DNA of 64,000 nucleotides, from contig CBDAQA010000032.1 in the NCBI GenBank assembly GCA_965198865.1, positions 37,571 to 101,570 on the forward strand, in the 5' to 3' direction. Made by a program: the position numbers and the translations under genes. This DNA comes from Tepidisphaeraceae bacterium (GTDB taxonomy: Bacteria > Planctomycetota > Phycisphaerae > Tepidisphaerales > Tepidisphaeraceae). The notes under the pieces are model-generated. The model made no database searches. It had not been told where the DNA came from and worked only from the letters and a program-made list of their open reading frames with translations. Of the stretch, positions 1 to 64,000 are shown piece by piece. Numbering within the stretch: position 1 is the stretch's first letter; every line of letters starts with the position of its first letter.

Positions 1-97
1 ACGCTGGAGCCGCCACAACACCGCCTGGCGCCCCGGCAAGGACGGCATCCAAACGATGCTCCGCCGCATCGACAACGCGCTGCGGGGTGACCAATGA
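1..97 (+). CDS. 3' end of an upstream CDS that runs off the window; possibly the E2-like partner of the downstream E1
   Basis: Frame 2 is open from the window edge to TGA at 95-97. The stop overlaps the ATG at 94 (ATGA junction). Only 31 aa are visible, so no domain call is possible. Confidence 0.3.
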   Translation, partial: RWSRHNTAWRPGKDGIQTMLRRIDNALRGDQ

Positions 98-1497
98 CCC
101 GGCTCACCCTCACCCTCCGGGAGGCCCACCACCGCCAGCTCGTCGGGTTGACCATGCCCGACGGCGGTCACGAGCACGTCGCCTACGTGCTGTGCGGCCG
201 GGCGGACGTGGCCGGCGAACCCTGGGACGGGTCGCCGCAGCGGCGCTACCTGTCCCGCGAGGTCGTGCCGGTCGCCGCCCCCGACGTCATCTCCGCGTCG
301 GCGGAGCACGTCCGGACCAGGACCGGCACGTTCGCCGGCCTGCTGAAACGCGCCCGGGACGAGGACCTGACGATCGCCGTCGTCCACTCGCACCCGGCCG
401 GTTACGACCGCTTCTCCGAGGTGGACGACGCCGACGAGCCGGCGCTAGTGCAGCTCGCCCAGAACCGCAACGGCGGGGCGGCCGAGGTGCTGAGCGTCGT
501 CCTCGGACGCTCCGGCCGGATGTTCGGGCGGGTTTGGCAGGCCCCAGGCCGCCACCAGCCGCTGGCCGCGGTCCGGGTCGTCGGCGACCGCCTCCGGCTG
601 GACTTCCCCGGGCGGGGCGAGGGGGAGACGCCCGAGGAGCTGGCCCGCCAGGCGCTGGCGTTCGGGCCGGCCCTGAACGCCGACCTGGGCGCGTTGAGCG
701 TCGGCGTCATCGGTTGCGGGGCGACGGGGAGCGCGACCGGCATGTTCCTGGCCCGGCTGGGCGTAAGGCGGATTTTGGCCGTCGACGCCGACGTGGTTGA
801 GCGGACGAACCTGAACCGTCTGCACGGGTCGACCGTCCGCGACGTCGGGAAGACGCCCAAGGTCGAGCTGCTCCGCCGCGTCCTGGAGGACATCGGCGTC
901 GGTGTCCGGGTCGCCACGCACCGGGGCTGGGTGGGGGACGAGGCCGTCCGCGACGCGCTCAAGTCGTGCGACGTCATCTTCGGCTGCACGGACGACGACG
1001 ACGGCCGGCTGCTGCTGAACCGCCTAGCCTACTTCTACCTGGTCCCGGTCATCGACATGGGGTTCCAGATCGACGTCGACGGCAGCTCGCCCCCGCGCGT
1101 GCTGGAGGCGGCGGGGCGGGTGACGGTGCTCGGCCCCGAGCGGCGGTGCCTGATGTGCCGCAACGTGATCGACGTGCAGGCGGCCCACGCGGACCAGCTC
1201 CGCCGGTTGAACCCGGACGAGTTCCACCGGCAGGAACAGGAGCAGTACGTCAGGGGCGGCGGCCGGCGCGACCCGTCGGTCGTCACGTTCACGACCGACG
1301 TCGCCTGCATGGCCGTCGACGAGCTGCTCCACCAGCTCACCGGCTACCGGAAGGTCGGCAGCATCGCCCACCGCGTCCGCAAGTACGCGCTCGGGGAGGA
1401 CAAGCGGCCCGGCACGGGCGACGGGTGTTCCATCTGCGGCGGCCAGGACTACTGGGGCCGGGGCGACTGCCAACCCTTTCTGGATCGGACGGGCTGA
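94..1497 (+). CDS. JAB/MPN (JAMM) metalloprotease fused to a ThiF/MoeB-type E1 adenylyltransferase
   Basis: N-terminus has EHVAYVLCG, then VVHSHPAGYDRFSEVDD, which is an exact H-x-H-x7-S-x2-D JAMM motif. The middle has VGVIGCGATGSATGMFLARLGV..AVDADVVERTNLNRL (GxGxxG Rossmann fold, ThiF signature). Two CxxC pairs are present (CLMC and CSIC). Confidence 0.8.
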   Translation: MTRLTLTLREAHHRQLVGLTMPDGGHEHVAYVLCGRADVAGEPWDGSPQRRYLSREVVPVAAPDVISASAEHVRTRTGTFAGLLKRARDEDLTIAVVHSHPAGYDRFSEVDDADEPALVQLAQNRNGGAAEVLSVVLGRSGRMFGRVWQAPGRHQPLAAVRVVGDRLRLDFPGRGEGETPEELARQALAFGPALNADLGALSVGVIGCGATGSATGMFLARLGVRRILAVDADVVERTNLNRLHGSTVRDVGKTPKVELLRRVLEDIGVGVRVATHRGWVGDEAVRDALKSCDVIFGCTDDDDGRLLLNRLAYFYLVPVIDMGFQIDVDGSSPPRVLEAAGRVTVLGPERRCLMCRNVIDVQAAHADQLRRLNPDEFHRQEQEQYVRGGGRRDPSVVTFTTDVACMAVDELLHQLTGYRKVGSIAHRVRKYALGEDKRPGTGDGCSICGGQDYWGRGDCQPFLDRTG

Positions 1498-1878
1498 ATG
1501 GTGATCCGCACACTCACGCGCTGGGTCCTGGTCAAGCTCGGCCGCATGGAGCGGCCCGACTTGGTCGGGCACCAGCAGGCCGAACACCCGTCCCCCGATC
1601 AGTTGCCGCCCGGGCGGCTGGTCGTCGTCAAGGACGGGGACGTCGAGAAGTGGGCGTGCTTCCGCTGCCCGGGCGGGTGCGGCGAGAAGGTCATGCTCCC
1701 CCTGTCCAGGAAGCGGAGCCCCCACTGGCGGGCCACGCTCGACTGGTTCCGCCGGCCGACCCTTGAGCCCTCGGTCCACCAGGCGAACGCGTGCCGCTGC
1801 CACTTCTGGGTGAGGGCCGGCAAGGTCGTCTGGTGCGACGACAGCCGGCCCCGGCCGGACCGCCACCCCAGGCCCTGA
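1498..1878 (+). CDS. Cys-rich small protein, DUF6527-like (accessory of bacterial E1/E2/Ubl cassettes)
   Basis: ATG directly follows the E1 stop codon. Pattern CFRCPGGCGEKVMLPL..W..PTLEPS..C.CHFWV..GKVVW matches my recollection of the DUF6527 family. Confidence 0.6.
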   Translation: MVIRTLTRWVLVKLGRMERPDLVGHQQAEHPSPDQLPPGRLVVVKDGDVEKWACFRCPGGCGEKVMLPLSRKRSPHWRATLDWFRRPTLEPSVHQANACRCHFWVRAGKVVWCDDSRPRPDRHPRP

Positions 1879-1913
1879 TCCGCGCCCCGGCGTCGGCGAT
1901 GCCGCCCGGCGAT

Positions 1914-2012
1914 GCGTACGAAATACGGTGCCCGCCCCGGAGCCGGGGGCGGGACAGACGGCCGGCGTGCTTGAAAGGACACGCCATGTGGCCGATACTA
2001 AATTTCGTACGC
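1914..2012. promoter_or_regulatory. 11-bp inverted repeat pair (GCGTACGAAAT / ATTTCGTACGC) bracketing a GC hairpin; candidate operator upstream of the Phd-like gene
   Basis: Arms at 1914-1924 and 2002-2012 are perfect reverse complements. The second arm ends 17 nt before the start at 2029. An internal hairpin reads CCCGCCCCGG..CCGGGGGCGGG. Confidence 0.3.
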
Positions 2013-2028
2013 AATCTGGACGGCCGCC

Positions 2029-2304
2029 ATGATCCGCACCGACGACATCCGCAAGCTGAGCGACTTCCGGCAGAACGCCAAGGCCCACCTGGACCGGCTG
2101 GCCGAGACCGGCCGCATCGAGGTGCTGACCGTCAACGGCGAGGCTAAGGCGGTCGTGATGTCGCCCCGCGTGTTCGACGAGATGGCGGCCCGCATCGAGC
2201 GGCTGGAGACGACCGTGTCGGCCCGCCGGGGCCGCACCGAGGCGGCGGGGGCCGGCCGATCGCGGCGCGACGTTCGACGGCCGCAGGCGAAGGCCGCGAC
2301 ATGA
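2029..2304 (+). CDS. Phd/YefM-family type II antitoxin-like protein
   Basis: N-terminus ..SDFRQNAKAHLDRLAETGRIEVLTVNGEAKAVVMSPRVFDEM is a typical Phd/YefM fold signature. ATGA overlap with the next gene. Confidence 0.7.
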   Translation: MIRTDDIRKLSDFRQNAKAHLDRLAETGRIEVLTVNGEAKAVVMSPRVFDEMAARIERLETTVSARRGRTEAAGAGRSRRDVRRPQAKAAT

Positions 2305-3449
2305 CCAAGGTGGAGGTCAACCCCAAGCTCCTGGAGTGGGCCTCGGACCGGTCCACGCAGGGCCGGACCGAGCTGGAGGGCCGCTTCCCCAAGCTCGCCC
2401 TCTGGATCGCCGGCGCGGACGCGCCGACGCTTAACCAGCTCGAATCGTTCTCCAGGGCGACGGCCACGCCGCTGGGGTACCTGTTCCTCCAGACGCCGCC
2501 GGTCGAGGCGCTGAACATCCCCCACTACCGGACGCTGACCGACAAGACGGTGGGCGACCCCTCGACCGAGCTGCTGGACACGCTGCACACCATGGAGCGG
2601 CGGCAGGACTGGCTCCGCGAGTACCTGACCGGCGAGGGCCGCGAGCGGGTGCCGCTGGTCAACTGCGCCAAGCCCGCCGAGGCCACGCGGACGGTGGCCG
2701 ACCGGATCGGCAAGCTGCTGGGCCTCCAGCCCGGATGGGCGACCCGGCAGCGGACGTGGGAGGACGCGCTGTCGACCCTCCGACACGCGATGACCGTGGC
2801 CGGCGTCGTCGTGGTCGTGAACGGCGTGGTCGGCAACAACACCCGCCGGCGGCTCGACGTCGAGGAGTTCCGCGGGTTCGTCCTGGTCGATGACTACGCT
2901 CCGCTGGTGTTCGTGAACGGGGCCGACAGCAAGTCGGCCCAGATGTTCACGCTGGCCCACGAGCTGGCTCACCTGGCGTTCGGCGCGAGCGCCGCGTTCG
3001 ACCTGCGGCAGATGCAGCCGGCGTCGAACGCGATTGAGCAGGCGTGCAACCGGGTCGCGGCCGAGCTGCTGGTGCCCGAGGCGACGCTCCGCCAGGTGTG
3101 GGACGCGGACGACAAGGACCCCTACGAGACCGTGTCGCGGGCGTTCAAGGTGAGCCGGCTGGTCGCCGGCCGGCGGCTGCTGGACCTCAAGTTCATCACG
3201 CGGGACGCGTTCTTCGCGTTCTACAAGCAGTACATGGCCCAGGAGCGGCGGCAGAAGGACGCGGCCGAGCCGGGCGGGAACTTCAACAACACGACGCCGC
3301 AGCGGGTGGGCATGCGGTTCGCCGTCGAGCTGGTCCGGGCGTTCCAGGAGGGCCGCGTCCTGCCGACCGAGGCGTACCGGCTGACCGACCTGAAACGCAA
3401 GTCGTTCGAGGAGCTGGCCAGGCGGGCGGTCGAGGGGGGGCTTGAATGA
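2301..3449 (+). CDS. HTH-containing ImmA/IrrE (COG2856) zinc metallopeptidase
   Basis: HEXXH motif in FTLAHELAHLAFG. The N-terminal region resembles an XRE-like antitoxin domain. Overlaps both neighbours by 4 nt. Confidence 0.8.
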   Translation: MTKVEVNPKLLEWASDRSTQGRTELEGRFPKLALWIAGADAPTLNQLESFSRATATPLGYLFLQTPPVEALNIPHYRTLTDKTVGDPSTELLDTLHTMERRQDWLREYLTGEGRERVPLVNCAKPAEATRTVADRIGKLLGLQPGWATRQRTWEDALSTLRHAMTVAGVVVVVNGVVGNNTRRRLDVEEFRGFVLVDDYAPLVFVNGADSKSAQMFTLAHELAHLAFGASAAFDLRQMQPASNAIEQACNRVAAELLVPEATLRQVWDADDKDPYETVSRAFKVSRLVAGRRLLDLKFITRDAFFAFYKQYMAQERRQKDAAEPGGNFNNTTPQRVGMRFAVELVRAFQEGRVLPTEAYRLTDLKRKSFEELARRAVEGGLE

Positions 3450-3946
3450 GCGCCCAGCCACCGTTCCTGCTTGACACGAACATCTTCATCACGGCGGCCG
3501 GTGCCTACTACGCCTTCGACCTGGCCCCGAAGTTCTGGGACAGCCTGGTGGCCCATGCCAGGGCCGGCCGGCTGTTCACCATCGACCGGGTCGCCGACGA
3601 GGTGCAGGGCGAGGGGGAGTTACAGACCTGGATGGAGGGGCCGTTCGCCCCGTACGTTCAGGACTCCGGCAAGCCGGAGACGCTGGCCCCCTACGCCGCG
3701 CTGATGCGGTGGTCGCAGGCGCAGAAGTTCAAGGATTCAGCCAAGGCCGAGTTCGCCAAGGCGAGCGTGGCCGACGCGTGGGTCGTGGCGCACGCCAAAG
3801 CGGCGGGGGCCACCGTCGTAACGCACGAGAAGTACGAGCCGGCGTGCGTCCGCAGCGTGAAGATACCCAACGCCTGCAAGTTCCTCGGCGTGGAGTGCGT
3901 CGACACCTACGTCATGCTCCGGACGCTAGGCGTGAAGCTGACCTGA
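3446..3946 (+). CDS. DUF4411-like PIN-fold nuclease
   Basis: N-terminal FLLDTNIFI (PIN acidic motif) and C-terminal DAWVVAHAKA..ATVVTHE. A recurrent partner of ImmA/IrrE genes. Confidence 0.65.
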   Translation: MSAQPPFLLDTNIFITAAGAYYAFDLAPKFWDSLVAHARAGRLFTIDRVADEVQGEGELQTWMEGPFAPYVQDSGKPETLAPYAALMRWSQAQKFKDSAKAEFAKASVADAWVVAHAKAAGATVVTHEKYEPACVRSVKIPNACKFLGVECVDTYVMLRTLGVKLT

Positions 3947-3985
3947 CCGCCGGGGTGATGCTGTGGGAGGGGGGACCCGCGGCAC

Positions 3986-5341
3986 TGTACAGACCGGGGA
4001 CATGGGTAACAGGCGTTCGGAGACATGGGTAACACTCGACAATGGCGCGGAACCGGGAGGTTCCGATGCCGTGGCAGGAGTGTTCATCCGTGACCGCACG
4101 ACTGGAGTTCGTGGAGCTGGCGCAGGCCGAGGGGGCCAACGTGGCCCTGCTCTGCCGGCGGTTCGGGGTCAGCCGCCGGACGGGCTACAAGTGGTTGGCC
4201 CGGTACAAGGCCCGCGGGTCCGAGGGGTTGTCCGACCGGTCCCGCCGGCCCGTCCAGAGCCCGGCGCGGCTGGCCGATGACGTCGAGCAACGCATCGTCG
4301 ACCTGCGGCGGCGGCACCCGGCCTGGGGCGGCCGCAAGCTGGCCGCCCGGCTGCGGGCGCTGGGCGTCGACGGGGTGCCGGCGGCCAGCACGGTCACGGC
4401 CGTCCTGCGGCGGCACGGGCTGCTGGACCCGGCCGAGTGCCAGGCCCGGCAACCGCCGGTCCGGTTCGAACACCCCCGCCCCAACGCCCTGTGGCAGATG
4501 GACTACAAGGGGCACGTGCCGATGGCCGGGGGCGGGCGGTGCCACCCGCTGACGGTCCTGGACGACCACTCGCGGTACTCGCTCGTGCTCGCGGCCTGCG
4601 CGGACGAGCGGACCGAGACGGTGCAGCACCACCTGACGGCGGCGTTCCGCCGGTACGGCCTGCCCCGGCGGATGCTGGCCGACAACGGCTCGCCGTGGGG
4701 GGCGGCCGGCGGGACGGCGTCGGACGGGACGTGGACCCGGCTGAGCGTGTGGCTGGCCCGGCTGGGCGTGCCGGTCAGCCACGGCCGGCCGCGGCACCCG
4801 CAGACCCAGGGCAAGGAGGAGCGGTTCCACCGGACGCTGGTGGCCGAGGTCCTGCGGTGGCGGCCGTTCGCCGACCTGGCCGACGCCCAGGCGACGCTGG
4901 ACCCGTGGCGGTTCACGTACGACCACGAGCGGCCGCACGAGGCGCTGGGGATGGGCGTCCCCGCCGGGCGGTACACGCCATCGGCCCGGCCGTTCCCCGA
5001 GCGGTTGCCGTCGGTGGAGTACGACGCGGCGGACGTGGCCCGGCGGGTCCGCAGCGACGGGTGCGTCCAGTTCCACGGCCGGATGGTCATGGTCGGGTCG
5101 GCCCTGATCGGCGAACTGGTGGCGTTGCGGCCGACGCGCGACCAGGGACTGTGGGACGTGTACTACTGCCAGCAGTTCGTCGGCCGGGTCGACGAACGGG
5201 AAGAGGGGATCGGGTCGCGGCTGTCGCGTCGCCGGCGGGTGCTCGCCCCGCTCGCCCCCGCCGACGACGCGGGGTAAGGTGACCGGGACAGGTGTTACCC
5301 ATGTCTCCGAACACCTGTTACCCATGAGTCCGGTCTGAACA
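3986..5341 (+). mobile_element. IS481-family insertion sequence
   Basis: About 50-bp imperfect terminal inverted repeats at 3986-4035 and 5292-5341, with about 45/50 matching. Each IR carries a duplicated CATGGGTAACA. GGCAC direct repeats flank the element at 3981-3985 and 5342-5346. A single transposase ORF lies inside. Confidence 0.85.
4042..5277 (+). CDS. IS481-family DDE transposase (HTH plus rve integrase core)
   Basis: WQMDYKGH..LTVLDDHSRYS..DNGSPW..HPQTQGKEERFHRTL is the IS481/IS3 integrase-core signature. Confidence 0.9.
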   Translation: MARNREVPMPWQECSSVTARLEFVELAQAEGANVALLCRRFGVSRRTGYKWLARYKARGSEGLSDRSRRPVQSPARLADDVEQRIVDLRRRHPAWGGRKLAARLRALGVDGVPAASTVTAVLRRHGLLDPAECQARQPPVRFEHPRPNALWQMDYKGHVPMAGGGRCHPLTVLDDHSRYSLVLAACADERTETVQHHLTAAFRRYGLPRRMLADNGSPWGAAGGTASDGTWTRLSVWLARLGVPVSHGRPRHPQTQGKEERFHRTLVAEVLRWRPFADLADAQATLDPWRFTYDHERPHEALGMGVPAGRYTPSARPFPERLPSVEYDAADVARRVRSDGCVQFHGRMVMVGSALIGELVALRPTRDQGLWDVYYCQQFVGRVDEREEGIGSRLSRRRRVLAPLAPADDAG

Positions 5342-5430
5342 GGCACCAGCGACCCGCCGGCAGGGCGAGTTAGCACGCTCCAATCGCCGCGGCGCTCCGG
5401 GGGCAACCGACGGCGCCATTGACCGCCGGG

Positions 5431-5757
5431 TCACTTGATCGTCTTGGACTTCAGGTCCAGCAGGTCGTCGATTAGCCGGGTTTCCAGGTCGATGTTCCGC
5501 CGGATCATCGCCACGTCGTCGCGGAACTCGAACGGCAGGCGGGGGTCCATCTCCATCGCCGTCGCCGCCATCGCGACCGGCGTCAGCGGCGTCCGCAACT
5601 CGTGGCTCAGCACCGCGAGGAAGGCATCCTTCGCCCGGTTCGCTGCCTCGGCCTCCTCCTTCGCCTCGCGCATCGCGGCCGCCGCGTGCTCTGCCCGCTC
5701 CGTCAGTTCGTGTTGCCGGACGGAGGACGCCAACAGTTCAGTGTTCAACTTGCGCAA
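5431..5757 (-). pseudogene. Fragment of a sensor histidine kinase (coiled coil plus HisKA only)
   Basis: H-box FLAVLSHELRTPLTP is present, but the ORF stops about 45 aa later with no HATPase_c domain. The frame is open upstream only to the TAG at 5836-5838. No sensor domain is present. Confidence 0.7.
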
Positions 5758-5835
5758 CTCGTTGCTCTGCCGATTTTGCTCTTGGGATGCCGCCGTGCGC
5801 TGCTGCTCGACGTGCCGCGAGTATGCGACGACCGC

Positions 5836-6219
5836 CTACCGGGGAGCGGAGTGTCCGCCACGGTCCAGGACTGGCGAAGTGGAGTTGCGAAACGGGCCCG
5901 CAGACCGCGGGCTCGTCAACAATCCCTCCACCCGGCGTGCGGCGTCCCGGATTTGCCGCTCACGCCCCGGGTCCGGCGGGTGTGGCGGGGGAACGTCGTG
6001 GCGTGGCGTCCGTGCGAACCGCTGTAGTGCTTCGCGGCTTGTGTAGGTCGTTCCGCCGACTCGAACGGCTTCGAGTCGCACGCCGCCGACGCCTCGCTGT
6101 GCCCACCGGTACACCGCGCTCACGTGGACGCGCTTGCCGCTGGGCCGCGGCGGGAGGAGCCGCGGCACTTCCTGGAGGGGCACGAGCTGCTCGGTCGCGA
6201 GGTCGATCATCGCGTTCAC
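5836..6219 (-). CDS. DUF1580-like HTH / excisionase-like DNA-binding protein
   Basis: LVPLQEVPRLLPPRPSGKRVHVSAVYRWAQRGVGGVRLEAVRVGGTTYTSREALQRF matches my recollection of the DUF1580 (Planctomycete) small HTH family. Confidence 0.55.
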   Translation of the reverse strand: MNAMIDLATEQLVPLQEVPRLLPPRPSGKRVHVSAVYRWAQRGVGGVRLEAVRVGGTTYTSREALQRFARTPRHDVPPPHPPDPGRERQIRDAARRVEGLLTSPRSAGPFRNSTSPVLDRGGHSAPR

Positions 6220-6459
6220 AGCGGGGTTCGGGAGCGGTCGCCCGCACCCGGGTACTCAAACGTACGATATGGTATGTAAAAAGTCAATAAATTCATCCGG
6301 TTTCCGTCTTGGCTTGTCTCACGTTCAACGCCGTTCCGCACAGCAGTAGCCCTGGGGCGATGGGGCAATGGGCCGGACCGCCGTGGGTGGAGGACTACCT
6401 GACGGCGGCGGTGCTCGGGGCGGCGAAGTGGCCGGGCCGGACCGCGTTACCCTGGGGCG

Positions 6460-6693
6460 ATGCCCCGACCCAAACTCCCCCTGACGTCCGACGGCAAGCC
6501 CCTCACCACCCAGCGGTCCTACCGATTCGACACACAGCTGTTCGAGGCGTTCGAGGCGGACTGCCGCAAGGGCTTGCGGAACCCGAACTTGGTCCTGTCG
6601 GCGCTAGTGGCCCACTGGCTGGACGCCGACGCGGCGGATCGGGAGCGGATCGCGGCGAAGTTGCCCGGCCGGGTGGGGGACGGCGAGCAGTGA
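6460..6693 (+). CDS. Small RHH-like protein, paralog of 15060-15308
   Basis: About 60% identity over roughly 50 aa to the second copy (QRSYRFDTQLFEAFEADCRKGLRNPNLVLSALVAHWLD versus QRTYRFNAQLWADFEADCARHLRNPRLVVEALVRHWLD). Conservation at the protein level supports coding. Confidence 0.6.
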   Translation: MPRPKLPLTSDGKPLTTQRSYRFDTQLFEAFEADCRKGLRNPNLVLSALVAHWLDADAADRERIAAKLPGRVGDGEQ

Positions 6694-7618
6694 GGAAAGT
6701 GGGCCAGCGCCAACGTCCGCCGCCGCCCCGCGGTCGATGCCAGTACAGCCCGAGCGTGTGGTGCCACCACTCGCGGTCGGCCGCCAGGACCGGCTGCCCG
6801 GCCTCAACGAAGGCACGCAGCACGCCGGCGTGCCAGTTGTCGACGGGTGGGCGGCCGCCCACGTACTCCGGCTCGACGTGAACGGCGCGACTGGTGGATG
6901 TCAGCAGGTTGCCGTCGCTGTCCTGCGCGGACAGGGTGACGAACCGCACGTCGCGACACAGCGCGAGCCGCAGCAGTTGCTCAACGTCGAGCGCAACCTT
7001 GGCGACGGTGGCGGCGGTGTCGCCCTGCACGAATGGGGTTGTCAGCGTGGCCGACTCGACGGGCACGTTCGCCGGCTTCGCGCCGTTGCGTCGCATGCGA
7101 AACAGCTCGTCCGTGAGCATCCATTCCCGGCCGTCGACCGTGAACCGCAACCGGCTACGACTCCGGCCGTTCGGCCGCGGCTCGCCGCCGTCCGGGGCCG
7201 GCAGGTGGTGCTCAACCCATTCGTCGCCGATGTGCAGCCGCACGTTCGCGAGGTCGAAACGCCACGTCGCGGCGTTCGCGACGGCCGCGGCGGCGGTGGT
7301 CGTCTCGGACGGGCCGACGTGGGCGTTGAACCGGATCGTACTGCCGTCGTGAAAGCTCACCCGGCCCAATGCGGCGAGCGTCGTTTTAACGAGACGCTCG
7401 TGGTGCGTGGCGACGACGATCGGCTGGCCGACAATCTTCGCCAGCTTGTCGCGGTCGGTCGTAGCGTTGATCGTGTCGTCGGACGACGCGGCAGCATCGA
7501 ACTCGACCTCAGCGGGCACGCCGAGGTCGTCATAAGACAGCTTGCCTGGGAATTGGCCCTTTCGCCCGCCGATAGCGGTGAGGTCGACAGTGACTTGTGC
7601 CGAGATGGTGAGACGCAT
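6503..7618 (-). CDS. Hypothetical protein (371 aa), no recognisable domain
   Basis: Long ORF with non-repetitive, protein-like composition over the first 300 aa or so. The last 60 aa are Pro/Arg/Gly junk-like and overlap the + strand gene 6460-6693. Confidence 0.45.
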   Translation of the reverse strand: MRLTISAQVTVDLTAIGGRKGQFPGKLSYDDLGVPAEVEFDAAASSDDTINATTDRDKLAKIVGQPIVVATHHERLVKTTLAALGRVSFHDGSTIRFNAHVGPSETTTAAAAVANAATWRFDLANVRLHIGDEWVEHHLPAPDGGEPRPNGRSRSRLRFTVDGREWMLTDELFRMRRNGAKPANVPVESATLTTPFVQGDTAATVAKVALDVEQLLRLALCRDVRFVTLSAQDSDGNLLTSTSRAVHVEPEYVGGRPPVDNWHAGVLRAFVEAGQPVLAADREWWHHTLGLYWHRPRGGGGRWRWPTFLTARRPPPGRATSPRSAPDPPRRRPASGPLAPTGPSSGSASPCGSPPRTPRTAVCRIGRTAGW

Positions 7619-8002
7619 CCCGAATCTTAGTCACGGTCAGGGGCGTGACCGGTCACACATGCCCTGACAATTGACGATCTGCCGACGGCCTAATGGCTGG
7701 CGAGACTGGGTCCCAGAGCAGCCGATAGGCAACGTGAAGCTCTGCAAACTGTGCGGCCAGGACGTCAGTGCTCGGCCTCGCGTTCGGGATCCACAAGGGC
7801 AGTACTACTGCCGCCACCGCCCCGACTGCCTGCTGACGTGAATGCGGCCGCGCCAACGACGCTCACGGTCGGCCCATTCCGTCCCCCCTCGGCCGGGCCG
7901 TGGACCGCCATGGCGCAGGCAGACGTCCGAGTTGGTCAGGTGATTGCGACGGGTCAGAAATCGACACGGCCCCTGAACCGGCCGCCGGACGCCGGAGTGC
8001 CG

Positions 8003-8470
8003 ATGACCGCCCAAGGATCGCTACGCCTTCACCACCTGTCCACGCAGTTGGCCGAGCTCCTCATGACGGCTGCCCTGTGCGCTCAGGAACTGCAACACGC
8101 CATCGAGGCGGAGTTAGGCTGGGACAGGAACGGCCTAGCGTGTGACCCCGCGGCGGCGGCCAACCCGCCCGGTCCGGCCGGGCGGCCCTTGGTCGACCGG
8201 GCGACCCTGACCGTCACGTGGCAAGGGCGGTCCGTTCAACTCGGGCACACCCGCGGCTTCCGGCTGCTGGAATGCCTGGCCCGCCGGCCGAACCGGTACG
8301 TCACCCACGTCGACCTGATCCGCGAAGTCTGGGACGACAACGACGAGCTCTCGACCGACACGATCCGCAGCGTCGTCAGCCAGCTCCGCTGCAAGCTCCG
8401 CGCCCACGGCATGGAGGACTTGGCCACCGCGATTGCCGGCCACTGCGGGCGGTACGTCCTGAAGCTGTAG
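8003..8470 (+). CDS. OmpR/PhoB-type winged-helix (Trans_reg_C) DNA-binding protein without a receiver domain
   Basis: C-terminus LTVTWQGRSVQLGHTRGFRLLECLARRPNRYVTHVDLIREVWDD..TIRSVVSQLRCKL. I prefer the ATG at 8003 (GGAG 5 nt upstream) over the ORF-track start at 7751. Confidence 0.7.
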   Translation: MTAQGSLRLHHLSTQLAELLMTAALCAQELQHAIEAELGWDRNGLACDPAAAANPPGPAGRPLVDRATLTVTWQGRSVQLGHTRGFRLLECLARRPNRYVTHVDLIREVWDDNDELSTDTIRSVVSQLRCKLRAHGMEDLATAIAGHCGRYVLKL

Positions 8471-8635
8471 CGGGCCCGTCCTGCGGCGGCTGCACGACAG
8501 TTGCACGACGGCACCCCGCGCCGTTGCACGGACGCGTGCGAGGATCCCCCACGTGTGGCCGGGTGGCCCGCGCCGCCCTGACCGCCGCCGGCCGTCTGGC
8601 GGGCGGCGGCGTCGGCCCGGCGGCGAGGTGCGAGG

Positions 8636-10162
8636 ATGAGCGATCGGGCAGACGAGCGGCCGTGGTGGGCCCCCGAGGAACCCGTCCTGCCGGCCGGCGT
8701 CGCCGACCGCCTCCGGGCCGTCGCGTACTACCGGCACTCGGCCCAGGACCGCCAGGAGAACTCCGTGGCCATCCAGCAGGAACAGGTGCTCCAGTGGGCG
8801 ACCGAGAACGGCGTGGACGTGATCCACGAGTTCGCCGACCGGGGCAAGTCGGGCCTGACGGCCGAGGGCCGGGACGCGTTCAACGACATGATGGAGAACT
8901 GGGTCCGTCGGCGGGACGACTTCCAGCTGGTCCTGTGCCTGGACGTCAGCCGGTGGGGGCGGTTTCAGGACTTCGATTTGTCGGCCACGTACAGCGCCGA
9001 CTGCAAGCGGCACGGCAAGCAGGTCGTCTACACGACGCTGGGCAAGCCCAAGGCGAACGACCCGCTCCACCAGGTGTACGTGCAGTTCGAGCGGTTCCGG
9101 GCCGCCCAGTACAGCCGGGAGCTGAGCGACAAGGTGTTCCGCGGGTGCGTCAAGGTCGTCCAGCAGGGGTACTGGGCCGGCGGGTCGCCGCCGTACGGGC
9201 TGGAGCGGCAGCTGCTCGACGAGCAGCGGCGGCCGGTCCAGGTCCTGCAGCCGGGCCAGCGGAAGGGCATCCAGAACCAGCGGGTGACGCTCGCCCCGGG
9301 CGAGGACGAGCGGGCGGGCACGGTCCGCCGGATCTTCCGCGACTGCGCCGAGGGCGGCTTGGACCCGCGGGCGATCGCCGCGGCCCTGAACCGGGACGGC
9401 GTCGCACCGCCCGGCGGCGGCCGGTGGGCGTCGCCCAAGGTGCGGCGGATCCTGACCAACGAGGAGTACGCCGGGACGCTCGTCTACAACCGGACCACCC
9501 AGAAGCTGCGGACGCCGTCCCGGCACAATCCGCCGGACCAGTGGGTCCGGACGGCCGACGCGTTCGCGCCGGTCGTCGACCGGGCCGTGTTCGACGCCGC
9601 CCAGCGGGCCCTGGCCGCCGCGGCGGCCCGGTACGAGCCCGCGGCGATGATCGAGCGGCTCGGGCGGCTCGCGCGGGAACACGCCGAGGTCCGCCCGTCG
9701 CTGCTCCGCGCCGACCCCGATTCGGTGTCGGCCGGCACCTACGCCAAGCGGTTCGCCTCCCTCGACGCCGCCTACCAGCGGGTGTTCGCGGAGGCGGTGG
9801 CCGGCGTGCGGGCGGACGTGGAGATGGCCGTGGCCGGCCTGGTCGGAGGGGTCGAGCGGCACGACGACTTCCTGGTCGTTAACGGCAAGTTCACCGTCGC
9901 CGTCCAGCCGTCGGTCCCCGTGCCCCACGGGTACAGCCAGTACTGGTACTTCCTGCCCGACGCCCGGGCCACGGTCGACATCACGCTGGGCGTGCCGGTG
10001 TCCGGCCCGGACGGGCCTCGGGTCCTGGGATACCTGGCCCTCCCCCGGCTGCTGGTCGCCCGCCGGGGCATCCGCCTGTTCGACTCCTCGGCCGCCCGCC
10101 TGGACCTGTACGGCCACGCCGGGCTCGACATCATCGTCCAACTCGCGAGGTCCTCGTCATGA
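8636..10162 (+). CDS. Large serine recombinase (resolvase catalytic domain plus recombinase domain)
   Basis: AVAYYRHSAQDRQENSVAIQQ..ADRGKSG is the resolvase N-terminal motif. 508 aa with a recombinase/zinc-ribbon-type extension. Confidence 0.9.
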   Translation: MSDRADERPWWAPEEPVLPAGVADRLRAVAYYRHSAQDRQENSVAIQQEQVLQWATENGVDVIHEFADRGKSGLTAEGRDAFNDMMENWVRRRDDFQLVLCLDVSRWGRFQDFDLSATYSADCKRHGKQVVYTTLGKPKANDPLHQVYVQFERFRAAQYSRELSDKVFRGCVKVVQQGYWAGGSPPYGLERQLLDEQRRPVQVLQPGQRKGIQNQRVTLAPGEDERAGTVRRIFRDCAEGGLDPRAIAAALNRDGVAPPGGGRWASPKVRRILTNEEYAGTLVYNRTTQKLRTPSRHNPPDQWVRTADAFAPVVDRAVFDAAQRALAAAAARYEPAAMIERLGRLAREHAEVRPSLLRADPDSVSAGTYAKRFASLDAAYQRVFAEAVAGVRADVEMAVAGLVGGVERHDDFLVVNGKFTVAVQPSVPVPHGYSQYWYFLPDARATVDITLGVPVSGPDGPRVLGYLALPRLLVARRGIRLFDSSAARLDLYGHAGLDIIVQLARSSS

Positions 10163-11058
10163 CGGAACCGGGCACGCCCATCCTGCTGATGCGGGACCGC
10201 CGCCGGGAGCTGATCCCGATAGACAAGGTGAAGGTCATCAACTCCCGGACGCGGGACGAGTCGCAGTTCGCGATGAACGTCCAGAGCATCGGGGCGGTCG
10301 GCCAGATCAAGGACGCGCGCGTCAACGACCGGTTCCTGGCCAAGGAAGGCCACTACGAGCTGATCTGCGGCGAGGGGAGGCTGATCGCCCAGCAGCGGCT
10401 GGGGCACACCCACGTGCGGGCCGAGGTCGTGACCTGCACGCGGAAGCAGGCCTACCTGGAGTCGCTGGTCGAGAACCTGGCCCGCAGCCGGCCGGGGACG
10501 ATGGACTTCGCCCGGGAGCTGAAGAACCTGCACGACGAGGGGTGGACGTACGAGCGGATCGCCACGGTCGCCTGCCGCCCGCCCGACTACGTCCGGCACC
10601 TGGTCCGCCTGGTCGAGCGGGGGGAGGAACGGCTGGTTCAGGGCGTCGAGCAGGGCGTGTTCCCGATCTCGTTCGCCGTCCTGGTCGCCCAGTCGGACGA
10701 TGCGGGGATCCAGAACGTGCTGATGGACGCCTTCGACCAGGGCATCGTCAACTGCGAGAACTTCGCCAAGGCCCGGGCGATCATCACCGCTCGCACGGAC
10801 GCCCGGAAGCGCAAGAGCGGGCGGGGCCGCAAGGACGGTTACACGGTCGCCACGCTGACGACCGACATCGCGACCGCCACCCAGGCCAAGGACTCGTACG
10901 TGCGGGAGGCCCAGGGCAAGGAGTCCCGCGTCTACCTGCTGCTGGACGGGGTCGGCACGCTGTTCCGCGACGCCGCCCTGGTCGAGCTGCTCCGCGCCGA
11001 GGGGCTCGGGCAATCGCCGGCGCTAGCCGGCACCTACACCGGGCCGAAGACCGCCTGA
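10159..11058 (+). CDS. ParB/Srx N-terminal domain protein (ParB-like 1)
   Basis: LIPIDKVKVINSRTRD..YELICGEGRLIAQQRLG (ParB box II-like). 4-nt overlap with the recombinase gene. Confidence 0.75.
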   Translation: MTEPGTPILLMRDRRRELIPIDKVKVINSRTRDESQFAMNVQSIGAVGQIKDARVNDRFLAKEGHYELICGEGRLIAQQRLGHTHVRAEVVTCTRKQAYLESLVENLARSRPGTMDFARELKNLHDEGWTYERIATVACRPPDYVRHLVRLVERGEERLVQGVEQGVFPISFAVLVAQSDDAGIQNVLMDAFDQGIVNCENFAKARAIITARTDARKRKSGRGRKDGYTVATLTTDIATATQAKDSYVREAQGKESRVYLLLDGVGTLFRDAALVELLRAEGLGQSPALAGTYTGPKTA

Positions 11059-11112
11059 CCGGGTGGGGCCGGCGGCCCGCACCGATCTTTTGTCCCGAAG
11101 GAGCATGACCCC

Positions 11113-11970
11113 ATGGACGAGTCGCAGCCCGTAGACGAGTCGCAGCCGCTGGACGTCCCGATCCTCCGCCTGCGCCCGCTGCGGGAGCGGCGGGTGTCCC
11201 GGCGGGAGTACGACCGCATCCTGGCCAGCCTCCGCGCGGTCGGGCTGATCGAGCCGCTGGTCGTCTACCCCGACGGGGACGACTACGTGATCCTGGACGG
11301 CGTCCAGCGGTACCGGGCCCTGCTGGAGATGGGCGTCGAGCTCGTCCCGTGCCTGGTCGGCGTCCAGCGGGAGGCGTTCACCGGCAACCGCATGGTCAAC
11401 CGCGTCTCGCCGATCCAGGAGCGGCGGATGATCGAGCGGTCGCTGGAGGAGCTGGACCCGGCGGCGATCGGGGCCGCCCTGGGCATCGCCCACATCGGGT
11501 ACCGGCTCAAGGGGACGCTGCTCAAGCGGCTGCACTCGGACGTGGCGGCCGCGTTCGATCGGGGGCAACTGACCCGGGCGTGCGCGACGGAGCTGACGCA
11601 CGTGAAACCCCAGCGGCAGCGGGAGATCCTCACGGCCATGGAGGGGTACAAGGACTACGGGATCGCGTTCGCGCGGAGCCAGGTCCTCAAGACACCGCCG
11701 GCCCTCCGCGAGGGGCGGTCCCGCGCGGGCGGGGGACCGTGGGACAAGGCGGCCCAGCGGAAGGGGGAGCTGCTGAAGCGGCTGGCCGACGCCGAGCAGA
11801 AGCACGACTTCTACTCCGGGCTCTACAAGCAGTACACGGTCGACCTGCTGCGGCTGGCCATCTACGCCCGGTCGCTGCTGACCAACGGCCGGGTCCGCGA
11901 GTACCTCGACCGGCACCACCCGGCCGTGGCGGCCCAGTTCGAGGCGATCGTCGCCGACGCCCGCGGGTGA
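11113..11970 (+). CDS. ParB/Srx N-terminal domain protein (ParB-like 2)
   Basis: LIEPLVVYPDGDDYVILDGVQRYRALLEMG. The N-terminus has an in-frame 18-nt tandem duplication (DESQPVDESQPLD). Confidence 0.7.
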   Translation: MDESQPVDESQPLDVPILRLRPLRERRVSRREYDRILASLRAVGLIEPLVVYPDGDDYVILDGVQRYRALLEMGVELVPCLVGVQREAFTGNRMVNRVSPIQERRMIERSLEELDPAAIGAALGIAHIGYRLKGTLLKRLHSDVAAAFDRGQLTRACATELTHVKPQRQREILTAMEGYKDYGIAFARSQVLKTPPALREGRSRAGGGPWDKAAQRKGELLKRLADAEQKHDFYSGLYKQYTVDLLRLAIYARSLLTNGRVREYLDRHHPAVAAQFEAIVADARG

Positions 11971-12595
11971 GGGAGGCACGCCATGGGCAAGTGGACGCGG
12001 GAACACATCCTCCGCGAGATCCTGCGGCGGGACGCCGCCGGGCTGCCGCTGGTGCCGGTCGGCCCCGACGGCGTCGGGCCGGCGTTCCGCCAGGCGGCCG
12101 ACCGGATCTTCGGGTCGTGGCCGAACGCCGTCGCGGCGGCCGGGCTTGCCCCCGACCGGGCCCGCGCCCGCCACCCGTGGCCGCCGTCCCGCATCCTGAC
12201 CGTCATCCGGTCGCTGGCCCGGCGGCGAACGCCGCTCACCGCGGCCGAGCTCCGCCACCGCCACGGCTACCTGGTCGCGGCGGCCCGCCGGTCGTTCGGG
12301 TCGTGGGCCGTCGCCGTCGTGGCCGCCGGGGTCGACCCCCAACGACTGCGGCCGCCGCGGCTGTGGACCCGCGAGCGGCTGGTCGAGGCGATCCTCACCC
12401 GCGCGCTGCGGGGCGAGCCCCTGGGCCGACGGGGCGTGCAACCTCGGTCCTTGGCCGAGGCCGCGGCCCGGGAGTTCGGCTCGTGGGCGGCGGCCCTGCG
12501 GGCGGCCGGTCTCGAACCCGACCAGTACCTCAACGGACCGCCCGGGTCACCGGCGGCCCGGCCCGGTCGGTCCCAGTTGCGGCTGGGACGGGCTA

Positions 12596-13627
12596 GAGCA
12601 GGTTCAGTTGAGCCGTAGCGCTATGGGGATCGCACTGGTACTTTCCGAATCTCAAGGAGAGGCACCAGATGGCATATTCGACCGACATCCGTTCCCGCGT
12701 GCTGGCCCTGTACGACGACGGCGTGAAGACGGCGGCGATTGCCAAGCAGCTGATGGTGTCGCCGGCCTGGGCGCGGCGGGTCAAGCAGCACCGGGACGCC
12801 GACCCGGCCCTGCGGCGGCCGGTCGGCGGGCGCAAGCCGAAGCTGGACCGGGCGGGCCGCGACCAACTGGCGAAATGGGTGGCAGAACGGCCCGACGCGA
12901 CGCTCGAAGAGCTGCGGGCGCGCGTGGCCAAGGAGCTGAAGGTCACCGTCAGCATCGGGTGCCTCTTCAACACGCTGCGGGCCCTGAAGCTGACCTTCAA
13001 GAAGAAGTCGCTCGTCGCCGCCGAGCAAAAAGAACGCCCCGACGTATCCAAGGCCCGCGACGCGTTCTTCGCCGAGCAGCTGAAGGGCGTGCCGCTGGCC
13101 GACATCGTCGTGATGGACGAGAGCTACGCGACCACGCAGTTCACGCGGTTGCGTGGCCGCGCCCCGGCGGGCGAGCGGCTCCACGAGCACGTGCCCCACG
13201 GCCACTGGAAGCGCCTCACGATCCTCGGCGCGATGACCGTGTCGGGTCCACTGGTCGCGACGACGATCGACGCCTCGACGTGCGGCGACACGTTCCGCAC
13301 GTTCGTCGACGACTTCCTCTGCCCGGCCCTGCGGCCGGGGCAGGTCGTCGTCATGGACAATCTCTCGGCCCACAAGGTGGCGGGCATCCGCGCCTCGATC
13401 GAGGCGGCCCAGTGTCGCCTGGTCTACCTGCCGCCGTACTCGCCCGACCTCAGCCCGATCGAGCCGATGTGGTCCAAGGTCAAGCAGGCGTTGAGGACCG
13501 CGGCCCAGCGGACCGTACAAGGTTTGATCGACGCCGTCGGCCCCGCGTTCGCCACGGTGACCGCCGGCGACTGCCTGGGCTACTTCACACACTGCGGATA
13601 CACGCTACACCTCAAGTGAAAATGCTC
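12596..13627 (+). mobile_element. IS630/Tc1-mariner-family insertion sequence
   Basis: 25-bp imperfect terminal IRs (GAGCAGGTTCAGTTGAGCCGTAGCG versus the reverse complement of CGCTACACCTCAAGTGAAAATGCTC, 20/25 matching). TA duplications flank it at 12594-12595 and 13628-13629. Confidence 0.85.
12669..13619 (+). CDS. IS630-family DDE transposase
   Basis: VVMDESYA..VVMDNLSAHK..LPPYSPDLSPIEPMWSKVK. Confidence 0.9.
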   Translation: MAYSTDIRSRVLALYDDGVKTAAIAKQLMVSPAWARRVKQHRDADPALRRPVGGRKPKLDRAGRDQLAKWVAERPDATLEELRARVAKELKVTVSIGCLFNTLRALKLTFKKKSLVAAEQKERPDVSKARDAFFAEQLKGVPLADIVVMDESYATTQFTRLRGRAPAGERLHEHVPHGHWKRLTILGAMTVSGPLVATTIDASTCGDTFRTFVDDFLCPALRPGQVVVMDNLSAHKVAGIRASIEAAQCRLVYLPPYSPDLSPIEPMWSKVKQALRTAAQRTVQGLIDAVGPAFATVTAGDCLGYFTHCGYTLHLK

Positions 13628-13973
13628 TAGGGAGGGCGTCAAACAAGGGCCGGCAGTGCCGGGCCGCCGCCCGCCCCCGTCCGACGCCGAGGTGCTGGAG
13701 GCGGTGGCCGCCCGGGTCCGCCAGCGGCGGCCGATGACGGCCGCCGCCGTCCGGGTGGAGGACTGCCGCGTGTACCGGGCGGCCGTCCGCCGGTTCGGGA
13801 CCTGGGCGGATGCCGTCCGGGCCGCTACGTCGGCGTCGCCGGCCGAAGCTGAGTCGGACGGCCCCGACGGCGGGCCGCCTGCTGGGTAACACGGCGCTCC
13901 GCCGGTTTCGGGGTGAGCCGCAGCCGGTCTCACGACCGAAGCCGGCCTGCGACCTGTAGATCTGTCGCAAGAG

Positions 13974-14918
13974 GTGAACGATGCGAGCCTTATCCCGTTC
14001 GGTCTCAAAGTCTCACGTTTCCGGCGGTGGCCCTTGAGCCGCACAGGACGCGGGCGGGACGGCGGCTTGCCGGCCGAGGCGATCCGGCTGACGACGTATG
14101 AGCAGCTTGACCGGTACCTGTCCAAGTTCGCCGCCGGCGACCTCGGGCTGGTGCTCCTGCTCGGCCGACCGGGCGTGGGCAAGAGCGAGGCCGTCCGGCG
14201 GTGGCTCGGAGCGGGTCCGACCTACGCCGATCCGACCGGTGTAACGGGAGGCGAGGCGGACGACCGCGTCCTGTACGTCGAGGGGCACGTGCAGCCGTTC
14301 GGCCTCTACCGTGGCCTGTGGGAGCACCGGGACAAGCCGGTCGTCCTGGACGACGTCGACAAGCTTTACGCCGACCCGAACTGCGTCCGCCTGCTCAAGC
14401 CGCTCTGCAACACGGTGGCCGAGAAGCGGCTCACGTGGCTCAGCCGGACCACGGCGGACGGCGGCGACGTGCCGGCGGCGTTCGTCACCCGCAGCCGGCT
14501 GATCCTGCTCGCCAACGAGTGGCGGACGTTGAACGCCAACGTCCGGGCCCTGGAGGACCGGGCCATCGTCCTGCACTTCGACCCGCCCAACGCCGAGGTC
14601 CACCGTCAGGTCGGGCGGTGGTTCGCCGACTCCGAGGTGTACGCGTTCGTCGCCCGGGTCTTGCCCGCGGCCGGCCCGGTGTCCATGCGGCACTACTGCA
14701 AGGCGTCCCAGCTCCGCCGGGCCGGGTTGCCGCACTGGCGGCGGGACCTGCTGCAGATGCTGCTCGCCGACCCCCATCTGGCGTGCGTCGCCGCCGTGCA
14801 GGTCGAGTGCAACCTGACGAGCGAGCGGGAACGGGTCGACCGATTCGTCGCCGAAACCGGAGCCTCCCGGGCGACCTATTTCCGGGCGAAGGCCCGTCTG
14901 GCCGGCCTGCCTCATTGA
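13974..14918 (+). CDS. P-loop AAA-type ATPase
   Basis: Walker A LLGRPGVGKSE and Walker B VVLDDVD. GTG start. Confidence 0.7.
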   Translation: MNDASLIPFGLKVSRFRRWPLSRTGRGRDGGLPAEAIRLTTYEQLDRYLSKFAAGDLGLVLLLGRPGVGKSEAVRRWLGAGPTYADPTGVTGGEADDRVLYVEGHVQPFGLYRGLWEHRDKPVVLDDVDKLYADPNCVRLLKPLCNTVAEKRLTWLSRTTADGGDVPAAFVTRSRLILLANEWRTLNANVRALEDRAIVLHFDPPNAEVHRQVGRWFADSEVYAFVARVLPAAGPVSMRHYCKASQLRRAGLPHWRRDLLQMLLADPHLACVAAVQVECNLTSERERVDRFVAETGASRATYFRAKARLAGLPH

Positions 14919-15059
14919 CTGGCGGACCGGCTTGCGGAGGGTTGGGTCGGCACTGCCACGCCAGACCGGCGGACGGCTCTCGCGGAGTTCAGGATTGTCC
15001 GCAGTGAAATACTTAAACGATTCTTGCATGACAACCCATGCCATTATACAGTTGGACGC

Positions 15060-15308
15060 ATGGCAGCAGGTCGATCATCGCGGGACGCGTCCAAGGGCAT
15101 CCGCAAGCCCAAGACCGAGCAGCGGACCTACCGGTTCAACGCCCAGCTGTGGGCCGACTTCGAGGCTGACTGCGCCCGCCACCTGCGGAACCCGCGGCTG
15201 GTCGTCGAGGCCCTGGTCCGGCACTGGCTGGACACGGACGACAAGGTCAAGGGCGGCATCGCCCAGCGGCACCAGCAGTGGACCGGCGGGGCGGGGGCCG
15301 AGGAGTAG
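15060..15308 (+). CDS. Small RHH-like protein, paralog of 6460-6693
   Basis: See 6460-6693. The internal ATG at 15060 is preferred over 15024. Confidence 0.55.
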   Translation: MAAGRSSRDASKGIRKPKTEQRTYRFNAQLWADFEADCARHLRNPRLVVEALVRHWLDTDDKVKGGIAQRHQQWTGGAGAEE

Positions 15309-15445
15309 CCGTCCGCCGCCGGTGTGCCACCGGCAGCGTACCGTCTCCGACGGTTGGCCAAGCCGGCCGATCGCCATTGAGGGCACCCGGGCTTGGACAA
15401 CTGGACGCTTGCACAGGATACTTCAGATTATTCGAAGGATTGTGC

Positions 15446-16060
15446 GTGGCGTACCGTGACACACTCCAGGCCCGCCGTGACCTGCACGCCCTGGCCGCCG
15501 GCCAGGGCGGGTACTTCACGGCCAAGCAGGCCCGGGCGGCCGGGTACGGCTATGCCCACCTGGCCTACCACACCGGGGCGGGCACTTTTGAACGGGCCGG
15601 CCCCGGGCTGTACCGGCTGGCCGACGTGCCGCCGTCGGAGCACGACGACCTGGTCCGCCTGGCCCTGTGGAGCCGCGACCGGGCCGACGCGCCCCAGGCG
15701 GTCGCGTCCCACGACACGGCCCTAACCCTCCACGGGCTGGGCGAGCTGCTGCCGGTCCGCACCCACCTGACGGTGCCGCCGGGGTTCCGCAAGGAGGCTC
15801 CCGGAGCCGTGGTGCTCCACCGGGCGCGGCTCGGGCCGGCGGACGTGGTGGAGCGGGAGGGGTTCTCGGTCACGACGCCCCTGCGGACGCTGTTGGACGT
15901 GGCGTCGGCCGGCACGGTGCCGGTCGAGCAGGTGGCGAAGGCGGCGGCCGACGCGGTCGCCCGCGGGCTCGTCCGCCGGCGACAACTGGACATTGCTGCA
16001 ATCGCGGCCGGGCCGGGCGCGGCCGCCCGGCTCGGGACGGCCGCGGCCCCGGTCGGCTGA
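15446..16060 (+). CDS. abiEi: AbiEi-family type IV antitoxin / transcriptional regulator
   Basis: ALAAGQGGYFTAKQARAAGY..LAYHTGAGTFERAGPGLYRLADVP..ASHDTALTLHGL is the AbiEi N-terminal signature. The GTG at 15446 is my preferred start, but it is uncertain. Confidence 0.75.
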   Translation: MAYRDTLQARRDLHALAAGQGGYFTAKQARAAGYGYAHLAYHTGAGTFERAGPGLYRLADVPPSEHDDLVRLALWSRDRADAPQAVASHDTALTLHGLGELLPVRTHLTVPPGFRKEAPGAVVLHRARLGPADVVEREGFSVTTPLRTLLDVASAGTVPVEQVAKAAADAVARGLVRRRQLDIAAIAAGPGAAARLGTAAAPVG

Positions 16061-16086
16061 GACGAGCGAGGAGCACGGCCGTGGCG

Positions 16087-16974
16087 ATGCCCCCACCCAA
16101 GCTGTTCGCGACGGCCGCCGCCTTCCGGGCGTCGCTAGAGGACCGGCTCAAGGGGGAGGCGGCCGCCCGCGGCGTGCCGTTGAACACGCTGCGGCTCAAG
16201 CTCGTGATGGAGCGGCTGTTGGCCCGGCTGTTCGCCGCGGCCGACCCGCCGTGGCTGCTCAAGGGCGGGTACGCCATGGAGCTCCGCTATCGCCCGCGGG
16301 CGCGGACCACCCGCGACCTGGACCTGACGATCACGTCCGTCGACGCGGCCCAGCCGCTCGCCGTTCGCCTGGAGCGGGTCCGGGACGAGCTGCAGGCGGC
16401 GGCCGAGGCCGACGCCGGCGACTTCCTGCGGTACACGATCGCCGCGGCGGTGAGTGAACTGCAGGGGGCACCGCTGGGCGGTGCCCGGTTCACGGCCGAG
16501 GCGACGCTGGCCGGGCGGCCGTACGGCCGCTTCCACCTGGACGTCGGCTTCGGCGACGCCGCCGGGGGCGAGCCCGAGCGGCTGGGCGGCGACGACCTGC
16601 TGGCCTTCGCCGGCGTGCCGCCGGCATCGGTGTTGGCCCTACCGCGGGCCCAGCACTTCGCAGAGAAGGTCCACGCCTACACGTTCCCGCGGGTCGGCCG
16701 AACGAACACGCGGACGAAGGACCTGGTCGACCTGGTCCTACTGATCGACCGCGGCGGGCTGCCGCCTGCCGCCGACCTGGCGGCGGCGGTGGCCGCCACA
16801 TTCGCGCGGCGGAGCACCCATCCGGTGCCCGTCGAGCTGCCGCCACCGCCCGCCGCGTGGACGTCGGACTACGCCGCACTCGCGGCCGAGGCGCAGCTTC
16901 CCGCCCCCGAGCTCGCCGACGGGTACGCCCTGGTCGCCGCCTTCTGGCGGACCCACGTGCCGTCCGTCCGGTGA
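16087..16974 (+). CDS. abiEii: AbiEii/AbiGii-family nucleotidyltransferase toxin (DUF1814)
   Basis: F..SLEDRLK..A...G..L..LR..LVMERLLARL......WLLKGGYAMELRY...R.T.DLDL. I take the ATG at 16087 inside the longer ORF 15667-16974. Confidence 0.8.
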   Translation: MPPPKLFATAAAFRASLEDRLKGEAAARGVPLNTLRLKLVMERLLARLFAAADPPWLLKGGYAMELRYRPRARTTRDLDLTITSVDAAQPLAVRLERVRDELQAAAEADAGDFLRYTIAAAVSELQGAPLGGARFTAEATLAGRPYGRFHLDVGFGDAAGGEPERLGGDDLLAFAGVPPASVLALPRAQHFAEKVHAYTFPRVGRTNTRTKDLVDLVLLIDRGGLPPAADLAAAVAATFARRSTHPVPVELPPPPAAWTSDYAALAAEAQLPAPELADGYALVAAFWRTHVPSVR

Positions 16975-17363
16975 ACTTGGGCGAGCGTATACGTTCCCCG
17001 TCCGATCCCGCTGACCGGGTGAACTCCCCCGCGCAGATGTTAACGCCAACCCAGACTCCCATGACGGACGTGGTATTCAGTTCAACGGCACTGTAAACCC
17101 TGATTGTCATCCTGTTCTAGTCGGGTTAGGGTCGCGGTCCGTGGGTGGCAGGTCTACAGGGCGGGTCGGGGTGGGTGCGCGCTAACGGCCGCTGTAAGGG
17201 GCCGAAGGTGCAGTTCAATGCCGACGCCCCGTGAGACCGCCGCCCGCTCGGGCCCGGGCCCGACGTGTTCCGTTCCGGCACGGAGGCCACACCCAGTCCC
17301 GCCCGGCGGGGCCGACGAATTCATCGTCGGTCCGCCGCGGGATGACCTCCACGGGAGTCCTGT

Positions 17364-17876
17364 GTGTCTACGGCCCCGCTCGTCCGCGTCGTCGCCCGAG
17401 ACCGGTCCGGTCCCGGCCGCCGGCTCCGCCTGCACCGGCTCGCGTTCGGCGTCCCGATCGCCGAGGACGCCGTCCCCAACCGCGACGGCACGTCCGACCG
17501 GATCTACCATTTCGCGCCCGGGTCGGTGTTCGCCATGGTGTGGTCCCGGCGAACGTGCCTCGGCCGCATGCGCCGCATCCTGGCAGTCGTCGAGACCCCG
17601 CGGCTGCCGGGCGACGAACGCCGCCCGCTGCCCGGCGTCCGCCCCGGCGTCATCGTCCACGCGACGCTGAGCGAGTTCGGACCGGCCGGATCGGTCGGCA
17701 CCTCGGGCGACGTCGACCGCATGATCGACCTGATCGATCGGGTGCGGGCGGCGGCCCTGGAGCCGGCCCACGTGCCGGCCCGGTACTGGGCCGCGGCGGC
17801 CGAGCGGATCCTGTTCGGCCGGCCGTTGCCCGACCTTCCCCGCCCCAGGCCCACAGACCATCGGAGGCCGGCGTGA
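17364..17876 (+). CDS. DUF2840-like protein (conserved ICE backbone gene preceding traF)
   Basis: HFAPGSVFAMVW matches my recollection of the DUF2840 core. GTGA overlap with the S26 peptidase gene, as in related ICEs. Confidence 0.5.
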   Translation: MSTAPLVRVVARDRSGPGRRLRLHRLAFGVPIAEDAVPNRDGTSDRIYHFAPGSVFAMVWSRRTCLGRMRRILAVVETPRLPGDERRPLPGVRPGVIVHATLSEFGPAGSVGTSGDVDRMIDLIDRVRAAALEPAHVPARYWAAAAERILFGRPLPDLPRPRPTDHRRPA

Positions 17877-18424
17877 GCCGCCACCACTCTGCGTACGGGC
17901 ACCGTGCATGGGCGACGGTGGGCCGCCACCCGGTCCTGGCGTTCGGCGCGGCGGCGACCGCCGCCCTCGGCGTCGCGTCGGGCCTGCTGGCCGACCGGCA
18001 GGTGGTGCTGAACACCTCGCCCAGCGTGCCGCCGGGCCTGTACGTGCGGTCGTCGGCCCCGCCGGCCGTCGGCCGGCTCGTCGACTTCCGGGTCCCGCCC
18101 GCCGCCCGGCTGTACGTGCTCGCCCGGTCGGGCCGGGACGGCCGCGACTGGTACATCCTCAAGCCGGTCGTCGCCGGCCCAGGCGACCGGGTGGACACGA
18201 CGGGTCCGTGGCTGACCGTCAACGGCCGGCCGCTCGCCCCGATGCCCCTGGCCGCCGACGGGTCCGGCCGGCCGCTGCCGGTCTGGCGGGCGCGGCGGTC
18301 GCTGCGGCCGAGCGAGTTCCTGGTCGTCTCCACCCGGATCGCCAACAGCTTCGACAGCCGCTGCTACGGGCCGGTCACGACGGCGCAGATCGCCGCCGTC
18401 CGCGTGCCGCTGGTGACCTGGTGA
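17873..18424 (+). CDS. traF: S26-family signal peptidase, conjugative TraF type
   Basis: NTSPSVPPGLY (catalytic Ser context) and NSFDSRCYGPV. Only the last 183 aa of track ORF 17231-18424 are used. Confidence 0.75.
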   Translation: MSRHHSAYGHRAWATVGRHPVLAFGAAATAALGVASGLLADRQVVLNTSPSVPPGLYVRSSAPPAVGRLVDFRVPPAARLYVLARSGRDGRDWYILKPVVAGPGDRVDTTGPWLTVNGRPLAPMPLAADGSGRPLPVWRARRSLRPSEFLVVSTRIANSFDSRCYGPVTTAQIAAVRVPLVTW

Positions 18425-18546
18425 GGCTCGGTTGCGGGATGCCGGGGAACTCGACGCGGCGGTGCGGCGAACGCGGTCGGCCTACTGCCCTCAGCACTCG
18501 CGCGAGGCGATCGCTTGGCGCGGGCGCAGACCAGACCGTTGAGCTT

Positions 18547-18797
18547 GCCCGTCGGAAGGGAGAAGGAAGGCGGCGGGGCCCCAGCTCCCGCTCCGCTCTC
18601 GAAAGATCACCGGCCTGCGGCCTTGCCATGCTCGCCTCCTCCCCGGGGACGTACCCGGGTCCGGGGGCTGCGGCGTGGCATGCCCTTCGTCCGCTCCGCT
18701 CCCGCGTTCCCGCCGCCTGCGGCGTGGAGTGCTGACCATTAGGTCAGGTTGTTGACCTCCCGGCCTGCCTTCTTCCGAAGGCCGGGAGGTCAACAAC
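18547..18797 (+). repeat. Noncoding repeat copy A (3' module plus terminal hairpin), upstream of DUF932
   Basis: About 90% identical over roughly 190 nt to 25253-25440, with 4-nt and 1-nt indels that break every frame. Ends in an 18-bp perfect hairpin (18748-18765 / 18780-18797). Confidence 0.7.
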
Positions 18798-18877
18798 ATG
18801 CGGCGGCCGCGGGCCGACGCCATCCCGGTCCCAGACACCCCGGGGCCCTCGCGCCCCACCATCGGGAGGTGCCCACC

Positions 18878-19885
18878 ATGGCACACGAGATCGACCTGAC
18901 CACCGGGACCGCCGCCGTCTTCGTCACCGGGCAACCCGCCTGGCACGGACTGGGGCGGTGCATCGAGCACGCCGCGACCAGCGCCGACGCGATCGGCCTG
19001 GCCGGGCTGGACTGGGCCGTCCAGCAGTGGCCCGTCCGGGCGTTCGACCCGGACCACCACAGCACCGAGGCCGGCATCCCCGACACGGTCGCCAACGTCC
19101 GCACGGACACCAAGGCCGTGATGGGCGTGGTCGGCCGGCGTTACCGCGTGTTCCAGAACCGCGAGGCGTTCGACTTCATGGACGCCCTCGTGGGTGACAA
19201 GCTGGCCATGTACGAGACGGCCGGCAGCCTGCACGGGGGCCGCCGCGTTTGGATGCTGGCCCGCATTCCCAAGGAGTACCGGGCCGGGGCGGACGACCTG
19301 GTCCGCCCGTACGTGCTGCTGACCAACACCCACGACGGCACGCAGGCCCTGCGAATGATCCCGACCACCGTCCGCGTCGTCTGCCAGAACACGCTCAACC
19401 TGGCCTTGCGGGAGGGCGGCGTCGAGGGGTTGAGCATCAGCCACCACCCGCGACTAGAGGGGCGGGTGGCCGAGGCCCGGGCCAAGCTGGGCATCATCGC
19501 CGCCCGGTTCGACCGGTTCGACGAGGAGATGCACGCCATGCTGGCCAAGGACCTGAGCGTCGCCGAGGCGGGCGGGTACTTCCGCGGCCTGTCCGGGGCC
19601 GACCTGCCGGCCACGTCGCAGCGGCAGAAGAACTCCCGGGAGCGGGTGCTCGGTCAGCTGCTGGCCAACTTCGACAACGACCGCAACACGCTGCCCGGCA
19701 TCCGCCACACCGCGTGGGGCGCGTACAACGCGGTCAGCGAGTGGGCCGACCACCAGAAGGCGTACCGCGGGGGCAGCCCCGAGGAGAAGCGGAACCGGCG
19801 GCTGGACTCGGTCTGGTTCGGCACGTCCCACCAGCTGAAGCAGGCCGCCTACCGCGGGGCCCTGGAGCTGGCCGGCGTCGCCTGA
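18878..19885 (+). CDS. DUF932 domain protein (phage/plasmid leading-region family)
   Basis: AWHGLG..VRTD...VMGVVG.RY.V.QN.EAF.F.DALVG....YETAGSL.GGRRVWMLA..VLLTN.HDG..AL....TTVRVVCQNTL. ATG at 18878 with GGGAGG 9 nt upstream. Confidence 0.85.
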   Translation: MAHEIDLTTGTAAVFVTGQPAWHGLGRCIEHAATSADAIGLAGLDWAVQQWPVRAFDPDHHSTEAGIPDTVANVRTDTKAVMGVVGRRYRVFQNREAFDFMDALVGDKLAMYETAGSLHGGRRVWMLARIPKEYRAGADDLVRPYVLLTNTHDGTQALRMIPTTVRVVCQNTLNLALREGGVEGLSISHHPRLEGRVAEARAKLGIIAARFDRFDEEMHAMLAKDLSVAEAGGYFRGLSGADLPATSQRQKNSRERVLGQLLANFDNDRNTLPGIRHTAWGAYNAVSEWADHQKAYRGGSPEEKRNRRLDSVWFGTSHQLKQAAYRGALELAGVA

Positions 19886-19906
19886 CCCGAGGCATCCGAC
19901 ACACCC

Positions 19907-19938
19907 GCCCGCCCCGGTGCCAACCCGCCGGGGCGGGC
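19907..19938 (+). terminator. GC hairpin after the DUF932 gene
   Basis: 11-bp perfect stem GCCCGCCCCGG / CCGGGGCGGGC with a 10-nt loop, followed by TT. No long U tract. Confidence 0.4.
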
Positions 19939-19996
19939 TTGCCGCAGGGCACCACGCCCCGCCCTAACATCGTCCGACCCAAGTGGAGCGGCCACT

Positions 19997-20911
19997 GTGA
20001 GCCTCACCCGTGACCCCATCCCGGCCGTTCCCCGCCTGCCGGCCGAACTGACCGCCGTGGCCCAGTGGCTGCTGTGGCGGCGGGAGGACCGCCACGGCCG
20101 GCCGACCAAGGTGCCGTACGCCGCCGCGACCGGCCGCCGGGCGGACGTGACCGACCCGGCCGCGTGGGCGACGTTCGCCGCCGCCCGGGCGGCACTGCTG
20201 GCCGGCCGCGGCCGGTACGCCGGGCTAGGCTTCGCCTTCGCCGCCGGTGGGCCGTTCTGCGGCGTCGACCTAGACGACGCCATCACGCCGGCAGGTCAGT
20301 TGTTTCCGTGGGCGGTCCGGATCGTCGCGAGCCTGAACACCTACGCTGAGGTCAGCCCCAGCGGCCGGGGCGCGAAGCTGGTCTGCCGGGGGCGGCTGCG
20401 GCCCGGGCCGGACGGCCGGACCCGGCACAAGCGGGTCGGGCTCGGGCCTGACAGGGCCGGGTCCGTCGAGCTGTACGACGGCCGGCGGTTCTTCACGCTG
20501 ACCGGCCGGCCCGTGCCGGGCCAGCCCGGGCCGCTCCCTGTCGCCGCACGCCAGCCGGCGCTGGACGCAGTCTGCCGGGAGCTGTTCCCGCCACCCCGGC
20601 CGGTCCCGGCCCGACGGTCACCACCGGCACCCGGGTCGGCCGACGACGATGCGATCTTGGCCCGGGCGGCCGCGGCGGGCGGAACCCGGTTCGCCCGGCT
20701 GTGGGCCGGCGACGCCGCCGCATACGGCGGCGACCGCTCAGCCCGGGACGCAGCTCTGTGTGCATCGCTGGCCGGGCAGACGCGGGACCCCGATCAAATC
20801 GCGCGTCTGGTTAGCCGGTCCGGGTGCGACCGACCCAAATGGTCGGGCCGGCCCGACTACCGGGACCGGACCATCCGGTTTGCCCTAGGCGCGGCAAACC
20901 GCACGGGGTAG
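19997..20911 (+). CDS. AEP-family primase-polymerase (PrimPol) domain protein with a PriCT-like C-terminus and no helicase domain
   Basis: QWLLWR....GRPTKVPY, GFAF..GGPFCGVDLDD (DxD), YAEVSPSGRGAK, ELYDGRRFFTLTG, and C-terminal SARDAALCASLAGQTRDPDQIARLV..S. Confidence 0.7.
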   Translation: MSLTRDPIPAVPRLPAELTAVAQWLLWRREDRHGRPTKVPYAAATGRRADVTDPAAWATFAAARAALLAGRGRYAGLGFAFAAGGPFCGVDLDDAITPAGQLFPWAVRIVASLNTYAEVSPSGRGAKLVCRGRLRPGPDGRTRHKRVGLGPDRAGSVELYDGRRFFTLTGRPVPGQPGPLPVAARQPALDAVCRELFPPPRPVPARRSPPAPGSADDDAILARAAAAGGTRFARLWAGDAAAYGGDRSARDAALCASLAGQTRDPDQIARLVSRSGCDRPKWSGRPDYRDRTIRFALGAANRTG

Positions 20912-20927
20912 GGCGCGCGTACGCCCG

Positions 20928-20952
20928 TCCCGGCCGGCTGCGCCGGCCGGGA
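20928..20952 (+). terminator. GC hairpin after the PrimPol gene
   Basis: TCCCGGCCGG-ctgcg-CCGGCCGGGA, a 10-bp perfect stem. Confidence 0.4.
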
Positions 20953-21019
20953 TGGGAATGGGAGCGGCAACGCCGGGTGCCGCGTCTCTCGCGTGCGGCA
21001 GCATGGGGACCGACCATTG

Positions 21020-21061
21020 CCGCCGCCCGTTGCCGCGGCTTCTCCCCGCGACGGGCGGCGG
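21020..21061 (+). other. 11-bp perfect-stem hairpin immediately upstream of a strong promoter
   Basis: CCGCCGCCCGT ..20 nt.. ACGGGCGGCGG. Ends 17 nt before the -35 hexamer at 21078. Confidence 0.4.
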
Positions 21062-21077
21062 CGAAAACGGCTCGGCG

Positions 21078-21107
21078 TTGACACGGACGTTGTGCTCGGA
21101 CTATAAC
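21078..21107 (+). promoter_or_regulatory. Near-consensus sigma70-type promoter (TTGACA-N18-TATAAC)
   Basis: TTGACA at 21078-21083 and TATAAC at 21102-21107. Conspicuous in GC-rich DNA. Points toward the small ORF / XRE / RT genes. Confidence 0.5.
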
Positions 21108-21426
21108 GCCGTCGCCAGAGAGATACGCCTTGGTTGTTCCCCCGCTCCTGACCTCGGCCAGGACGGCGTCCCGGTGAGGGACTCGTCACCCAAGCCCGCT
21201 CGCTCGGCCCCGTGTTGCCGTTCTCGCACGGGGATGCCGGTCGCCTCCACGACTGGCCCGAGCCTTGGGGTTGGGCGATGGCGGCGACGTCGCGGCCGAT
21301 GGGTCGCGACGCCGTCGCACTGGACGCTCAACGTCCGCAGCTGTTGCCCGCAACAGCCGCAGCCGTCGATCGCACAGAGTTGGGCCACTGTGGCCCTTCG
21401 TCACGTTCAGCAACCAAGGAGCTTTT

Positions 21427-21666
21427 ATGTTCGGAGGCAACTCGCCTGGCGAGTCGTCCCCTGACTGCGTCGTCCACCAGGCCATTGTCGAGTGGTGGGA
21501 GGCGATCGAGACGGGCGGCGACTTCGGTTCGACGAATTGGGAGACCCTCGTGTCCTTGCGTCACTCGGTGACCGCGGCCCTCGCGGCCAGCCCGCCACAA
21601 CTCGACTACGCTGGCCGCCAGACCGCTCTGGCGATGATGCTGGTCACCGGGCGGACGCTTCACTAG
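21427..21666 (+). CDS. Hypothetical 79-aa protein
   Basis: ATG at 21427 preceded by AAGGAG (21416-21421). No recognisable domain. Confidence 0.45.
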   Translation: MFGGNSPGESSPDCVVHQAIVEWWEAIETGGDFGSTNWETLVSLRHSVTAALAASPPQLDYAGRQTALAMMLVTGRTLH

Positions 21667-21688
21667 GGCTCCCTTAACTGAACAACAC

Positions 21689-22021
21689 GTGCCCACCGCG
21701 GCACACGACCGTATGAACCTTGGACCAACAGCACGAGCCCTCCGCGAGGAGTTCGGCATCACTCAACGGGCGGCGGCCGACCGTCTGGGCGTCACCTACG
21801 CCCACCTGTGTAACGTGGAGGGCGGCAAGGCCCGGCCGTCGCCCGAACTGCAGGCCAGGTACGGCGAGGTGTTCGGGGTCGATCTTTACGTGTACGCCTG
21901 GTGCACGTCGGGCGAACTCGATCGCATGCCGCCCGCCATGCGGGGCCCGACCGAGCGGCTGGCCGACGCGTGGCGCAAGTTGATCGAGCAGCGCCGCCGA
22001 CAGTTCAACGCCGCGGGGTGA
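21689..22021 (+). CDS. XRE-family HTH transcriptional regulator
   Basis: LGPTARALREEFGITQRAAADRLGVTYAHLCNVEGGKARPS. An alternative ATG start lies at 21713. Confidence 0.75.
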   Translation: MPTAAHDRMNLGPTARALREEFGITQRAAADRLGVTYAHLCNVEGGKARPSPELQARYGEVFGVDLYVYAWCTSGELDRMPPAMRGPTERLADAWRKLIEQRRRQFNAAG

Positions 22022-22024
22022 GCC

Positions 22025-23011
22025 ATGCTCGGCGTCAGGTCAGTCGGCGAGCTGGCGGCCGTCCTGAAGACGACGCCCCGGCGGATGTTCGACGTGGCCG
22101 CTCGCAAGGGCGACCACGTCCGGCGATATGAGTTGGTCGACCCGGCCAAGCCGCACAAGGCCCCGCGTCCCGTCCTGTCTACCACCGGCCCCTACCGCCA
22201 ACTGCAAACACAGATCCTCCGCGGGCTGCTCGGCCCGCGACTGCGGCCGAGCCCGTACAGCTTCGGCGGGATCGCCGGGCGGAACGCCGTCCAGAACGCA
22301 CGCCAGCACCTCGGGTCCAGCTTCGTCTTCACGACCGACATCCGGAACTTCTTCCCGAGCATCAATTTTTGGCAGGTCCGGGACACGTTCGAGCGCCGGT
22401 TCCGTTGCCCGCCGGACGTCGCACTGCTGCTCGCCACACTATGTACTCACGACGGCCACCTCGCTCAGGGGCTGATGACGTCACCGATTCTGGCCGACCA
22501 TGCCGTGCGGCGGATTGACGCCCGGATCGGCGGGCTGTGCGACGGTCTGGGGCTCGTCTACACGCGGTTCGTGGACGACGTGACCGTCTCCGGCCGGTTC
22601 GGGCTGGACAAGACCGAATCGGCGGTGGTGCGATTGATCCGCCAGATCCTCGGCGAGTCTGGGTTCGCCGTAGCCCTGCACAAGGAGCAGGACGGGCGGC
22701 TGTCCGACGGCGAGGTGGCCGTGACCGGCTACCGCCAACTCCGGTCACGCTTGGACGTGGCGTCCGACTATATCCGCGGGCTGGAACGGAGCCTTGAGTC
22801 ACATCGACTCCTCGGCCTCGGCGAGCCGTTCCACGGCCTGCTGTTCACGCGGGATCAGCTGGCCGGGAGGGTCGCCCACGTGTGCAACGCGAATCGGAAC
22901 CGCACTCGCCCCCTGAGCCAGCAATTGGCGGCCATTGATTGGGACGGCGTGCGAGCGAACGCCGAGGCACGGGGCCTCCTGGTCTGTCGTAAGCAACTGC
23001 GACCTGTGTAA
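22025..23011 (+). CDS. Retron-type reverse transcriptase
   Basis: SFGGIAGRNAVQNARQH.GSSFVFTTDIRNFFPSI (motifs 1-A), LAQGLMTSPILAD (motif B), YTRFVDDVTVS (motif C, YxDD variant) and a downstream VAVTGY (retron VTG motif). 328 aa, with no endonuclease, maturase or CRISPR domains. Confidence 0.8.
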   Translation: MLGVRSVGELAAVLKTTPRRMFDVAARKGDHVRRYELVDPAKPHKAPRPVLSTTGPYRQLQTQILRGLLGPRLRPSPYSFGGIAGRNAVQNARQHLGSSFVFTTDIRNFFPSINFWQVRDTFERRFRCPPDVALLLATLCTHDGHLAQGLMTSPILADHAVRRIDARIGGLCDGLGLVYTRFVDDVTVSGRFGLDKTESAVVRLIRQILGESGFAVALHKEQDGRLSDGEVAVTGYRQLRSRLDVASDYIRGLERSLESHRLLGLGEPFHGLLFTRDQLAGRVAHVCNANRNRTRPLSQQLAAIDWDGVRANAEARGLLVCRKQLRPV

Positions 23012-23073
23012 ACGGCACCCGGCCGGGCAGCCACGGCTTGATCCCCACCAGCGTCACGCAACTCACAAAGACC

Positions 23074-23350
23074 GCGGACGTGGGTGCAAGGACCCCTGAG
23101 TACAGCGGTCCCCGCCCCCACACCCCCTGCCCCCCGCGGCCGATCCGGTGAGCGTGCCTGCCGGAAGGGAAGGCGGACCGCCTCCGGCGGACGGTCCCGT
23201 TCGCCTTCGTCTCGTGTCGGGCGAGCGTACGCAGCCGTGCTCGCCGTCAAGGTCCCCCCCGCGGCCGTACCGCGGGACCCTCCCTCCGGGCAGCTCCACC
23301 CTGACGGCTCCGCGCGGCCGCGTCCCCCTTCCTCCATCGAGGTGAAGGGC
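23074..23350 (+). repeat. Noncoding repeat copy B (5' module), upstream of ardC
   Basis: 23074-23180 is nearly identical to 25172-25280 (GCGGACGTGGGTGCA(A/G)GGACCCCTGAGTACAGCGGTCCCCGCCCCCACACCCCCT..). The 3' part diverges. Confidence 0.6.
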
Positions 23351-23408
23351 GGGTGCTGGGTTGTGTCCCACACCCCCGACGCCTGAGTCCCGAAGGGAGC
23401 CGTGCCCC

Positions 23409-24290
23409 ATGTCCAAAGAGTTCGACCTCTACCAGACCGTCACCGACCGGATCGTCGCCATGCTCGACGCCGGCGTGGTGCCGTGGCGGTCGCCGATCCT
23501 CTCCGCCGGCCCGGCCGGTCGGCCCAAGAACTTGGCCAGCGGGCGGCCGTACCGCGGCGTCAACGTCTTTCTCCTCGCCTTCGCCACGTTCGAGCGGGGC
23601 TACGCCTCGCCGAACTGGGTCACGTTCAATCAGGCCCGGGAGGCGGGCGGGATCGTCCGCAAGGGTGAGAAGTCGTCCATGGTCGTGTTCTGGAAGGTGT
23701 ACGACACGGCCGACCGCAAGACCGGCGAGCCGACGCGGGTTCCCGTCCTCCGCTACTACAACGTGTTCAACGTCGGGCAGTGCGACGGCATCGCCGACCC
23801 AGAGGCGGTGTCGGCGGCCCCGGCGACCGACTTCCAACCGGTGGAGCGGGCCGACGCCATCCTGGCCGGGTTCGAGGGAAAGCCGCCGATCGAAGTGGCA
23901 GGCACCCGGGCGTTCTACCGCCCGGCGACCGACACGGTCACCATGCCCGGGTCGGCCCGGTTCGCGTCAACCGAGGCCTACTACGCCACCCTCTTCCACG
24001 AGCTGGCCCACAGCACGGGCCACCCGTCCCGCTTGCACCGGGAGACGGTCGCCGACCCGCAGCCGTTCGGGACGGCCGACTACGGCAGGGAGGAGCTCGT
24101 GGCGGAGATGTCGGCCGCGTTCCTCTGCTCGGCGGCCGGGATCGGGCCGGCGACGATCGACAACCAGGCGGCGTACCTGGGCGGGTGGCTGAAGCAGATC
24201 CGGGGCGACAAGCGGCTGGTCGTGACCGCCGCCGGGGCGGCCCAGCGGGCGGCCGACTGGATCCTGGGCAACCGGGACCAGCCCGGGTGA
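23409..24290 (+). CDS. ardC: ArdC-type antirestriction protein (ssDNA-binding N-domain plus metalloprotease C-domain)
   Basis: LYQTVTDRIVAMLDAGVVPWRSP......P.N..SGRPYRGVNVFLL and TLFHELAHSTGH (HEXXH). Confidence 0.9.
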   Translation: MSKEFDLYQTVTDRIVAMLDAGVVPWRSPILSAGPAGRPKNLASGRPYRGVNVFLLAFATFERGYASPNWVTFNQAREAGGIVRKGEKSSMVVFWKVYDTADRKTGEPTRVPVLRYYNVFNVGQCDGIADPEAVSAAPATDFQPVERADAILAGFEGKPPIEVAGTRAFYRPATDTVTMPGSARFASTEAYYATLFHELAHSTGHPSRLHRETVADPQPFGTADYGREELVAEMSAAFLCSAAGIGPATIDNQAAYLGGWLKQIRGDKRLVVTAAGAAQRAADWILGNRDQPG

Positions 24291-24296
24291 GCGGGG

Positions 24297-24324
24297 CCGA
24301 CGGCCACGCCCTTACGGCCGTCGG
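24297..24324 (+). terminator. GC hairpin after ardC
   Basis: CCGACGGCC-acgcccttac-GGCCGTCGG, a 9-bp perfect stem starting 7 nt after the stop. Confidence 0.4.
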
Positions 24325-24590
24325 CGGACCCCGCCGGCGGCCGCGGTCCGCTTGCCGTGCGGGATCGGTTCGTCATGAAGTCGCGGCCGGGCGGCCGCGC
24401 GGCATGTCGACGGGTCCGGCCGGCTGCGCCGGCCGGACCAGCGCGGGGGAGCCGGCCTCCGGGGCCGGCCCGCTCCCCCGCGACCCCCTCGCCCGCCCGG
24501 GATGGCGGACCGCCAGGCCGGCCCTGCGGGCCGGCCGCGGCGGACGCCAGACTGGCTTGTCGCGATAACAGGCGATACCCCGCTGTCCCA

Positions 24591-24995
24591 TCAACTACGC
24601 CCTGCGTTAGGCGTGAATCGGTAAGTGCCGTCCCCCTGACCGAAGTCGCGCAGCTCCAAGCGTCCGTCCGCCAGTTCCGGCACCGTGAACAGGCGGCCGA
24701 CACCGGACCAGCTCGCCATGCCCTCCCGCCAGACTTCACAATGCCAGCCGACCTGACCGCCCCTCAGCAGCGCGATCAGATCCACCGTGGGGTATGGCCC
24801 GCACTGCTGTGGACCGTCCCGAACCGTCCACGCCGCCCCGGCACGCCCGACCATTGCAAGCAGGTTCGCCGCCCGGCTGGCGGCCGACCGGAGCCGGTGC
24901 AGACACGGCGTGCAGACCACGCGACGCTCGGCCCAGACGTTCGCTTTCGCCCGTGGGCCGATGACCTTGCCGCACTCGTCGCACGCTGTTTCCAA
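24591..24995 (-). CDS. Zinc-ribbon plus GYF_2 (DUF4339)-like domain protein
   Basis: N-terminal CDECG..(x17)..CTPC, then W.V.DG.QQCGPYPTVDLIALLRGGQVGWHCEVWREGMASW. Confidence 0.6.
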   Translation of the reverse strand: METACDECGKVIGPRAKANVWAERRVVCTPCLHRLRSAASRAANLLAMVGRAGAAWTVRDGPQQCGPYPTVDLIALLRGGQVGWHCEVWREGMASWSGVGRLFTVPELADGRLELRDFGQGDGTYRFTPNAGRS

Positions 24996-25171
24996 TCGCT
25001 CCTCCGATCGTCCCCGCCGAGGCCGGCCTGCTCCCGAACATCCTCACGCGAGTTGTACCGCGCTGCGCCGCCCGAACGTCTGGACCGGTCGTCGGGGCAG
25101 ACGCGCAAAGCTCGGCCCGGGGAGCGGTGACTGCGTCGTCACGTGCCCTGAGCGGGGGCAGAGCAGAAATT

Positions 25172-25487
25172 GCGGACGTGGGTGCAGGGACCCCTGAGTA
25201 CAGCGGTCCCCGCCCCCACACCCCCTACCCCCCGCACCAAGCCGGTGAGTGTTCCTGCCGGAAGGGAGAAGGAAGGCGGCGGGGCCCCAGCTCCCGCTCC
25301 GCTCTCGAAAGGTCACCGGCCGGGTACGGCCTTGCCATGCTCGCCTCCTCCCCGGCGTACCGGGTCCGGGGGCTGCGGCGTGGCATGCCCTTCGTCCGCT
25401 CCGCTCCGCGTTCCCGCCGCCAGCGGGGGCGTGGGTCAGTCTTTGACCTCCCGGCCTGCCTTCTCGCGAAGGCCGGGAGGTCAAAGA
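25172..25487 (+). repeat. Noncoding repeat copy C (5' module + 3' module + terminal hairpin), upstream of ssb
   Basis: The 5' third matches copy B and the remainder matches copy A. 17-bp perfect hairpin at 25440-25456 / 25471-25487. Confidence 0.7.
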
Positions 25488-25580
25488 ATTGCGTGGACCT
25501 CGGGGCCTTCGCCATCCCAGCAAGCGACGCGGGCACCCCAACGTGTCCGGTCCGCCTTCGCCATCAGAAGGAGGCCAGCC

Positions 25581-26090
25581 ATGGCCAGCAGCTACAACCG
25601 GGTGATCCTCATGGGACGCCTGACCCGGGACCCCCAGGCCGGCACGTTGCCCAGCGGGACGGCGGTGTGCGAGCTCGGGCTCGCCGCCAACCGCCGGTGG
25701 CGGGACCGCGACGGGGTGACCCGCGAGGACGTCCTGTTCATCGACTGCACGGCGTACGGGAAGGTGGCCGAGACCCTTGCCGCCCACCTGACCAAGGGCC
25801 GGCCGGTCCACGTCGAGGGGCACCTGAAGCTGGACCGGTGGGAGCAGGCCGGGCAGCCCCGGACCAAGGTCCGCGTGGTCGTCGAGCAGTTCCGGTTCGT
25901 CGACCCGCCGCCGGGCGAGCGGGCCAGTGGCGGACGCGACCGTGCGCCCGAAGACCGGCCCGACGGCACCCCGGGCCAGCCCGCCGCCCCGGCCAAGCGG
26001 GCCACCCGCGGCCGACGCCGGCCGCCGTCCGCACGGCCGCAGGTGACTGCCCCGGCGGCCGCCACCGGCGACGACGACGTGCCGTTCTGA
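25581..26090 (+). CDS. ssb: Single-stranded DNA-binding protein
   Basis: YNRVILMGRLTRDP......G.AV....LA.NR.W.......E...FIDC.AYGK.AE.....L.KGR.V.VEG.L, with the acidic tail DDDVPF. Confidence 0.9.
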   Translation: MASSYNRVILMGRLTRDPQAGTLPSGTAVCELGLAANRRWRDRDGVTREDVLFIDCTAYGKVAETLAAHLTKGRPVHVEGHLKLDRWEQAGQPRTKVRVVVEQFRFVDPPPGERASGGRDRAPEDRPDGTPGQPAAPAKRATRGRRRPPSARPQVTAPAAATGDDDVPF

Positions 26091-26199
26091 ACCGCGGGAC
26101 ACCGGGCGGCGGTCACTTCGGCCGCCGTCCCCGCCCGCCGGTTCGCTGCGCTTCCCGTTCCCCCGATCCGACACCGACACACAGCACAGAGGTACACCC

Positions 26200-28170
26200 A
26201 TGTCCCGCCAGACTTCCACGATCCAACGCGACCGTGACGCCGTCTTGATCCCCCTGTCCAAGCTGGTCCCCGCCGGCCGCCGCAACCCCCGCCGGGTCAA
26301 GCCCGAGCGGGACGCCCACCGCCGCCTGGTCGCCAGCATCCGGGCGCACGGCCTGCTCCAGCCGCTGGTCGTCCGGCCCGTCACGGCCACTTGTGAAGGC
26401 AACGACAAGCCGGCCAACGGCCAGCCCGGCGCGTACCGGGTGACGGCCGGCCACCGCCGCCTGGCCGCCCTCCGCGAGGTCCACCGGGGCGACGACGCCG
26501 TCCGCGTGCCGTGCGTCGTCCGCCCGGTCGACACCGACGACGCGGCCGACGCCCAGGCCCTGGCCGAGAACTTCGCCCGCGAGCCGATGCACCCGCTGGA
26601 CGAGGCGACCGCGTTCGCCAAGCTGGCCCGGGAGGACGGCCGGGACGCCGAGGCCATCGCCGCCGACTTCGGCGTCACGCCCGCCTACGTCCGCCAGCGG
26701 ATGAAGCTGGCCGACCTGTCCGATGCGGTGCAGTCGGCGTACCGGGCCGGCGAGATCGACACGGCCACGGCCGAGGCGTTCGCCGCCGTCCCGCCGGACA
26801 AGCAGGCGGCCGTGTGGGCCGAGGTCGGCGGCCGGCCGCAGCACGCGGCCCACGTCCGCAACGTGATCGCCAACGGGTGGGTCGACGCCGCCCACGCCCT
26901 GTTCGACGTGTCGCAGCTGCCCGACTGGACCGTCAGCCGGGACCTGTTCGGCGACCGGGTCCTGGTCGAGCGGGCGGCGTTCCTGTCCGGCCAGTCGGAG
27001 GCGCTGGCCGACGAGCGGCAGCGGCTGGCCGAGGACGGCTGGGCCGAGGTGGTCGCCGGGTGCGCCGCAGACGTGCGGGACCGACTCTGGTCGATGAACG
27101 AGGCACCGCACGCGTACGACGAACCGACCACGGCCAAGCTGGCGAAGCTGGCCACCCGGCGGCAGGAGCTGGAGGACCGGTACACCGAACTGGACGGCGA
27201 CAACGACCCGGACGACGCCATTAGTGACGCCCTGGCCGCCAAGCTGGAGGCGGTCGACGAGGCCGAGCGGGCCCTGACGACGGACGCCGCGGTCCGCTAC
27301 GCCGAGGCGACCAAGGCGGTCGGGACCGCGTTCCTGATCCTGGACCCCGACGGGCAGGTCCGGCGGGAGTACCGGGTGCCGCGGGCCCGGCCGGGACAGG
27401 CCACCGGCCACGGTTCGGCGTTCGGGCCGGACGGCGTCACGCCGGCCGCACCGCAGCCGCCCACGTCCGACGACCTGCGGGAGTCGCAGCTGGCCGCCAC
27501 GTTCACGCACCAGGCGATGGCCGTCCGCCAGGCGTTGCTGGCATACCCGATGGTCCGCCGGCGGGTGCTGGCCGTCGCCCTGCACGACCGGGTCCGGGCC
27601 GAGGGGCTGGCCGTCCGCCACGACGCCAACGGGACGACGCTGCACGCCGACCACGCCGAGTCGTTCGCGTCCGCCGCCCGGGACGAACTGCGACAACGGC
27701 GGGCGGAACTCGACCCGCTGCACGACCGCGGGCTGGTGTCGGACGCCGAGGCGTACGCCGCCGTGGCGGCGCTCCCGGCCGAGCGGCTGGACGCCCTGAT
27801 CGACCTGCTCACAGTGGAGTGTGTGACGGCCCACCTGCAGCGGCGGACGGACCTGGTCTGCCGGCTGGCCGAGGAGTTGGGCGTGGACGTCCGGCGGCAC
27901 TGGCGGCCGGACGCGGCGTGGCTGGCCGGCTACCAGAAGGCGCAGCTGGTCCACCTGACGTACCAGCTCCGCGGCCCGGCGTACGGGGGCGCGGCGGAGC
28001 GGAAGAAGAAGTCGGAGCTGGTCGCCGAACTCGCGCAGCTGTTCGCCGATGCCGCCGCCGGCACGCTGGCCGACGGCCCGCTAGCGGCTCGCCTGAACTG
28101 GTGGCTGCCGGCCAACCTGCGGCCCCAGCTGTCGGCCGACGCACCGGCCGTTCGGTCCGACGCCGCCTGA
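26200..28170 (+). CDS. Large ParB/Srx-domain protein (KorB/ParB-like, 656 aa)
   Basis: LIPLSKLVPAGRRNPR......SIRAHGLLQPLVV and YRVTAGHRRLAAL. Confidence 0.8.
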   Translation: MSRQTSTIQRDRDAVLIPLSKLVPAGRRNPRRVKPERDAHRRLVASIRAHGLLQPLVVRPVTATCEGNDKPANGQPGAYRVTAGHRRLAALREVHRGDDAVRVPCVVRPVDTDDAADAQALAENFAREPMHPLDEATAFAKLAREDGRDAEAIAADFGVTPAYVRQRMKLADLSDAVQSAYRAGEIDTATAEAFAAVPPDKQAAVWAEVGGRPQHAAHVRNVIANGWVDAAHALFDVSQLPDWTVSRDLFGDRVLVERAAFLSGQSEALADERQRLAEDGWAEVVAGCAADVRDRLWSMNEAPHAYDEPTTAKLAKLATRRQELEDRYTELDGDNDPDDAISDALAAKLEAVDEAERALTTDAAVRYAEATKAVGTAFLILDPDGQVRREYRVPRARPGQATGHGSAFGPDGVTPAAPQPPTSDDLRESQLAATFTHQAMAVRQALLAYPMVRRRVLAVALHDRVRAEGLAVRHDANGTTLHADHAESFASAARDELRQRRAELDPLHDRGLVSDAEAYAAVAALPAERLDALIDLLTVECVTAHLQRRTDLVCRLAEELGVDVRRHWRPDAAWLAGYQKAQLVHLTYQLRGPAYGGAAERKKKSELVAELAQLFADAAAGTLADGPLAARLNWWLPANLRPQLSADAPAVRSDAA

Positions 28171-28269
28171 CCGGGCGCACGCCACCCGGCACTTGGCCAC
28201 ATTCGCAACGCCGGGTCGGCCAACGCCGACCCGGCGTTCGCTTGCGCACTGCCACACGTCGCCGACCCG

Positions 28270-28599
28270 TCACTCCCACGGGTGCGGCAGCCGCACGACC
28301 GGGTGGCGCACCGATGCGGCGAATACTTCGGCCACCGCCCGCCAGGCCCCGCCCCGCTGCGCGACCCGCAGCCATGCGTACTCCCACAGGGCGCACTGGA
28401 CGCCCACGCCGAACGTGAACCCGATCGGCAGCAGGACGGCCGACGGGTGCCCGCGGGCCATCCACAGGTAGAACGCCCAGAACCACAGCCCCAGGTCGGC
28501 CAGCACCTCGGCACAGCAGAACAGCACCACGACCAAGATGCCCAGTTGCACCAGCCCCAGCACCACCAGGAACCGGCACGCCTCTCGGAACGCTCGCAT
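28270..28599 (-). CDS. Small hydrophobic (multi-TM) hypothetical protein
   Basis: FLVVLGLVQLGILVVVLFCCAEVLADLGLWFWAFYLW is predicted TM helices by eye. Internal ATG at 28599 chosen. Confidence 0.35.
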   Translation of the reverse strand: MRAFREACRFLVVLGLVQLGILVVVLFCCAEVLADLGLWFWAFYLWMARGHPSAVLLPIGFTFGVGVQCALWEYAWLRVAQRGGAWRAVAEVFAASVRHPVVRLPHPWE

Positions 28600-28743
28600 C
28601 GGGTCACCTCCTCGTCCGCGACAACGGGCCGAGTTACCAACTCGCACGCGGAGTCCGCAACGGTTTTCTCACCCGAACTCGCGGGCGGCATCTCGCGCTC
28701 TTCGGAGCAGTCCAGTCCGACTGCACGGCGGTCTGGATTCGCG

Positions 28744-28771
28744 TTGATCGACCACTCCGACCCGGTATAAT
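28744..28771 (+). promoter_or_regulatory. Sigma70-like promoter TTGATC-N16-TATAAT upstream of the relaxase gene
   Basis: TTGATC at 28744-28749 and a perfect TATAAT at 28766-28771. Confidence 0.45.
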
Positions 28772-28996
28772 CGGTGACTTGCAATCGGGTCCGGCAAGCG
28801 GGGTGTCCTGCTGTTGGACCGGACTGCTGGGCCGGATGAGGGCGGATTGCAAGGTAAAAGGGTCCCAGGTGTCGTTGTCGTAGCCTTTGCCTTCGGCAGG
28901 GTTTGTGACAACCGCCCTGCCCGCCCGCCCAGTGGGAACCACCTTGGCCGCTTTCGGCCGTCCTACTGCCCGTTCCTCACCCCCGGAGGTGTGGCC

Positions 28997-30958
28997 ATGC
29001 CCCGCAGGAGCAACCTGTCCCGTGACCGCGTCGATGCCGACCGGATCGGCCGCATGGGCGGCCGCCACCCCGGCCAGGGAGGCGTCGGCGGCGCGCTCGC
29101 CCGCCGCCTGGGACGCGCGAAGATCGGCAGCCGGCCGCGGCCGTCGGCCGGCTTCGGCCGCCGCCAGCGGGTGGTCGTCAAGGCGCACGTGAGCCGACAC
29201 AAACCGGGCAAGGCGCGGGGCAGTTTGGCCCGCCACGCGTCGTACCTGGGCCGCGAAAGCGCCAGCGTCGACGGCCGTCCCGGCGTGTTCTACGACGCCG
29301 CCCAGACCGGCGTGGACACCCGCCGGACGGTCGCGGGTTGGGTGGATGACCGCCACCACTTCCGCCTGATCGTCTCGCCCGAGCACGGCGCGGGCGTCCC
29401 CGACCTGACGGCGTACATCCGCGAGACGATGCGCCGCGTGCAGCGAGACCTGGGCACCGACCTGACCTGGGTGGCGGTCAACCACCACAATACGGACAAC
29501 CCCCACGCGCACGTCGTGGTCCGCGGCCGGCGGGCGGACGGGGCCGACTTGGTCATCCCCCGGCGGTACGTCTCGCACGGCATCCGCGACCGGGCGAGCG
29601 AGGTGGCGACCGAACTGCTGGGCGAGCGAAGCGTGGCCGAGGTGCGGTCGGCCAAGGGCCGGGAGGTGGAAGCCGAGCGGTTCACGTCGCTGGACCGCAC
29701 GATCGAGCGGCACCTGGACGGCGGCCGGATCGACCTGTCCCGGGATCGACGGATCGGCTTCGACCGGGACGACCGACAGCTGGTTCAGGCCCGGCTGCAG
29801 TTCCTCGCCGGGCTCGACCTGGCACGCAAGGAACGCGGCAACCGGTGGCGGGTGGAGCCGACCTTCCGCCAGGCGTTACGCGACCTGGGCGGCCGGAACG
29901 ACGTCATCCGTCAGCTGCACGCGACGATGGGGACGGAGGCCGGACGGGTGGAGCGGGCGACGGCCGGCCGGGCCCCCGTGAGCGGCATCGTGGTGGCCAA
30001 GGGGAGCCCCGACGAGGCGGGCGACGACCGGTTCGTGGTCGTCCGCGACGCGGCCGGGCGGGCGCACTACGGCCGGGTCCGGGACGGCGAAGCGTTCCGC
30101 GACCTGAGGGTCGGGTCGGTGGCCGAACTGGGGGCGGCGACGCATCGTCGCCACGCCGCGATGGAACAGGTGGCGGCCGTCACGGCGGCGCACGGGGGTA
30201 CCTACTCGGCCGACATGCACGCCGACTTCCTGCGCCAGACCCGGCCGGATGTGGCAGCCGGAGAGATTACCTCATTGACTCGTTCGGCGGCGGGGCGGCT
30301 GGCCTTCCTGGCCGCTTCGGACGGGTCGGGCGTGCGCGACCTGGGCGGCGACCGGTACGCCGTGGACCCGGGAGCGGCGACCCGCCTTGCCAGCGCCGCC
30401 GGCGAGCGGACGGACGTGCGGGTGGTCGCGGCCTACCCGTTGGCGGCGCAGGTGGAGGCCCACGCTGTGACCTGGCTGGACCGGCAGTTGGTGCCGTCCG
30501 GACGCGACGACCGGGTGCGCGATCACCCGGCCGTTACGGCTGCGATGGCGGAGCGACAGCAGTGGCTCGTGACGCACGACTATGCCGACCGGGCGGCAGA
30601 CGGGCGCGTCACGTTGCGCCCGGACGCGCTCCGCCGGTTGGCGGCCGAGGAACACGCCGCGGTCGCCGATCGGTTCGCCCACCGACACGGCCTGCCCGTG
30701 TCGGAGCTGGCCGTCGGCGACGCCGTCGCCGGCGAGTACCGCGGGACCGAGCGGCTGCACGGCGGCTCGCTGGCGGTGGTCGTCACCATCGGCGGCGTGG
30801 TGGTCGCGCCGGTCGAGCGGACGCCCGACGTGGCGGTCGGCAGCACGGTCGAGCTGGACCGCCGGGGCGGCCGGCGGGCGACCGTGACCCCGCTCGCCGG
30901 CCAATCGCTGGACCGTCAGACCGGGGCCGAGCTTGACGGGTTGGAGGCCGGCCGATGA
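28997..30958 (+). CDS. Conjugative relaxase with a DUF3363-type C-terminal region
   Basis: HFRLIVSPE.. and VNHHNTDNPHAHVVVRG (HxDxxxPHxH relaxase histidine motif). ATG at 28997 with GGAGG upstream. Confidence 0.85.
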   Translation: MPRRSNLSRDRVDADRIGRMGGRHPGQGGVGGALARRLGRAKIGSRPRPSAGFGRRQRVVVKAHVSRHKPGKARGSLARHASYLGRESASVDGRPGVFYDAAQTGVDTRRTVAGWVDDRHHFRLIVSPEHGAGVPDLTAYIRETMRRVQRDLGTDLTWVAVNHHNTDNPHAHVVVRGRRADGADLVIPRRYVSHGIRDRASEVATELLGERSVAEVRSAKGREVEAERFTSLDRTIERHLDGGRIDLSRDRRIGFDRDDRQLVQARLQFLAGLDLARKERGNRWRVEPTFRQALRDLGGRNDVIRQLHATMGTEAGRVERATAGRAPVSGIVVAKGSPDEAGDDRFVVVRDAAGRAHYGRVRDGEAFRDLRVGSVAELGAATHRRHAAMEQVAAVTAAHGGTYSADMHADFLRQTRPDVAAGEITSLTRSAAGRLAFLAASDGSGVRDLGGDRYAVDPGAATRLASAAGERTDVRVVAAYPLAAQVEAHAVTWLDRQLVPSGRDDRVRDHPAVTAAMAERQQWLVTHDYADRAADGRVTLRPDALRRLAAEEHAAVADRFAHRHGLPVSELAVGDAVAGEYRGTERLHGGSLAVVVTIGGVVVAPVERTPDVAVGSTVELDRRGGRRATVTPLAGQSLDRQTGAELDGLEAGR

Positions 30959-32823
30959 CGCGACGCCACACACTACTCCTGTACGCGGTCGTCCTACTGG
31001 TCGGCCTCATGGTCGCCACCCAGTGGGTCGGCTACCGCCTGGCGTACCACCCGGCCCTGGGCGGCCTGCGCGTCGGCCGGGGCGTCGTCTACCCACCGTG
31101 GGCGCTGCTGGTGTGGGGCGTCCGCTACGGCCGGGACGTGCCCCGGGCGCTGGACGAGGGGTACGCCATCGTGACGTCGGCGGCCGTGCTGGCGACCGTC
31201 GCCCTGGCCGTCGCCGGCCGCGTCCGCCGCCGGATCCCGGTGCGGGAGGTCGGCCGTGAGCGGTGGGCGACCGAGCGGGACATGCGGGCCGCGGGGCTGC
31301 TCGGCGGCCGCGGCGTCGTGCTGGGCCGCGTGGACCAGCGGTACCTGACCTACGACGGCCCCGAGCACCAGCTGGTCAGCGGGGCCAGCCGCAGCGGCAA
31401 GGGGGTCGGGCACGTGATCCCCACCCTGCTGAACTGGCCCGGCAGCGTGCTGGCCTACGACGTCAAGAACGAACTGTGGGACGTGACGGCCGGGTTCCGG
31501 GCCACGCTGGGCAGCTGCCTGTTCTTCAACCCGACCCGCCCGGACAGCGCCCGCTTCAACCCGCTACTGGAGGTGCGGAAGGGGCCGGCCGAGGTCCGCG
31601 ACGCCCAGAACCTGGTCGAGATGCTGACCAACCCGACCGGGGCCAAGCAGTCGCTGGACGTGTGGGACCAGCAGGCCGGCCAGCTCCTGGTCGCGCTGGT
31701 GCTGCACGTGCTCTACACCGAGCCGGACGACCGCAAGACGCTGTTCGTCGTCCGCCAGCGGCTGCTCGACTTCCGCCGCACGGCGGCCGACATGACCACG
31801 GCCCGGCACCGCCTCAACCCCGCCACCGGCGAGCCCGAGCCCCACCCCGAAGTGGCCCAGGTGGCGGCCGAGCTGCTCCGCCAGCCGGAGAAGTTCCGGG
31901 CGAGCGTGTGCGGCACGGCCGCGTCTTACCTGACCCTGTGGGCCGACGAGGTGGTCGCCCGCAACACCTCGGCCAGCGACTTCCGCCTGGGCGACCTGGC
32001 CTGCGCGAGCAAGCCGATGACCTTGTACCTACAGCCGCCGCCCAGCGACGCGCCGCGGCTGCGGCCGCTGGTCCGGCTGGTGTTGAACCAGGCCTGTCGG
32101 GCGTTGATGGAGCACCTGGACGCCGACGGGTCCGGCCGGCCCAAGCGGCACCGGTTGCTGCTGAGCCTGGACGAGTTCCCCACGCTAGGCCGGCTGGACT
32201 TCTTCACGTCCAACCTGCGGCAGATGGCCGGGTACGGCCTCAAGGCGCACCTGATCGTGCAGAGCTTCAACGACGTGGTCGAGCAGTACGGCCCGCACAA
32301 CACGATCCTGGACAACTGCCACGTCCTGACCGCCTTCGCCGCCGCCGACCCGGTCACGTGCCAGCGGGTCAGCCAGATGACCGGCACCGTGACCGAGTAC
32401 CGCGAGAGCTACTCCCAGCCCGGCCGGCAGTGGACGGCGGCACGGACGGTCAGCCACAGCGAGCAGGTCCGACCGCTGCTCGCGCCCGGCGACGTGCGGG
32501 AGTTGCCGGCCGACGAACAGCTGGTGTTCGTCACCGGCGTGCGGCCCATGCGGGTGAAGAAGGTGCGGTACTACGAGGACCCGACGTTCCGGGCCCGGCT
32601 GCTGCCGGCCCCGGCCGGGCAGGTCCGGGCGGAGGGCGACGCGGAGCTGTTGGCGACCGGGTGGGCCGGCGAGCGGGCGAAGGGGACGACACCGGGTCCG
32701 GTGTCACAGCCGGTGCCTGCCGCGACTGCGCCCGAGTCGGAACCTGACGAGCCATTCGAGGACGCGGACGACGTGGCCGACGACGAGGGGAACGACATCG
32801 ACTTTGACCGGGAGGACGTATGA
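30955..32823 (+). CDS. traG: Type IV coupling protein TraG/VirD4
   Basis: N-terminal TM helices, Walker A GASRSGKGVG, and LLLSLDEFPTLGRL (Walker B region). ATGA overlap with the relaxase gene. Confidence 0.9.
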   Translation: MTRRHTLLLYAVVLLVGLMVATQWVGYRLAYHPALGGLRVGRGVVYPPWALLVWGVRYGRDVPRALDEGYAIVTSAAVLATVALAVAGRVRRRIPVREVGRERWATERDMRAAGLLGGRGVVLGRVDQRYLTYDGPEHQLVSGASRSGKGVGHVIPTLLNWPGSVLAYDVKNELWDVTAGFRATLGSCLFFNPTRPDSARFNPLLEVRKGPAEVRDAQNLVEMLTNPTGAKQSLDVWDQQAGQLLVALVLHVLYTEPDDRKTLFVVRQRLLDFRRTAADMTTARHRLNPATGEPEPHPEVAQVAAELLRQPEKFRASVCGTAASYLTLWADEVVARNTSASDFRLGDLACASKPMTLYLQPPPSDAPRLRPLVRLVLNQACRALMEHLDADGSGRPKRHRLLLSLDEFPTLGRLDFFTSNLRQMAGYGLKAHLIVQSFNDVVEQYGPHNTILDNCHVLTAFAAADPVTCQRVSQMTGTVTEYRESYSQPGRQWTAARTVSHSEQVRPLLAPGDVRELPADEQLVFVTGVRPMRVKKVRYYEDPTFRARLLPAPAGQVRAEGDAELLATGWAGERAKGTTPGPVSQPVPAATAPESEPDEPFEDADDVADDEGNDIDFDREDV

Positions 32824-33437
32824 GCGACGACGCACTGACGGACACACCCACGCCCGGCAGCCGTGGGCCGGTCGGCCACGCGACCGGCGGCGGCGGCCAC
32901 CGCGTGCAGGTCACGGTGTTCCTGGAGCCGGCCGTCCACCGGGCGGCCAAGCGGCGGGCGGCCGAGGCCCACCTGTCCCTCTCGGCGGTCGTGGCCGAGG
33001 CGGCCAAGGAGTCGCTCCTGTCCAGCTATCGGTCCGACCGGGAACAGGAGCTGCTGCGGGCGGCCGACCGCAACTTCCACGCCCTCCGCCGCCTGGACGG
33101 GCGGCTGCGGCTGGAGGTGGCCGTGCTGAAGGAGATGGTCGGGCTGGGCGTACGGTCGTTCCTGAACCACACGCCGCCCGTGCCGGAGTCGGGCAAGGCC
33201 GCGGCCCTGCTCAGCGGCAAGCAGCGGTTCGGCCGCTACCTGGACCTGGTCGCCGCCAACGTCCGCGGCGGCGACTCCGTCCTGGCCGACGTGACGTCGC
33301 CGGAGTCGCCCGCCGAGGCTGGCGACGAGGTCGACCGAGGTGCGGGCAACCCACCCGCGCCACCAGCAGGTCCGGACGCCGCGGCCGGTGGGGCGGTGCG
33401 GCAACACCAATCCACCCCGACAGGAGCACACCCATGA
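32820..33437 (+). CDS. CopG/RHH-like protein between traG and trbB
   Basis: VTVFLEPAVHRAAKRRAAEAHLSLSAVVAEAAKESL is a ribbon-helix-helix pattern. The position is conserved in Tn4371-type ICEs. Confidence 0.6.
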   Translation: MSDDALTDTPTPGSRGPVGHATGGGGHRVQVTVFLEPAVHRAAKRRAAEAHLSLSAVVAEAAKESLLSSYRSDREQELLRAADRNFHALRRLDGRLRLEVAVLKEMVGLGVRSFLNHTPPVPESGKAAALLSGKQRFGRYLDLVAANVRGGDSVLADVTSPESPAEAGDEVDRGAGNPPAPPAGPDAAAGGAVRQHQSTPTGAHP

Positions 33438-33739
33438 TCCGCACCGCCGTCGAGCAGCGACACCTGGAGAGCCTGACGCACGCCCTCGGCCCGGTCGTGG
33501 CCGGCGCACTGGCCCAGCCGGACGTGGTCGAGGTCATGGCCAACCCCGACGGCACCCTCTGGGTCGACCGGGCCGGCGTCGGCCGCGAGCGGGTCGGCAC
33601 TATTGAGCCGGCCGCGGCCGAGACCACGGTGCGTCTGCTGGCCAGCCACATGGGCCAGACCGTCACCCCCGACCGCCCGGCCGTCGCCGGCGTCCTGCCC
33701 CGCGGCGGCGAGCGGTTCCAGGGCGTCCTGCCCCCGCTA

Positions 33740-34913
33740 TACTCTACCCGCCCAGGAGTGAGACATCCTCGAACTCCTGGAACTTCAGCGTCATCAGCGA
33801 CGCCATGTCCTTGGCGTGCGTCGTCGTCACGCCGCCCAGCACCGACTCGACGGCCGAGCGGAAGGCGGCGAAGTCGGCGTGGAACTTGCCGTAGCACGCC
33901 CGCCGCTTGGTGAACCGCCACAGCCGCTCGATCAGGTTCAGGTTGGGGCTGTACGACGGCAGGAACAGCAGCTCGATCTTAAGCTCGGCCGCCAGGGCCA
34001 TGACCACCGCGTTCCGCTGGTAGCGGGCGTTGTCCAGCACCATCGTGACCGGCCCGGCCAGCCCCTTGGCGGCCACGGCCCGGAGCAGCTCGCACATGGT
34101 CTGGGCGTTGACCACGGTCGTGTTGGTCACGGTCGTCAGCTGGCGCGTGACCGCGTCCCACGCGCCCAGCACGTTCAGCCGCTGCCGGCCCGAGGCGGCC
34201 CGCACGTGGACCCGCAGGATCGACCACAGGTGACACAGGAACGTGGCGAACACGAAGTGGGCCGCGTCGACGAACAGCACGTGCCCCCGCCCGGCGACGG
34301 CCGCGTCCAGCTTGGGCTGCAGCTGCTCGGCCAGGAACCGCCGCTGCTCGGCCACGTGCTCCGCCAACTTTTTTTCGGCGGCACCGGGACGGCCCGCGCC
34401 CGCTGCCAGGTGAACCCCAGCCCGGCCAGGAACGTGCGGGTCTGGGTCGGCCCCCGGCGGATGCCGGTCACCGCGAAGATCCGCTCGGCCGCCTCGGCCG
34501 TCGTCCGCACGGGCCGCCCGGTCAAGTCCGCCCGGATCGCCGCCGCGTGTTCGGCCAGGCTGCTGACCGGCCCCTTGACGTCCCGCCGCCGCAGCCCGTC
34601 CAGGCCGCCGTCCCGCAGGGCCGCCACGTACCGCTCGGCCGTCGCCCGCGACACGCCGGCCACCGCCCCGGCCACCTCCCGCGTCAGCCCGCAGTGGACC
34701 GACCAGACGAACGTCATCTTCCGCCGGACGTGCAGGTCGGGGTGGCCGTACCGCTCGGCGTCGACGACCCGCCGCTCCTCGTCCGTCAGCGCGATGCGAT
34801 GCCAAGCCATCCGTGGCCCTCCGTGACTACCGCCCCTGGCGGCTGGTTCACGGCGGGTATACCGGCGGCCGAGAGGCCCGTCCAGAATGCCTCATCAGCA
34901 GCCGGGCAGGGTA
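33740..34913 (-). mobile_element. IS630-family insertion sequence (second, unrelated subgroup)
   Basis: Flanked by TA at 33738-33739 and 34914-34915. Imperfect terminal IRs (about 19/30 matching). The transposase nearly fills the element. Confidence 0.8.
33744..34810 (-). CDS. IS630-family transposase in two frames joined at an A7 run (-1 frameshift or slippage)
   Basis: orfA (HTH) reads ..PVPPKK. The -1 frame continues KLAEHVAEQRRF..VDAAHF..LDNARYQ..LPSYSPNLNLIERLW. The A7 run is at 34369-34375 (T7 on the + strand). Confidence 0.8.
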
Positions 34914-35643
34914 TAACCGACCGCCCGACGTTCTCCATCCGCAAGCGGGCGAGCCTGGTCTACACGCTGGACGACTACGTCGCCTCCGGCGTCCTGGCAC
35001 CGGCCGACGCCGACGTCCTCCGCCGAGCCGTGGCCGACCGGCAGAACATCCTGGTGGCCGGCGGGACCGGGTCGGGCAAGACGACGTTGGCCAACGCGCT
35101 CCTGGCCGAGCCGGCCTTCCGCCGCGACCGGGTGGTCGTGATCGAGGACACGAAGGAGCTGCAGTGCCCGGCCGAGGACCGGGTCGAGCTGCTGACCAAG
35201 GCGACGGACCCGCCGGTGAACATGACCGACCTGCTGCGGGTCACCCTGCGGCTCCGCCCCGACCGCATCGTCGTCGGCGAGGTCCGCGGCCCCGAGGCCC
35301 TGGCCCTGCTCAAGGCCTGGAACACCGGCCACCCCGGCGGCGTCGCCACGGTCCACGCCAACTCGGCCGCCGACGCCCTGCACCGGCTGGAGGACCTGGC
35401 CGGCGAGGCGTCGGCCACTGTGCCGCGACGGGCGATCGCGTCGGCGGTGAACGTGGTCGCGTTCATCGAGCGGACGGCCGGTACCCCAGGAGGACGGGTG
35501 TCGACCGTCGCACGCGTTCGAGGACTTCACGCCGGTGAGTACGCTCTTTGACAGGATAGCGGTCGGTCTCAAGTCGATGCCCATCGCCAGCCGTGTCGTG
35601 CAGCCTGGATGGCGACTGCGAAAGTCTCAAGCCCGGGCGTTTG

Positions 35644-35673
35644 TTGACAAGTCTATCATTTCGCGACGATAGT
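35644..35673 (+). promoter_or_regulatory. Candidate promoter TTGACA-N18-GATAGT upstream of the wHTH gene
   Basis: A perfect -35 hexamer at 35644-35649 in a locally lower-GC intergenic stretch. Confidence 0.35.
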
Positions 35674-35703
35674 GCCTCGCGTCCTGAGATGGGAGGATGT
35701 TAG

Positions 35704-35940
35704 GTGCTCTACCGGAGGTCGCAGGAGATCGAGGGTCGATTGCGCCAGATCGTGTCGCTCATTCGAGCCGCGCGGCACACAACGCATTCGCTCGCGATTT
35801 CCCTCGACACGTCGGAACCGACAATCTCGCGAAGTCTCTCCGCCCTGAGGGAGCGAGGGTATGAGATTCGGTCGGTGAAGGACGGAAGCGGCTGGCGGTA
35901 CGAGATCCTATCGGAACCCGAACTGGCGCCAGGACGGTAA
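35704..35940 (+). CDS. Small winged-HTH protein (possible controller of the adjacent R-M genes)
   Basis: THSLAISLDTSEPTISRSLSALRERGYEI..V is an HTH_11/DeoR-like pattern. 78 aa, ending 4 nt before the methyltransferase gene. Confidence 0.55.
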   Translation: MLYRRSQEIEGRLRQIVSLIRAARHTTHSLAISLDTSEPTISRSLSALRERGYEIRSVKDGSGWRYEILSEPELAPGR

Positions 35941-35944
35941 GACA

Positions 35945-38900
35945 ATGGCGACCACTGTGACAGACGGATGGAGGCAGGAGCTGGCGATCGCCAGTTGGGG
36001 TCCGCCCACGTTCTTCACCGCTTCCGATGATCTCGTGGTTGCGGGCCGGCCCGTGCCGCAAGCCCACTCGATGCGGCGAGCCTTCGACGACTTAGGCGTC
36101 GATGCGATCGTTTGCTTCAGCAACGCGCCCCTGATTTACTTTCGGGAGGTGGAGCGAGTCGAGGCGGCTGAGGTCAACGAGTTGCACCGCCGATTCTGGA
36201 GCCAGGGGCTCGCACCCGTCCTGGTCCTGATCAGCGACGCGGAGGTGTTCGTCTACTCCGGTCTCGCCCTGCCGGCCCGCGAAGGTGAAACGTTGTTCGA
36301 CCGCGGCGGGGACGACCGGCTCGTCGCGCAGCTAGACCGGGTCACGCAGGCCGCCGAGTTGCGTCAACTCGTTCTCTCGGTGGAATCCGGCGAGTTCTTT
36401 CGCCGTCACTCACGCTCGTTCGATCCAGGACGGAGGGTTGACCGCGAGTTGCTCCGGAACCTGAAGGCCGCCCGCGACGAGATGGATCGGACTAGGAGCG
36501 GAAGGTTAGCACCGGGCGTGCTCGACGCCCTCCTGTGCCGCGTCATCTTCGCCTGTTACCTGTTCGACCGGAAGGTGATTGACCGCGACTACCTAGAGTC
36601 GTGCGGCGTCCAGAATGCCGCTGACCTGCGGGACGTCGTGTGCCTTCCGAAGCGCGAGGCCAGGCATGCGCTCGAACGCCTTTTTGATCAGCTCGGTCGA
36701 GACTTCAATGGCGACCTCTTCCGGGGTGACGTTGGAAGCGAGTGGGGGTCAGTGGACGACGCGCACCTGACGGTTCTGCAACGGATGCTCATCGGGGCTG
36801 ACGTGTGCACGGGCCAAGGCGCGTTCTGGCCGTATGACTTCGGCGTGATCCCCATCGAGACAATCAGTTCGATCTACGAGCATTTCCTGAAAACTGCAGA
36901 CGCCCGGGCCAAAAAAGAGTCCGGAGCTTTCTACACGCCACGGTTCCTGTGTGAGGTCATCCTCGACCTGGCACTTGATGGGATCGGGTCGCTTCTGGGC
37001 AAGCGGTTCCTGGACCCATCCTGCGGCTCTGGCATCTTTCTCGTCGGCCTATTCAACCGCATGGCTGAGGAGTGGAAGCGAGCGAACCCGCGAGCCCGGT
37101 ACGACAGCAGAGCGAACGGACTGATGGGGCTGCTTACGGAGAATCTTTTCGGTGCCGACCTGAACCCGACTGCATGCCACATCACGGCGTTCAGCCTGTA
37201 CCTAGCCTTCCTGGACCAGCTCTCGCCGCCCGACATCCGCAAGCTCCAGGCGAAGGGCAAGTTCCTGCCGCCGCTCGTTTTCTCGCCCGGCGAGGACCCA
37301 TCTAAGGAGCCCGGCCGTTCGGTTCTCCACGGGGACTTCTTCGACGTCGGGCAAGACGTTCCGACAAACTTCGATTTGGTGGTCGGCAACCCACCCTGGA
37401 TGAGCGCGACCAGCGATGCGGTACCGTTCGTCCGCTGGTGCAGAAATGAAAGGCTGCCGCTGCCAGACCGACAGGCAGCCTTGGCGTTCGCGTGGAAGGC
37501 TCCCCGCCACCTGTCTGCCGCCGGGCGATGTTGCCTCGTCCTACCCCACGGTGTCCTATTCAACCATGGACCTGTCTCGCTGAGGTTCCAACACGCTTGG
37601 CTGACGGCCCACGCGGCGGAAGTCGTGCTCAACCTTGCGGACTTTCAGCGGTTCCTGTTCGAGGAGGCGGAAAACCCTGCTGTAGTCATTCGTTATCGCA
37701 AGACGCCGCCGGCCGACGGCGACGCACCGATCCGATACCTGACGCCGAAAATGGATTGGACCGTCGCGCAGGCGGAGCTGCTGAGCATCTACCCTCAGGA
37801 CCAGAAGCCGATCCGCGTGGGGGATGTACTGGCCGACCTCAGGGCGAACGGGATGCCGCTGATCTGGAAGGAGCGGTACTGGGGCACACCGCGGGATTGG
37901 AAGCTGCTCGACCGACTCAAAGAGTTCTCGAAGCTAAGCGCGCTGGCCGGCCGGCGGGCGACCCGCTGGACGGTCGGCCAAGGCTTTCAGAAACCCGGCC
38001 CGAGCGACGGGCCCGACGACCGCAAATCGGTCACGATGCCCACGCGGACCATCGTGGAGGCGAGCGGCGAGCATTTCGCCCTGTTCCTCCTCCCTGCCGA
38101 TTGTGGGCTGCTGCCGTCTGACACCGTGGAGCTGCGTGACCGATCAAACACAAACGTTGAAGTGTTCCGCGGCCCTCACGTTCTCATAACCGACGGCTTT
38201 AAGGTGGCCTTTGCCGACTTTGACGCGACGTTCCGCCAGTCAGTCCGTGGCATCACCGGGCCGATGGCCGACCGCAAGTTGCTCGTGTTCCTTTCGGCCT
38301 ATCTAAATTCCCCGCTCGCGAAATATTACCTGTTCCACACATCGGCGAACCTAGGCGTGGAGCGGGCCAAGGCCGAGTCGGCGGATGTATTGCGGTTGCC
38401 CTTCCCGCTGCCGGAGGACGCGCCCGCCGGTCGCGACGCGGAGGGACTGGTCGACCAAGCTTACGAGATCTACCGGCGGGCCGTAGGGGCTTCGACGGCC
38501 GATGCGTCGGGGCGGCAGAAAATTACCGCGGAGGCGATCAGCGAGCTTTCGGAACTCGTTCTCGCCTACTTCGACGTCGATGACAACGAGCGGATCCTGA
38601 TCGAGGACACGAATGGGGTGCTGTACGGGAGCGCACGCCGCCGCCGCATTGATGAGTCCGTGCCAACCCTCCGTCCCAGCACGCCGGACGATCGCGTTGC
38701 CTATGGGGCGGTCGTCTGCGCGACGATGAACGACTGGGCACGTGGAGGCAAATACGAGGTCCACTCGACCATCCACAGCTCAGACCAAGCGGGGGTCGCG
38801 GTCGCTGTGTTCCACAAGGCACGACGGGGCACTGGCTCAACCCAGGTCGCCACGCCTCCCGACGGTTTTTTGCTAGCTCTAGAGCGGCTTCAAAAGGCGT

Positions 38901-39076
38901 TCCGAGAGGAGCGAGGAACGGTTGAAATGCTTAGGGGCGTCAAGGTGTTCGACGGCGACCGGCTGTACGTCCTCAAGCCTCTGAGTCAACGATTTTGGAC
39001 GCGTACCACCGCCCTGAACGATGCAGACGAAATCGCGGCCGCCATCCTGTCGCCTACTCGGAGGGCTAACGCATGA
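35945..39076 (+). CDS. Large gamma-class N6-adenine DNA methyltransferase (Eco57I/Type IIG-like architecture, 1043 aa)
   Basis: GAFYTPRFLCEVILD, SAM motif I LDPSCGSGIFLV, catalytic motif IV VVGNPPWM, and a long C-terminal TRD-like region. The roughly 330-aa N-terminal domain is unassigned. Confidence 0.85.
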   Translation: MATTVTDGWRQELAIASWGPPTFFTASDDLVVAGRPVPQAHSMRRAFDDLGVDAIVCFSNAPLIYFREVERVEAAEVNELHRRFWSQGLAPVLVLISDAEVFVYSGLALPAREGETLFDRGGDDRLVAQLDRVTQAAELRQLVLSVESGEFFRRHSRSFDPGRRVDRELLRNLKAARDEMDRTRSGRLAPGVLDALLCRVIFACYLFDRKVIDRDYLESCGVQNAADLRDVVCLPKREARHALERLFDQLGRDFNGDLFRGDVGSEWGSVDDAHLTVLQRMLIGADVCTGQGAFWPYDFGVIPIETISSIYEHFLKTADARAKKESGAFYTPRFLCEVILDLALDGIGSLLGKRFLDPSCGSGIFLVGLFNRMAEEWKRANPRARYDSRANGLMGLLTENLFGADLNPTACHITAFSLYLAFLDQLSPPDIRKLQAKGKFLPPLVFSPGEDPSKEPGRSVLHGDFFDVGQDVPTNFDLVVGNPPWMSATSDAVPFVRWCRNERLPLPDRQAALAFAWKAPRHLSAAGRCCLVLPHGVLFNHGPVSLRFQHAWLTAHAAEVVLNLADFQRFLFEEAENPAVVIRYRKTPPADGDAPIRYLTPKMDWTVAQAELLSIYPQDQKPIRVGDVLADLRANGMPLIWKERYWGTPRDWKLLDRLKEFSKLSALAGRRATRWTVGQGFQKPGPSDGPDDRKSVTMPTRTIVEASGEHFALFLLPADCGLLPSDTVELRDRSNTNVEVFRGPHVLITDGFKVAFADFDATFRQSVRGITGPMADRKLLVFLSAYLNSPLAKYYLFHTSANLGVERAKAESADVLRLPFPLPEDAPAGRDAEGLVDQAYEIYRRAVGASTADASGRQKITAEAISELSELVLAYFDVDDNERILIEDTNGVLYGSARRRRIDESVPTLRPSTPDDRVAYGAVVCATMNDWARGGKYEVHSTIHSSDQAGVAVAVFHKARRGTGSTQVATPPDGFLLALERLQKAFREERGTVEMLRGVKVFDGDRLYVLKPLSQRFWTRTTALNDADEIAAAILSPTRRANA

Positions 39077-39780
39077 CGGTTGGCGACGAACAGGTCTGGT
39101 CCGACATCTTCCCGGACGACCTGATACCCAGGATCATCGACCTTGTCTGGGACACTTGGCAAGCCGTCCCGAGTCCCGCCATCAACGACCTCGAAGTGCC
39201 GATCACCCGTCGTTTCAAGCATTCTTTGAAGCAGGCGAAGGACTACCGAAAGCTGCCCGTTCGTATCGAGAGGGAGGCGGTAGAAGACGACCCGAAGACC
39301 GGCGCGGAGTTAGGACGTATAGACCTGAAACTGGTGCCTGCTGGGTCCGCCTTAGAGGAGGTCTACTTCGCGTTCGAGTGCAAGCGGCTGAACGCGGTCG
39401 AACGTGGACGGCCCCGCACGCTCGCCCCCAAGTACGTGACCCAAGGGATGATGCGGTTCGTCGACGGGCGGTACGGCGGCTCGGTCATCCAGGGCGGAAT
39501 GATCGGTTACGTTTTGGACGGCCGGACATCCCACGCGATTAGTCGGGTCGGAAAAAATATCGACAGCCGCCGCACCTTGCTCAGACTGACTGCCGGCCCA
39601 TCGCTGCAACCCTCAACGGTCCGACCCGCCAACACGTTCGTTCGTGAGACGATGCACGTCCTGCCGGATTCCCGCGTGTTCCGCCTGCACCACATCTTCC
39701 TCGCAGGCGCGGGTCATTCATCGGTGCAGGCCAGTGAGCGGCGGCCTAAAGAGGAGAAACGCGAATTGGGACAGGGATGA
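39073..39780 (+). CDS. Putative PD-(D/E)xK nuclease
   Basis: GRIDLKLV ..x20.. FAFECKRL fits D...ExK spacing. ATGA overlap with the methyltransferase gene. Confidence 0.55.
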   Translation: MTVGDEQVWSDIFPDDLIPRIIDLVWDTWQAVPSPAINDLEVPITRRFKHSLKQAKDYRKLPVRIEREAVEDDPKTGAELGRIDLKLVPAGSALEEVYFAFECKRLNAVERGRPRTLAPKYVTQGMMRFVDGRYGGSVIQGGMIGYVLDGRTSHAISRVGKNIDSRRTLLRLTAGPSLQPSTVRPANTFVRETMHVLPDSRVFRLHHIFLAGAGHSSVQASERRPKEEKRELGQG

Positions 39781-39854
39781 TGAGTTCGTCCCGCGTTTTG
39801 GTTGGAGATTCAGCCTGGAGCTCGACCCTAACCGATGGTGGGCGAGCGCCTAGT

Positions 39855-40139
39855 TCAGGGGTGGCTCTCGCCATCGCCAATGGACCGATCCGACCGCCGT
39901 GACGGCCGGGATCTCGCCCGGCCGCCGCGGCGGAACTCCTGGAACGGGCGGTCGTCGGCCATGAACCGCCGGGCCATCTCCCGCAGCAGGTCGGCGTCCG
40001 ACACGTCGGCCCCGTACGCCTGGCGGTAGTAGGCCCGGTACTGCTCCAGGTCGTGCTCCAGATCGTGGTTGATCTCGACCTGTATTTCTTTGCGGGTGGT
40101 TACGTGGAAGGGCGGAAGCGAGATCGTCGTCGTCGGCAT
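39855..40139 (-). CDS. DUF2274-like protein (conserved gene following trbI)
   Basis: DLEQYRAYYRQAYG......LLREMARRFMADDRPFQEFRR matches my recollection of DUF2274. GAAGGAG RBS. Confidence 0.6.
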   Translation of the reverse strand: MPTTTISLPPFHVTTRKEIQVEINHDLEHDLEQYRAYYRQAYGADVSDADLLREMARRFMADDRPFQEFRRGGRARSRPSRRSDRSIGDGESHP

Positions 40140-40163
40140 GGTGGGTCTCCTTCGGGGTTGATG

Positions 40164-41429
40164 TCAGGGGTTAGACGGCGCGTCCGCCTGGCGGTCGTAG
40201 GGGGCGAGGACCAGGTCCTTGTTGACCAGGACGCGCAGCGGCCAGCCCTGGCGGACGGTGATGGTCGGCTGCACGTCCAGCTGACGGTCGATGATCCGGC
40301 TGCCGACGCGGTCGGCCTGCTGGGCGACGGTGTCGCCGATCACGTCCTGGCTGCCGAAGTTGCCGCCGTACCCGCCCTGGCGGCCGCGGGCCAGGTTGCC
40401 GCCGTAGGCGATGGCCGTGCTCAGGGCGGTGGCGGCGGCCAGCTTGTCCAGGTGGTAGTCGACCCGGTCGGCGACGCCGGACGCGCCGGCCTCGTCGGTG
40501 CCGGGCATGCCGGCCAAGGCGATCGAGCGGCCGTCGGGGTAGATCAGCCGCTGCCAGGCGAGCAGGGCCCGGTTCTGGCCGTTGCCCACCAGGCTCTGGT
40601 ACCGGCCGAGCAGGCGGGACCCCTGCGGCACGAGCAGGTGGTCGCCAGTGGCAGAGTCGTACACGTTCTCCGTCACCTGTGCGATCACGTCGCCGGGCAG
40701 GTCGGTGTTGATCGCCGTGACCAGGGCGGCGGGGATGACGCTGCCGGCCTTGAGCTCGTAGGGCGAGACCGGCGGCCGCAGCCGTTCGTTCAGGACCGGC
40801 TCGACCGACCCGGCGCGAGCCAGGAAGGCTTCCCGCTCCTGGTGGATGTCCGGCTTTTGTGGCGTGGCGGGCATCAACGCGGGTCCGGTGTCGGCGGGCA
40901 GGGGCGCAATCAAGCCGGCGTTGGTCGGGGCCGAGCCGGTCGCGGTTGAACCGGTAGGGGCCGACGACGCCGGGGTCACAGCCCGTGCGAACACCAGCGG
41001 CGAGTCGAACGCCGCCTGCTGCTCCTTCTGCTCCCGATCGGTCAGATGCCGATCGGGGGTGGCACCGGCCGGGCCGGTGGAGGCGGGCGCGGGCCGCGTC
41101 GCGGCCGAGCCCATCGACGTAGGGACGGACATGAACGCGTAGTCCGGCGGCAGCTCCTGGACCGACTCGACCGGACCGGCGGGCCGGATGGCGCTCTCCT
41201 CCCCCGCCCCGTCCCGCGGCCGGGTCGGCCCCCGGTTGTCCGACGTGACGGTCAGGGCGGCCAGGGCCAGCCCGCCTGCGGCGACGGCGATCAGGACGAC
41301 CGAGCGGCGGCGGAGCCGCGTCACCGGCGGCCGGGGGCCGTAGGCGAGCAGCGGCGGGTCCGCGTCCAGGCTGGCCGGGTCCAGTGCGGTGGCGACGGGC
41401 GAGCCGTTCCCGTTTGTCGTGGTGGCCAT
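40164..41429 (-). CDS. trbI: TrbI / VirB10
   Basis: SVIPAALVTAINTDLPGDVIAQVTENVYDSATGDHLLVPQGSRLLGRYQS..WQRLIYPDGRSI..GMPGTDEAGASGVADRVDYH. Confidence 0.85.
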   Translation of the reverse strand: MATTTNGNGSPVATALDPASLDADPPLLAYGPRPPVTRLRRRSVVLIAVAAGGLALAALTVTSDNRGPTRPRDGAGEESAIRPAGPVESVQELPPDYAFMSVPTSMGSAATRPAPASTGPAGATPDRHLTDREQKEQQAAFDSPLVFARAVTPASSAPTGSTATGSAPTNAGLIAPLPADTGPALMPATPQKPDIHQEREAFLARAGSVEPVLNERLRPPVSPYELKAGSVIPAALVTAINTDLPGDVIAQVTENVYDSATGDHLLVPQGSRLLGRYQSLVGNGQNRALLAWQRLIYPDGRSIALAGMPGTDEAGASGVADRVDYHLDKLAAATALSTAIAYGGNLARGRQGGYGGNFGSQDVIGDTVAQQADRVGSRIIDRQLDVQPTITVRQGWPLRVLVNKDLVLAPYDRQADAPSNP

Positions 41430-42467
41430 GGCGAGCTCCGATGGTTCAGGGGTGACGTCGGCGCGGGCGATCCCAATGACGGTCTGCGGCGCCTGCCCCA
41501 GCCGCAGCTCGGCCCGGTCGAACAGGCGGTCGACGATGTACCAGTCGCCGCGAACGCGGTAGTTCACCAGCTGGGCGTCACCGTGGCGGCCCAGCACGAA
41601 CAGGGGCGGTGCCTCCGTCACGGCCACCCGGGGCGGGAACTGGACGTACGTCTTGGCCCCGTCGTCGAACGCCCGCAGCGGGCACCAGGGCGGGACCGGC
41701 GCGTGCCGCGGGCGGAGGATCAGGTAGTCGAAGTTGGCCCTGGACAGGTCCAGCCCACGGGCGACTGTCTGGCCGGCGCGATCCCGCTGCTCGGCCGCGG
41801 CGTTGCGGACCGCGACCAAGTCGCCGTACGGGTAGTTCCACGCGATCATCGTGTGGTACGCGCTGCCCCCGTCCGGACTGGTCAGGTCCAGCGCGTACAC
41901 CCGCTGGTCGGTCGTGACCAGCAGGTTGGTGCGCACGCCGGCCCGCCGCGGCTTCACGAGCAGCAGAGTCTGGGCGGTCGGCCCCGACCCTGACTCGACG
42001 CTGTCCACCGCCCACCGGGTCGTGTCGCCGGCGGCGGCCGTGATCAGCCGCTCGCCCGGCCGCAGGGCGATCGTCGTCACGTACCCGGGGCAGGTGACGG
42101 CCGTGTAGACGACGCCCGGGGCGTAGTCGTAATACTGGATCGCGTTCAGGAACCCGTCCGGCGTCGGCTGGGTCGTGGCGGCCGCCTTGGCCGCGGCCAC
42201 CGCGGCCGGGCCGCTCAGCGCGGCGGGCGTGGCGGGGACGAGCGTGTCGGGCGCGAGCGGCCGCAGCTGCGGGCTGGGCACCGCCACCCGCACCTCCACC
42301 ACCTTGGGCGGGGCGTCGTCGGCCGGGTCGTCCAGCTGTCGAACGGCGGCCTTCAGCCGGTCGTCCGGCAGGACGGGGACGGTTGGCGTGTCGCACGACT
42401 CGCAACCGGCCACCGCGAGCGCCGCCAGCAGGCAGGTGTTGTTGATGAACAGTTGGTGTCGGTTCAT
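41430..42467 (-). CDS. trbG: TrbG / VirB9 (lipoprotein signal LAALAVAGC), with no in-frame stop before trbI
   Basis: IQYYDYAPGVVYTAVTCPGYVTTIALRPGE..DTTRW. The 3' end is set at the trbI ATG because the frame continues uninterrupted. Confidence 0.75.
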
Positions 42468-43252
42468 GGCGTGGGTACCCCTGTCGGCGTGGTGGCGGTG
42501 GCGTCGGCGGGCCGGGCCGGGCTCGCCTCGTCCCGGTTGACCGGGCCGGCAAACTCCCGGCTCCAGGTGAAGCTGGTCACGTACGCCCCGATCGGGTTGC
42601 GGAACGCATCGGCCTCGTCCCGGGGCGGGATCAGCCGGACCTGGAACAGTCCGGCATAGCTCTCCCGCGACCGCCGCAGGCCGCCGCCGTAGGTCGTCTC
42701 GACCCAGCGGACCTGGTAGGTGTCGGCCGACCGCAGCAGGATGCTGGTGATCTCGACCGTGCGGGCCGTCGGCCCCTGCCCGGGCGCAGGGCGGACGCCG
42801 CCGTCGGCCGCGGCGTACTCGTTCATGGCGTTCACGGCCGCCCCGGCCAGGAAGTGGTAGGCCGTGGTCCACTGCTGACGGAGGACGACCGGGTCCAGCG
42901 GCCGCCCGCGGGTCAGCCGGACGACCTCGCCGACGAAGTACCCGACCTGGGCCGCGTCCGGCCGGTAGGCCTCGCTGGCCAGCGTGATCCGGCCGGGCAT
43001 GCCGGCCTTATCCACCTCGACCACATACGTGGCGACCTGCTTCTTGACCGCCAGGTAGGTGGCCGCGCCGGTCGAGACCAGTGCCAGGGCCAGGCAGCCG
43101 ACCGCGGTCAGCCGCCAGTGGTGGGCCTGGACGCGGGCCGAGCCGATCCGCTCGTCCCAGGCGGCCGCCGCCCGGGCGTACGCGTCCGGGGGGCCGGCGG
43201 CGTGCGCCCCGGTGTTGGTGCCGTAACTGGTCGTGGACGACGAGAACCTCAT
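42464..43252 (-). CDS. trbF: TrbF / VirB8-like
   Basis: AYARAAAAWDERIGSARVQAHHWRLTAVG plus a single TM helix. ATGA overlaps with trbL and trbG. Confidence 0.8.
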   Translation of the reverse strand: MRFSSSTTSYGTNTGAHAAGPPDAYARAAAAWDERIGSARVQAHHWRLTAVGCLALALVSTGAATYLAVKKQVATYVVEVDKAGMPGRITLASEAYRPDAAQVGYFVGEVVRLTRGRPLDPVVLRQQWTTAYHFLAGAAVNAMNEYAAADGGVRPAPGQGPTARTVEITSILLRSADTYQVRWVETTYGGGLRRSRESYAGLFQVRLIPPRDEADAFRNPIGAYVTSFTWSREFAGPVNRDEASPARPADATATTPTGVPTP

Positions 43253-44358
43253 GGCTTGGCTCCTCCGGTGTTCTTGGTTGCCGACCCTGTCGGCTTGGCA
43301 GGGGTGGACGTGGTGGTGGGCCGGGTGCCAGAGGCGGACGTACCGGCCCGGGCCACGCCGCGGATGCCACGGGCCGCGGCCCCGGCGACCGTGGTTGCCG
43401 CCGAGGCGGCCATCGCCGTCCCGCCCGTCCCGACGGCCGCGGCGGCCTTGACGGCCAGCACGGTCGGCCGGGCGGTCAGGCCGCCGGCCGCCGACCGGTA
43501 CGCCCCGGCCGCGGCGTTGATGGCCGTCCCCACGCCCAGGCTCGGGCCGCCGGTGACCAGGTCGGTCGCCAGCCGGGACGCCGAGAACGCCAGGACGGCC
43601 AGCAGCACGGCCGCCAGGGCGACGCAGAACGCCTGATACGTGGTGACCGTGCTGCCCGGCGGCATCTTGAGCTGTTGGAACACGCCGTTGCCAATCCCCA
43701 GCACGAGCGTCATCACCATCAGCCGCACGCCGGCGGCGACCACGTACCCCAGCGGCCGCTCGGCGATGAACGCCGTCTTGGACAGCACGGCGAACGGGAC
43801 CAGGACGAACGCGGCCAGCGAACCGAACTTGAACGTCAGCACGGCCATGACCACCTGGACCGTGATGACGCAGAACGCGGTCACAATCGCCACCATGGCC
43901 AGGAGCAGGAACGCGATCTCGGGCAGGTTCTTGAACGTGGCCACGGGGCCGCTCAGGCGGCTGACCTGATCGATCAGCGGCTGGATGGTCGTGTACCCCA
44001 GGTAGGCAATGTTGCCCGGCTGGCGGACGTAGTAGTCGGCGTCGTCGAAGCCGCCGGCACGCAGGCCGAGCGTCATGAACGAGGTCGCCAGCTTGTCGGT
44101 CAGGGCCTGCCAGTTCTGGACAAGCCACACGAACAGGCCGATGTAGACCACCTTGCGGGCGAACGCCGCGACCACCTGTTCGTCGCTGGCCGCCCACAGG
44201 ACGGCCGACCAGGCGACGCTGAGGACGATCAGCACGTTCAGCAGGCGGGCGACGTCGCGGCCGATCAGGCCGAAGCCGCTGTTGGCGGCCCGGATGTACT
44301 GGTTGGCCACCTCGTTCAGCAGGTCGGGGCCGTAGTCGAGGGCGAGCAGGGGCAACAT
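43249..44358 (-). CDS. trbL: TrbL / VirB6
   Basis: SGFGLIGRDVARLLNVLIVLSVAWSAVLWA, with multiple TM segments and an Ala/Gly/Thr-rich tail. Confidence 0.85.
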   Translation of the reverse strand: MLPLLALDYGPDLLNEVANQYIRAANSGFGLIGRDVARLLNVLIVLSVAWSAVLWAASDEQVVAAFARKVVYIGLFVWLVQNWQALTDKLATSFMTLGLRAGGFDDADYYVRQPGNIAYLGYTTIQPLIDQVSRLSGPVATFKNLPEIAFLLLAMVAIVTAFCVITVQVVMAVLTFKFGSLAAFVLVPFAVLSKTAFIAERPLGYVVAAGVRLMVMTLVLGIGNGVFQQLKMPPGSTVTTYQAFCVALAAVLLAVLAFSASRLATDLVTGGPSLGVGTAINAAAGAYRSAAGGLTARPTVLAVKAAAAVGTGGTAMAASAATTVAGAAARGIRGVARAGTSASGTRPTTTSTPAKPTGSATKNTGGAKP

Positions 44359-44391
44359 GGATTAGCTCCGTGACGTCGCTAGCAGATACAA

Positions 44392-45126
44392 TCAATTGTT
44401 TGCCAAAGGGAACGCGTCGGCGACTGGCCCGCTTGGGGCAACCGGCGCGTCCCACCCGGCCCGCACGGCCTGCCGCTGCTGGGTCGTGTACGCCGCTTCG
44501 GCCTGATCGCGGGCCAGCCGCTCGACCTCGCCGCGGCCGTCGGTGACCTCCTGGGCCTGGAGCGTCTGAAGCTGGGCGACCAGCGTGGCGAGCGTCTCGT
44601 TGCCGGCTTGCGTCGCGGCCGTGACCCCGGGGGCGGCGTTGCCGCGGCGGACGTACTCGCCGACCCGGTCGGCCGTCGGCTTCAGGGCCGCGTAGGCGGC
44701 GTCCTGCACGGTCCGGTTCTCGACCAGCACGCGCCGGTCCTCGGCGTCCCAGGCCGCCCGCCGGGCCGCCATGGTAGGGTCGGACTCGCCGGCGTAGGTG
44801 CCGGGGCTGGTCGGGTACTGCCGGTCGAGCCCCGGGCCGGGGTCGGTCGACGTGTAGGTCGTCCCGGCCGCCCCGAACACCTGCTGCCACGTCGCCATGT
44901 CCTTCATCAGGTCGGGCAGGCGGGTGTACCCCCACCCCTTGAGCATCGCGACCTGGTTCTGGACCTGCTGGCGGAACTGCTCGACCAGCTGAACGTCCTG
45001 GGTGACCTGGAGGACGGCCTGGGCCAGGTTGGCCGGGTCGATCACGATGTCGGCCATCGCCGCGGCCGGCGCGAGGACGACGGCCGCTGCCGATACGGCG
45101 AGGAGGATCTTGGACCTGCTTGTCAT
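44392..45126 (-). CDS. trbJ: TrbJ / VirB5-like
   Basis: Signal peptide, then IVIDPANLAQAVLQVTQDVQLVEQFRQQVQNQVAMLK. Confidence 0.8.
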   Translation of the reverse strand: MTSRSKILLAVSAAAVVLAPAAAMADIVIDPANLAQAVLQVTQDVQLVEQFRQQVQNQVAMLKGWGYTRLPDLMKDMATWQQVFGAAGTTYTSTDPGPGLDRQYPTSPGTYAGESDPTMAARRAAWDAEDRRVLVENRTVQDAAYAALKPTADRVGEYVRRGNAAPGVTAATQAGNETLATLVAQLQTLQAQEVTDGRGEVERLARDQAEAAYTTQQRQAVRAGWDAPVAPSGPVADAFPLANN

Positions 45127-45159
45127 GACGTCACTCCTGTCAGGATCGATCGACTGTGT

Positions 45160-45948
45160 TCAATGCCCGAACGGCTCGACGGTGTCGCCGCTGGGCGGTG
45201 CCGGGGCGTCCCACCCGTCCCGCACGGCCGCCCGCTGGGCGGCGGCGTAGGCTTGTTCCGATTGGCCACGGGCCAGCTGCTCCGTCCGTAGCCGCGACCG
45301 GGCGAGACGCAGTGTCTGCAGCTTGGCCAGCTCGGCCGAGGTGACGGCCAGCAGGTCGTCGTGGGCCTGGACGGCCGCCGTCTCGCCCGGGGCGGCGTTG
45401 GATGCGGCGACGATTTGCTGGATCCGGTCCCGCGTGTTCGCCATGTCCTGCTCGACCCCGTTCTGCACCCGCCGGTTCTCGGTCAGCGCGGCCCGCTCGG
45501 CGTCGACCCAGCCGGCCTGCTCGGTCGCGTACCGGTCCGCCGCGATGCCGGACAGGTCGGTCGGGTACCGGCCGTTCAGCTGGTCCGCGGGGCTGGTCGG
45601 CCTGTAGACCGTCGCGTCGAGCTGCTTGACGAGGCTCGCGACTGTTGTCGCCGCGTCGGGCGAGACGCCGCCGCGCAGGTGCTTGAGCTCCTGGATCCCG
45701 CCCTGCACCTGCTGGGTCGCCTGCTCGATCTGTTGCGCCAACTGCAGCACCTGCTGGACGTGCTCCACCAGGGCGGAGGGGTCGAAGATGATGAAGTCCA
45801 GGAACGCCGACGCCGGTCGGGCCGGGCCGAGCACGGCGACGACGCCCACCCCGGCGGCAACAAGCAGCACCCTACGCCCCGGCCGCCATGGCCGTGCGAC
45901 TCCCACTCGACCGATCCCGTCCCCAGAACTCAAACTCGAACTGCTCAT
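45160..45948 (-). CDS. Second TrbJ/VirB5-like paralog
   Basis: IIFDPSALVEHVQQVLQLAQQIEQATQQVQGGIQELK, and the same C-terminal motif (R)DGWDAP.PPSG as the neighbour. The start is uncertain: the ATG at 45948 overlaps the trbE 3' end. Confidence 0.65.
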   Translation of the reverse strand: MSSSSLSSGDGIGRVGVARPWRPGRRVLLVAAGVGVVAVLGPARPASAFLDFIIFDPSALVEHVQQVLQLAQQIEQATQQVQGGIQELKHLRGGVSPDAATTVASLVKQLDATVYRPTSPADQLNGRYPTDLSGIAADRYATEQAGWVDAERAALTENRRVQNGVEQDMANTRDRIQQIVAASNAAPGETAAVQAHDDLLAVTSAELAKLQTLRLARSRLRTEQLARGQSEQAYAAAQRAAVRDGWDAPAPPSGDTVEPFGH

Positions 45949-48427
45949 GGCCTTCGTCCTCTTCCTGTAGTCGCCTGACCTGGGCCGCCCAATCGCCGAG
46001 CCCCACCTCGTCCAGGTAGGCCGCGGCGAACCGCCGCCGGCCGTGAACGGCCAGCACCCGCGTGATCCTCGCCTGGTCGGCCGGCGAGCCGGCGGCACAA
46101 AACGCCAGGGCCAGCTCGCCTAGACCCAGCTCGAACAGCCGGTTCCCGTCCCGCCCCTGGTAGTAGTAGTCCCGCTTGGGCGCGGCCTGCTGGAGCAGCT
46201 GCACCTGACGGGCATTCAGCCCGAACGACTCGTACACCCGCCGGGCCCGCTCCTCACCGGCGCTGGCGTTGGGCAGGAAGATCCGCGTCGGGCAGTTCTC
46301 GATCACCGCCGGCGCGATCGGCGAGTCGGCGATGTCGGACAAACTTTGCGTCGCGAACACGACGGCCACGTTCCGCTTGCGAAGGACCTTGAGCCACTCG
46401 CGGATCTTGGCCGCGAACTGCCCCTCGCCCAGGTACAGCCAGGCCTCGTCCAAGACCAGCAGCGTGGGGCTGCCGTCGAACCGCCGCTCCAGCCGGCGGA
46501 ACAGGTACGTCAGTGTCGCCAGCAGGGCCGAGCGGCCGCCCTGCATCAGGTGCTCCATCTCGAACGCCTGCCACCGCGCGGCCGGCTTGCCATCCGAACC
46601 ACCACCATCGGCCAGCGTGTCGTGGTCGGCATCCAGCAGCCGCCCGTGGGGGCCGGCCAGCGTGTACGCCCGCAATGCCTGTCGGACGGCCGCGTCCTGC
46701 ACGAGGTTGACCAGCGTGCTGATCGTCCGCTGGCGGACCGGCATGGAAGCCAGGTTGGCCAGGGCGGCCCACACCTCGGCCCGCACGGCCGGCGTCACCT
46801 CGACCCGCTCCCGGACCAGCACGTCGGCCAGCCACTCCTGCGCCCAGGCCAGCTCGGCCGGGCCGTCGCCGACGTCGGCGAGCGGCTGGAAGCAGACCTC
46901 ATTGCCGTCGCCGCCCAGGGCGAAGAAGTCGCCGCCCACGGCCAGCGTCATCGCCCGGCAGCTGGCTCCCTTGTCGAAGACGAACACCTGCGCGCCCGGG
47001 TACCGGAGCCACTGGCAGGCCAGCAGGTTCAGCAGCGTGCTCTTGCCCGCCCCGGTCGGCCCCGCGATAACCGTGTGCCCCACGTCCCCCTGGTGAAGGG
47101 ATAGGCGGAACGGGGTCGACCCGTGCGTCCGCGTGACCAGCAGCGGCGGGCCGCCCAGGTGCTCGCACCGGGCCGGCCCCGGCCAGACGGAGCTGAGCGG
47201 GATCAGGTCGCACACGTTCAGGCTGGAGAGCAGCGGTCGCCGCACGTCGGCGTAGGCGTGCCCGGGCAGGCTCACCAGCCACGCCTGGACGGCGTTGAAC
47301 GTCTCGATCTCCGAGACCAGCCCGACCCCGTCCACCGCCTGCTGGACGGCACGGGCCTTCTCGACCGCGGCCTGTTCGTCACTGTCCCACACGGTGATCG
47401 TCAGCGTGAACTGCCCGAAGCTGCAGTGGTCGCCGCCCAGCTCCTGCAGGGCGTCGTCCACGTCCTGGGCCTTGTTCAGGCTGTCGGAGTCGGTCAGGCT
47501 GCTCTCCTGCTTGGTGACCGCCTCCTTGAGCAGCGTCGCCATGCCCTTGCGCTTGGCGAACCACTGGCGGCGGAGCTTGCCCAGGTGGCGGGTGGCGTCG
47601 GCCTTGTCCATCGGCAGCCACCGGCCGACCCACCGGTACTCCAGGGCCAGCCCGTTCAGCCGGTCCAGCAGGCACGGGAGCGTGCGGTCGACGTAGGCCC
47701 GGACCGAGACCGTCTTGAGGTACTGCTCGCCCAGCCGGGGCGAGAGGCCGCCGGTCAACGGCCGGTCGGTCAGCATCTCGTCCAGGTAGAACGGGGTGGG
47801 CGGGACCGCTACGGACAGGGGCCGGTCGGACACACAGGCGTGCAGGTAGGTGAGCGTCTGGGCGTCATCCAGGGCATGGACCTCCGGCATGAACGTGGCC
47901 AGCAGGCTGGCCACGGAGTCCGTCTGGGCCAGGAACTGCTCGAAGTGGACGCGGTAAGCCGCCCCGAGGTCGCCGCCGCCCCCGGTGCTGCCGGTCCGCG
48001 GCCGCTCGATCAGCAGGTCGCCCAATCGGGCGGCCGTCTCTGGCGGGGGCAGGAACGTGAGCGTCAGGTAGCAGCGGCTCTCGAAGTGCTGTCCCTCGCC
48101 GTCGAACGCCGCCCGGCGTTCCTGCTCGACCAAGGTCGCCACCGGGCACGGGAAGTCGCTGGCCGCGTACGCCGGGGCGGCCCGGCGGCTCGCCTCGGCG
48201 TGGACGCACCAGCCCGACCCCAGCCGCCGCAGGACGTTGTTGGCCCGCGCCCGTGCGGCCAGCAGCTCGTGCGGCGTGCTGCTGTCCAGGTCCGGGCCGC
48301 GGAAGGCCAGCGTCCGCTGGAGGCTGCCGTCCTTGTTCAACACGACCCCCGGTCCGATCAGGGCCGCCCACGGCAGGTGGTCGGCCAGGCGGCGGGGGTG
48401 CTTGCGGTACTCGCCCAAGTTCCACAT
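45872..48427 (-). CDS. trbE: TrbE / VirB4 ATPase
   Basis: LPWAALIGPGVVLNKDGSLQRTLAFRGPDLDS.. and Walker A IAGPTGAGKST. ATG at 48427 preceded by AGGAG. Confidence 0.9.
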   Translation of the reverse strand: MWNLGEYRKHPRRLADHLPWAALIGPGVVLNKDGSLQRTLAFRGPDLDSSTPHELLAARARANNVLRRLGSGWCVHAEASRRAAPAYAASDFPCPVATLVEQERRAAFDGEGQHFESRCYLTLTFLPPPETAARLGDLLIERPRTGSTGGGGDLGAAYRVHFEQFLAQTDSVASLLATFMPEVHALDDAQTLTYLHACVSDRPLSVAVPPTPFYLDEMLTDRPLTGGLSPRLGEQYLKTVSVRAYVDRTLPCLLDRLNGLALEYRWVGRWLPMDKADATRHLGKLRRQWFAKRKGMATLLKEAVTKQESSLTDSDSLNKAQDVDDALQELGGDHCSFGQFTLTITVWDSDEQAAVEKARAVQQAVDGVGLVSEIETFNAVQAWLVSLPGHAYADVRRPLLSSLNVCDLIPLSSVWPGPARCEHLGGPPLLVTRTHGSTPFRLSLHQGDVGHTVIAGPTGAGKSTLLNLLACQWLRYPGAQVFVFDKGASCRAMTLAVGGDFFALGGDGNEVCFQPLADVGDGPAELAWAQEWLADVLVRERVEVTPAVRAEVWAALANLASMPVRQRTISTLVNLVQDAAVRQALRAYTLAGPHGRLLDADHDTLADGGGSDGKPAARWQAFEMEHLMQGGRSALLATLTYLFRRLERRFDGSPTLLVLDEAWLYLGEGQFAAKIREWLKVLRKRNVAVVFATQSLSDIADSPIAPAVIENCPTRIFLPNASAGEERARRVYESFGLNARQVQLLQQAAPKRDYYYQGRDGNRLFELGLGELALAFCAAGSPADQARITRVLAVHGRRRFAAAYLDEVGLGDWAAQVRRLQEEDEGHEQFEFEFWGRDRSSGSRTAMAAGA

Positions 48428-48465
48428 GGGTCTGCTCCTCACGGGGGTTCGAGAACACGGGGTGT

Positions 48466-48741
48466 TCAGGAGGCCAGGTAGGTCGGCTGGCGGAGGTGGC
48501 GGCGGAAGACGTCGAACCAGTCCGGGTCCCGCTTACCCATCAGGACGGCCGCCGCATGCAGGGCCGCCCCGGCCGGGAACCCCAGCCACCAGAGGTGGAG
48601 GCCCAGGCCGACGACCAGGGCGAGAGTCCCGTTGAGGATGGCGAACGCCCGCGGGGCCCCGGCCAGCAGGACCGGCTGGGTCAGGGCCACGTGCAGGGGT
48701 AGCTCGTACCCCTCGATCTGTTCCGGTCGGTCCACGGTCAC
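48466..48741 (-). CDS. trbD: TrbD / VirB3
   Basis: LHVALTQPVLLAGAPRAFAILNG plus a TM segment. 91 aa. Confidence 0.8.
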   Translation of the reverse strand: MTVDRPEQIEGYELPLHVALTQPVLLAGAPRAFAILNGTLALVVGLGLHLWWLGFPAGAALHAAAVLMGKRDPDWFDVFRRHLRQPTYLAS

Positions 48742-48775
48742 TCCACATCAGCGGCAACACTCAGCCGCCTCACGC

Positions 48776-49132
48776 TCACCACCCCGCGCCGCCGTCGAAC
48801 CCGAAGAAGGTGACGCCGAAGCTGGTGGCGGTGACGGCAATCGAGACGCCCAGCAGGAGGCCGAGGACCCGCCGCATGCCGCCGCCCTCGCTGAAGGCGA
48901 AGCCGAACCCGATCAGGACGATGGACAGGATGCACAGGGCCTTGGCGACCGGCCCGGTGAAGCTGGCCAGGACCTGGTTCAGCGGCCCCTCCCACGGCAG
49001 CGCCTGCCCGCCGCCGGCCGCCGCGGCGAACACCGAGGTGGGGGAAACGGCCACCCACGCCAACGCCACAGATACCGCGGGTACCCACGCCCTGAGCGGC
49101 CGCCGCGTCTTGGTCTGATCCTGTCGTTGCAT
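48776..49132 (-). CDS. trbC: TrbC / VirB2 pilin precursor
   Basis: LPWEGPLNQVLASFTGPVAKALCILSIVLIGFGFAFSEGG. ATG at 49132 with AGGAG upstream. Confidence 0.8.
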   Translation of the reverse strand: MQRQDQTKTRRPLRAWVPAVSVALAWVAVSPTSVFAAAAGGGQALPWEGPLNQVLASFTGPVAKALCILSIVLIGFGFAFSEGGGMRRVLGLLLGVSIAVTATSFGVTFFGFDGGAGW

Positions 49133-49262
49133 TGCGAGACTCCTGCTGTCCGGACCGGCTTGACGCGGCACCCGCGACAACACGGTCTGGCTTGATTGAT
49201 TGTCACCGTTTATATCAATGCGCTCGTTGGGGCTGAAAGGCAAGTCAAAAATCTCGTCGGTC

Positions 49263-50873
49263 GCGTTAGCCCGGATTATTCATGGCCGCACCCGCCGAGG
49301 GTGCAGTATCGGCCGCGGAGTCATTCCGAGGCCGATCGGGGCCGGTCCGGCGCGGCGTGGGCAGACCGCCCCCTACCCCCACGGTCGGACCCGGGCTGCG
49401 CGACCTCAGGCGGGCGTGAAGCGGAAGGCGTTCGCCCGTGCCGCGACCGCCCGGTAGGCGTGCCAGTGCGGCCACTGGGCGGCCAGCCGCACGACGACCC
49501 GGCGGGTGGTCGTGACCACCTCGGCGGCCACCTTGAACACCCGCGTCCGCCACGCGTCCGGCCGGGCGACGCGGAGGTCGCCGGGGATCGACGGGTGGTC
49601 CCGCAGGGCGTTGAGCAGGTTGTAGGCGGCCACGTGTTCCGACAGTCTGAACGCGTTGGCCATGAACCGGTGGCAGCTGAGCCGGCCGGCCGAGAGGCCG
49701 TTCTTCAGCTCGTCCATCCGGTGCTCGCTCTCGCCCCGGAGGCAGTAGTCGTCGTACACGCGCTGGCCGTCGGCGGCCGTGGCCACGCCGGGCAGGTTGG
49801 TGACCACGAACCGCAGGTTGGTCCCGCCGGCGTGGCACTCGGCCTTGGCCACGACGGTCCGCGCGGCGTCCCAGCTGTCGGCCTGGTACTGGAAGCACTC
49901 GAACAGCCGGGCCTTCTCCCCCGTCCGCCCGTGCTCCTCGACGGCCCGGGCCATCAGGCCCTCGGTCATTCGCTTCAGGCGGGCGTTGGACGAGAAGCCG
50001 AACGTGTACGTCAGCCCGTTGCCCTCGCACGCGGCGTACATCAGCGGCAGGCCGAACCCGGCGTCCCCGCGGGCGTGGACGGCCACGCCGGGGCGGGCCA
50101 GCCGCAGGGCCCCGACGACCGCCATCAGGTCGCCGTCAGCCCCGAGCGAGGCGTGGGCCGTGCCGTGGCGGAGCGAGGCGACGAACACGTGCTTGGTCGT
50201 CGGCTCGCTGACGATCAGCGGGTAGTACTGGTACTGGCCGTAGTAGGCGTGGAACAGCGACAGCTGCTGCTGGCCGTGGGTGGGATCGTCGGTGGCGTCG
50301 AGGTCGAGGGTGACCGACTCCGGCACGGTTCCGCCGTGGTGCTCGCGCAGCCCCTCGACGCCCGTGGCGACGTGGAACGCGGCCAGCCGCAGCAGGTCGG
50401 CGGGCAACACGTCGTTCTCGAACCGCGAGAGCGTCGGCTGGCTGGCCAGGGCCGGCCCGTCCGGCCCGCGGTCGTCGGCCACGAACTTGAACACCGGGTC
50501 CCGCCGCAGGTCGTCGTGGTCGTTGCAGTCGGCGTGCCCGGCGACGATGCCGAACACCCGCTGCCGCAGCATCGACGCCAGCGGCTGGCGGCGGTCCGGC
50601 CGGGCGTCGGTCAGGCAGTCGGCCATCCGCTCGGTGTACCGCCAGGTCGCGTCGAACTGCCGGACCGGCAGCAGCCCCGCGTCGGACGTGATCTGCCCGG
50701 GGTGCCGCTGGACGAGCACCGGCGTCGGCGGGTAGAAACCGAGCTCCACCTGATCCGCAGTCTGCGCCACCATCAACGGCCTCCCGTGTCGGTTGAACTA
50801 CTCGTCGCAAAAGCAGTTGAACCACGCGGGGGCCGCTGGCGCAAGCCTACGGCTGAATAATGCGGGTTAGTGC
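49263..50873 (-). mobile_element. IS1380-family insertion sequence
   Basis: Terminal IRs GCGTTAGCCCGGATTATTCA (49263-49282) versus the reverse complement of TGAATAATGCGGGTTAGTGC (50854-50873), 16/20 matching. No clear target-site duplication. Confidence 0.7.
49406..50776 (-). CDS. IS1380-family DDE transposase
   Basis: GQITSDAGLLPVRQFD..LRQRVFGIVAGHADCNDHDDLR.DP.FK. 456 aa, the typical length and N-terminal signature. Confidence 0.8.
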   Translation of the reverse strand: MMVAQTADQVELGFYPPTPVLVQRHPGQITSDAGLLPVRQFDATWRYTERMADCLTDARPDRRQPLASMLRQRVFGIVAGHADCNDHDDLRRDPVFKFVADDRGPDGPALASQPTLSRFENDVLPADLLRLAAFHVATGVEGLREHHGGTVPESVTLDLDATDDPTHGQQQLSLFHAYYGQYQYYPLIVSEPTTKHVFVASLRHGTAHASLGADGDLMAVVGALRLARPGVAVHARGDAGFGLPLMYAACEGNGLTYTFGFSSNARLKRMTEGLMARAVEEHGRTGEKARLFECFQYQADSWDAARTVVAKAECHAGGTNLRFVVTNLPGVATAADGQRVYDDYCLRGESEHRMDELKNGLSAGRLSCHRFMANAFRLSEHVAAYNLLNALRDHPSIPGDLRVARPDAWRTRVFKVAAEVVTTTRRVVVRLAAQWPHWHAYRAVAARANAFRFTPA

Positions 50874-51047
50874 CATCGCCGGTGACTCGGCGCAGCGGTT
50901 GCCTGGCCAGTGGAAGGTCCCAAGCAACGAACGTTGCCGAAGCGGCGGTGCATCAACGGAGAGGCCCGTCCCGGCGGTGTTAACCTCCGGGGCGGGCCGT
51001 TATTGCCTAGCGGATCTGATAGAGATCCTTCGCTCGAGTGGCGGTCG

Positions 51048-52196
51048 TTACGTCGCCCCACATGCCTCGGCCGGCTCCGGCAGGCACCGCGTATCGGCCT
51101 CGCTCAGCGGCAGGCCCAGCTGCTGCTTCAGGTAGGCCTTGGTGGCCGCCCGGGCCTGGCGGTTGCTGATGACCGACCCGGCCACCACGCACACGTCCTC
51201 CCAGTCCTTGTTGCTCTTCTTCCAGTCGATTGACCCGAACTCCGCCACCTTGGCCCGCCACCCGGCCGGGTGCTCCCGCATCAGCTCGGCCCCGATCCCG
51301 CCGATCGCACGCAGGATCGTCGCGTGGCTGCTCAGGCTCGACTGCCGCAGCTCCATCGCCTTCAGGTCGCCGAGCTTCACCTTGCCCCAGGCCGGCATCG
51401 CCTTGGTCACCTCCTTCCAGAAGTCGACCGCTATCGCGACCAGCTCGTGGTGCGTCGCCTCTTCGGTAGCCCGGTCCCGCAGCAGTTCCTGGTTGGCGTC
51501 GTACAGCGCCGCCAGGCTGAACAGGTGCCGGCTGCGGAGCGGCAGGCTGACCGCGTCCTTATCGACCTGGTCCTTAAACACCGGCACCTTCTCGCACACC
51601 TCCAGCGTGACCGTGCTCATCGGGTCCCGCTTGTCGAACAGGATATCCAATGACTTGCTCGTCTTGGCCACGTACCGGTTCAGGTCGGAGAACATCTGCT
51701 GCACCCGCCCCCGGCTCTCGTAGGGAAACAGCAGCACGCTGATGCTCTCCTCGGCCAGGGCCGGGTTCAGCTTCACCGCCTGGGCGATGGCGGCGCACCG
51801 GTGCTGGCCGTCGTTGATGACGAAGCTGGCCGTGTCCAGGTCCATGTCCAGCGTGCCGATCGCGCCGCCGTCCCCGCCGTTGGCCGCCGGGTCGATGGGC
51901 CGGAACGTCACGTCGGACTTGTACGAGGCCGTGATCGACGCAAACAGGTACCCGTCCTCGTTGTCGGTCATGTACTTGGCGATCTGCGGCACCCGCTTGT
52001 GCGTCAGCACCCGCTGCTCCCGGTCCTCCGGCGTGAACTCCGCCCAGTCCCGGAACGTGAACAGCCGGCTGATCACGCCCAACTTCATCAGGCAGCTGTA
52101 GTACGTCCGCTGTCCCATCTCGCCACGCATTGCAGGAAATTCCAGCTTCATAAAGCACTGCTTTCCGGGGACGCTCAGGACCCCCTTGGATCGCAT
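51048..52196 (-). CDS. DndB-like DGQHR-domain protein
   Basis: FPAMRGEMGQRTYYSCLMKL, FVINDGQHRCAAI (DGQHR) and QMFSDLNRY. GGGAG RBS before the ATG at 52196. Confidence 0.8.
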   Translation of the reverse strand: MRSKGVLSVPGKQCFMKLEFPAMRGEMGQRTYYSCLMKLGVISRLFTFRDWAEFTPEDREQRVLTHKRVPQIAKYMTDNEDGYLFASITASYKSDVTFRPIDPAANGGDGGAIGTLDMDLDTASFVINDGQHRCAAIAQAVKLNPALAEESISVLLFPYESRGRVQQMFSDLNRYVAKTSKSLDILFDKRDPMSTVTLEVCEKVPVFKDQVDKDAVSLPLRSRHLFSLAALYDANQELLRDRATEEATHHELVAIAVDFWKEVTKAMPAWGKVKLGDLKAMELRQSSLSSHATILRAIGGIGAELMREHPAGWRAKVAEFGSIDWKKSNKDWEDVCVVAGSVISNRQARAATKAYLKQQLGLPLSEADTRCLPEPAEACGAT

Positions 52197-52356
52197 GTGG
52201 CTCCCGCCCCGATCAGGACAGACGGAACCGTTCTCAGCCCATCGGACGAGTCCACCGCGATTGGTTTACGTCGGTTTAAACCGGCCAGGCCGCCGTCGCG
52301 ACCGGGCCGGCGGTGCCGCCGTGGCGTCCCACCTCACGCCACCGGCTGCCGAGGTT

Positions 52357-52536
52357 TCACCGGTGCCGGGTCAGCCGACAGAACTCGCCCCAGCTCAGCC
52401 GCAGGGTGAACCGCCCGTAACAGGGCGTCCACAACACCGCATCTTCAGCCATCTTTTGCAGAAAACCCCGCACGCTGCCGTCGATAATCACGGCGAAGCG
52501 CCCGTTCGCGGTCGCCGTCAGTTGAACGTCGTCCAT
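52357..52536 (-). CDS. Hypothetical 59-aa protein
   Basis: ORF only. Internal ATG chosen. No domain recognised. Confidence 0.25.
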   Translation of the reverse strand: MDDVQLTATANGRFAVIIDGSVRGFLQKMAEDAVLWTPCYGRFTLRLSWGEFCRLTRHR

Positions 52537-52768
52537 GGCCCACTCCTTGACCGGTGCGAGTCGGCCCGCCACGGCCTGCTCGGAGCGACACCCGCTCACC
52601 TGCCGGACCGGACGGTTAACTCAACGACGCGGAGTATACCGAGATGGTTTAAGAACACAAGCCATATTTTCGGTGGAAGGCGGCGCGGTGATACTATAAA
52701 TGCAGGCCGCCGACGGCAAGGGCCGTCGGCGGAACAGGTTATCGGCGTAACTGCTGTAGTTGGAGACG

Positions 52769-52987
52769 CTACGGCTTGACGTCATCCCCGTGGGCTTCAA
52801 CGAACTCGGCCAGCTCGGTCCACCCGACCCGTTTGCCATACGTCTTGTCGCGCGGCTTCCACACGACCGCTCCCTTGCTCACGTGCAGCTCGCCCAGCTT
52901 CTCTCCGTCCCGCACCACCGCGAACGCCACGTCGGCGTTCGACAGCCGCATCTTCGGGATCCGCACGCTCACTTTGTGCTTGGCCAT
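52769..52987 (-). CDS. Hypothetical 72-aa protein
   Basis: MAKHKVSVRIPKMRLSNADVAFAVVRDGEKLGELHVSKGAVVW... has protein-like composition. Lies 53 nt downstream of the helicase gene. Confidence 0.4.
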   Translation of the reverse strand: MAKHKVSVRIPKMRLSNADVAFAVVRDGEKLGELHVSKGAVVWKPRDKTYGKRVGWTELAEFVEAHGDDVKP

Positions 52988-53040
52988 CAGTTCTGCTCCG
53001 TGGAGGCAAAGTCGTGATCGGGTCGTTACGAATCCGACGA

Positions 53041-54954
53041 TCATCCTGCGACCGGTCCGGCCGTCCAAACCTTGCGGAACCGCTCGTAACCCAGTTCGGG
53101 CCGCTCGCCCTTGAAGTCGTCCTCGCAATCCAGGATGACGCACGTGTCGGTCCCGCCGAAGAGGCTGCCCCGCAGGCCGCGTCCGACGATCTGCTCGTAC
53201 AGCACACGGCTGACGGTCGGCCGGGCCATGACGACATGCGTGATCCGCGGGGCATCGAACCCCGTGGTCAACACCTCGCAGTTGCACAGCACCCGCGTGT
53301 CGCCCTTTTTGAACTCGGCAATGACCTGCCGGCGGGTCACGCTCCGCGTCTTACCACTGACAACGGCCGCCGCGATCCCCTCACTCCGCAGCAGGTACGC
53401 CATCGACTCGGCGTCGCCCACCGTCGGACCGAAGTACAGGATTGTGTTCGCTGGATCGGTACACAACGGCTTGATCTCGGCCAGGATGGCCAGCCGCCGC
53501 TGGGTATTGTCGGCCTTGATGGCCAGCGCCCGATCGATCAGTTCCAGATCTTCCTCAGACCGCTCGCCCTTGGGCAACGTCGGCATCCGCAGCGTCGTCG
53601 ACGTCTTGATCGACTGGAATGTCGGCGTGGCCAGCACTTTCATGGCCTGCAGCTTCTGCCGCGGGTTCGGGCCGAGCGTCTTGATCGGCTCGATCAAATT
53701 CTGAAAGACCTTCTTCAATTCCGCTGCGCCCTCGCCCTGGGCATCGGCCCCGTAGTCTGTCCGGAACGGAGTCGCCGTCAGCCCAGCCACGGCCACCGGC
53801 CGCGCCTTGTCGATTAGGTCGTTGAAGATTCGACGGTACGACGGGGCCGCCGCCCGATGCGCCTCGTCCACCAGCAGCAGGCCTAACGCCCGTCGCAACC
53901 CCTCGACGACATGCGCGCCCTTGTCGATCCGGCCGTCCAACAGGTTGACGATCCGCTGCGGCGTCGAGATCAGCACGCTCGGCCGGCTCAGGCACTCGTC
54001 CAGGACCGCCCGGTGCTCGGCCAGGTCCTGCGTGTACTGGCCCCAGAACCGCACCAGCACCAGCGGGCAGACGTTCTCTGAGCCCTCCCACACCTGACGG
54101 AACGACGCGTACGCCTGCTCGCACAGCTCCTCGGTGTGCGCCAGCCAAAGCACGACCGATTCCGGTGCGCCCCGCGCCGCCGCGTCGTACCGGCCCGTCA
54201 ACCACTCCTTGATGCTCTCCACCGCCACCCGCGTCTTTCCCCCACCCGTGGGCAACGTCACGATCGCCCGGTCACCCGGCCGTCCCAGCGTCGCCACCAG
54301 CGCGTCCTTCACCTCCTTCTGGAACGGCTGCAACGCCCGGATGGCGAACCGCCCCTCCAGGTACTCGTAGTCCGGCTTCGCGTCGTCGGTCGGCAGCCCG
54401 GCCAACTCCGGAGGGAACGCGGCCAACTTCACGAACTCGATCGCCTTCCGCTTGCCCGAGTGCCACTTCGCCGGCGTCTCTACTTTGGCCGCCCGGCCGA
54501 CGGCCATGCGAACGTCCGTCGAAAGGAACAGGTCAACCCCGTGGTTCAACAGCAGGGCAACCGACAGCTCGGTCTTGTTGCTACGGCGGCTCACGCCGGT
54601 CCGGGCCGTCCGCGTCTGACGGACCGTCTCTCGCAAAGGCCCGAGCAGGTCTTCCAACGCCGCGTGGGAGAGCAACGCGATCAAGCGGTCCACCGTCGCC
54701 CGTTCCCACTCGTGGGCCCAGGTGAACGCCGCCGACTCGTCCGCCGGCAGCGTCCCCTTACGCCGCCGCACCGCAAACCCGCCCACCCTCGGCGGCCCCT
54801 TCTCCAGCAGCTTATCCCGGCTCAACACCGCCTTCTGTAGCTCGGCGTAGTCGCCCTCCGATACCGACCACGTCCGGAGCACATCCTGCTTCGACAGCTC
54901 CCCCTGCTCTAAGGTGGTCGCCACGACCTCGTCAACGATGCTCGAATCCGCCAT
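53041..54954 (-). CDS. SF2 DEAH-box helicase (Type III restriction Res-like core) with an unassigned 200-aa N-terminal domain
   Basis: Motif I TLPTGGGKT, motif II LLVDEAHR, motif III GLTATP, and motif VI YEQIVGRGLRG. Confidence 0.85.
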   Translation of the reverse strand: MADSSIVDEVVATTLEQGELSKQDVLRTWSVSEGDYAELQKAVLSRDKLLEKGPPRVGGFAVRRRKGTLPADESAAFTWAHEWERATVDRLIALLSHAALEDLLGPLRETVRQTRTARTGVSRRSNKTELSVALLLNHGVDLFLSTDVRMAVGRAAKVETPAKWHSGKRKAIEFVKLAAFPPELAGLPTDDAKPDYEYLEGRFAIRALQPFQKEVKDALVATLGRPGDRAIVTLPTGGGKTRVAVESIKEWLTGRYDAAARGAPESVVLWLAHTEELCEQAYASFRQVWEGSENVCPLVLVRFWGQYTQDLAEHRAVLDECLSRPSVLISTPQRIVNLLDGRIDKGAHVVEGLRRALGLLLVDEAHRAAAPSYRRIFNDLIDKARPVAVAGLTATPFRTDYGADAQGEGAAELKKVFQNLIEPIKTLGPNPRQKLQAMKVLATPTFQSIKTSTTLRMPTLPKGERSEEDLELIDRALAIKADNTQRRLAILAEIKPLCTDPANTILYFGPTVGDAESMAYLLRSEGIAAAVVSGKTRSVTRRQVIAEFKKGDTRVLCNCEVLTTGFDAPRITHVVMARPTVSRVLYEQIVGRGLRGSLFGGTDTCVILDCEDDFKGERPELGYERFRKVWTAGPVAG

Positions 54955-55031
54955 GTTCTAGATCCCCTTTGTCCGGAGTCGGTCCGGTCGGCTGGCCGGC
55001 AGCTGACCAACTCCCGCCGGCCCTAGCTAAG

Positions 55032-55376
55032 TCACGGTCGTGACGCCGACCGGATGACGCGCCACTGTTGGTTGCCGCTGGGGCGGCCGCCCATGTTCAA
55101 TGACGGCGGCCTGTCACCGCTGGCCCGCTCGACCGTGTCGGCCAGGTCGTCTCTGATCCGGGTACTGAACCACGCGCTGAACAGCCGGAAGGCGTCCTGC
55201 TTCCCCTCAAACGTCAGTAGGTCCCTAGCGAACTCCATCGGCCGGTTACGCAACACCCACTGCTCGACCTCATGCGTGTCGAACGTGTCCTTGCTCAACC
55301 CGACCACTGCCTCGCGCAATATTTGCGTCGTGATGTGCGGAACCACAGTGCCTCCAGTTTCGTCGGAAAGGTACAC
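55032..55376 (-). CDS. Hypothetical 114-aa protein
   Basis: ORF with balanced composition. No domain recognised. Confidence 0.4.
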   Translation of the reverse strand: MYLSDETGGTVVPHITTQILREAVVGLSKDTFDTHEVEQWVLRNRPMEFARDLLTFEGKQDAFRLFSAWFSTRIRDDLADTVERASGDRPPSLNMGGRPSGNQQWRVIRSASRP

Positions 55377-55441
55377 GAATGGCCTCGGGAATATTGGTCG
55401 GTCACTTGCCGGACCGGGCGTGTGTGGCGGAGCGGGGCTCG

Positions 55442-55759
55442 CTACACGCTGGGCGGCGCGTCATCCGGTATCCCCGCGTCCGGCCGGCGTAGCCGCCCCT
55501 CGTTGACCGTGATGCGCCCCTTGTGTGTGTACACGCACAGGTTGGCCGCGGCCCGCCGGCCGGCCGTTGTGCTGCGCTTGTACGTGTTCAGCTTGCCCAG
55601 CAGTTGCCCGAGGCTGAAGTGCAGCTTCAGCGCCTCCTCAAACGTCAGATGAACATTCAGCGTCTTGGGCGAGTCGGCCGTCACCGGCGGGCTGATATGC
55701 GCGATGCTAACACTCCCGAAAGACTGCTTCGTCTTGATCTCCGCCATAATCATCTCCAT
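55442..55759 (-). CDS. Hypothetical 105-aa protein
   Basis: MEMIMAEIKTKQSFGSVSIAHISPP..LTFEEALKLHFSLGQLLGKL. Only the C-terminal part of track ORF 55442-56296 is used. Confidence 0.4.
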   Translation of the reverse strand: MEMIMAEIKTKQSFGSVSIAHISPPVTADSPKTLNVHLTFEEALKLHFSLGQLLGKLNTYKRSTTAGRRAAANLCVYTHKGRITVNEGRLRRPDAGIPDDAPPSV

Positions 55760-55805
55760 ATTTAGACGCCAGCGAACGTTTCCGTCGCCGTGGTGATGCG
55801 AGCTG

Positions 55806-56102
55806 TTACGCGGTCGGCGGGCCACCCAATTCGGCCAGCTTGGCGGCGAGGACGTCCAGCGGGTCGCGGACGGGGCGGGTTGAGCGGAGCAACTGCCGGT
55901 CGGCGGGGGACAGGCCGGAGGCGTCCTCGACCCGCTCGGCCAACGTCCGCTCCAACGCCAACTGGGCCGACAGCAGCTCGGCGTAGCGGGCCCGGCCCCG
56001 GGACTGGACGACCGCCACGGCCGCGGCCTCCGCCTCGGACGGCCGCCGACGGCCGGCCAGCTTGGCCACCCGGGCGGCGAACACGGCCGGCGGCAGCGAC
56101 AC
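55806..56102 (-). CDS. Hypothetical helical protein of about 98 aa
   Basis: The GTG at 56102 lies 19 nt after the methyltransferase stop. YAELLSAQLALERTLAERVEDASGLSPADRQLL looks helical. Confidence 0.3.
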   Translation of the reverse strand: MSLPPAVFAARVAKLAGRRRPSEAEAAAVAVVQSRGRARYAELLSAQLALERTLAERVEDASGLSPADRQLLRSTRPVRDPLDVLAAKLAELGGPPTA

Positions 56103-56121
56103 ACAGCCGACGACCGTGTCG

Positions 56122-59100
56122 CTACGCCGTCGTCGGCGGTGCGATGACGAACGCCCCAGGCCAGCCACCTTGGCTGTCGATCTTCTCGTCGATTTCTGCC
56201 ATCAGCCGAATCGTCTCGCCGAGTACAGTGACGATCTTCTGATAGTGGACAACATCCTCGGCCGACAGTGTTCGGCCCTTCCGATCCTTGAGCCACTTCT
56301 CGCAGACTTGATAACCGCCGATGCGGAAATTCCAGACAGCCTGGGAGACGTCGGAGAACGTGTCCTCACCTTGTGGGCTCAAGCGAACTCGTGATCCTTC
56401 GTAAGTGACATCACCGATAGTAGGATTCGCTCGCCCCGTGTACGTCAGCGGCGCATCTCGCAGCCGGGGCGACTCGAAAAGGTGGTATGCGATAAGCTCG
56501 TCCCCGAAACGCGAGAGTGCATCAAATAGTGAGGCGGTTCGAGGTCGTGGAAGCCGAGGAAAGACGTCGCGGAGCACTACCCCGTACCGAGTCCGGTAGC
56601 CAGGTGAGTGGAGAACGGCATAAGCATAGGCGAGCGTGGACTGCGGCGTGTCTACCGTTTTGCCATCCCGATACCGGGTTTCTTGTACGTTCGGGAGCGG
56701 TACTCCGCCGAGACGGTGCCGCCAGAGTGGAAACATCTGCGTGGCACGGTCGTGAGAGCATACCTTCTTCTCCGCGGTGTCGCGTGTAATCAGAACGTGG
56801 CAGAACTCAGCCGTCGTCTTCACCTTCGGCGTAAGCAGCGACAGGTTTTCCCGCCCTGCAAGAACGTCGGAGACCGGGCGAGATGGCGTGTCTAGTAGCT
56901 GGGGAACGTAGTAGATGTATCGTACGTCGAAAGGCCGGTACAGGATCGGCCGGACAAAATCCGACTTTATGCCTAGTCGGAGTATGAGACGTTTGCATGC
57001 CTCAACGTCCCACTTAGCCTTGACGGAGAAGCCGATTTCTCGCTGAATGGCTAGGTCGCCGGTCGGGCTGTGTGCAAAGCGACTCACGGTCGCAAGCAGC
57101 TCGTCCGGTGTGAATGCGATTGCGAGCTTATCCCGCGACGTGATTACACAACCGCTATTCATCGGCATCACTGACTCAAGGCCGTCCCACGACCGGAACT
57201 CCGTCTCCGCATCGCCGCTGGCCGGGCGAAGGGGATAGAACGGTTCCGAGGGAATGACGACTTGGTCGCTGAGCGTGCGTGAAGTGTTCGAGGCGAGCAA
57301 ATCGTATTTCTGCAAGCGGTCACCGAAGACGCGGCCGTAATTGATAGGCTTCAAAGGTGCTGACGGGGCCATCGTCCGGCTCAACACACTGATGGCGACA
57401 CCTTGCTCTATGTCGAATACGTTCTCGTCGGTTTGTCGCACGCTGTCCCGGTCGCTGACCTGGCCGCCAAGGTTTGTCACCGCGATACGGTTGAAAGTCG
57501 TCAGCGCAAGGTGGCGTAGTCCCCTCAACGAAGGCGAGTCGATGTACCTGAAATTGGTGATGAACCCACCAATCCCGACGCCTGTCTTGGACAGCACCTT
57601 AAACAAGAGTCCGAAGAACTTGACGTAATCGTCTTGCAGGTTCAGCTCGTGGGCTAATGCCCCGCGCTCAACAATGAGGGTACCATCCACATAGCGAAAT
57701 GGCTCGATCAGCCTCACCGCCTCCGGTTCAAGGTTGGCCGACATCTTCGAATACGGCGGATTCCCAATCACGACCGTAAACTGCTGTTGCTGTTTGACCT
57801 CGCTGACGGCAAGACCTTCGTGTGCCAGTGCGGGTGCCATTTGGGCGAATGTATCTGACAAATGCCGCGCCGGTTCGAGTGCGTTGGTCAGGTAGACGCG
57901 TGCCCGGTCGTTGGGGCCGAGTGTACAGCCAGTCTCAAACAGCTTGAGGCTGATCTTCATGTGCGCGATGGCGTACGGTGCCATCATCAACTCGTACCCG
58001 TAGAGTCGGGGTAGTAGGTGCGTTGAAACGTACTCGGTCCATCGCGGGTTGATCCAGAGCGGCTCAACTCCCTCTGTCCTCCACTTCGCCACCATGTGTT
58101 TGTGAATGACATCGATCACCTCGACGAGGAACGTGGCCGTGCCGGTAGCGGGGTCGAGGATCTGCACAAACGGAGTGGCCGGGTCGATCGGTCGCATTGA
58201 CGTTTTGCGAGTGGCCGGGTCGACGTGCTCGACCTCCGGCATTTTCAGGCCGTTGTGCTTCTGTAGCATCTCAGCCCAGGTGGTCGTATCGGCCAAGCCG
58301 TCGGGCAGGCCGAAGTCGGTCTGGAGCAGTTCGTGGACGGAGCGGACGATATAGCTGACGACCGGCCGTGGCGTGTAGAACACGCCGCGTTGCGTCCGCA
58401 TCTTGGCGTCGTACTCCTTGAGGAACAGCTCGTAGAAGTGGATGACCGGATCTTCGGTCGGATTGCGGTTGCCGAAGTCGGCCAGAACGGCCTCCATGTC
58501 GGCCTGACGCAGCGTGTCCACCACGTCGTTGACGCCCAACTCGTCGAAGTCGATGCCGATCAGCCGACCGGCGTCGTCGTTCCAGCGGCGGCCGCCGACG
58601 TTGAGGAACTGGGTGAGCAGATCCTTGAGGAACGGATTGCCGCTATTCACCAAGTCGACGAGGTTGTCGACGACAATGGCGTGGCCCTCGCCGGGGACGG
58701 TCCGGCGGATAGCCATTGAGAGCAGGCCGTACGAGATCGTTTGGGCGTACAGGTCGGCGAATTTGGGCTCATCCAAATCGTGAATGAGCGCCTGCTTGAA
58801 CCCGGCCAAAAGCGTCTTGAGCGGCCCGTGCTCAGTCTCGACCGACATCGAGTGCAGACACTTAGCGCGGATCTCCCTGGCCAAGGCGGCTAGCCGGATG
58901 GCGAGTTGCTTGCTGGTCTGGATGACCTGCTTCGGCCGGAGGCGGAACGCGGCGGCCCAGCGACGACGCCAGTCGTCGACAGCCTCGCCGTCCTTCCAGA
59001 CCAGATTGGACTTCAACTCGGCGATGGCGTGGTCAATGTGAAGGGCCGTGTCCTTCTCGTCCCAGCCGAGCACCTTCAACTCGGGCAAATCTGCGTGCGC

Positions 59101-59562
59101 CTCGTCCTGGGTGAAGTGGGCGAAGGTGATCTGCCGTTCGTCGTCGTTGCCGTAGTTTGAAATGAACAGCAGATCGTGCAGATTCCAAACCTTGCGGTCG
59201 TTCGGGTCGAGAACGGCCCGTTTCTTGACGACCAAGCGAGCAAGGATCTTGCGGAGCACCACGACGGGCAGCCGCTTGGGCTCGAACTGGAGGAAGAAGA
59301 TGCCCCACGGCTGGCCGGTGGCGAGCGGCCGGAGTTGCTTAATCTCCTTGATGTGTGCGGCCGTTGCAGGATCGATGCCCAACTCTTGCGGCGTGTAGTC
59401 GAAGGTCAGGTCCTCGAAATCCACTGGTTCAATCGGCCAGTGGAGGTCGTCTCGCAGGTATTCCACGAGGGATGGAAAGTCGGTGATCTCACGCAGGCGG
59501 TCACGGTCGGCGGTCGTGCTGAGCATAAGAATTCCCCGTCGGGTCAGTTGAGTTCCATCCAT
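56122..59562 (-). CDS. N6-adenine DNA methyltransferase with a Type ISP-like C-terminal specificity domain (1146 aa)
   Basis: GVFYTPRPVVSYIV, motif I ILDPATGTATFLV, motif IV VVIGNPPYSK, and C-terminal WNFRIGGYQVCEKWLKDRKGRTL (the Type ISP C-terminal signature, as I recall it). GC is visibly lower than in the flanks. Confidence 0.9.
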   Translation of the reverse strand: MDGTQLTRRGILMLSTTADRDRLREITDFPSLVEYLRDDLHWPIEPVDFEDLTFDYTPQELGIDPATAAHIKEIKQLRPLATGQPWGIFFLQFEPKRLPVVVLRKILARLVVKKRAVLDPNDRKVWNLHDLLFISNYGNDDERQITFAHFTQDEAHADLPELKVLGWDEKDTALHIDHAIAELKSNLVWKDGEAVDDWRRRWAAAFRLRPKQVIQTSKQLAIRLAALAREIRAKCLHSMSVETEHGPLKTLLAGFKQALIHDLDEPKFADLYAQTISYGLLSMAIRRTVPGEGHAIVVDNLVDLVNSGNPFLKDLLTQFLNVGGRRWNDDAGRLIGIDFDELGVNDVVDTLRQADMEAVLADFGNRNPTEDPVIHFYELFLKEYDAKMRTQRGVFYTPRPVVSYIVRSVHELLQTDFGLPDGLADTTTWAEMLQKHNGLKMPEVEHVDPATRKTSMRPIDPATPFVQILDPATGTATFLVEVIDVIHKHMVAKWRTEGVEPLWINPRWTEYVSTHLLPRLYGYELMMAPYAIAHMKISLKLFETGCTLGPNDRARVYLTNALEPARHLSDTFAQMAPALAHEGLAVSEVKQQQQFTVVIGNPPYSKMSANLEPEAVRLIEPFRYVDGTLIVERGALAHELNLQDDYVKFFGLLFKVLSKTGVGIGGFITNFRYIDSPSLRGLRHLALTTFNRIAVTNLGGQVSDRDSVRQTDENVFDIEQGVAISVLSRTMAPSAPLKPINYGRVFGDRLQKYDLLASNTSRTLSDQVVIPSEPFYPLRPASGDAETEFRSWDGLESVMPMNSGCVITSRDKLAIAFTPDELLATVSRFAHSPTGDLAIQREIGFSVKAKWDVEACKRLILRLGIKSDFVRPILYRPFDVRYIYYVPQLLDTPSRPVSDVLAGRENLSLLTPKVKTTAEFCHVLITRDTAEKKVCSHDRATQMFPLWRHRLGGVPLPNVQETRYRDGKTVDTPQSTLAYAYAVLHSPGYRTRYGVVLRDVFPRLPRPRTASLFDALSRFGDELIAYHLFESPRLRDAPLTYTGRANPTIGDVTYEGSRVRLSPQGEDTFSDVSQAVWNFRIGGYQVCEKWLKDRKGRTLSAEDVVHYQKIVTVLGETIRLMAEIDEKIDSQGGWPGAFVIAPPTTA

Positions 59563-62500
59563 GCCTTAAGGACCGGCACGACGCCAATCGGGGCCTGGGC
59601 GGAGCGAAGATACGTGTTCTTGATGTGTCGCTCCACTTTGCCCCGCACGTCGGACAGCGTCTCGCGCGGCACATCGAGCTGCCGCGGGGTGGACGGGTCG
59701 GAGCGGATGACGGTGGCGATGTCGGGCGGGGACTCGGCGATCAGGCCGGTGTTCAGGTCGTACAGGTACCAGCGGGTCTCGCCGGCGGCGTCGGTCCAGG
59801 GCGGCGGCTGGGGCGGGGGCGGGGCGGCGTTGAACAGGGGGGCGACGTCGGCGGCCGTGGTGCGAACCACCGCCTTGGGCGGGGGGCCGGGCAGGCGGTA
59901 GCAGAAGAAGACGGCGCGGACGCCGGGCGCGGGGTGGGCGCGGCCGCTGAAGACGCGGTTGGGCATGGCGGCCACGGCGGCGGCGAGGCCGGGGTGGTCG
60001 GCCAGAAGTTGCTTGTACTCGGTCTGGAGCCGTTCGCCGGCCGTCTGGGTGCCGTCGTACTCCTCGTTGAACTCCTTGAGGGCGTCGTAGTCGTCGTCGG
60101 GCGTGAGCAGCTGGCGGCCCTCGATGCCGAACGTCTTGCTGATCCGCAGCGTCTTGTGGGTGACGGTGGCGTACAGGCTGAGCAGGCGGTTGAGCGCGGT
60201 CGGCGGGAGGAAGTTCCAGTAGATGACGGTGCCGCGGACGGCGGCCTGGTCGGGGTGATCGGCCACGAGGGCGGCCTCGACCTCGCCGTTCAGGCGGCGG
60301 TCGACGCGGCCGATCCGCTGCATGAGGCGGACGGGATTCCAGTGCAAGTCGTAGTTGATCAGCCGGGTGGCGTCCTGCAGGTTCAACCCCTCGGAGAGGA
60401 CGTCGGTCGAGATCAGGATGCGGGTCTCGGGCAATTTCTCGGTGGCCAGGCCGGCGGACGTGGTGCCGTTGTAATAGGGGGCGAACTGGCGGATGACGTC
60501 GCCGCGGTCGCCGGCCGTGGACCCGTCGATCTGGGCCAGGCCGGTCAGGCCGGCTTCATTGAGCTGATCGGCCAGATACCGGGCAGTGGCGGTGAACTCG
60601 GTGAAGATGAGCACCTTGCGATCGACCAGGTCGGGGTCGGTCGTGAGCAGGCGGATCAGCTCCTGCAACTTGTGGTCGTGGGCGGGGCCGAAGTGGGCCA
60701 GTTCCTTGAGGAAGTCGGCCACGGTGTCCAGATCGGTCTGGGTCTCGCCGAGCATTTTGGGGACGTCGTACACCTTGCGGTCGAGCTTGTTGGCCCAGGC
60801 GTCCTCCATCATCTCCTGGGGGACCAAATCCTCGGCCGGCTCCTCGTCGAGGTTAAACAGGTTCCGGTCGACCTCGACCCGGCCGACGATCTCGGCGTGG
60901 CGGGTCTTGAACTGGGCGAGCCACCGCTTCTCGGTCGTCGTGTCGCTGTGGACCTCGGCGAAGGCGAGCAGCTTGAGCAGCAACAGGCGGCACGACTGAC
61001 CGAAGGCCTCGGCCGAGCTTTCGAACCGTTTGAGGAAGCTGGTGCGGATGAGCGTGACGATCTGCTTCTGGCGGCCGGCGGTGGCGCCGGGGAACACCTC
61101 GTCGGCCCCGGTCGGCAGCTGGACCGTGCCGACGCCGGAGACGGGGTAGGCCAACGGGTCGTAGATGGCCAGGGAGAACAGGGCCCGGCCGTTGCGGAAC
61201 GCCTTCTCAAGCAGGTCGAGCAGCCGCTCGTAGCCGGCGCTGAGGTCGTAGCCGGCCACCCGGGGCGGTTGGCGGACCGGGAAGATCGCCTTCGCGCCGC
61301 CCTCCCGCGCCTGGCTGTCCCGGACGAACCCGCGGCTCCGCTGGACGACGATGCGGCGGAAGAGACGGTCGTCCGACAACACCTGTTCGGCCTCGATCAA
61401 GTCGGTGATCGGCTCGCCGTCGGCGGCGGCACCGGCCGTCGCGGCGGCCACCGTCTGTTTCAGATCCTGCTCCATCTTGCGGAAGTGGCCGGGGAGCGAG
61501 TGGATGCCCAGCGTCGGGTCCAGCGACTGGAAGTAGCCGGGGTCCTTGCGGCTGAACAGCTCGATCATGTGCTGCAAATCGATCAGCCGGTTGTTCACCG
61601 GCGTGGCCGTGAGCAGGAACATCTGCTTGCCGCCGCAGATCTCGAACAGCTTGCGGTACCGGGACGGGTTGCGGTCCCCGTGGCCGGCCAGGCCGGGGTT
61701 GCGGAAGTGGTGGGCCTCGTCGATGACGAACGCGTCGAACCCCTCAGCCACGTCGCGGAACTCAGCCGGGAAGTCGACGTCGGCGGTGACGCCGCGGATC
61801 AGGTCCGTGTGGTTGAAGATCTTCAACCGCTGGCGGCTCACGCGGGGCAGGTACCGGTCGATGGCCGCCTGCCAGACCGGCTTGCGGGCGGCCTTGGGGA
61901 CGAGCAGGCAGACAAACTTCCCCTCCTGCACCGTCAACCGCTCGATCAGCATCAGGCCGACGAACGTCTTGCCCAGCCCGACGCCGTCGCACAGGAAGGC
62001 CCCGCCGAACCGGTCGGCGATCCGCACCAGCTGGTGGTATCCGTCCCGCTGGTACCCGTCGAGCAGGCGGTAGACCTGAGAGTTGTTCCGCTCCCAGTCG
62101 GTCGCCGTCTGCTGGACGTCGGCGAACAGCTGGTGCAACGAACGGGCGTATACGTCAAACGGCGTGTACGGGCGCACGTGCCGGTCGACGACGGTGAGCA
62201 GGGCCGACGTCACGTCCTCGGCGTCGGCCCAGTAACGGTCGAACCAGTCGGCCACCTGAGCGGCAGTGGGATCGTCCACGCGGACGTTGAGCTCGACGTT
62301 CCGCGAAAGGCCAGGCGCGGTGAAGTTGGACGAACCGACCACGGCGCTGACGCCGTCGGCCGGTGTGCCGCGGACGATGTACGCCTTGGCGTGGAACCGG
62401 GTCTGTCGATACAGGCGGCACTGGATGCGGCCGGACCGCAGCCCGGGGGCGATCTCGTCGACGCCGGATAGGAAGTCGTCGGCGGTCTTGGTCGCCTCAA

Positions 62501-62768
62501 CGCTCTCGTCCAGCGCGGCCGTGATGCGGCCGACCGCACGCGCGAACGCGGTCGCGGTGCGCAAGCTCACCTCGGGGTCGCCCATCAGGATGCGGACCGG
62601 GCGGGTGCCGGCCCAGGCGTCGCCCAGGGCGAGCGGCCCGCCGATCTCCAGGTGACCGGTGGCCACGTCCAGAGAAGTGGCCGGGCCGGACCAGGACCGC
62701 AACAGGGCGGCCAGCCGGCGGGACTCGTCGGCGTTGTCGAAGAGGAGGTCGTCCTGTTCCGGTGTCAC
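59544..62768 (-). CDS. PLD-family nuclease domain fused to an SNF2-family helicase (1074 aa)
   Basis: N-terminus RFHAKAYIV...VVGSSNFT (HxK..GSxN). Helicase motifs DGVGLGKT, VIDEAHHFRN, LLTATPVNN and a C-terminal HELICc region (DLHWNPVRLMQRIGRVDR). Confidence 0.9.
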   Translation of the reverse strand: MTPEQDDLLFDNADESRRLAALLRSWSGPATSLDVATGHLEIGGPLALGDAWAGTRPVRILMGDPEVSLRTATAFARAVGRITAALDESVEATKTADDFLSGVDEIAPGLRSGRIQCRLYRQTRFHAKAYIVRGTPADGVSAVVGSSNFTAPGLSRNVELNVRVDDPTAAQVADWFDRYWADAEDVTSALLTVVDRHVRPYTPFDVYARSLHQLFADVQQTATDWERNNSQVYRLLDGYQRDGYHQLVRIADRFGGAFLCDGVGLGKTFVGLMLIERLTVQEGKFVCLLVPKAARKPVWQAAIDRYLPRVSRQRLKIFNHTDLIRGVTADVDFPAEFRDVAEGFDAFVIDEAHHFRNPGLAGHGDRNPSRYRKLFEICGGKQMFLLTATPVNNRLIDLQHMIELFSRKDPGYFQSLDPTLGIHSLPGHFRKMEQDLKQTVAAATAGAAADGEPITDLIEAEQVLSDDRLFRRIVVQRSRGFVRDSQAREGGAKAIFPVRQPPRVAGYDLSAGYERLLDLLEKAFRNGRALFSLAIYDPLAYPVSGVGTVQLPTGADEVFPGATAGRQKQIVTLIRTSFLKRFESSAEAFGQSCRLLLLKLLAFAEVHSDTTTEKRWLAQFKTRHAEIVGRVEVDRNLFNLDEEPAEDLVPQEMMEDAWANKLDRKVYDVPKMLGETQTDLDTVADFLKELAHFGPAHDHKLQELIRLLTTDPDLVDRKVLIFTEFTATARYLADQLNEAGLTGLAQIDGSTAGDRGDVIRQFAPYYNGTTSAGLATEKLPETRILISTDVLSEGLNLQDATRLINYDLHWNPVRLMQRIGRVDRRLNGEVEAALVADHPDQAAVRGTVIYWNFLPPTALNRLLSLYATVTHKTLRISKTFGIEGRQLLTPDDDYDALKEFNEEYDGTQTAGERLQTEYKQLLADHPGLAAAVAAMPNRVFSGRAHPAPGVRAVFFCYRLPGPPPKAVVRTTAADVAPLFNAAPPPPQPPPWTDAAGETRWYLYDLNTGLIAESPPDIATVIRSDPSTPRQLDVPRETLSDVRGKVERHIKNTYLRSAQAPIGVVPVLKAWMELN

Positions 62769-62832
62769 GTAGCAACCCCTTTGGTGAATGAGATCTTGCG
62801 CTCGCGGCCCTCACGACTGGGGCTGCTTGGCG

Positions 62833-63531
62833 TCAGTGTTTCGGGAGGTTGGACCAGGCCTGGTCGACGGCCTGCTTTAGATCCGCACCCTCGGGGACGG
62901 TGTACCCTTGACGCCCGTGCCGCACGAGTAGCCCCGTACGGACGAGGAGCGCCAGGCACAGGTAGACCTGGTAACTCGGGAGGTCAGCCAACTGATCCTC
63001 GCCGGGTGGCAGGATCTGCTCGGTCGTAAACCGCCGACCGCCGGCGCCGAGCTTGGTGACCAGGGACGTCAGCCGGTCGAGGACTTCGCGCGGGCTGCGG
63101 TGCTCGTATTCACGCCGGTCCGACTTGCTGTAGCCGACCTTCACTAGGGTTTGGCCGTCGTCGTCGACCTGGAATACGGGGTAGCGGCCGGTTTCCGGGG
63201 TTCCGCGTCCGGAACGTGCTGCTGCCCGTTTTGAAGGTGCCGGGCGCACTGTTGCAGCCGCGGCGCTGCCATCGTGACCCCCATCGGCTTCGCCCGGCGT
63301 GGAGCTCGTCTGTTCCCCGGGAGACGCCGTGAGGCGGGCCGCCGCTCGAACCGGGGTCTGTGCCTGGCCGACTCCCCTGACCAGAACCGAAAGCCCGTCA
63401 GCCACGGACGCGAGGGCAGCCACGGTGGCGAACTCCTGCCGACGGTGCGCCTCGCTGACCAGGCCGCTCAGATCGCGGATCGCGGCCGCGAGTACCTTGT
63501 GTGCTTCGGATAACAGCAACTCGTCGGGCAT
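62833..63531 (-). CDS. Hypothetical 232-aa protein, first gene of the minus-strand cluster; C-terminus looks winged-helix-like
   Basis: YPVFQVDDDGQTLVKVGYSKSDRREYEHRSP...LPSYQVYLCLALLVRTGLLVRHGRQGY. The domain call is weak. Confidence 0.45.
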   Translation of the reverse strand: MPDELLLSEAHKVLAAAIRDLSGLVSEAHRRQEFATVAALASVADGLSVLVRGVGQAQTPVRAAARLTASPGEQTSSTPGEADGGHDGSAAAATVRPAPSKRAAARSGRGTPETGRYPVFQVDDDGQTLVKVGYSKSDRREYEHRSPREVLDRLTSLVTKLGAGGRRFTTEQILPPGEDQLADLPSYQVYLCLALLVRTGLLVRHGRQGYTVPEGADLKQAVDQAWSNLPKH

Positions 63532-63570
63532 GTCCCACAGTATAACCCATCGCGGAGTTTTAAAACAGCA

Positions 63571-63598
63571 TTGACGACGTTGGCTTTCGCTGTAAAGT
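63571..63598 (+). promoter_or_regulatory. Candidate promoter TTGACG-N16-TAAAGT for the GHKL gene
   Basis: Lies in the 82-nt divergent intergenic region. GGGAGG RBS at 63603-63608. Confidence 0.35.
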
Positions 63599-63613
63599 GC
63601 GCCGATCTAAACG

Positions 63614-64000
63614 GGAGGGCAACGTGGCAGGAACCAAAAAGGTTTCCGATTCAACGGCGACAAGTGCCGATCCGGCTTGGGCTTTTCGGCAAGTCACTCC
63701 GGGGGTCAGGCGCGACCCGTTCGAGGACGAATTCTTTACGGGCGACGACCGGAGCGACCGGACGGACTTCCTGGTGCGAGAGGCGGTCCAGAACGCGTTG
63801 GACGCGCGTGACCCGCTGGCCGGGACGCCGGTGACCGTTCGGTTTGCCGTCCGCACCGGGCCGGCGGCCCTGCCGGCTACACGGGCGGCGCGGTTCCTTG
63901 CCGGCCTGGTGCCACATCTGAATGCCCAGAAGGACGAGTCGCTGCACATCGGGACTGCCGTCCCGGCGATGCCGTACATCGCGTACGAAGATTTCGGCAC
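63614..64000 (+). CDS. 5' part of a GHKL-type (HATPase_c-like) ATPase gene that runs off the window
   Basis: I translated this myself, as it is not in the ORF track: VAGTKKVSDS..FLVREAVQNALDARDP..VTVRFAV.. The N-box E-x3-N-x2-D is present. The frame is open to the window end. Confidence 0.55.

Follow-up and report, generated by a model that had tools for sequence, protein, structure and literature searches.

A conserved, modular and structured non-coding element before DUF932, ardC and ssb in a planctomycete conjugative element, and its possible function as an mRNA leader

The window, by which we mean the whole 64 kb stretch of DNA that was analyzed, comes from a planctomycete of 70% GC and represents a type IV secretion conjugative element, encoding an RlxS-like relaxase, VirD4 and VirB4/9/10. 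DUF932, ardC, ssb and parB, the last encoding a ParB-family protein with an HTH domain (Pfam), precede the RlxS-like relaxase operon in the same orientation; the leading region of the F plasmid is likewise upstream of, and co-directional with, its tra operon. DUF932, ssb and ardC are establishment genes of the leading-region type, as had been proposed. Between DUF932 and ssb is a 5.7-kb stretch holding a primase-polymerase-like ORF, a type VI retron, ardC and an unknown ORF. The genes, and a region outside the repeats given for context, are:

18878-19885, + strand: DUF932 gene (Pfam PF06067, 1.5e-60)
23409-24290, + strand: ArdC gene (Pfam ArdcN plus MPTase-PolyVal)
25581-26090, + strand: SSB gene (Pfam SSB)
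28690..28775, + strand: relaxase-proximal repeats (GTCCAGTCCGACTG-type) and a canonical promoter, TTGATC-16-TATAAT

Repeat search and pairwise alignment confirmed three non-coding repeat copies, all on the same strand, before DUF932 (copy A), ardC (copy B) and ssb (copy C). Their parts, with the Shine-Dalgarno sequences that follow, are:

18531..18578, + strand: copy A type-1 box (CCGTTGAG...CGGAAGGGAGAAGGAAGGCGG; type-1 profile in nhmmer; all boxes of this type aligned)
18583..18720, + strand: copy A structured core, helices P1 and P2 and hairpins hp1, hp2 and P4 (covariance model R1, 86.7 bits; pair counts)
18745..18800, + strand: copy A hp3, a near-perfect 22-bp hairpin (GTTGTTGACCTCCCGGCC / GGCCGGGAGGTCAACAAC; inverted repeat, 95% complementary)
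18800..18828, + strand: copy A hp4 (GCGGCGGCC-GCG-GGCCGACGC), then the conserved box CCATCCCGG (alignment pair counts; predicted fold)
18864..18880, + strand: DUF932 Shine-Dalgarno GGGAGG and ATG (sequence; Pfam)
23074..23137, + strand: copy B upstream hairpin U1 (loop GAGTAC) and C-rich tract (97% identical to the copy C module)
23138..23180, + strand: copy B type-1 box, with a 6-nt deletion relative to A and C (nhmmer 23143-23170, E = 0.013; alignment)
23199..23384, + strand: copy B ardC-specific structured leader, with the long helix GCCGUCAAGGU / ACCCUGACGGC (nhmmer; second family)
23392..23411, + strand: ardC Shine-Dalgarno GAAGGGAG and ATG (sequence; Pfam)
25172..25235, + strand: copy C upstream hairpin U1 and C-rich tract (repeat search, alignments)
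25235..25284, + strand: copy C type-1 box (nhmmer, E = 1.9e-10)
25289..25424, + strand: copy C structured core, P1, hp1, P2, hp2 and P4 (covariance model R1, 115.1 bits)
25440..25487, + strand: copy C hp3, a perfect 17-bp hairpin (TCTTTGACCTCCCGGCC / GGCCGGGAGGTCAAAGA; inverted repeat)
25491..25520, + strand: copy C hp4 and conserved box CCATCCCAG (alignments)
25567..25583, + strand: ssb Shine-Dalgarno GAAGGAGG and ATG (sequence; fold; Pfam SSB)

A preliminary description had B and C sharing a 5' module and A and C a 3' module, and this pattern stands, but the similarities it gave (nearly identical over about 105 nt, and about 90% over about 190 nt) were slightly too high. Aligned, A (18530-18813) and C (25236-25504) are 84% identical over 287 columns, with blocks of 29 and 48 nt that are 100% identical, and B (23074-23180) and C (25172-25277) are 88% identical over 107 columns, rising to 97% in the first 64 nt. 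That the copies are non-coding is borne out by the gap runs between A and C (3, 3, 1, 1, 1, 1, 10 and 1 nt) and by the third-position GC signal, which marks every flanking gene and is missing from 18425-18877, 23012-23408 and about 25130-25580. Copy B reaches further than first described, and 23199-23384, at its 3' end, is a conserved element in its own right; in this copy the shared 5' modules are thereby linked to the ardC leader, which forms a second structured family. Repeat search, nhmmer and the covariance model found no fourth copy anywhere in the 64 kb window. The two full copies, A and C, are 6.7 kb apart, each at a fixed distance from the start codon.

The A/C element is modular and heavily base-paired, about 330-450 nt in length, and consists in order of a GC hairpin (U1), a C-rich tract, the type-1 box, an optional inserted domain, a multi-helix core, a perfect hairpin of about 20 bp (hp3), a small hairpin (hp4) and a box predicted to pair with the Shine-Dalgarno region. 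The core is built on a long-range P1/P2 stem, its pairing spanning 75-110 nt, that bears two G-NGUA-C hairpins, plus the P4 hairpin, and blocks of 10-20 nt (TTGCCATGCTCG, GCGTGGCATG and TTCGTCCGCT) are invariant. The type-1 box is a conserved 5' boundary module, common to all three window copies and nearly all relatives, and homologues of the U1/C-rich module lie upstream of most relatives.

A motif-first scan of metagenomes yielded 64 further A/C-element loci, all of them full or partial homologues. The gene downstream of the copies is DUF932 in 45, ssb in 6 and another or unknown gene in 6, with a contig end in 9, so that DUF932 or ssb comes next, on the same strand, in 51 of the 57 copies with a visible downstream gene, and the copies end about 30-90 nt ahead of the start codon. 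The element is specific to its gene context. Most relatives carry a single element, heading a DUF932-ssb-parB operon beside the relaxase in the order element-DUF932-ssb-parB-orfX-relaxase-virD4, with a variable region upstream of the element. Half-copies fused to other leaders occur independently in window copy B and in one further locus, L104, and in both the window and L104 duplicated 5' modules flank inserted genes. In 1.5 Mb of sequence (the window plus 83 ArdC loci) covariance model R1 matched only window copies A and C and two ArdC loci, L015 and L081. The random scatter expected of a MITE- or REP-type dispersed repeat was not seen, and we reject that identity on the basis of three copies in 64 kb, four R1 matches in 1.5 Mb and one full copy per metagenome locus in constant context.

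Searches against known sequences gave no match. Copy C had none by blastn among the 72,556 plasmids of PLSDB, where plasmids bearing known Frpo/ssi elements would be expected, and megablast of 17000-29000 likewise returned nothing. An Rfam scan of the whole window at the gathering score was also negative, and the radC (RF01754) and STAXI (RF01728) motifs, which had no covariance-model match in the window and none at E values up to 10 over three regions, were rejected as identities. No published description matches the element. It is previously undescribed and widely conserved, and is not a generic repeat.

The preliminary description had anticipated a conserved secondary structure, and one emerged, with compensatory changes, from both alignments of the DUF932/ssb leader, of which at least 46 distinct copies are available. 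In the MAFFT alignment (38 non-redundant copies) 88.5% of cells are paired, compared with 35-47% when partners are slid; both partners have changed in 21 pairs, and covariation scores 0.107 vs 0.064 for shuffled alignments, none of 500 shuffles reaching the observed value. In the model-fitted alignment 95.6% of cells are paired vs 28-43% with slid partners, the covariation score is 0.179 vs 0.071, and the hp2 inner stem shows three or four pair types at 5/5 pairs. Hairpin lengths differ by insertions that preserve pairing, the hp3 arms covary among relatives (e.g. TCCAACCCGG/CCGGGTTGGA), and the hp4 helix has compensatory changes (UA20/GC13 in the alignment pair counts). Overall, at least 11-21 pairs in seven or more helices show compensatory changes, and covariation strongly supports the helices.

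The ardC-leader family was found by nhmmer upstream of ardC in 38 of the 82 ArdC loci examined in planctomycete genomes, and its helices also show compensatory changes in alignments. Judged by eye, folds and alignment show in this leader a CCUCC...GGAGG helix formed over a long range, with apparent covariation in the sequences flanking it.

Several wobble pairs distinguish the two strands. A U·G pair inside P2 is invariant, one at the end of the hp2 outer stem occurs in 32/38 copies (MAFFT) and 44/44 (model-fitted), one inside hp4 in 27/38, and one P4 pair varies among GU, AU and GC. On the + strand the totals are 177 G·U vs 70 A·C, and in variable columns alone about 43 vs about 20, each dominated by one column; the asymmetry depends largely on three or four pair positions. 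The main helix of the ardC leader has 0 G·U vs 8 A·C.

The conserved box, CC(A/U)UCCCGG in consensus, is predicted to pair with the Shine-Dalgarno region in copy A, and among 29 non-redundant copies the predicted probability of this pairing exceeds 0.5 in 20. The Shine-Dalgarno is paired with a probability of 0.90 vs 0.82 in shuffled sequences, a modest excess, and the helix is nearly invariant. The helix is kept in copies with an extra hairpin inserted between its arms. In copy C the ssb Shine-Dalgarno is predicted to pair locally with CCUUC at 25555-25559. Given that the box is also present in ssb-type copies whose Shine-Dalgarno lacks a match to it, it must have a further role.

The explanation that we favor, while giving it about an even chance, is that the repeats are a modular cis-acting structured mRNA leader, working as sense-strand RNA, ahead of the establishment genes in an integrative conjugative element of a planctomycete. 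A common 5' control module (U1, C-rich tract and type-1 box) would come first, followed by a folded leader specific to the gene class, one leader family serving DUF932/ssb(-parB) and the second serving ardC. Transcription through the element is an assumption, since neither the copies nor the sequence upstream of them showed a promoter; we infer that the transcript acts as RNA. Pairing of the conserved box with the Shine-Dalgarno region would leave translation initiation closed by default, and expression would then need the last helix to be opened, either by a factor binding the conserved core or by processing at the long perfect hairpin. Either route could place DUF932, ssb-parB and ardC under one common input. 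In the lineage of the window, the 5.7-kb insertion may have split an ancestral DUF932-ssb-parB operon, with the leader duplicated so that ssb-parB retained the same control. A more doubtful alternative would be a riboregulator of large size, sensing the conjugative state through SSB or ParB titration, for example, and co-ordinating all the establishment genes via the shared 5' module.

Frpo/ssi single-stranded-DNA promoters, reportedly described by Masai and Arai in 1997, have to our knowledge been recognized solely through their similarity to a few F/IncI sequences. We also know of essentially no account of how establishment and anti-defence genes are switched on upon host entry outside the Enterobacteriaceae. 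Like the Frpo/ssi elements of F-like and IncI plasmids (surveyed in PMC11541004), the present element is a non-coding stretch of a few hundred nt directly before ssb or anti-defence genes near oriT (a likely site in the window), with several copies per element and extensive intrastrand pairing. However, Frpo/ssi is one long stem-loop carrying -35, -10 and UP sequences with complementary partners, whereas our element is a branched fold with no sequence similarity to it, has no such hexamers, and has wobble pairs that favor the sense rather than the template strand. The radC RNA motif (RF01754; Weinberg et al. 2010, PMC2864571) is similarly a conserved structured motif in presumed 5' UTRs of DNA-handling genes of mobile elements, one of them for an anti-restriction protein, but it is proteobacterial and differs in sequence and architecture. 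STAXI (RF01728, PMC2864571) also occurs near ssb, topoisomerase, anti-restriction and integrase genes, and its discoverers raised the same ambiguity between RNA and single-stranded DNA; it consists, however, of tandem pseudoknot repeats with UUCG loops in Enterobacteriales, rather than one large unit of several helices with G-NGUA-C loops. Shine-Dalgarno-sequestering leaders (riboswitch platforms, RNA thermometers and T4 gene 32-type leaders) share an anti-Shine-Dalgarno box downstream of a larger conserved fold, the pairing of which with the ribosome-binding site is a predicted one here; the present element, for which no terminator was found in the window copies and no input can yet be named, far exceeds known thermometers in size.

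Two families supported by covariation emerge from the data, together with a common upstream module that accompanies newly inserted genes. If it is RNA, the element, at about 300 nt, would be among the larger uncharacterized cis-regulatory folds, and one linked to horizontal gene transfer; if it is single-stranded DNA, it would show that genes on the transferred strand can be expressed early without sigma-70 hexamers. Either way it serves as a marker for the leading regions of conjugative elements in this phylum, whose mobile elements are barely annotated, and offers a testable handle on the activation of establishment genes outside the Enterobacteriaceae.

The preliminary description had offered both a leader RNA and a counterpart of Frpo/ssi. 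In the second case, which we consider unlikely, the entering - strand (the template strand) would fold and recruit RNA polymerase or primase, leading to zygotic expression or complementary-strand priming without sigma-70 hexamers. The gene set (ssb, ardC, DUF932 and parB) and its geometry mirror the F leading region, the geometry argument being taken from PMC11541004, with a likely oriT between them and the relaxase operon, and there is no ordinary promoter at the element though the relaxase operon has a textbook one. Both strands also fold as single-stranded DNA far better than shuffled sequences (z-scores -2.8 to -5.3), the - strand about as favorably as the +, and the helices are kept on either strand, some A·C cells (12 at the hp1 base and 8 in the ardC leader helix) turning into G·T when read on the - strand. 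Yet no -35/-10 pair matching at least 8 of 12 positions was found on either strand in the window copies or in about 50 copies, and the defining Frpo feature therefore fails. The fold is multi-branched with short hairpins instead of a single long imperfect stem, the invariant or near-invariant U·G pairs would be A·C mismatches in P2 and hp4 on the - strand, the element continues into a predicted Shine-Dalgarno-sequestering helix that is meaningful only in RNA, and PLSDB plasmids hold nothing similar. The sense-strand G·U pairs together with the predicted Shine-Dalgarno sequestration favor the mRNA leader over the Frpo idea. A doubtful variant is a hexamer-less initiation signal on the incoming single strand, recognized through its G-NGUA-C loops, which would be a high-GC, non-enterobacterial counterpart of single-stranded-DNA promoters or priming sites and would bring about zygotic induction of ssb, ardC and DUF932 when planctomycetes conjugate.

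It is less probable that the element is a double-stranded regulatory region, with a non-canonical promoter and operators for an element-encoded regulator (KorB/ParB-like, for example) and palindromes that are protein sites. The invariant blocks do exceed what pairing alone would need, the operon encodes its own ParB-family HTH protein, and the type-1 box, found in all copies including half-copies before unrelated genes, behaves like a promoter or operator, but compensatory changes on the scale described above, P1/P2 pairing over such a distance, and spacing between palindrome arms that ranges from 10 to more than 40 nt all speak for hairpins and not for fixed half-sites. We regard as very improbable an oriT or recombination site, in which hp4 and CCATCCCGG would be a relaxase hairpin and nick site, or the 5' module a cassette-insertion site. 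The element does head a conserved backbone beside a variable upstream region, its 5' modules flank inserted genes, and the box CCATCCCGG bears what we take to be a weak resemblance to the IncP-type nick core ATCCTG. Against this, the pairing of the box with the Shine-Dalgarno survives insertions between them, and a MOBP/RlxS-type oriT is not indicated, given that ATCCTGY is absent in and near every window copy and that there are two full copies, each at its fixed distance from a start codon. The iterated inverted repeats directly upstream of the relaxase (28690..28775), which are conserved in relatives, fit better, and from their sequence this array appears to be the better candidate for an oriT or operator.

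Three same-strand copies of the repeat lie upstream of DUF932, ardC and ssb, as the preliminary description had it, and a repeat search found no others in the 64 kb. The aligned segments and the genes downstream of them are as follows.

18530-18813: copy A, as aligned with copy C
18878-19885: DUF932/TIGR03299 gene, downstream of A
23074-23180: copy B, 5' part, as aligned with C
23199-23384: copy B, 3' part (the ardC leader, ~165-185 nt; in relative loci L001-L058 also just upstream of ardC)
23409-24290: ArdC gene, downstream of B
25172-25277: copy C, 5' part, as aligned with B
25236-25504: copy C, as aligned with A
25581-26090: SSB gene, downstream of C

Pairwise alignment of A with C gave 84% identity over 287 columns, with identical blocks of 29 and 48 nt and gap runs of 3, 3, 1, 1, 1, 1, 10 and 1 nt. 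B and C were 88% identical over 107 columns and 97% identical over the first 64 nt, and the closer agreement of these 5' modules, as compared with A and C, points to recent recombination between leaders. The modular sharing first described stands, as does the position of copy B, but the measured identities are slightly lower than those originally given and B reaches further 3'. The 5' module common to B and C consists of a hairpin (U1), a C-rich tract and a box that we call type 1, and the 3' module common to A and C runs from the type-1 box through the core to hairpin hp4; copy A is without U1. That the copies are non-coding was borne out by third-position GC, a signal present in every gene of this 70% GC sequence and missing from the three intergenic regions. 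A leader peptide starting from the ATG at 18798 was considered and rejected: its frame is not conserved, with a 1-nt indel relative to L015, one of the relative loci.

A common plan for the A/C element was drawn from 38 non-redundant copies (61-81% identity to A) together with their upstream flanks. Its parts, from 5' to 3', are listed below.

U1: GC-rich hairpin whose arms covary
C-rich tract: TCCCGCACCCTCTCTCCC
Type-1 box: AAATCCG-TGAG-N7-CTGTCGGAA-CAATAAGGA-GGCGCCGGG
Optional insert ("type 2"): hairpin domain of ~75 nt between type-1 box and core
P1, core helix: GAAACGCCA/TGGCGTTC
hp1, core hairpin: GGCCG-AGUA-CGGCC
P2, core helix: UGCCAUGC/GCGUGGCA
hp2, core hairpin: outer stem, inner stem and NGUA loop, followed by hairpin P4
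hp3: perfect 17-22-bp hairpin flanked by U and A runs
hp4: small hairpin 3' of hp3
Conserved box: CC(A/U)UCCCGG, 3' of hp4
3' end: ~25 nt, then the Shine-Dalgarno sequence and start codon

The type-1 box is the one module that nhmmer placed in every, or nearly every, copy; hp1 is missing from 8 of the 38, and hp2 is lengthened by a 40-nt paired insertion in one third. In all relatives, loops of the form G-N-G-U-A-C, with the palindrome GUAC inside, are found at the tips of U1, of hp1 and hp2, and of one inner hairpin in the leader of ardC; in the window they lie at 18611-18621 (a variant), 18657-18667, 23093-23105, 23276-23290, 25191-25203, 25316-25330 and 25366-25374. Their recurrence in two leader families that are not otherwise related may point to a common binding factor. 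A "kissing" contact between hp1 and hp2 through these loops was rejected, as covariation gives it no support and hp1 is not always there.

The preliminary description had staked its reading on a conserved secondary structure, and such a structure was found, with compensatory changes. RNAalifold under-predicted on raw MAFFT alignments because the variable hairpins misalign, and we therefore set the helices by hand and by covariance model. With hand-defined helices on the MAFFT alignment, 88.5% of cells are standard pairs, as compared with 35-47% when partners are slid by 1-3 columns; 21 of 74 pairs have changed on both sides, and the covariation score of 0.107 (0.064 in shuffles) was attained by none of 500 shuffles. 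An alignment of 46 distinct cores fitted to the model, which is structure-biased by construction, gave 95.6% paired cells against 28-43% and a score of 0.179 against 0.071. In this fitted alignment all five pairs of the hp2 inner stem occur as three or four pair types, and P1 shows a CG/GC swap (29 and 13 sequences). Variants likewise compensate in hp3 (TCCAACCCGG/CCGGGTTGGA, TTACC/GGTAA) and in hp4 (UA 20, GC 13).

Of the 83 ArdC loci compared (GTDB genomes and close relatives), just two, L015 and L081, have the A/C element, the L015 copy (74% identity) preceding a ParB-like gene. Metagenome contigs were scanned with a 20-base pattern, GCGTGGCATGNNNTTCGTCCGCT, taken from conserved blocks of the window and L015 and applied with no use of gene information, and this yielded 64 peat and soil loci, all of them full-length or contig-truncated homologues by nhmmer. 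The next same-strand gene after these copies was DUF932 in 45 cases, ssb in 6 and another or unrecognisable gene in 6, the contig ending first in 9; at 56% GC, third-position GC is uninformative about the orientation of upstream genes on these contigs. The core was also cast as a covariance model (R1; 134 positions, 39 pairs), whose matches in 1.5 Mb were confined to L015, L081 and window copies A and C, and which gave 66 matches in the motif-first set. Because R1 matches are few and their context is fixed, the A/C element is not a dispersed, context-free repeat, the outcome that the preliminary description had named as speaking against it.

The longer contigs have the gene order element-DUF932-ssb-parB-orfX(-)-relaxase-virD4, and the relatives therefore carry one copy heading a DUF932-ssb-parB operon; in the window DUF932 and ssb are parted by 5.7 kb of inserted genes and the leader occurs twice. 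Cargo genes may have split an ancestral operon, with duplication of the leader giving rise to the three window copies. A search of IMG/VR with TTGCCATGCTCG-N20-50-GCGTGGCATG gave seven matches in one phage group (L084-L090, related contigs with a 49-nt stretch fitting TTGCCATGCTCG-N27-GCGTGGCATG); these lie in apparent coding sequence at a gene junction and were set aside as unrelated chance matches. A second IMG/VR pattern had no matches.

The 3' part of copy B belongs to a second structured family, one without a match in Rfam. Of 82 ArdC loci examined in Planctomycetota genomes, 38 have it conserved ahead of ardC. It contains an 11-bp helix, GCCGUCAAGGU/ACCUUGACGGC, with compensatory changes (UA 19, AU 8; CG 23, GC 4; several positions altered together in one locus, L045), and two alternative inner domains, one with a CGUA/AGUA-type loop. 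In folds and alignment inspected by eye, uncounted, upstream CCUCC...AUCGAG pairs with ...CUCGA..GGAGG at the ribosome-binding site, with flanks that appear to covary (CGAGU/GCUCG vs CGGUU/AACCG), and the modelled leader would apparently sequester the Shine-Dalgarno sequence. Automatic Shine-Dalgarno analysis was unreliable for ardC leaders because their start codons were extrapolated. The ardC leader is joined to U1, C-rich and type-1 modules in the window and in the L081 lineage. An independent instance of the copy B pattern is found at the relative locus L104, where a half-copy (2920-3090; also in L092, L099, L126 and L138) extends from U1 through hp2 without the 3' arms of P1 and P2 and precedes two unassigned genes (245 and 405 aa), beyond which come a full copy and DUF932. 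It appears that genes newly inserted bring the common 5' portion along with them.

We consider there to be about an even chance that the copies are cis-acting mRNA leaders. The shared 5' module would supply a common regulatory input and may hold a non-canonical promoter or transcript start, and the gene-class-specific fold would terminate in a helix closing the ribosome-binding site, to be opened by a factor binding the invariant core or by processing at hp3, which at ~20 bp is, we infer, of RNase III substrate size. The U·G pairs and the run-on into the translation initiation region count for sense-strand RNA. Such pairs are invariant in P2, terminate the hp2 outer stem in 32 of 38 copies with MAFFT (44 of 44 when model-fitted) and recur within hp4 in 27 of 38. 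A single P4 pair is GU in 24, AU in 17 and GC in 4, and G·U totals 177 against 70 for A·C, an asymmetry that among variable columns alone is weak and dominated by single columns. In the ardC-leader helix the counts are A·C 8 and G·U 0. The Shine-Dalgarno sequence is predicted to pair with the conserved box (probability >0.5) in 20 of 29 non-redundant copies, a helix retained in those with an extra loop hairpin, whereas in ssb-type copies it or the AUG is predicted to pair locally instead; Shine-Dalgarno pairing, at 0.90, is only slightly in excess of the 0.82 in a composition-matched shuffle.

A hexamer-less promoter or priming site, acting as single-stranded DNA on the transferred strand, seems to us rather unlikely. 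It would accord with the lack of an ordinary promoter, as expected for a single-strand-specific signal: none scoring at least 8/12 to TTGACA/TATAAT was found inside any copy or within 300 nt upstream, on either strand, unlike the relaxase operon of the same elements, which has a perfect one. TTGAGT-18-AAGGAT (7/12) in the type-1 box was rejected as a promoter, its -35 not being conserved (GTGTGT in many) and the GC-rich window copies having no T at -7, and sigma-54 and ECF-type promoters (TGGCATG...TTCGT, GGAAAC) do not fit in spacing by eye. The feature that defines Frpo, promoter hexamers in the stem, is however missing from the copies. DNA folding energies are alike on both strands (z-scores -2.8 to -5.3). 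A duplex promoter or operator region is more doubtful still: pairing is kept while loop and insertion lengths differ among copies, which favours single-strand hairpins over duplex protein-binding palindromes. An oriT or recombination site we regard as very improbable; the most plausible candidate for an oriT/operator region in the element lies between parB and the RlxS-like relaxase gene, where GTCCAGCCCGACAG / CTGTCTGGCTG recurs in direct and inverted orientation in an array shared with relatives (window 28690-28775; L147 3700-3975; L120 7640-7880; L104 9900-10120), together with the canonical promoter adjoining it upstream of the relaxase (TTGATC-16-TATAAT; TTGACG-17-TATAAT in relatives). 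Full-text searches turned up no link between DUF3363-family relaxases and an oriT.

In its modelled working the A/C element is closest to Shine-Dalgarno-sequestering leaders. Its context is like that of Frpo/ssi (PMC11541004) and of the radC and STAXI motifs, which are structured, precede DNA-handling, ssb and anti-restriction genes, and led their discoverers to ask whether they act as RNA or single-stranded DNA (Weinberg et al. 2010, PMC2864571). It belongs to none of these, because it has no Rfam match, plasmid similarity or promoter hexamers: Rfam gave nothing at gathering score across the window and only microRNA and snoRNA hairpin noise in the three regions at E up to 10, and near and distant blastn against PLSDB gave no match. 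The Rhodopirellula-1 motif (Weinberg 2010) was rejected, as its sequence differs, and full-text searches turned up no RNA motif described with DUF932. The two context-specific leader families, with their common 5' module and covariation support, are real and apparently undescribed, and are in kind structured leaders, or single-strand signals, ahead of conjugative-element establishment genes.

The conjugative element encoded in the window is of the type IV secretion kind. Its upstream and mobility genes are those for a serine recombinase (8582-10162), IS630, AbiEii (15667-16974) and a TraF-like S26 peptidase; the establishment block comprises DUF932, a weak primase-polymerase-like ORF, a type VI retron, ArdC, an ORF without assignment, SSB and a 656-aa ParB-family protein; and the transfer genes encode the RlxS-like relaxase and VirD4, with VirB4/B9-B10 on the opposite strand. 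The genes of the establishment block precede the relaxase operon and share its orientation, a geometry which, by analogy, matches that of the F leading region and its tra operon (PMC11541004). ArdC homologues are nearly all from Planctomycetota, chiefly Tepidisphaeraceae and Phycisphaerae, the nearest match (95% identity) being in GCA_030012885.1.

The retron (HTH_VI and RT_VI genes, 21689-23011; PADLOC, 1.6e-09 and 1.9e-46) is inserted within the block, in the DUF932-ardC interval; no retron non-coding RNA was located, and a lower-GC, non-coding-looking stretch upstream (20950-21690) is without an Rfam match. A 304-aa ORF at 19997-20911 has at its C-terminus a weak similarity to the helix-bundle domain of the NrS-1 primase-polymerase (E = 3.4e-06, slightly under the Pfam cut-off), and could be an element-encoded primase of the establishment region. 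Transposase genes of the DDE_Tnp_1_4 type (49406-50797, adjoining type IV secretion genes) and the IS630 family (12612-13619) lie inside the element. Three 66-nt segments at 12093-12524 (70-76% identity, spacing 180-186 nt), within the ORF at 11971-12618, are probably a protein-level tandem repeat, and a single 947-aa ORF on the minus strand (40164-43007), with both CagX/VirB9 and TrbI/VirB10 domains, is apparently a fused VirB9-VirB10.

Follow-up and report, generated by a model that had tools for sequence, protein, structure and literature searches.

The locus described here is probably a complete Type VI retron, a toxin/antitoxin-like anti-phage system built around a reverse transcriptase (RT), and it is present as cargo in a conjugative element. 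Type VI retrons are defined by a clade 3 RT, a Cro/C1 HTH protein of cluster 2_1 and a small three-helix auxiliary protein (PMC7736814); our assignment to this type is based on HMM ranking and architecture. By its sequence the locus is a retron of known type, and what is added is a Planctomycetota lineage with its own family of the small protein (SP). This analysis computed which genes are present and how they are arranged, assigned the family, and identified the promoter and the RNA helices that covary; all features are listed in Table 1, with positions in the window, i.e., the whole 64-kb stretch of DNA that was analysed. An earlier note on this DNA had described a two-gene operon composed of a retron-type RT of 328 aa and an XRE HTH gene ending 3 nt before it. 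Both ORFs were recovered exactly (HTH stop codon TGA at 22019-22021, RT start codon at 22025) and the pairing of a retron RT with a small HTH protein holds, with RT_VI and HTH_VI as the best PADLOC models, but a third gene, encoding SP, had been overlooked. Annotators should treat the leader and the 79-aa ORF as parts of the RT locus.

Table 1. Features of the Type VI retron candidate and its flanks (positions in the window).
Feature	Position	Strand	Remarks
PrimPol-like gene	19997-20911		Flank
Variable cargo slot	20887-23072	.	PrimPol gene to repeated element upstream of ardC; contains the whole retron
Promoter	21078-21107	+	Sigma-70-type; TTGACA (21078-21083), N18, TATAAC (21102-21107)
Non-coding retron RNA (msr-msd-like leader, 'nc-hyRNA')	21108-21426 (~320 nt)	+	Fold, model R2, alignments
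P1a 5' arm CGCCAGAGAG	21113-21122	+	Pairs with 21441-21451, SP codons 5-9 (P1a 3' arm)
P1b 5' arm, anti-Shine-Dalgarno stretch CCUUGGUUG	21128-21136	+	Pairs with 21411-21419
msr-like hairpin 1, UCCUGA-CCUCGG-CCAGGA	21146-21163	+	Homology to three-hairpin module
msr-like hairpin 2, GUCCC-GGUGA-GGGAC	21168-21182	+	RNAalifold, subclade
Variable long stems	21184-21279 (branched), 21281-21318 (17-bp hairpin), 21320-21377 (stem)	+	Inverted repeats I6, I1; MFE folds
Conserved 3' hairpin, GGGCCA-CUG-UGGCCC	21382-21396	+	Just upstream of the Shine-Dalgarno sequence
P1b 3' arm CAACCAAGG	21411-21419 (feature 21411-21421)	+	Overlaps SP Shine-Dalgarno AAGGAG (21416-21421)
SP, small helical protein, 79 aa	21427-21666	+	Candidate toxic effector; tblastn homologues
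XRE (Cro/C1)-type HTH	21713-22021, 102 aa (110 aa from GTG at 21689)	+	Candidate antitoxin/repressor
Retron RT, 328 aa	22025-23011	+	Starts with ATG; catalytic motifs intact; PADLOC RT_VI
ardC	23406-24290		Flank
ssb	~25590-26090		Flank

The RT carries every motif of the retron-style series that had been noted before: NARQH (N91-H95), TTDIRNFFPSI (D105), QGLMTSP, FVDD at 182-185 (D184, D185) and VTG at ~233-235 (T234). In an alignment of the 39-member RT family these residues are invariant or nearly so. Pfam assigned the protein to RVT_1 (7e-11), and among the PADLOC models RT_VI ranked first (1.9e-46, 156.6 bits), about 28 bits ahead of the runner-up (128.9 bits); the same model matched 39 of the 39 family members. 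Sequence comparison with the PDB yielded exclusively retron RTs as top matches, with Ec86 in first place (6e-42). A tblastn search of plasmids with the RT detected only distant retron RTs of <32% identity, and an exact look-up of this protein in assemblies gave no record.

The HTH ORF at 21689-22021 opens with GTG, and an in-frame ATG at 21713 is likely to be the true start, since the alignment with homologs, whose length is 98-103 aa, begins at residue 9. The protein was matched by HTH_31 (1e-9) and HTH_3 (1e-7) of Pfam and by HTH_VI of PADLOC (1.6e-9), covering profile positions 1-89 of 92. In each of the 35 closest loci an HTH gene immediately precedes the RT. By analogy with characterized systems the protein is a candidate antitoxin and repressor. 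Searching with tblastn revealed SP homologs (E values as low as 4e-15) directly upstream of the HTH gene; there are 27 such loci in Planctomycetota, and each SP is preceded by an AGGAGG-type ribosome binding site (RBS). The SP family comprises 57 members in a database of 5.8 billion proteins, with W24 and T66 as invariant residues, and SP gave no match in Pfam, NCBIfam or PADLOC. An AF2 model predicted three helices (pLDDT 78) and had no PDB counterpart at E <= 0.001 in Foldseek, and comparison of the SP profile with the Type VI SPs collected from Proteobacteria showed no similarity (hhalign probability 0.4%). SP is thus named here as a candidate equivalent of the published Type VI toxins by its position, its size and its predicted helical fold. 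The order SP-HTH-RT was kept in about 30 Planctomycetota loci, recurred in the five closest metagenomic relatives, which were retrieved by exact look-up, and was identical in Proteobacteria whose RTs are more distantly related.

A scan for consensus promoters and terminators returned nothing, and the promoter was found by comparison with relatives and by pattern search; with C as the last base of its -10 hexamer it had escaped the scan. The pattern TTGACA-N18-TATAAC occurs a single time in the 64-kb window, against 0.00 occurrences expected by chance, and 26 of 27 relatives have a TTGACA-N15-19-TTTAAT box 200-340 nt ahead of SP. Between their hexamers the relatives usually carry TTAAAC-N5-GTTTAA. 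The promoter in the window contains the imperfect palindrome GTTGTG...CTATAAC, which may represent the operator of the HTH protein. The first base of the promoter, 21078, is also the position at which the earlier note had let the locus begin.

No msr/msd RNA could be located with confidence in the earlier note, and a search of 21108-21700 for inverted repeats had been proposed; such repeats are present, and a structured leader was found at 21108-21451. The fold of 21108-21690 is far more stable than that of shuffled sequences (z = -5.4; 0 of 100 shuffles equally stable). A covariance model of the subclade built without the window sequence (model R2) had its best match in the whole window at 21108-21198 on the plus strand, with E ~0.008 and a modest 16 bits, and the conserved modules of the leader are visible in two alignments (A2 and A7). 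Scanned with Rfam at a permissive cutoff, 20500-23600 returned no matching family but only chance-level matches to eukaryotic and archaeal small RNAs.

Two long-range helices join the 5' end of the leader to the start of SP. P1a is present in the MFE folds of the window and was recovered by RNAalifold from seven subclade sequences, with compensatory changes at six pairs; in a partner-swap test cognate arms paired at -20.95 kcal/mol and non-cognate arms at -17.52 kcal/mol (0 of 10,000 permutations). P1b is a perfect complement of 9 bp in the window, and equivalent helices covary in the relatives (CCAUAGGUCU/AGACCUAUGG, CUUUCAGUCU/AGACUGAAAG, UCUCCCACG/CGUGGGAGG and others). Here the partner-swap values were -22.30 kcal/mol for cognate and -16.17 kcal/mol for non-cognate arms (0 of 20,000 permutations). 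In 21 of 26 relatives that were folded independently, as well as in the window, the Shine-Dalgarno sequence of SP is paired with a 5' CUCC region. A further candidate for a closing helix, 11 bp between 21110-21120 and the 3' end of SP at 21626-21636, reached -20.3 vs. -19.9 kcal/mol (4091 of 20,000 permutations) and was rejected as a conserved feature because it is unsupported across the family; it doubles as a negative control of the partner-swap test.

Between the helices, the majority clade has a three-hairpin msr-like module in which 14 of 15 pairs show compensatory changes and 92.8% of the alignment cells are paired, compared with 78.5% after shuffling and 31-45% in slid alignments. The model of this module (model R1) did not detect the leader of the window even with filters switched off; the msr-like part of the window subclade is divergent, too divergent for model R1. 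The interval 21184-21377 varies in length and sequence among the relatives and is a candidate msd, the putative template for reverse transcription. The 3' hairpin was recovered by RNAalifold with compensatory changes and corresponds to GGGAnUC...GAnUCCC in the majority clade. The RT is accompanied by a non-coding RNA closed by the inverted repeats P1a and P1b, with msr-like hairpins and variable long stems lying inside. As in the hyRNA design known from Retron-Vpa2 and Retron-Sen3, this RNA is contiguous with the SP coding sequence, and P1b sequesters the SP RBS.

From these elements we propose the following mode of action. The promoter at 21078 would give rise to a single transcript with a leader of ~320 nt followed by SP, HTH and RT, the leader consisting of msr-like hairpins and of long variable stems that presumably serve as the msDNA template. 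Its 5' end would fold back on the translation start of SP, with the anti-Shine-Dalgarno stretch on the RBS and 21113-21122 on codons 5-9, and in the resting cell this pairing should limit SP translation. By analogy with Retron-Vpa2 and Retron-Sen3, RT and HTH protein would bind the leader RNA, and the HTH protein would restrain reverse transcription and neutralize SP; probably it also represses the promoter via the palindrome. A phage signal could then lead to accumulation of msDNA or to loss of control by the HTH protein, whereupon the three-helix SP would be produced or released and the cell arrested. In the Type VI systems studied so far the trigger is a phage recombination protein or inhibition of RecBCD (10.1101/2025.10.22.683967; 10.64898/2026.04.27.721009).

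Control of the same Type VI retron may instead follow the Sen3 style, with constitutive SP and msDNA, binding of SP by the HTH protein and post-translational sensing of RecBCD inhibition, so that the leader pairing only tunes expression. Sequestration of the Shine-Dalgarno sequence does not tell the two modes apart, and the adjacent, co-conserved HTH and SP genes would suit this control; we consider it possible, though doubtful. Two covarying helices clamp the Shine-Dalgarno sequence and the early codons. This goes beyond the published account of Sen3 and points to genuine repression at the level of translation. Moreover, Planctomycetota may lack canonical RecBCD.

The conjugative context given in the earlier note was recovered: the element carries a T4SS, a T4CP, a DUF3363 relaxase and a serine recombinase, and the RT lies between PrimPol and ardC/ssb, as had been described. 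Neighboring genes encode ArdC, SSB, a ParB-like protein, a DUF932 protein and PrimPol, and from this gene content a position in the leading region is plausible. A sister element (L170) has a backbone 87-96% identical to that of the window element. In blastn, homology of 87% stops at 20886 and homology of 89% restarts at 23073, and the same slot of the sister is occupied by an unrelated insert of 1.3 kb with a broken tyrosine-recombinase gene. The slot differs from its flanks in GC content (0.65-0.70 vs. 0.72-0.78) and GC3 (0.77-0.84 vs. 0.94-0.96). Since the place between PrimPol and ardC is filled differently in the sister, we regard this slot as variable and the retron as its cargo. PADLOC matched nothing in the inserts that sister elements carry instead, and a megablast search of plasmids with 18000-33000 found no match. 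A repeated intergenic element is present in three copies which flank the PrimPol, retron, ardC and ssb genes; copy B was considered as a single-strand promoter, but its ssDNA folds (z -2.0 and -2.8 for the two strands) are too moderate for such a call.

Given such a carrier, with its T4SS, relaxase and serine recombinase, the module could chiefly be an addiction or stabilization TA system of the element, or a weapon against rival mobile elements, rather than an anti-phage defence of the host. SP and HTH resemble a toxin/antitoxin pair, and sister elements carry an AbiEi/AbiEii module, which is of the TA type. Most of the homologous retrons, however, are chromosomal with conjugation genes absent within 6 kb, those of the closest relatives adjoin pAgo or helicase defence genes, and both characterized Type VI retrons protect against phages (10.1101/2025.10.22.683967; 10.64898/2026.04.27.721009), so that such a main role appears unlikely. 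Addiction and anti-phage roles are compatible with each other. The suggestion that the retron is defence cargo, which had been raised before, is thereby strengthened by both the other insert of the sister element and the pAgo and helicase neighbors.

Quite improbable readings are that the position in early-entering DNA is functional and, separately, that cDNA synthesis, primed at the closing helix, is coupled to toxin expression. With a functional placement, entry into a new cell would activate the retron before the HTH protein accumulates; the outcome would be either immediate protection of the new host or a checkpoint at entry, or else addiction to the element. In canonical retrons reverse transcription primes at a1/a2. 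If priming took place at the closing helix here, cDNA synthesis would run through the translation-initiation region of the toxin, and msDNA synthesis would be physically tied to toxin expression, unlike in Vpa2 and Sen3.

Very little speaks for the idea, also put forward earlier, that the RT helps to establish the transferred DNA in the recipient, be it through action on the incoming strand (priming, copying) or through an anti-defence function. The location between PrimPol and ardC/ssb, the co-directional transcription and the three flanking repeat copies would fit, but the sister element, with its backbone 87-96% identical, lacks the retron at this slot, which places the retron outside the transfer/establishment core. 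In addition, retron relatives show no linkage to ardC, ssb, PrimPol or relaxase genes, and the locus holds every component of a self-contained defence retron; we found no support for this role and consider it highly improbable. Practically negligible, finally, is an RT of another defence class (UG/DRT, Abi) or a degenerate group II intron: the weak secondary NCBIfam matches to Drt3a (2.8e-7) and group II intron RT/maturase (1e-4) are surpassed by retron models (1e-26 to 1e-31 in NCBIfam, 1.9e-46 in PADLOC) by 20-40 orders of magnitude, the best PDB matches are without exception retron RTs, the NAxxH and VTG motifs are present, a covarying retron-like RNA lies upstream and the Rfam scan of 20500-23600 contained no group II intron RNA. 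By HMM and PDB comparison the RT does not group with UG/DRT, Abi or group II enzymes, and no direct repeat of at least 40 nt involves the RT gene, so that nothing resembles a DGR at this length; the retron assignment of the earlier note therefore stands.

In comparison with the Type VI retrons described so far, the locus shares the SP-HTH-RT order, an HTH protein of 102-110 aa upstream of the RT (published: 91-110 aa), a domainless SP of 79 aa with three predicted helices (published: 75-79 aa) and RT_VI and HTH_VI as top HMMs (PMC7736814). It differs by its Planctomycetota-like host with 70% GC and by an SP family of its own with 57 members, set apart only from the proteobacterial SPs that were compared; the published SP clusters are 2075, 2760, 3272, 3897 and 'Large' (PMC7736814).

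Retron-Vpa2 from Vibrio parahaemolyticus possesses a hyRNA composed of msr-msd and the SP coding sequence with a sequestered RBS, and SP translation is derepressed in an msDNA-dependent manner (10.1101/2025.10.22.683967). Likewise, one structured transcript with an msr-msd-like part and the SP coding sequence is found here, in which the RBS and start region of SP are paired off and long-range inverted repeats join the 5' part to SP. The hyRNA of Vpa2 (~470 nt), however, folds back its 3' end, beyond the SP coding sequence, whereas the closing helix of our locus lies on SP codons 5-9 and pairing of the SP 3' end is not conserved; moreover, the SP of Vpa2 has 55 aa vs. 79 aa here. Retron-Sen3 from Salmonella enterica, described along with the cl2075 lineage, responds to RecBCD inhibition, and in published Type VI retrons the msd/SL3 region differs in length and sequence (10.64898/2026.04.27.721009). 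With Sen3 the locus shares an ncRNA within ~300 nt of the SP start, several stem-loops including a long internal one with a variable center, an SP RBS in the basal stem, an SP of 79 aa and, as a candidate function, the HTH protein as antitoxin. RNA and SP sequences of the two are unrelated, and a RecBCD-inhibition trigger may not hold in this host.

With Ec86 (Type II-A) the RT shares the fold family, as indicated by the profile match mentioned above, and the NAxxH, YxDD-like and VTG motifs, and the RNA shares terminal inverted repeats around msr-like hairpins and a long candidate msd stem. Canonical retrons use abundant msDNA as antitoxin and a separate enzyme as effector. The locus deviates from the Ec86 type in that an HTH protein joins as third component and the coding sequence of the candidate effector lies inside the retron RNA. 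To our knowledge, Type VI was the sole retron type without a recognized ncRNA in 2020. In our locus the embedding of the toxin gene in the retron RNA, with its RBS sequestered, is visible from covariation alone. Together with its approximately 30 relatives the locus forms an independent, phylogenetically distant Planctomycetota lineage of Type VI retrons, and the sharing of this design with Proteobacteria speaks for its being ancestral to Type VI. Comparison with the sister element further shows one fixed slot of a conjugative element at which a retron is swapped as a cassette. The two proteobacterial examples which are being worked out disagree on how the toxin is controlled, and the Planctomycetota relatives offer natural sequence variants for weighing translational against post-translational control.

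The retron-type nature of the reverse transcriptase (RT), as proposed in the earlier note, was borne out by all three profile comparisons. Among the PADLOC models RT_VI ranked first with 1.9e-46 and 156.6 bits (runner-up model 128.9 bits), and this model matches 39/39 members of the RT family. NCBIfam retron models reached 1e-26 to 1e-31, whereas Drt3a stood at 3e-7 and group II RTs at 1e-4. When PDB sequences were searched with a profile, retron RTs ranked at the top (Ec86 with 6e-42, then Ec67, Kva2 and Ec78); group II and other RTs scored far lower. Since PADLOC, NCBIfam and PDB searches all favour retron RTs, membership in a non-retron clade, which the note had named as the finding that would speak against its reading, was rejected. 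The RT motifs quoted there are all present; in the 39-member family alignment H95, D105, D184 and D185 lie on invariant and N91 and T234 on nearly invariant columns. The assignment to Type VI is based on HMM ranking and architecture.

The 328-aa RT starting 3 nt after an XRE-type helix-turn-helix (HTH) ORF was confirmed by ORF coordinates. The best PADLOC model of the HTH protein is HTH_VI (1.6e-9, profile positions 1-89 of 92 covered), and its start is most likely the in-frame ATG at 21713, which yields 102 aa, because the homologues comprise 98-103 aa and align from residue 9. Both genes of the postulated XRE and RT operon stand, but a third gene, encoding the small protein SP, was absent from that description (coordinates are listed in the table).

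Features of the retron locus and other defence-type or modification-type genes
Feature	Position	Strand	Remarks
Promoter	21078-21107	+	TTGACA-N18-TATAAC; sole such match in window, 0.00 expected
P1a	21113-21122 with 21441-21451 (SP codons 5-9)	+	RNAalifold; compensatory changes at six pairs
P1b	21128-21136 with 21411-21419	+	CCUUGGUUG with CAACCAAGG; 3' arm overlaps Shine-Dalgarno AAGGAG 21416-21421
Long variable stems	21184-21377	+	Candidate msd; after two or three short hairpins in closed region
Conserved hairpin	21382-21396	+	3' of variable stems, within closed region
SP	21427-21666	+	79-aa ORF between promoter and HTH; AAGGAG ahead
XRE-type HTH ORF	end 22021	+	Pfam HTH_31/HTH_3
RT	22025-23011	+	ORF call, Pfam RVT_1
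ThiF-JAB	94-1497
IrrE/M78 peptidase	2301-3449
Eco57I-type N6 methyltransferase	35945-39076
DndB	51048-52196
ResIII/DEAD helicase	53041-54954
PLD-SNF2 helicase	59544-62768

SP had no match in Pfam, NCBIfam or PADLOC. By tblastn, 27 Planctomycetota loci have a homologue in this position (best E 4e-15), always preceded by an AGGAGG-type RBS, and in all five of the closest metagenomic RT relatives (53-58% identity) the called genes encode proteins of 79-81, 98-103 and 329-358 aa in this order. The ORF is a genuine gene. Its family comprises 57 proteins, none of them named, in a profile search among 5.8 billion proteins, and an AlphaFold2 model from the family alignment predicts three helices (residues 12-30, 38-53 and 59-74; mean pLDDT 78). 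The order SP-HTH-RT also occurs in more distant proteobacterial relatives of the RT; between their SPs and this family no similarity was detectable, which agrees with the published statement that Type VI SP clusters are unrelated in sequence. In the second retron copy of MAG MFD00008.bin.3.132 (L008, 5397-5421) the upstream ATG is not in frame with the SP N-terminus, unlike in the near-identical paralogue L005, owing to either a frameshift or a TTG start.

Nearly all relatives possess a TTGACA-N15-19-TTTAAT box 200-340 nt upstream of SP, usually enclosing the palindrome TTAAAC-N5-GTTTAA, which may serve as HTH operator. From about 21113 on, the transcript folds extensively (z = -5.4), and two long-range helices, P1a and P1b, tie the 5' end of this leader to the SP start region. 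P1a was obtained from seven sequences of the window's own subclade of leaders; the P1b equivalents of relatives differ in sequence yet stay complementary. In a partner-swap test the duplex energy of 5' and 3' segments from the same locus was compared with all mismatched pairings, giving -20.95 vs -17.52 kcal/mol for P1a (0/10,000 permutations) and -22.30 vs -16.17 kcal/mol for P1b (0/20,000). The Shine-Dalgarno (SD) sequence pairs with a 5' CUCC region in independent MFE folds of the window and 21/26 relatives. The note had not located an ncRNA with confidence; the structured leader with covarying P1a and P1b lies within 21108-21700, where it had suggested a search for inverted repeats.

A second 11-bp complement of the leader 5' arm (21110-21120 / 21626-21636), near the 3' end of the SP coding sequence, recalls the closing repeats of the hybrid RNA (hyRNA) of Retron-Vpa2. 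Such pairing was rejected as a family feature, as it is not conserved and the partner-swap was negative (4091/20,000), from which it also follows that the test is not trivially positive.

In the majority clade a three-hairpin msr-like module shows compensatory changes in 14/15 pairs and 92.8% paired cells, versus 78.5% when shuffled and 31-45% when slid. Its covariance model matches at the expected place in 26 loci and did not detect the leader of the window, which belongs to a divergent subclade. Built from five relatives in this subclade, with the window left out, another model finds its best match in the entire 64 kb at 21108-21198 (+ strand, E about 0.008). In the subclade leaders L001, L162, L164 and L167, the strand CUGACG on the 3' side of the short msr-like hairpin hp1 provides a further complement of the 5' arm CGUCAG, and RNAalifold on the 5' 90 nt alone prefers this local pairing, possibly an alternative conformation or switch.

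The window belongs to a conjugative element with a serine recombinase, ParB-like genes, DUF932, PrimPol, the retron, ardC, ssb and ParB. The conjugative setting noted before is reflected in the transfer genes, encoding a DUF3363 relaxase, a VirD4-type coupling protein and VirB11, VirB10/9, VirB6 and VirB4 homologues. As described, a PrimPol-like gene and ardC adjoin the retron, with ssb further downstream; a DUF932 gene is present too. Placement in a "leading region" is suggested by gene content. Six other defence-type or modification-type genes lie at 94-3449, 35945-39076 and 51048-62768.

Three sister copies in GCA_030012865.1 (L169, L170 and L171; backbone identity 87-96%) are copies or variants of one backbone on two multi-megabase contigs. 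L170 is homologous through DUF932 and PrimPol to 20886 and again from 23073 (repeat element and ardC); its slot between PrimPol and ardC holds 1.3 kb with a broken tyrosine-recombinase gene and no retron, so the retron sits in a variable cargo slot. In L171 and L169, PrimPol is followed by different content. GC and GC3 of the retron are 0.65-0.70 and 0.77-0.84, against 0.72-0.78 and 0.94-0.96 in its neighbours (window GC 70%). Close relatives of RT, HTH and SP all derive from genomes or MAGs of Planctomycetota (Phycisphaerae, Tepidisphaerales, Pirellulales, Gemmataceae and one Singulisphaera plasmid), a distribution that points to a host in this phylum. Around homologous retrons at other sites, a 6-kb range contains no ardC, ssb, PrimPol or relaxase gene. 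Among the closest relatives, the retron of L161 (1919-3835) is directly adjoined by a Piwi-domain (pAgo) gene; in L167 (4009-6999) and L168 it stands beside genes for a PNKP-type RNA repair protein and an 1813-aa DEAD/Helicase_C/MZB protein, settings which resemble defence islands. The cargo slot, the GC shift and the relatives' neighbours support the reading as defence cargo; a role in establishment, the other suggestion of the note, finds no support, given the L170 slot and the relatives unlinked to conjugation genes.

AbiEi/AbiEii genes occur in the backbone of L170 and L171. An intergenic element of 250-330 nt is repeated at 18530-18813, 23074-23400 and 25172-25504 (copies A to C), each immediately preceding a gene of leading-region type (DUF932, ardC and ssb), with sub-blocks 84-100% identical and a perfect hairpin common to A and C (TTGACCTCCCGGCC...GGCCGGGAGGTCAA). 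It may act as a promoter or regulatory unit common to these genes, possibly as a single-strand promoter. Folded as ssDNA, copy B reaches z-scores of only -2.0 and -2.8. Relative to L170/L171, about 1 kb is inserted at 12597-13626, coinciding with an IS630-family (DDE_3) transposase gene (12669-13619), and is a recent IS insertion into the backbone.

Everything beyond the sequence features of the locus we infer, by analogy to the two studied Type VI systems, Retron-Vpa2 (10.1101/2025.10.22.683967) and Retron-Sen3 (10.64898/2026.04.27.721009). In both the small protein is the toxic effector; the HTH protein is the antitoxin of SP in Sen3, and its mutation is toxic in Vpa2. Accordingly modelled, RT and HTH would bind the leader, and HTH would hold reverse transcription and SP in check until a phage cue causes msDNA to accumulate or HTH control to be lost, whereupon SP would arrest the cell. 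Clamping of both the SD and the early SP codons favours Vpa2-like translational gating over post-translational control of SP, which stays a serious alternative because Sen3 sequesters the RBS yet makes SP constitutively.

[quoted passage not shown] The layout described for this type also recurs: the ncRNA is no further than ~300 nt from the SP start, the candidate msd is a long and variable stem-loop, the basal stem contains the SP RBS, and the transcript runs on into SP as "hybrid RNA". We therefore consider the locus a full Type VI retron consisting of promoter, hyRNA-like leader, SP, HTH and RT. The system is of a known kind, of which this locus is a new and distant member, and not a new kind. 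With an RNA design supported by covariation, it contributes an independent lineage to a retron type under active mechanistic study.

Follow-up and report, generated by a model that had tools for sequence, protein, structure and literature searches.

A probable composite defence cluster heading the T4SS operon on a conjugative element from a Tepidisphaeraceae bacterium

Do the ten co-directional ORFs that lie upstream of the virB2 pilin gene of this conjugative element encode a single defence machine, or several systems that came to lie side by side? A sequence-only reading had described ten minus-strand ORFs with gaps ranging from -19 to about 80 nt down to 52769 and looser spacing beyond. ORF calling in the window, i.e., the whole stretch of 64,000 nucleotides that was analysed, recovered all of them, with computed gaps of 64, -19, 19, 46, 65, 77, 53, 232, and 205 nt, and the domains it had assigned to G2, G3, G5, and DndB agree with the Pfam/NCBIfam results. 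The features are as follows:

62833..63531, minus strand: G1, 232 aa (helical N-terminus, disordered linker, conserved C-terminal domain of ~115 aa)
59544..62768, minus strand: G2, PLD-SNF2 protein, 1074 aa (Pfam PLDc_2, SNF2-rel_dom, Helicase_C)
56122..59562, minus strand: G3, methylase, 1146 aa (Pfam N6_Mtase, Eco57I, Type_ISP_C at 2.7e-60)
55806-56102/56168, minus strand: small ORF, 98-120 aa (third-position GC, GC3, 0.90)
55442..55759, minus strand: 105-aa protein from a small-protein family accompanying the putative DndB cassette
55032..55376, minus strand: small ORF, 104-114 aa (GC3 0.81)
53041..54954, minus strand: G5, DEAH helicase, 637 aa (Pfam ResIII, DEAD, Helicase_C)
52769..52987, minus strand: 72-aa ORF accompanying the helicase (97% identical to the L083 copy)
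52357..52536, minus strand: 59-aa protein immediately upstream of DndB, putative cassette member
51048..52196, minus strand: DndB (Pfam DndB, 7e-94; TIGR03233, 327.5 bits with a cutoff of 328)
49268..50862, no strand assigned: IS insertion with a DDE_Tnp_1_4 transposase at 49406-50776 (7.9e-112); this stretch is missing in L083
48776..49069, minus strand: TrbC/VirB2 pilin, first gene of a co-oriented T4SS operon, context only (Pfam TrbC, 8.3e-15)

Gene calls and mobile-element setting

The coding status of nine of the ten ORFs is backed by a GC3 of 0.75-0.95. G1 has a GC3 of 0.76 across the entire ORF, of which the GC3-based caller backs the C-terminal 103 codons only; the full-length ORF is called in both sister elements, L083 and L085. 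A second ATG ORF of 72 aa (52621-52839) does not display coding GC3 and was rejected as a gene. The sister elements are syntenic with the window at 92-95% DNA identity, and the gene arrangement is therefore not a chance run of ORFs.

The IS and ICE surroundings proposed for the cluster were borne out, with a DDE transposase followed by T4SS, coupling protein, and relaxase genes. VirB3, VirB4, VirB9/10, the coupling protein, and the relaxase are encoded on the far side of the IS, which lies between DndB and the T4SS operon and represents context outside the system; in L083, the sequences flanking this site join directly. Taken as a whole, the locus is likely to be a layered defence cargo region heading the T4SS operon of the conjugative element, and we favour the interpretation of the cluster as a composite of a core pair, a DndB cassette, and an inserted helicase.

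The PLD-SNF2 helicase and its methylase partner

G2 joins an HKD/PLD nuclease and a Swi2/Snf2-type SF2 ATPase in one polypeptide and is predicted to act as a translocating nuclease effector. Its top PADLOC model is 'HKD+Snf2' (1.8e-40), which is also the best PADLOC model for all divergent G2 relatives and which we presume to derive from Gao_RL. Invariant motifs comprise H126-x-K128, GSSN145, GLGKT264, DEAH350, TATP387, and QRIGR817, and the catalytic motifs of both G2 and G3 are intact. Foldseek searches with a low-confidence G2 model returned Snf2 remodelers, SauUSI, RapA, and ZorD, while no modified-base reader domain was recognisable by Pfam.

G3, a gamma-class N6-adenine methyltransferase whose target-recognition domain is Type ISP-like, is the predicted specificity/modification subunit. 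Current tools already label it on its own as 'Type IIG RM' (PADLOC REase_MTase_IIG, 4.6e-148), and its PDB relatives are DrdV, LlaBIII, and LlaGI, with the alignment starting at residue 463, motif I (DPATGT) at 470, and motif IV (NPPY) at 601. No recognised fold was assigned to residues 1-460, so that a cryptic nuclease may still exist there. The GC3 of the gene is 0.75, compared to 0.94 in the adjoining genes.

The pairing of the two genes extends well beyond this element. Among 48 metagenomic loci with enough sequence, 45 encode a same-strand methylase that comes straight after the G2 homologue and starts at most 1.6 kb from it, 31 of them of the Type_ISP_C type and 14 of the MmeI/TaqI_C type; in Humisphaera (L086), G1 and G2 are present with no methylase next to them. 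The two methylase families are interchangeable: in L083 and L085, a methylase of the other family occupies the position of G3 next to a G2 that is 92-94% identical. Both families share a non-catalytic N-terminal domain of ~200 aa, in which invariant Trp, Phe, and Leu are abundant and no acidic/lysine catalytic triad was found across either family. Neither the L089 methylases nor the second methylase of the window, which lacks a PLD-SNF2 partner, contains this domain.

In what we consider the first layer of the cluster, G2 and G3 would act as an ATP-dependent restriction-modification-like pair. Judging from the behaviour of its family, G3 would read an asymmetric site through the Type ISP-like recognition domain and methylate one adenine. 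At unmethylated sites, it may recruit G2 through its N-terminal domain, as suggested by the co-variation of this domain with the helicase lineage, and, by analogy with SauUSI and MtsD, a G2 dimer would build a single HKD active site, the Snf2 motor would translocate, and the DNA would be cut. These mechanistic analogies are drawn from the MANTIS preprint (10.64898/2026.09.23.753747) and the PDB relatives DrdV, LlaBIII, and SauUSI.

G1 has no match in Pfam, PADLOC, NCBIfam, or the PDB. Homologues immediately precede the PLD-SNF2 gene in L083, L085, L086, and L171, and were found at this position in none of 57 other loci; G1 is a clade-specific accessory confined to the closest relatives of this PLD-SNF2 gene. 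That it regulates by binding DNA would be a guess.

The DndB cassette and the inserted helicase

The true start of DndB is probably Met16 at 52151, where its homologues begin. With its invariant features DGQHR129, QMFSDLN167, and R284-x6-H291, it is a DndB-clade ParB/Srx-fold (DGQHR) protein, predicted to function as a nucleotide-dependent regulator or second effector added to the restriction-like pair. Its description as a DndB without Dnd partners held up, since dndACDE genes were found neither in the window nor in any locus of this DndB clade, and it shares only 36-41% identity with canonical DndB of dndABCDE operons.

Loci L171, L175, and L176, picked from DndB homologues with at least 70% identity on the length of assembled sequence alone, encode DndB at 70-78% identity, each beside a PLD-SNF2/methylase pair. 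Together with the three conjugative elements, this amounts to 6 inspected DndB loci at 70% identity or above, all of which contain a PLD-SNF2 gene within about 1-7 kb (on the same strand in 5). They amount to no more than four independent genomic contexts and involve three helicase lineages that are mutually 26-31% identical, with partner helicases ranging from 26% to 62% identity to G2. The expectation that the two halves of the cluster co-occur elsewhere was thus confirmed for DndB and the PLD-SNF2/methylase pair, and not for the DEAH helicase. No description of the association between DndB and such a pair was found in the literature searched. The association has boundaries: DndB relatives at 65-68% identity (L173, L174, L177) lie without any PLD-SNF2 gene, and none of the 80 loci whose G2 homologues are 29-57% identical encodes DndB, indicating that the pair in general does not need DndB. 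Furthermore, the conservation of DndB at 70-78%, compared to 26-62% for its partner helicases, counts against tight protein-protein co-evolution.

Two small proteins appear to travel with DndB. The 105-aa protein has relatives of 108 aa in L176 (82% identity) and 104 aa in L175 (45%), both encoded between the PLD-SNF2/methylase pair and DndB; its family comprises 237 clusters, almost all of them stand-alone proteins of 85-120 aa, and has no Pfam or PDB match. The 59-aa protein is 87-88% identical to its 60-aa counterparts in L083 and L085, and in L175 a 61-aa ORF upstream of DndB matches it at 37%. Together with DndB, these two small proteins probably form a portable cassette that has repeatedly been joined to such pairs. 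Within this second layer, DndB would be a ParB-fold nucleotide-binding protein with a HEPN-like R-x6-H motif that most likely controls the pair, as DndB represses dnd, or serves as a back-up effector.

G5 is RadD-like, with an N-terminal winged-helix-like and helical domain and no detectable nuclease domain; the best Foldseek match of its AF2 model (pLDDT 78.8, pTM 0.76) is RadD (1e-13). Its close homologues, 53-72% identical across phyla, stand alone: a PLD-SNF2 or methylase gene was found in 0 of 84 loci encoding this helicase, and a distant DndB-like gene in 1. The sequence-only reading had placed the helicase in a possible Dpd-like machine; however, it is not part of any conserved set, being missing from L085, L171, L175, and L176. 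In L085, its spot is taken by a dCTP-deaminase-like gene, accompanied by a remnant of the 72-aa ORF (84% over 44 aa), which is itself a distant paralogue of the 59-aa protein (31% identity, E 5e-5). G5 is inserted cargo and not part of the core. The 104-114-aa ORF, with no family match and no homologue in L083, L085, L171, L175, or L176, probably belongs to the inserted stretch as well, and the 98-120-aa ORF, 88-92% identical to an 83-aa ORF (L083) and a 100-aa ORF (L085), is confined to the sister conjugative elements among the loci examined. As a third layer, the RadD-like helicase and the 72-aa and 114-aa ORFs would fill a hot spot between the first two layers, neither of which would require them.

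It had originally been suggested that all ten genes form one Dpd-like multi-helicase restriction complex, with adenine methylation for self-marking. This reading accommodates the co-directional genes with short gaps, the gene order kept in L083 at 92-95% identity except for the methylase and two small genes, and weak matches of G2 and G5 to the DpdE and DpdF models. However, these matches are limited to generic helicase lobes, DndB reaches 20 bits against a DpdB cutoff of 300, and there is no TGT/DpdA; L085 lacks the helicase and retains G1, G2, a methylase, the 60-aa ORF, and DndB, and the helicase is likewise absent beside the pairs of L171, L175, and L176, just as its own 84 loci lack PLD-SNF2 and methylase partners. 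A single ten-gene machine is therefore largely refuted and extremely improbable, as the comparative loci resolve the cluster into three layers. The claim that no named system spans the full set stands, with PADLOC/NCBIfam matches to parts of DISARM, BREX, Dpd, and Dnd being partial or below threshold. The converse, in which three separate and unrelated systems (the PLD-SNF2/methylase pair, DndB, and the helicase) are juxtaposed in a defence island at a shared integration hot spot, appears unlikely. It would fit the variable content between the methylase and the 59-aa gene in sister elements (DUF4062, the dCTP-deaminase-like gene, small ORFs), the very different divergence rates of DndB and its partner helicases, and the neighbours of the DndB relatives at 65-68% identity (GHKL ATPase, Dam-like methylase, N6 methylases with a TIR protein). 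Yet PLD-SNF2 genes are too rare for chance adjacency to all six closer DndB loci in four contexts and three divergent helicase lineages, and between the window and L176 identity reaches 82% for the 105-aa protein, against only 26% for the helicases.

Two further alternatives separate only some of the genes. DndB and the 59-aa protein could serve the conjugative element itself, through T4SS regulation or as an Osa-like ParB/Srx fertility-inhibition/anti-defence factor, considering that DndB is the last gene before virB2 and co-oriented with the T4SS in all three sister elements, that DndB-like genes occur on 930 plasmids (801 predicted to be conjugative), and that a ParB/Srx protein in plasmid conflict is cited in PMC10853773 (reference 19). 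We consider this very unlikely, since the same DndB clade occurs in L171, L175, and L176, where no T4SS genes are close by, the IS of the window already parts DndB from virB2, and, of the three inspected plasmid matches below 40% identity, two were canonical dndABCDE operons and the third an unannotated record. Little credence is also given to G3 acting on its own as a Type IIG/IIL restriction-methylase, with a cryptic nuclease in its N-terminus, next to G2 as an independent SauUSI-like Type IV enzyme. While REBASE-derived PADLOC models call G3 a 'Type IIG restriction enzyme-methyltransferase', assign the L176 methylase to the same class over its full length (1133 bits), and the PLD-motor layout of G2 resembles SauUSI, the helicase-methylase adjacency in 45 of 48 loci counts against this view. 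Moreover, the conserved columns of the methylase N-terminus contain no invariant Asp, Glu, Lys, or His triad, neither MmeI_N nor another nuclease Pfam matches, G2 has no recognisable reader domain, and the N-terminal domain follows the helicase lineage rather than the methylase family.

Comparison with known systems

Several known systems resemble parts of the proposed composite. Class 1 DISARM (DrmA, DrmB, DrmC, DrmD, DrmMI) likewise combines a PLD nuclease, an SNF2 helicase, and an adenine methylase, and G2 partially matches DrmD and DrmC; however, DrmA and the DUF1998 protein DrmB are absent here, the DrmD match reaches 123 bits against a cutoff of 610, and nuclease and helicase are fused. 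Dnd (DndABCDE) shares a borderline DndB equivalog (327.5 compared to 328 bits) with intact DGQHR and other motifs, whereas dndA, dndC, dndD, and dndE are missing from the window and from the loci of this clade, whose DndB is 36-41% identical to that of true dnd operons. SauUSI, a Type IV PLD-helicase, is likewise built from a single N-terminal HKD domain and a subsequent SF2 motor, and, like G2, it is expected to form its active site as a dimer. In contrast to G2, which has no reader domain and is not independent of a methylase, SauUSI contains a methylated-cytosine reader domain and has no methylase partner.

Type ISP enzymes (LlaGI, LlaBIII) have a homologous methylase and recognition module (Type_ISP_C, 2.7e-60), with LlaBIII residues 895-1457 aligning to G3 residues 463-1028, and in both cases this module is linked to an SF2 motor and a nuclease. 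Here, however, the functions are divided between two polypeptides, the nuclease is of the PLD/HKD instead of the Mrr/PD-(D/E)XK type, the motor is of the Swi2/Snf2 type, and G3 contains an additional N-terminal domain. In MANTIS/Gao_RL (BREX-related type 2; MtsABCD), as here, an HKD/PLD nuclease and an SF2 helicase-like motor are fused into a single MtsD-like effector, but the present locus has neither the DUF499 AAA+ loader (MtsA) nor the DUF3780 protein (MtsB), and the DndB cassette found here has no counterpart in MANTIS. Furthermore, G3 is of the gamma class with a C-terminal Type ISP-like recognition domain, whereas MtsC is of the alpha class with a central recognition domain (10.64898/2026.09.23.753747). 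The closest known systems are MANTIS/Gao_RL without its AAA+ loader and a Type ISP enzyme split into two.

Layered cargo on a conjugative element

The window represents a conjugative element, the transfer genes and insertions of which include:

28991-30958: DUF3363 relaxase
30955-32823: VirD4-type coupling protein
33744-35551: DDE_3 transposase fragment (207 aa) adjoining a short VirB11-like ATPase (273 aa, matching the T2SSE profile in part only)
35945-39780, plus strand: second Type IIG-like methylase island, with a low GC3 of 0.75-0.77
40164-42467: 767-aa ORF with CagX/VirB9 (residues 108-335) and TrbI/VirB10 (residues 572-754) domains

VirB4, VirB3, and TrbC/VirB2 are also encoded in the window. 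The ORF at 40164-42467 looks like a VirB9-VirB10 fusion, and the arrangement at 33744-35551 suggests that a further IS has disrupted transfer genes there. The second methylase island, which is flanked by the VirB11-like fragment and the VirB9/10 gene, encodes a 1,043-aa methylase (PADLOC REase_MTase_IIG, 2.9e-84) with a 235-aa ORF alongside; this methylase has neither a PLD-SNF2 partner nor an N-terminal docking-type domain. The ten-gene cluster is located directly upstream of virB2 in the same orientation, with a 1.6-kb IS (49268-50862) in between. This IS carries a DDE_Tnp_1_4 transposase and is missing from L083, one of two sister conjugative elements (the other being L085). The L083 flanks overlap by approximately 6 bp at the empty site, which may represent a target-site duplication. 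No tRNA attachment site was found in the window.

All ten minus-strand ORFs that the sequence-only reading had placed in this cluster are present, and its domain assignments were borne out by Pfam, PADLOC, and NCBIfam searches: PLDc_2, SNF2, and Helicase_C in G2 (the PLD-SNF2 nuclease-helicase); N6_Mtase, Eco57I, and Type_ISP_C in G3 (the methylase); ResIII, DEAD, and Helicase_C in G5 (the DEAH helicase); and DndB in the DndB-like protein (Pfam, 7e-94; TIGR03233, 327.5 bits with a cutoff of 328). G1 (the 232-aa protein) and the small ORFs yielded nothing usable in Pfam, PADLOC, NCBIfam, or PDB sequence searches. In this genome of approximately 72% GC, 9 of the 10 ORFs have the high third-position GC typical of coding sequence (0.75-0.95). 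For G1, GC3 is 0.76 over the whole ORF and the GC3-based caller backs the C-terminal 103 codons only, whereas in both sister elements this ORF is called at its full length of 232 aa. A rival 72-aa ATG ORF at 52621-52839 lacks a GC3 coding signature, and the probable start of DndB is Met16 (52151), the point at which the homologues begin. The intergenic gaps across the cluster are 64, -19, 19, 46, 65, 77, 53, 232, and 205 nt, with G2 and G3 being two separate genes that overlap by 19 nt. Promoter and terminator scans remained at chance level. Between the 72-aa ORF and the 59-aa gene, at 52707-52732, is a GC-rich hairpin with a perfect 11-bp stem and a 4-nt loop, at which the transcripts of the inserted helicase unit and of the DndB unit could be divided.

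Deletions and gene swaps that have arisen naturally can be read from the two sister elements. Three stretches of L083 align with the window at 92-95% DNA identity (G1-G2; the helicase with the 72-aa ORF, a 60-aa ORF, and DndB; and the T4SS), and the L083 helicase is 97% identical to G5. Its methylase, of the MmeI_Mtase/Eco57I/TaqI_C family, has no DNA similarity to G3, and a DUF4062 gene and a 119-aa gene stand in place of the two small genes at 55032-55759. L085, with a G2 that is 93% identical to that of the window, retains G1, G2, a methylase, a 100-aa ORF, a 60-aa ORF, DndB, and virB2; the helicase is missing, with a dCTP-deaminase-like gene and DUF1653 occupying that spot, and a remnant of the 72-aa ORF persists. 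This hot spot (L085:16420-19059) encodes a 295-aa protein with a weak PADLOC PDC-S42 match, a 338-aa DCD/dUTPase-domain protein, and the DUF1653 protein; the 338-aa protein is a possible dCTP-deaminase defence gene product, for which PADLOC returned no match.

Across the three elements, the entire methylase gene has been exchanged (window 56122-59562, L083:4641-8003, L085:13228-16410). The flanking PLD-SNF2 genes are 92-94% identical, and the swapped methylases have an N-terminal domain of approximately 200 aa alone in common (approximately 30% identity). The GC3 of G3, 0.75 compared to 0.94 in the neighbouring genes, fits a recent replacement. Such a swap between near-identical helicases points to a modular docking domain, which could be exploited to retarget specificity.

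The nuclease-helicase and methylase pair

The PLD-SNF2/methylase pair is the conserved core of the cluster. In a sample of 80 metagenomic loci with G2 homologues at 29-57% identity, 48 were countable, with the end of the gene intact and 1.5 kb or more of sequence after it; a same-strand methylase starts within 1.6 kb of the G2 homologue in 45 of these 48. The partner is of the Type_ISP_C type in 31 cases and of the MmeI/TaqI_C type in 14. The HKD and helicase motifs of G2 are invariant; its AF2 model is poor (pLDDT 63.6). G3 has the gamma-class order, in which motif I (at 470) comes before motif IV NPPY (at 601) and the recognition domain occupies the C-terminus. The same architecture is found on Synechocystis pSYSX, annotated there as "helicase-related protein" and "DNA methyltransferase".

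Both methylase families have the N-terminal domain of approximately 200 aa in common, in which W42, P43, QPWG84-87, F89, F93, R104, W126, F133, F150, W167, W189, W198, W202, and F206 are invariant. Since a conserved acidic/lysine triad is missing from its conserved columns, this domain is probably not a PD-(D/E)XK nuclease. The "FEPK" motif of G3, which resembles a PD-ExK nuclease motif, was rejected as a sign of a cryptic nuclease, as it is not conserved across 52 homologues. The N-terminal domain is missing from the methylases of L089 (a Neorhizobium plasmid) and from the window's helicase-less second methylase, and in the L176/Synechocystis lineage, where the domain differs, the helicase differs too. 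From this pattern of presence, absence, and lineage, we infer that the domain may be a docking module for the helicase-nuclease.

Two further arrangements around the pair were observed. In Humisphaera borealis (L086, CP063458.1:546670-569750), a G2 homologue (65% identical) and a G1-like gene have neither a methylase nor DndB within 10 kb; this system has either decayed or relies on a methylase encoded at a distance. In five loci (L088:16570-17646; L092, L095, L100, and L133), the PLD-SNF2/methylase pair is followed, after a few kb, by a gene for a protein of approximately 358 aa with a weak CBS match, which may be another accessory gene product; relatives of this protein also occur near distant G5-like helicases in L045 and L020.

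The DndB cassette and the DEAH helicase

The DndB homologues inspected were chosen on the length of surrounding sequence alone. All 3 of those at 70-78% identity lie beside a PLD-SNF2 gene:

L171 (on a chromosome): DndB, transcribed divergently from the genes for a G1-like protein, a G2 homologue (62% identical), and a methylase of the G3 type (52% identical)
L175: methylase, PLD-SNF2, 104-aa gene, 61-aa gene, DndB
L176: PLD-SNF2, MmeI-type methylase, 108-aa gene, 153-aa gene, DndB

The partner helicases are 31% (L175) and 26% (L176) identical to G2. The 105-aa protein of the cassette is 45-82% identical across L175 and L176, and the 59-aa protein shares 37% identity with the 61-aa protein of L175. 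The 105-aa family comprises 237 clusters in a full-library phmmer search, a few of which are longer variants; in eight of these, Pfam detected no informative partner domain.

DndB relatives at 65-68% identity lie away from PLD-SNF2 genes, by other DNA-modification-type modules. Three loci, with DndB relatives spanning 51-68% identity, illustrate these surroundings: a 240-aa protein and a GHKL (HATPase_c_3) ATPase (L174:10001-13639); a Dam-like methylase and a DUF6996/6997/7226 protein (L177:10001-13683); and a TIR protein, CopG, and two N6 methylases on the 15-kb Neorhizobium plasmid (L089:5866-13355). From the adjacency at 70-78% identity and the other modules at 65-68%, the cassette looks portable, with a preference for the PLD-SNF2/methylase architecture, rather than an obligate subunit.

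Makarova et al. (2013, PMC3632139) described DndB as a fusion of a ParB-like domain with HEPN and pointed out the association of ParB-like proteins with modification systems. R284-x6-H291 is invariant in the DndB proteins and fits a HEPN-like motif. A scan for this DndB clade in viral contigs was negative, and no repeat or operator upstream of DndB is common to the four loci. Some clade members (P0250, P0255, P0257-P0259, P0263, P0264, P0271, P0276, P0291, and P0298) carry a C-terminal extension of approximately 110-130 aa, which by BLAST is unrelated to the small cassette proteins; one extended member has a precomputed SeqA Pfam match. The recurrence of the cassette provides a testable role outside phosphorothioation for the orphan DndB clade. 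One such role, which we regard as rather improbable, is that the ParB-fold NTPase and the two small proteins form a portable loader/regulator cassette for HKD-Snf2 and gamma-methylase pairs, taking the part that an AAA+ ATPase (MtsA, BrxC) plays in MANTIS and BREX. If true, this would constitute a new ATP-dependent restriction-modification family, with methylation or cleavage under the control of a ParB-like nucleotide switch.

The DEAH helicase, on the other hand, is cargo. Members of its family from Gemmataceae, Thermoanaerobaculia, gammaproteobacteria, and others show 53-72% identity, and none of 84 G5-like helicases (two looked-up genomes and 82 loci of a species-representative genome collection) has a PLD-SNF2 gene, methylase, G1, or the small ORFs nearby. 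A DndB-like neighbour occurs in 1 of the 84 loci, which holds a distant helicase relative. This is the locus of a Latescibacterota MAG (L068:7997-8731), where the G5-like helicase (29% identity) has a distant DndB-like gene (28% identity) 1.3 kb upstream. The AF2 model of G5 is good (pLDDT 78.8): a winged-helix-like unit at the N-terminus and a helical domain accompany a RadD-like motor, and no nuclease domain is present. An identification as RadD was rejected; the match is confined to the motor core, and the N-terminal domain is different.

The sequence-only reading, which had suggested that the cluster could be a Dpd-like restriction machine coupled to adenine methylation, is supported in part. 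DndB does travel with the SNF2/methylase half, as seen from its adjacency in L171, L175, and L176, while the DEAH helicase does not (84 loci and L085), and the Dpd analogy was not sustained either. Tight co-directional clusters on conjugative elements can therefore be nested insertions and not single systems.

Comparison with known restriction systems

DISARM, BREX, Dnd, and Dpd each fail on their defining components. For DISARM, DUF1998 (DrmB) was not found in the cluster, DrmA is just a weak lobe match of G2, and the DrmD model NF038317 scores 123 bits compared to a cutoff of 610. PglZ and BrxC of BREX have no match to any cluster ORF in Pfam or PADLOC. The window DndB is only 36-41% identical to canonical DndB of dndABCDE operons, and tblastn with pTiAF3.44 queries revealed no dndA, dndC, dndD, or dndE in the 64-kb window and nine related loci. 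The proposed likeness to Dpd fails on the DpdB model (20 bits compared to a cutoff of 300) and on the TGT domain, which is missing from the cluster.

Two systems come closer. MANTIS/Gao_RL has an HKD-SF2 effector and a methylase-directed logic in common with the locus, and its MtsD-type fusion is present as G2, for which PADLOC "HKD+Snf2" is the best, though moderate, match (1.8e-40, 137 bits). However, MANTIS depends on a DUF499 AAA+ ATPase together with a DUF3780 protein and a methylase of the alpha class (10.64898/2026.09.23.753747; BR type 2, PMC12839542). DUF499 (MtsA) has no match in the ten ORFs or the called genes of L083, L085, L171, L175, and L176; G1 and the small ORFs have no Pfam match to DUF3780 (MtsB), with E values of up to 5 admitted; and MtsC is alpha-class with a central recognition domain, whereas G3 has the gamma-class order and a C-terminal one. 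The Type ISP combination of a methylase with a C-terminal specificity domain is present in G3 (Type_ISP_C, 2.7e-60; LlaBIII and LlaGI in PDB). Yet Type ISP enzymes unite nuclease, ATPase, methylase, and recognition domain in a single chain, which is here divided between two genes, and their nuclease is an Mrr-family PD-(D/E)XK instead of PLD/HKD. PADLOC would label G3 "Type IIG RM" (REase_MTase_IIG, 4.6e-148); the best-scoring stretch covers residues 642-1126, the DrdV alignment begins at 464, and the N-terminal 460 aa have no nuclease Pfam match. No account of DndB, HKD-Snf2, and a methylase within one system was found in the full-text literature searched.

We infer that the locus, as layered cargo on a conjugative element, is a new variant among ATP-dependent, methylation-based restriction systems, with a putative mechanism. 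Pairs of an HKD-helicase and a methylase that lack an AAA+ partner seem to be very common; 5,796 proteins matched G2 at E 1e-20 or better, a tally that takes in other SNF2 proteins. Current tools name such pairs only "Type IIG RM" and "helicase-related protein". If the pair works as proposed, it would be the simplest version of the logic of MANTIS, Type ISP, and DISARM, and a tractable model for a methylase that passes unmodified sites to a translocating PLD nuclease.
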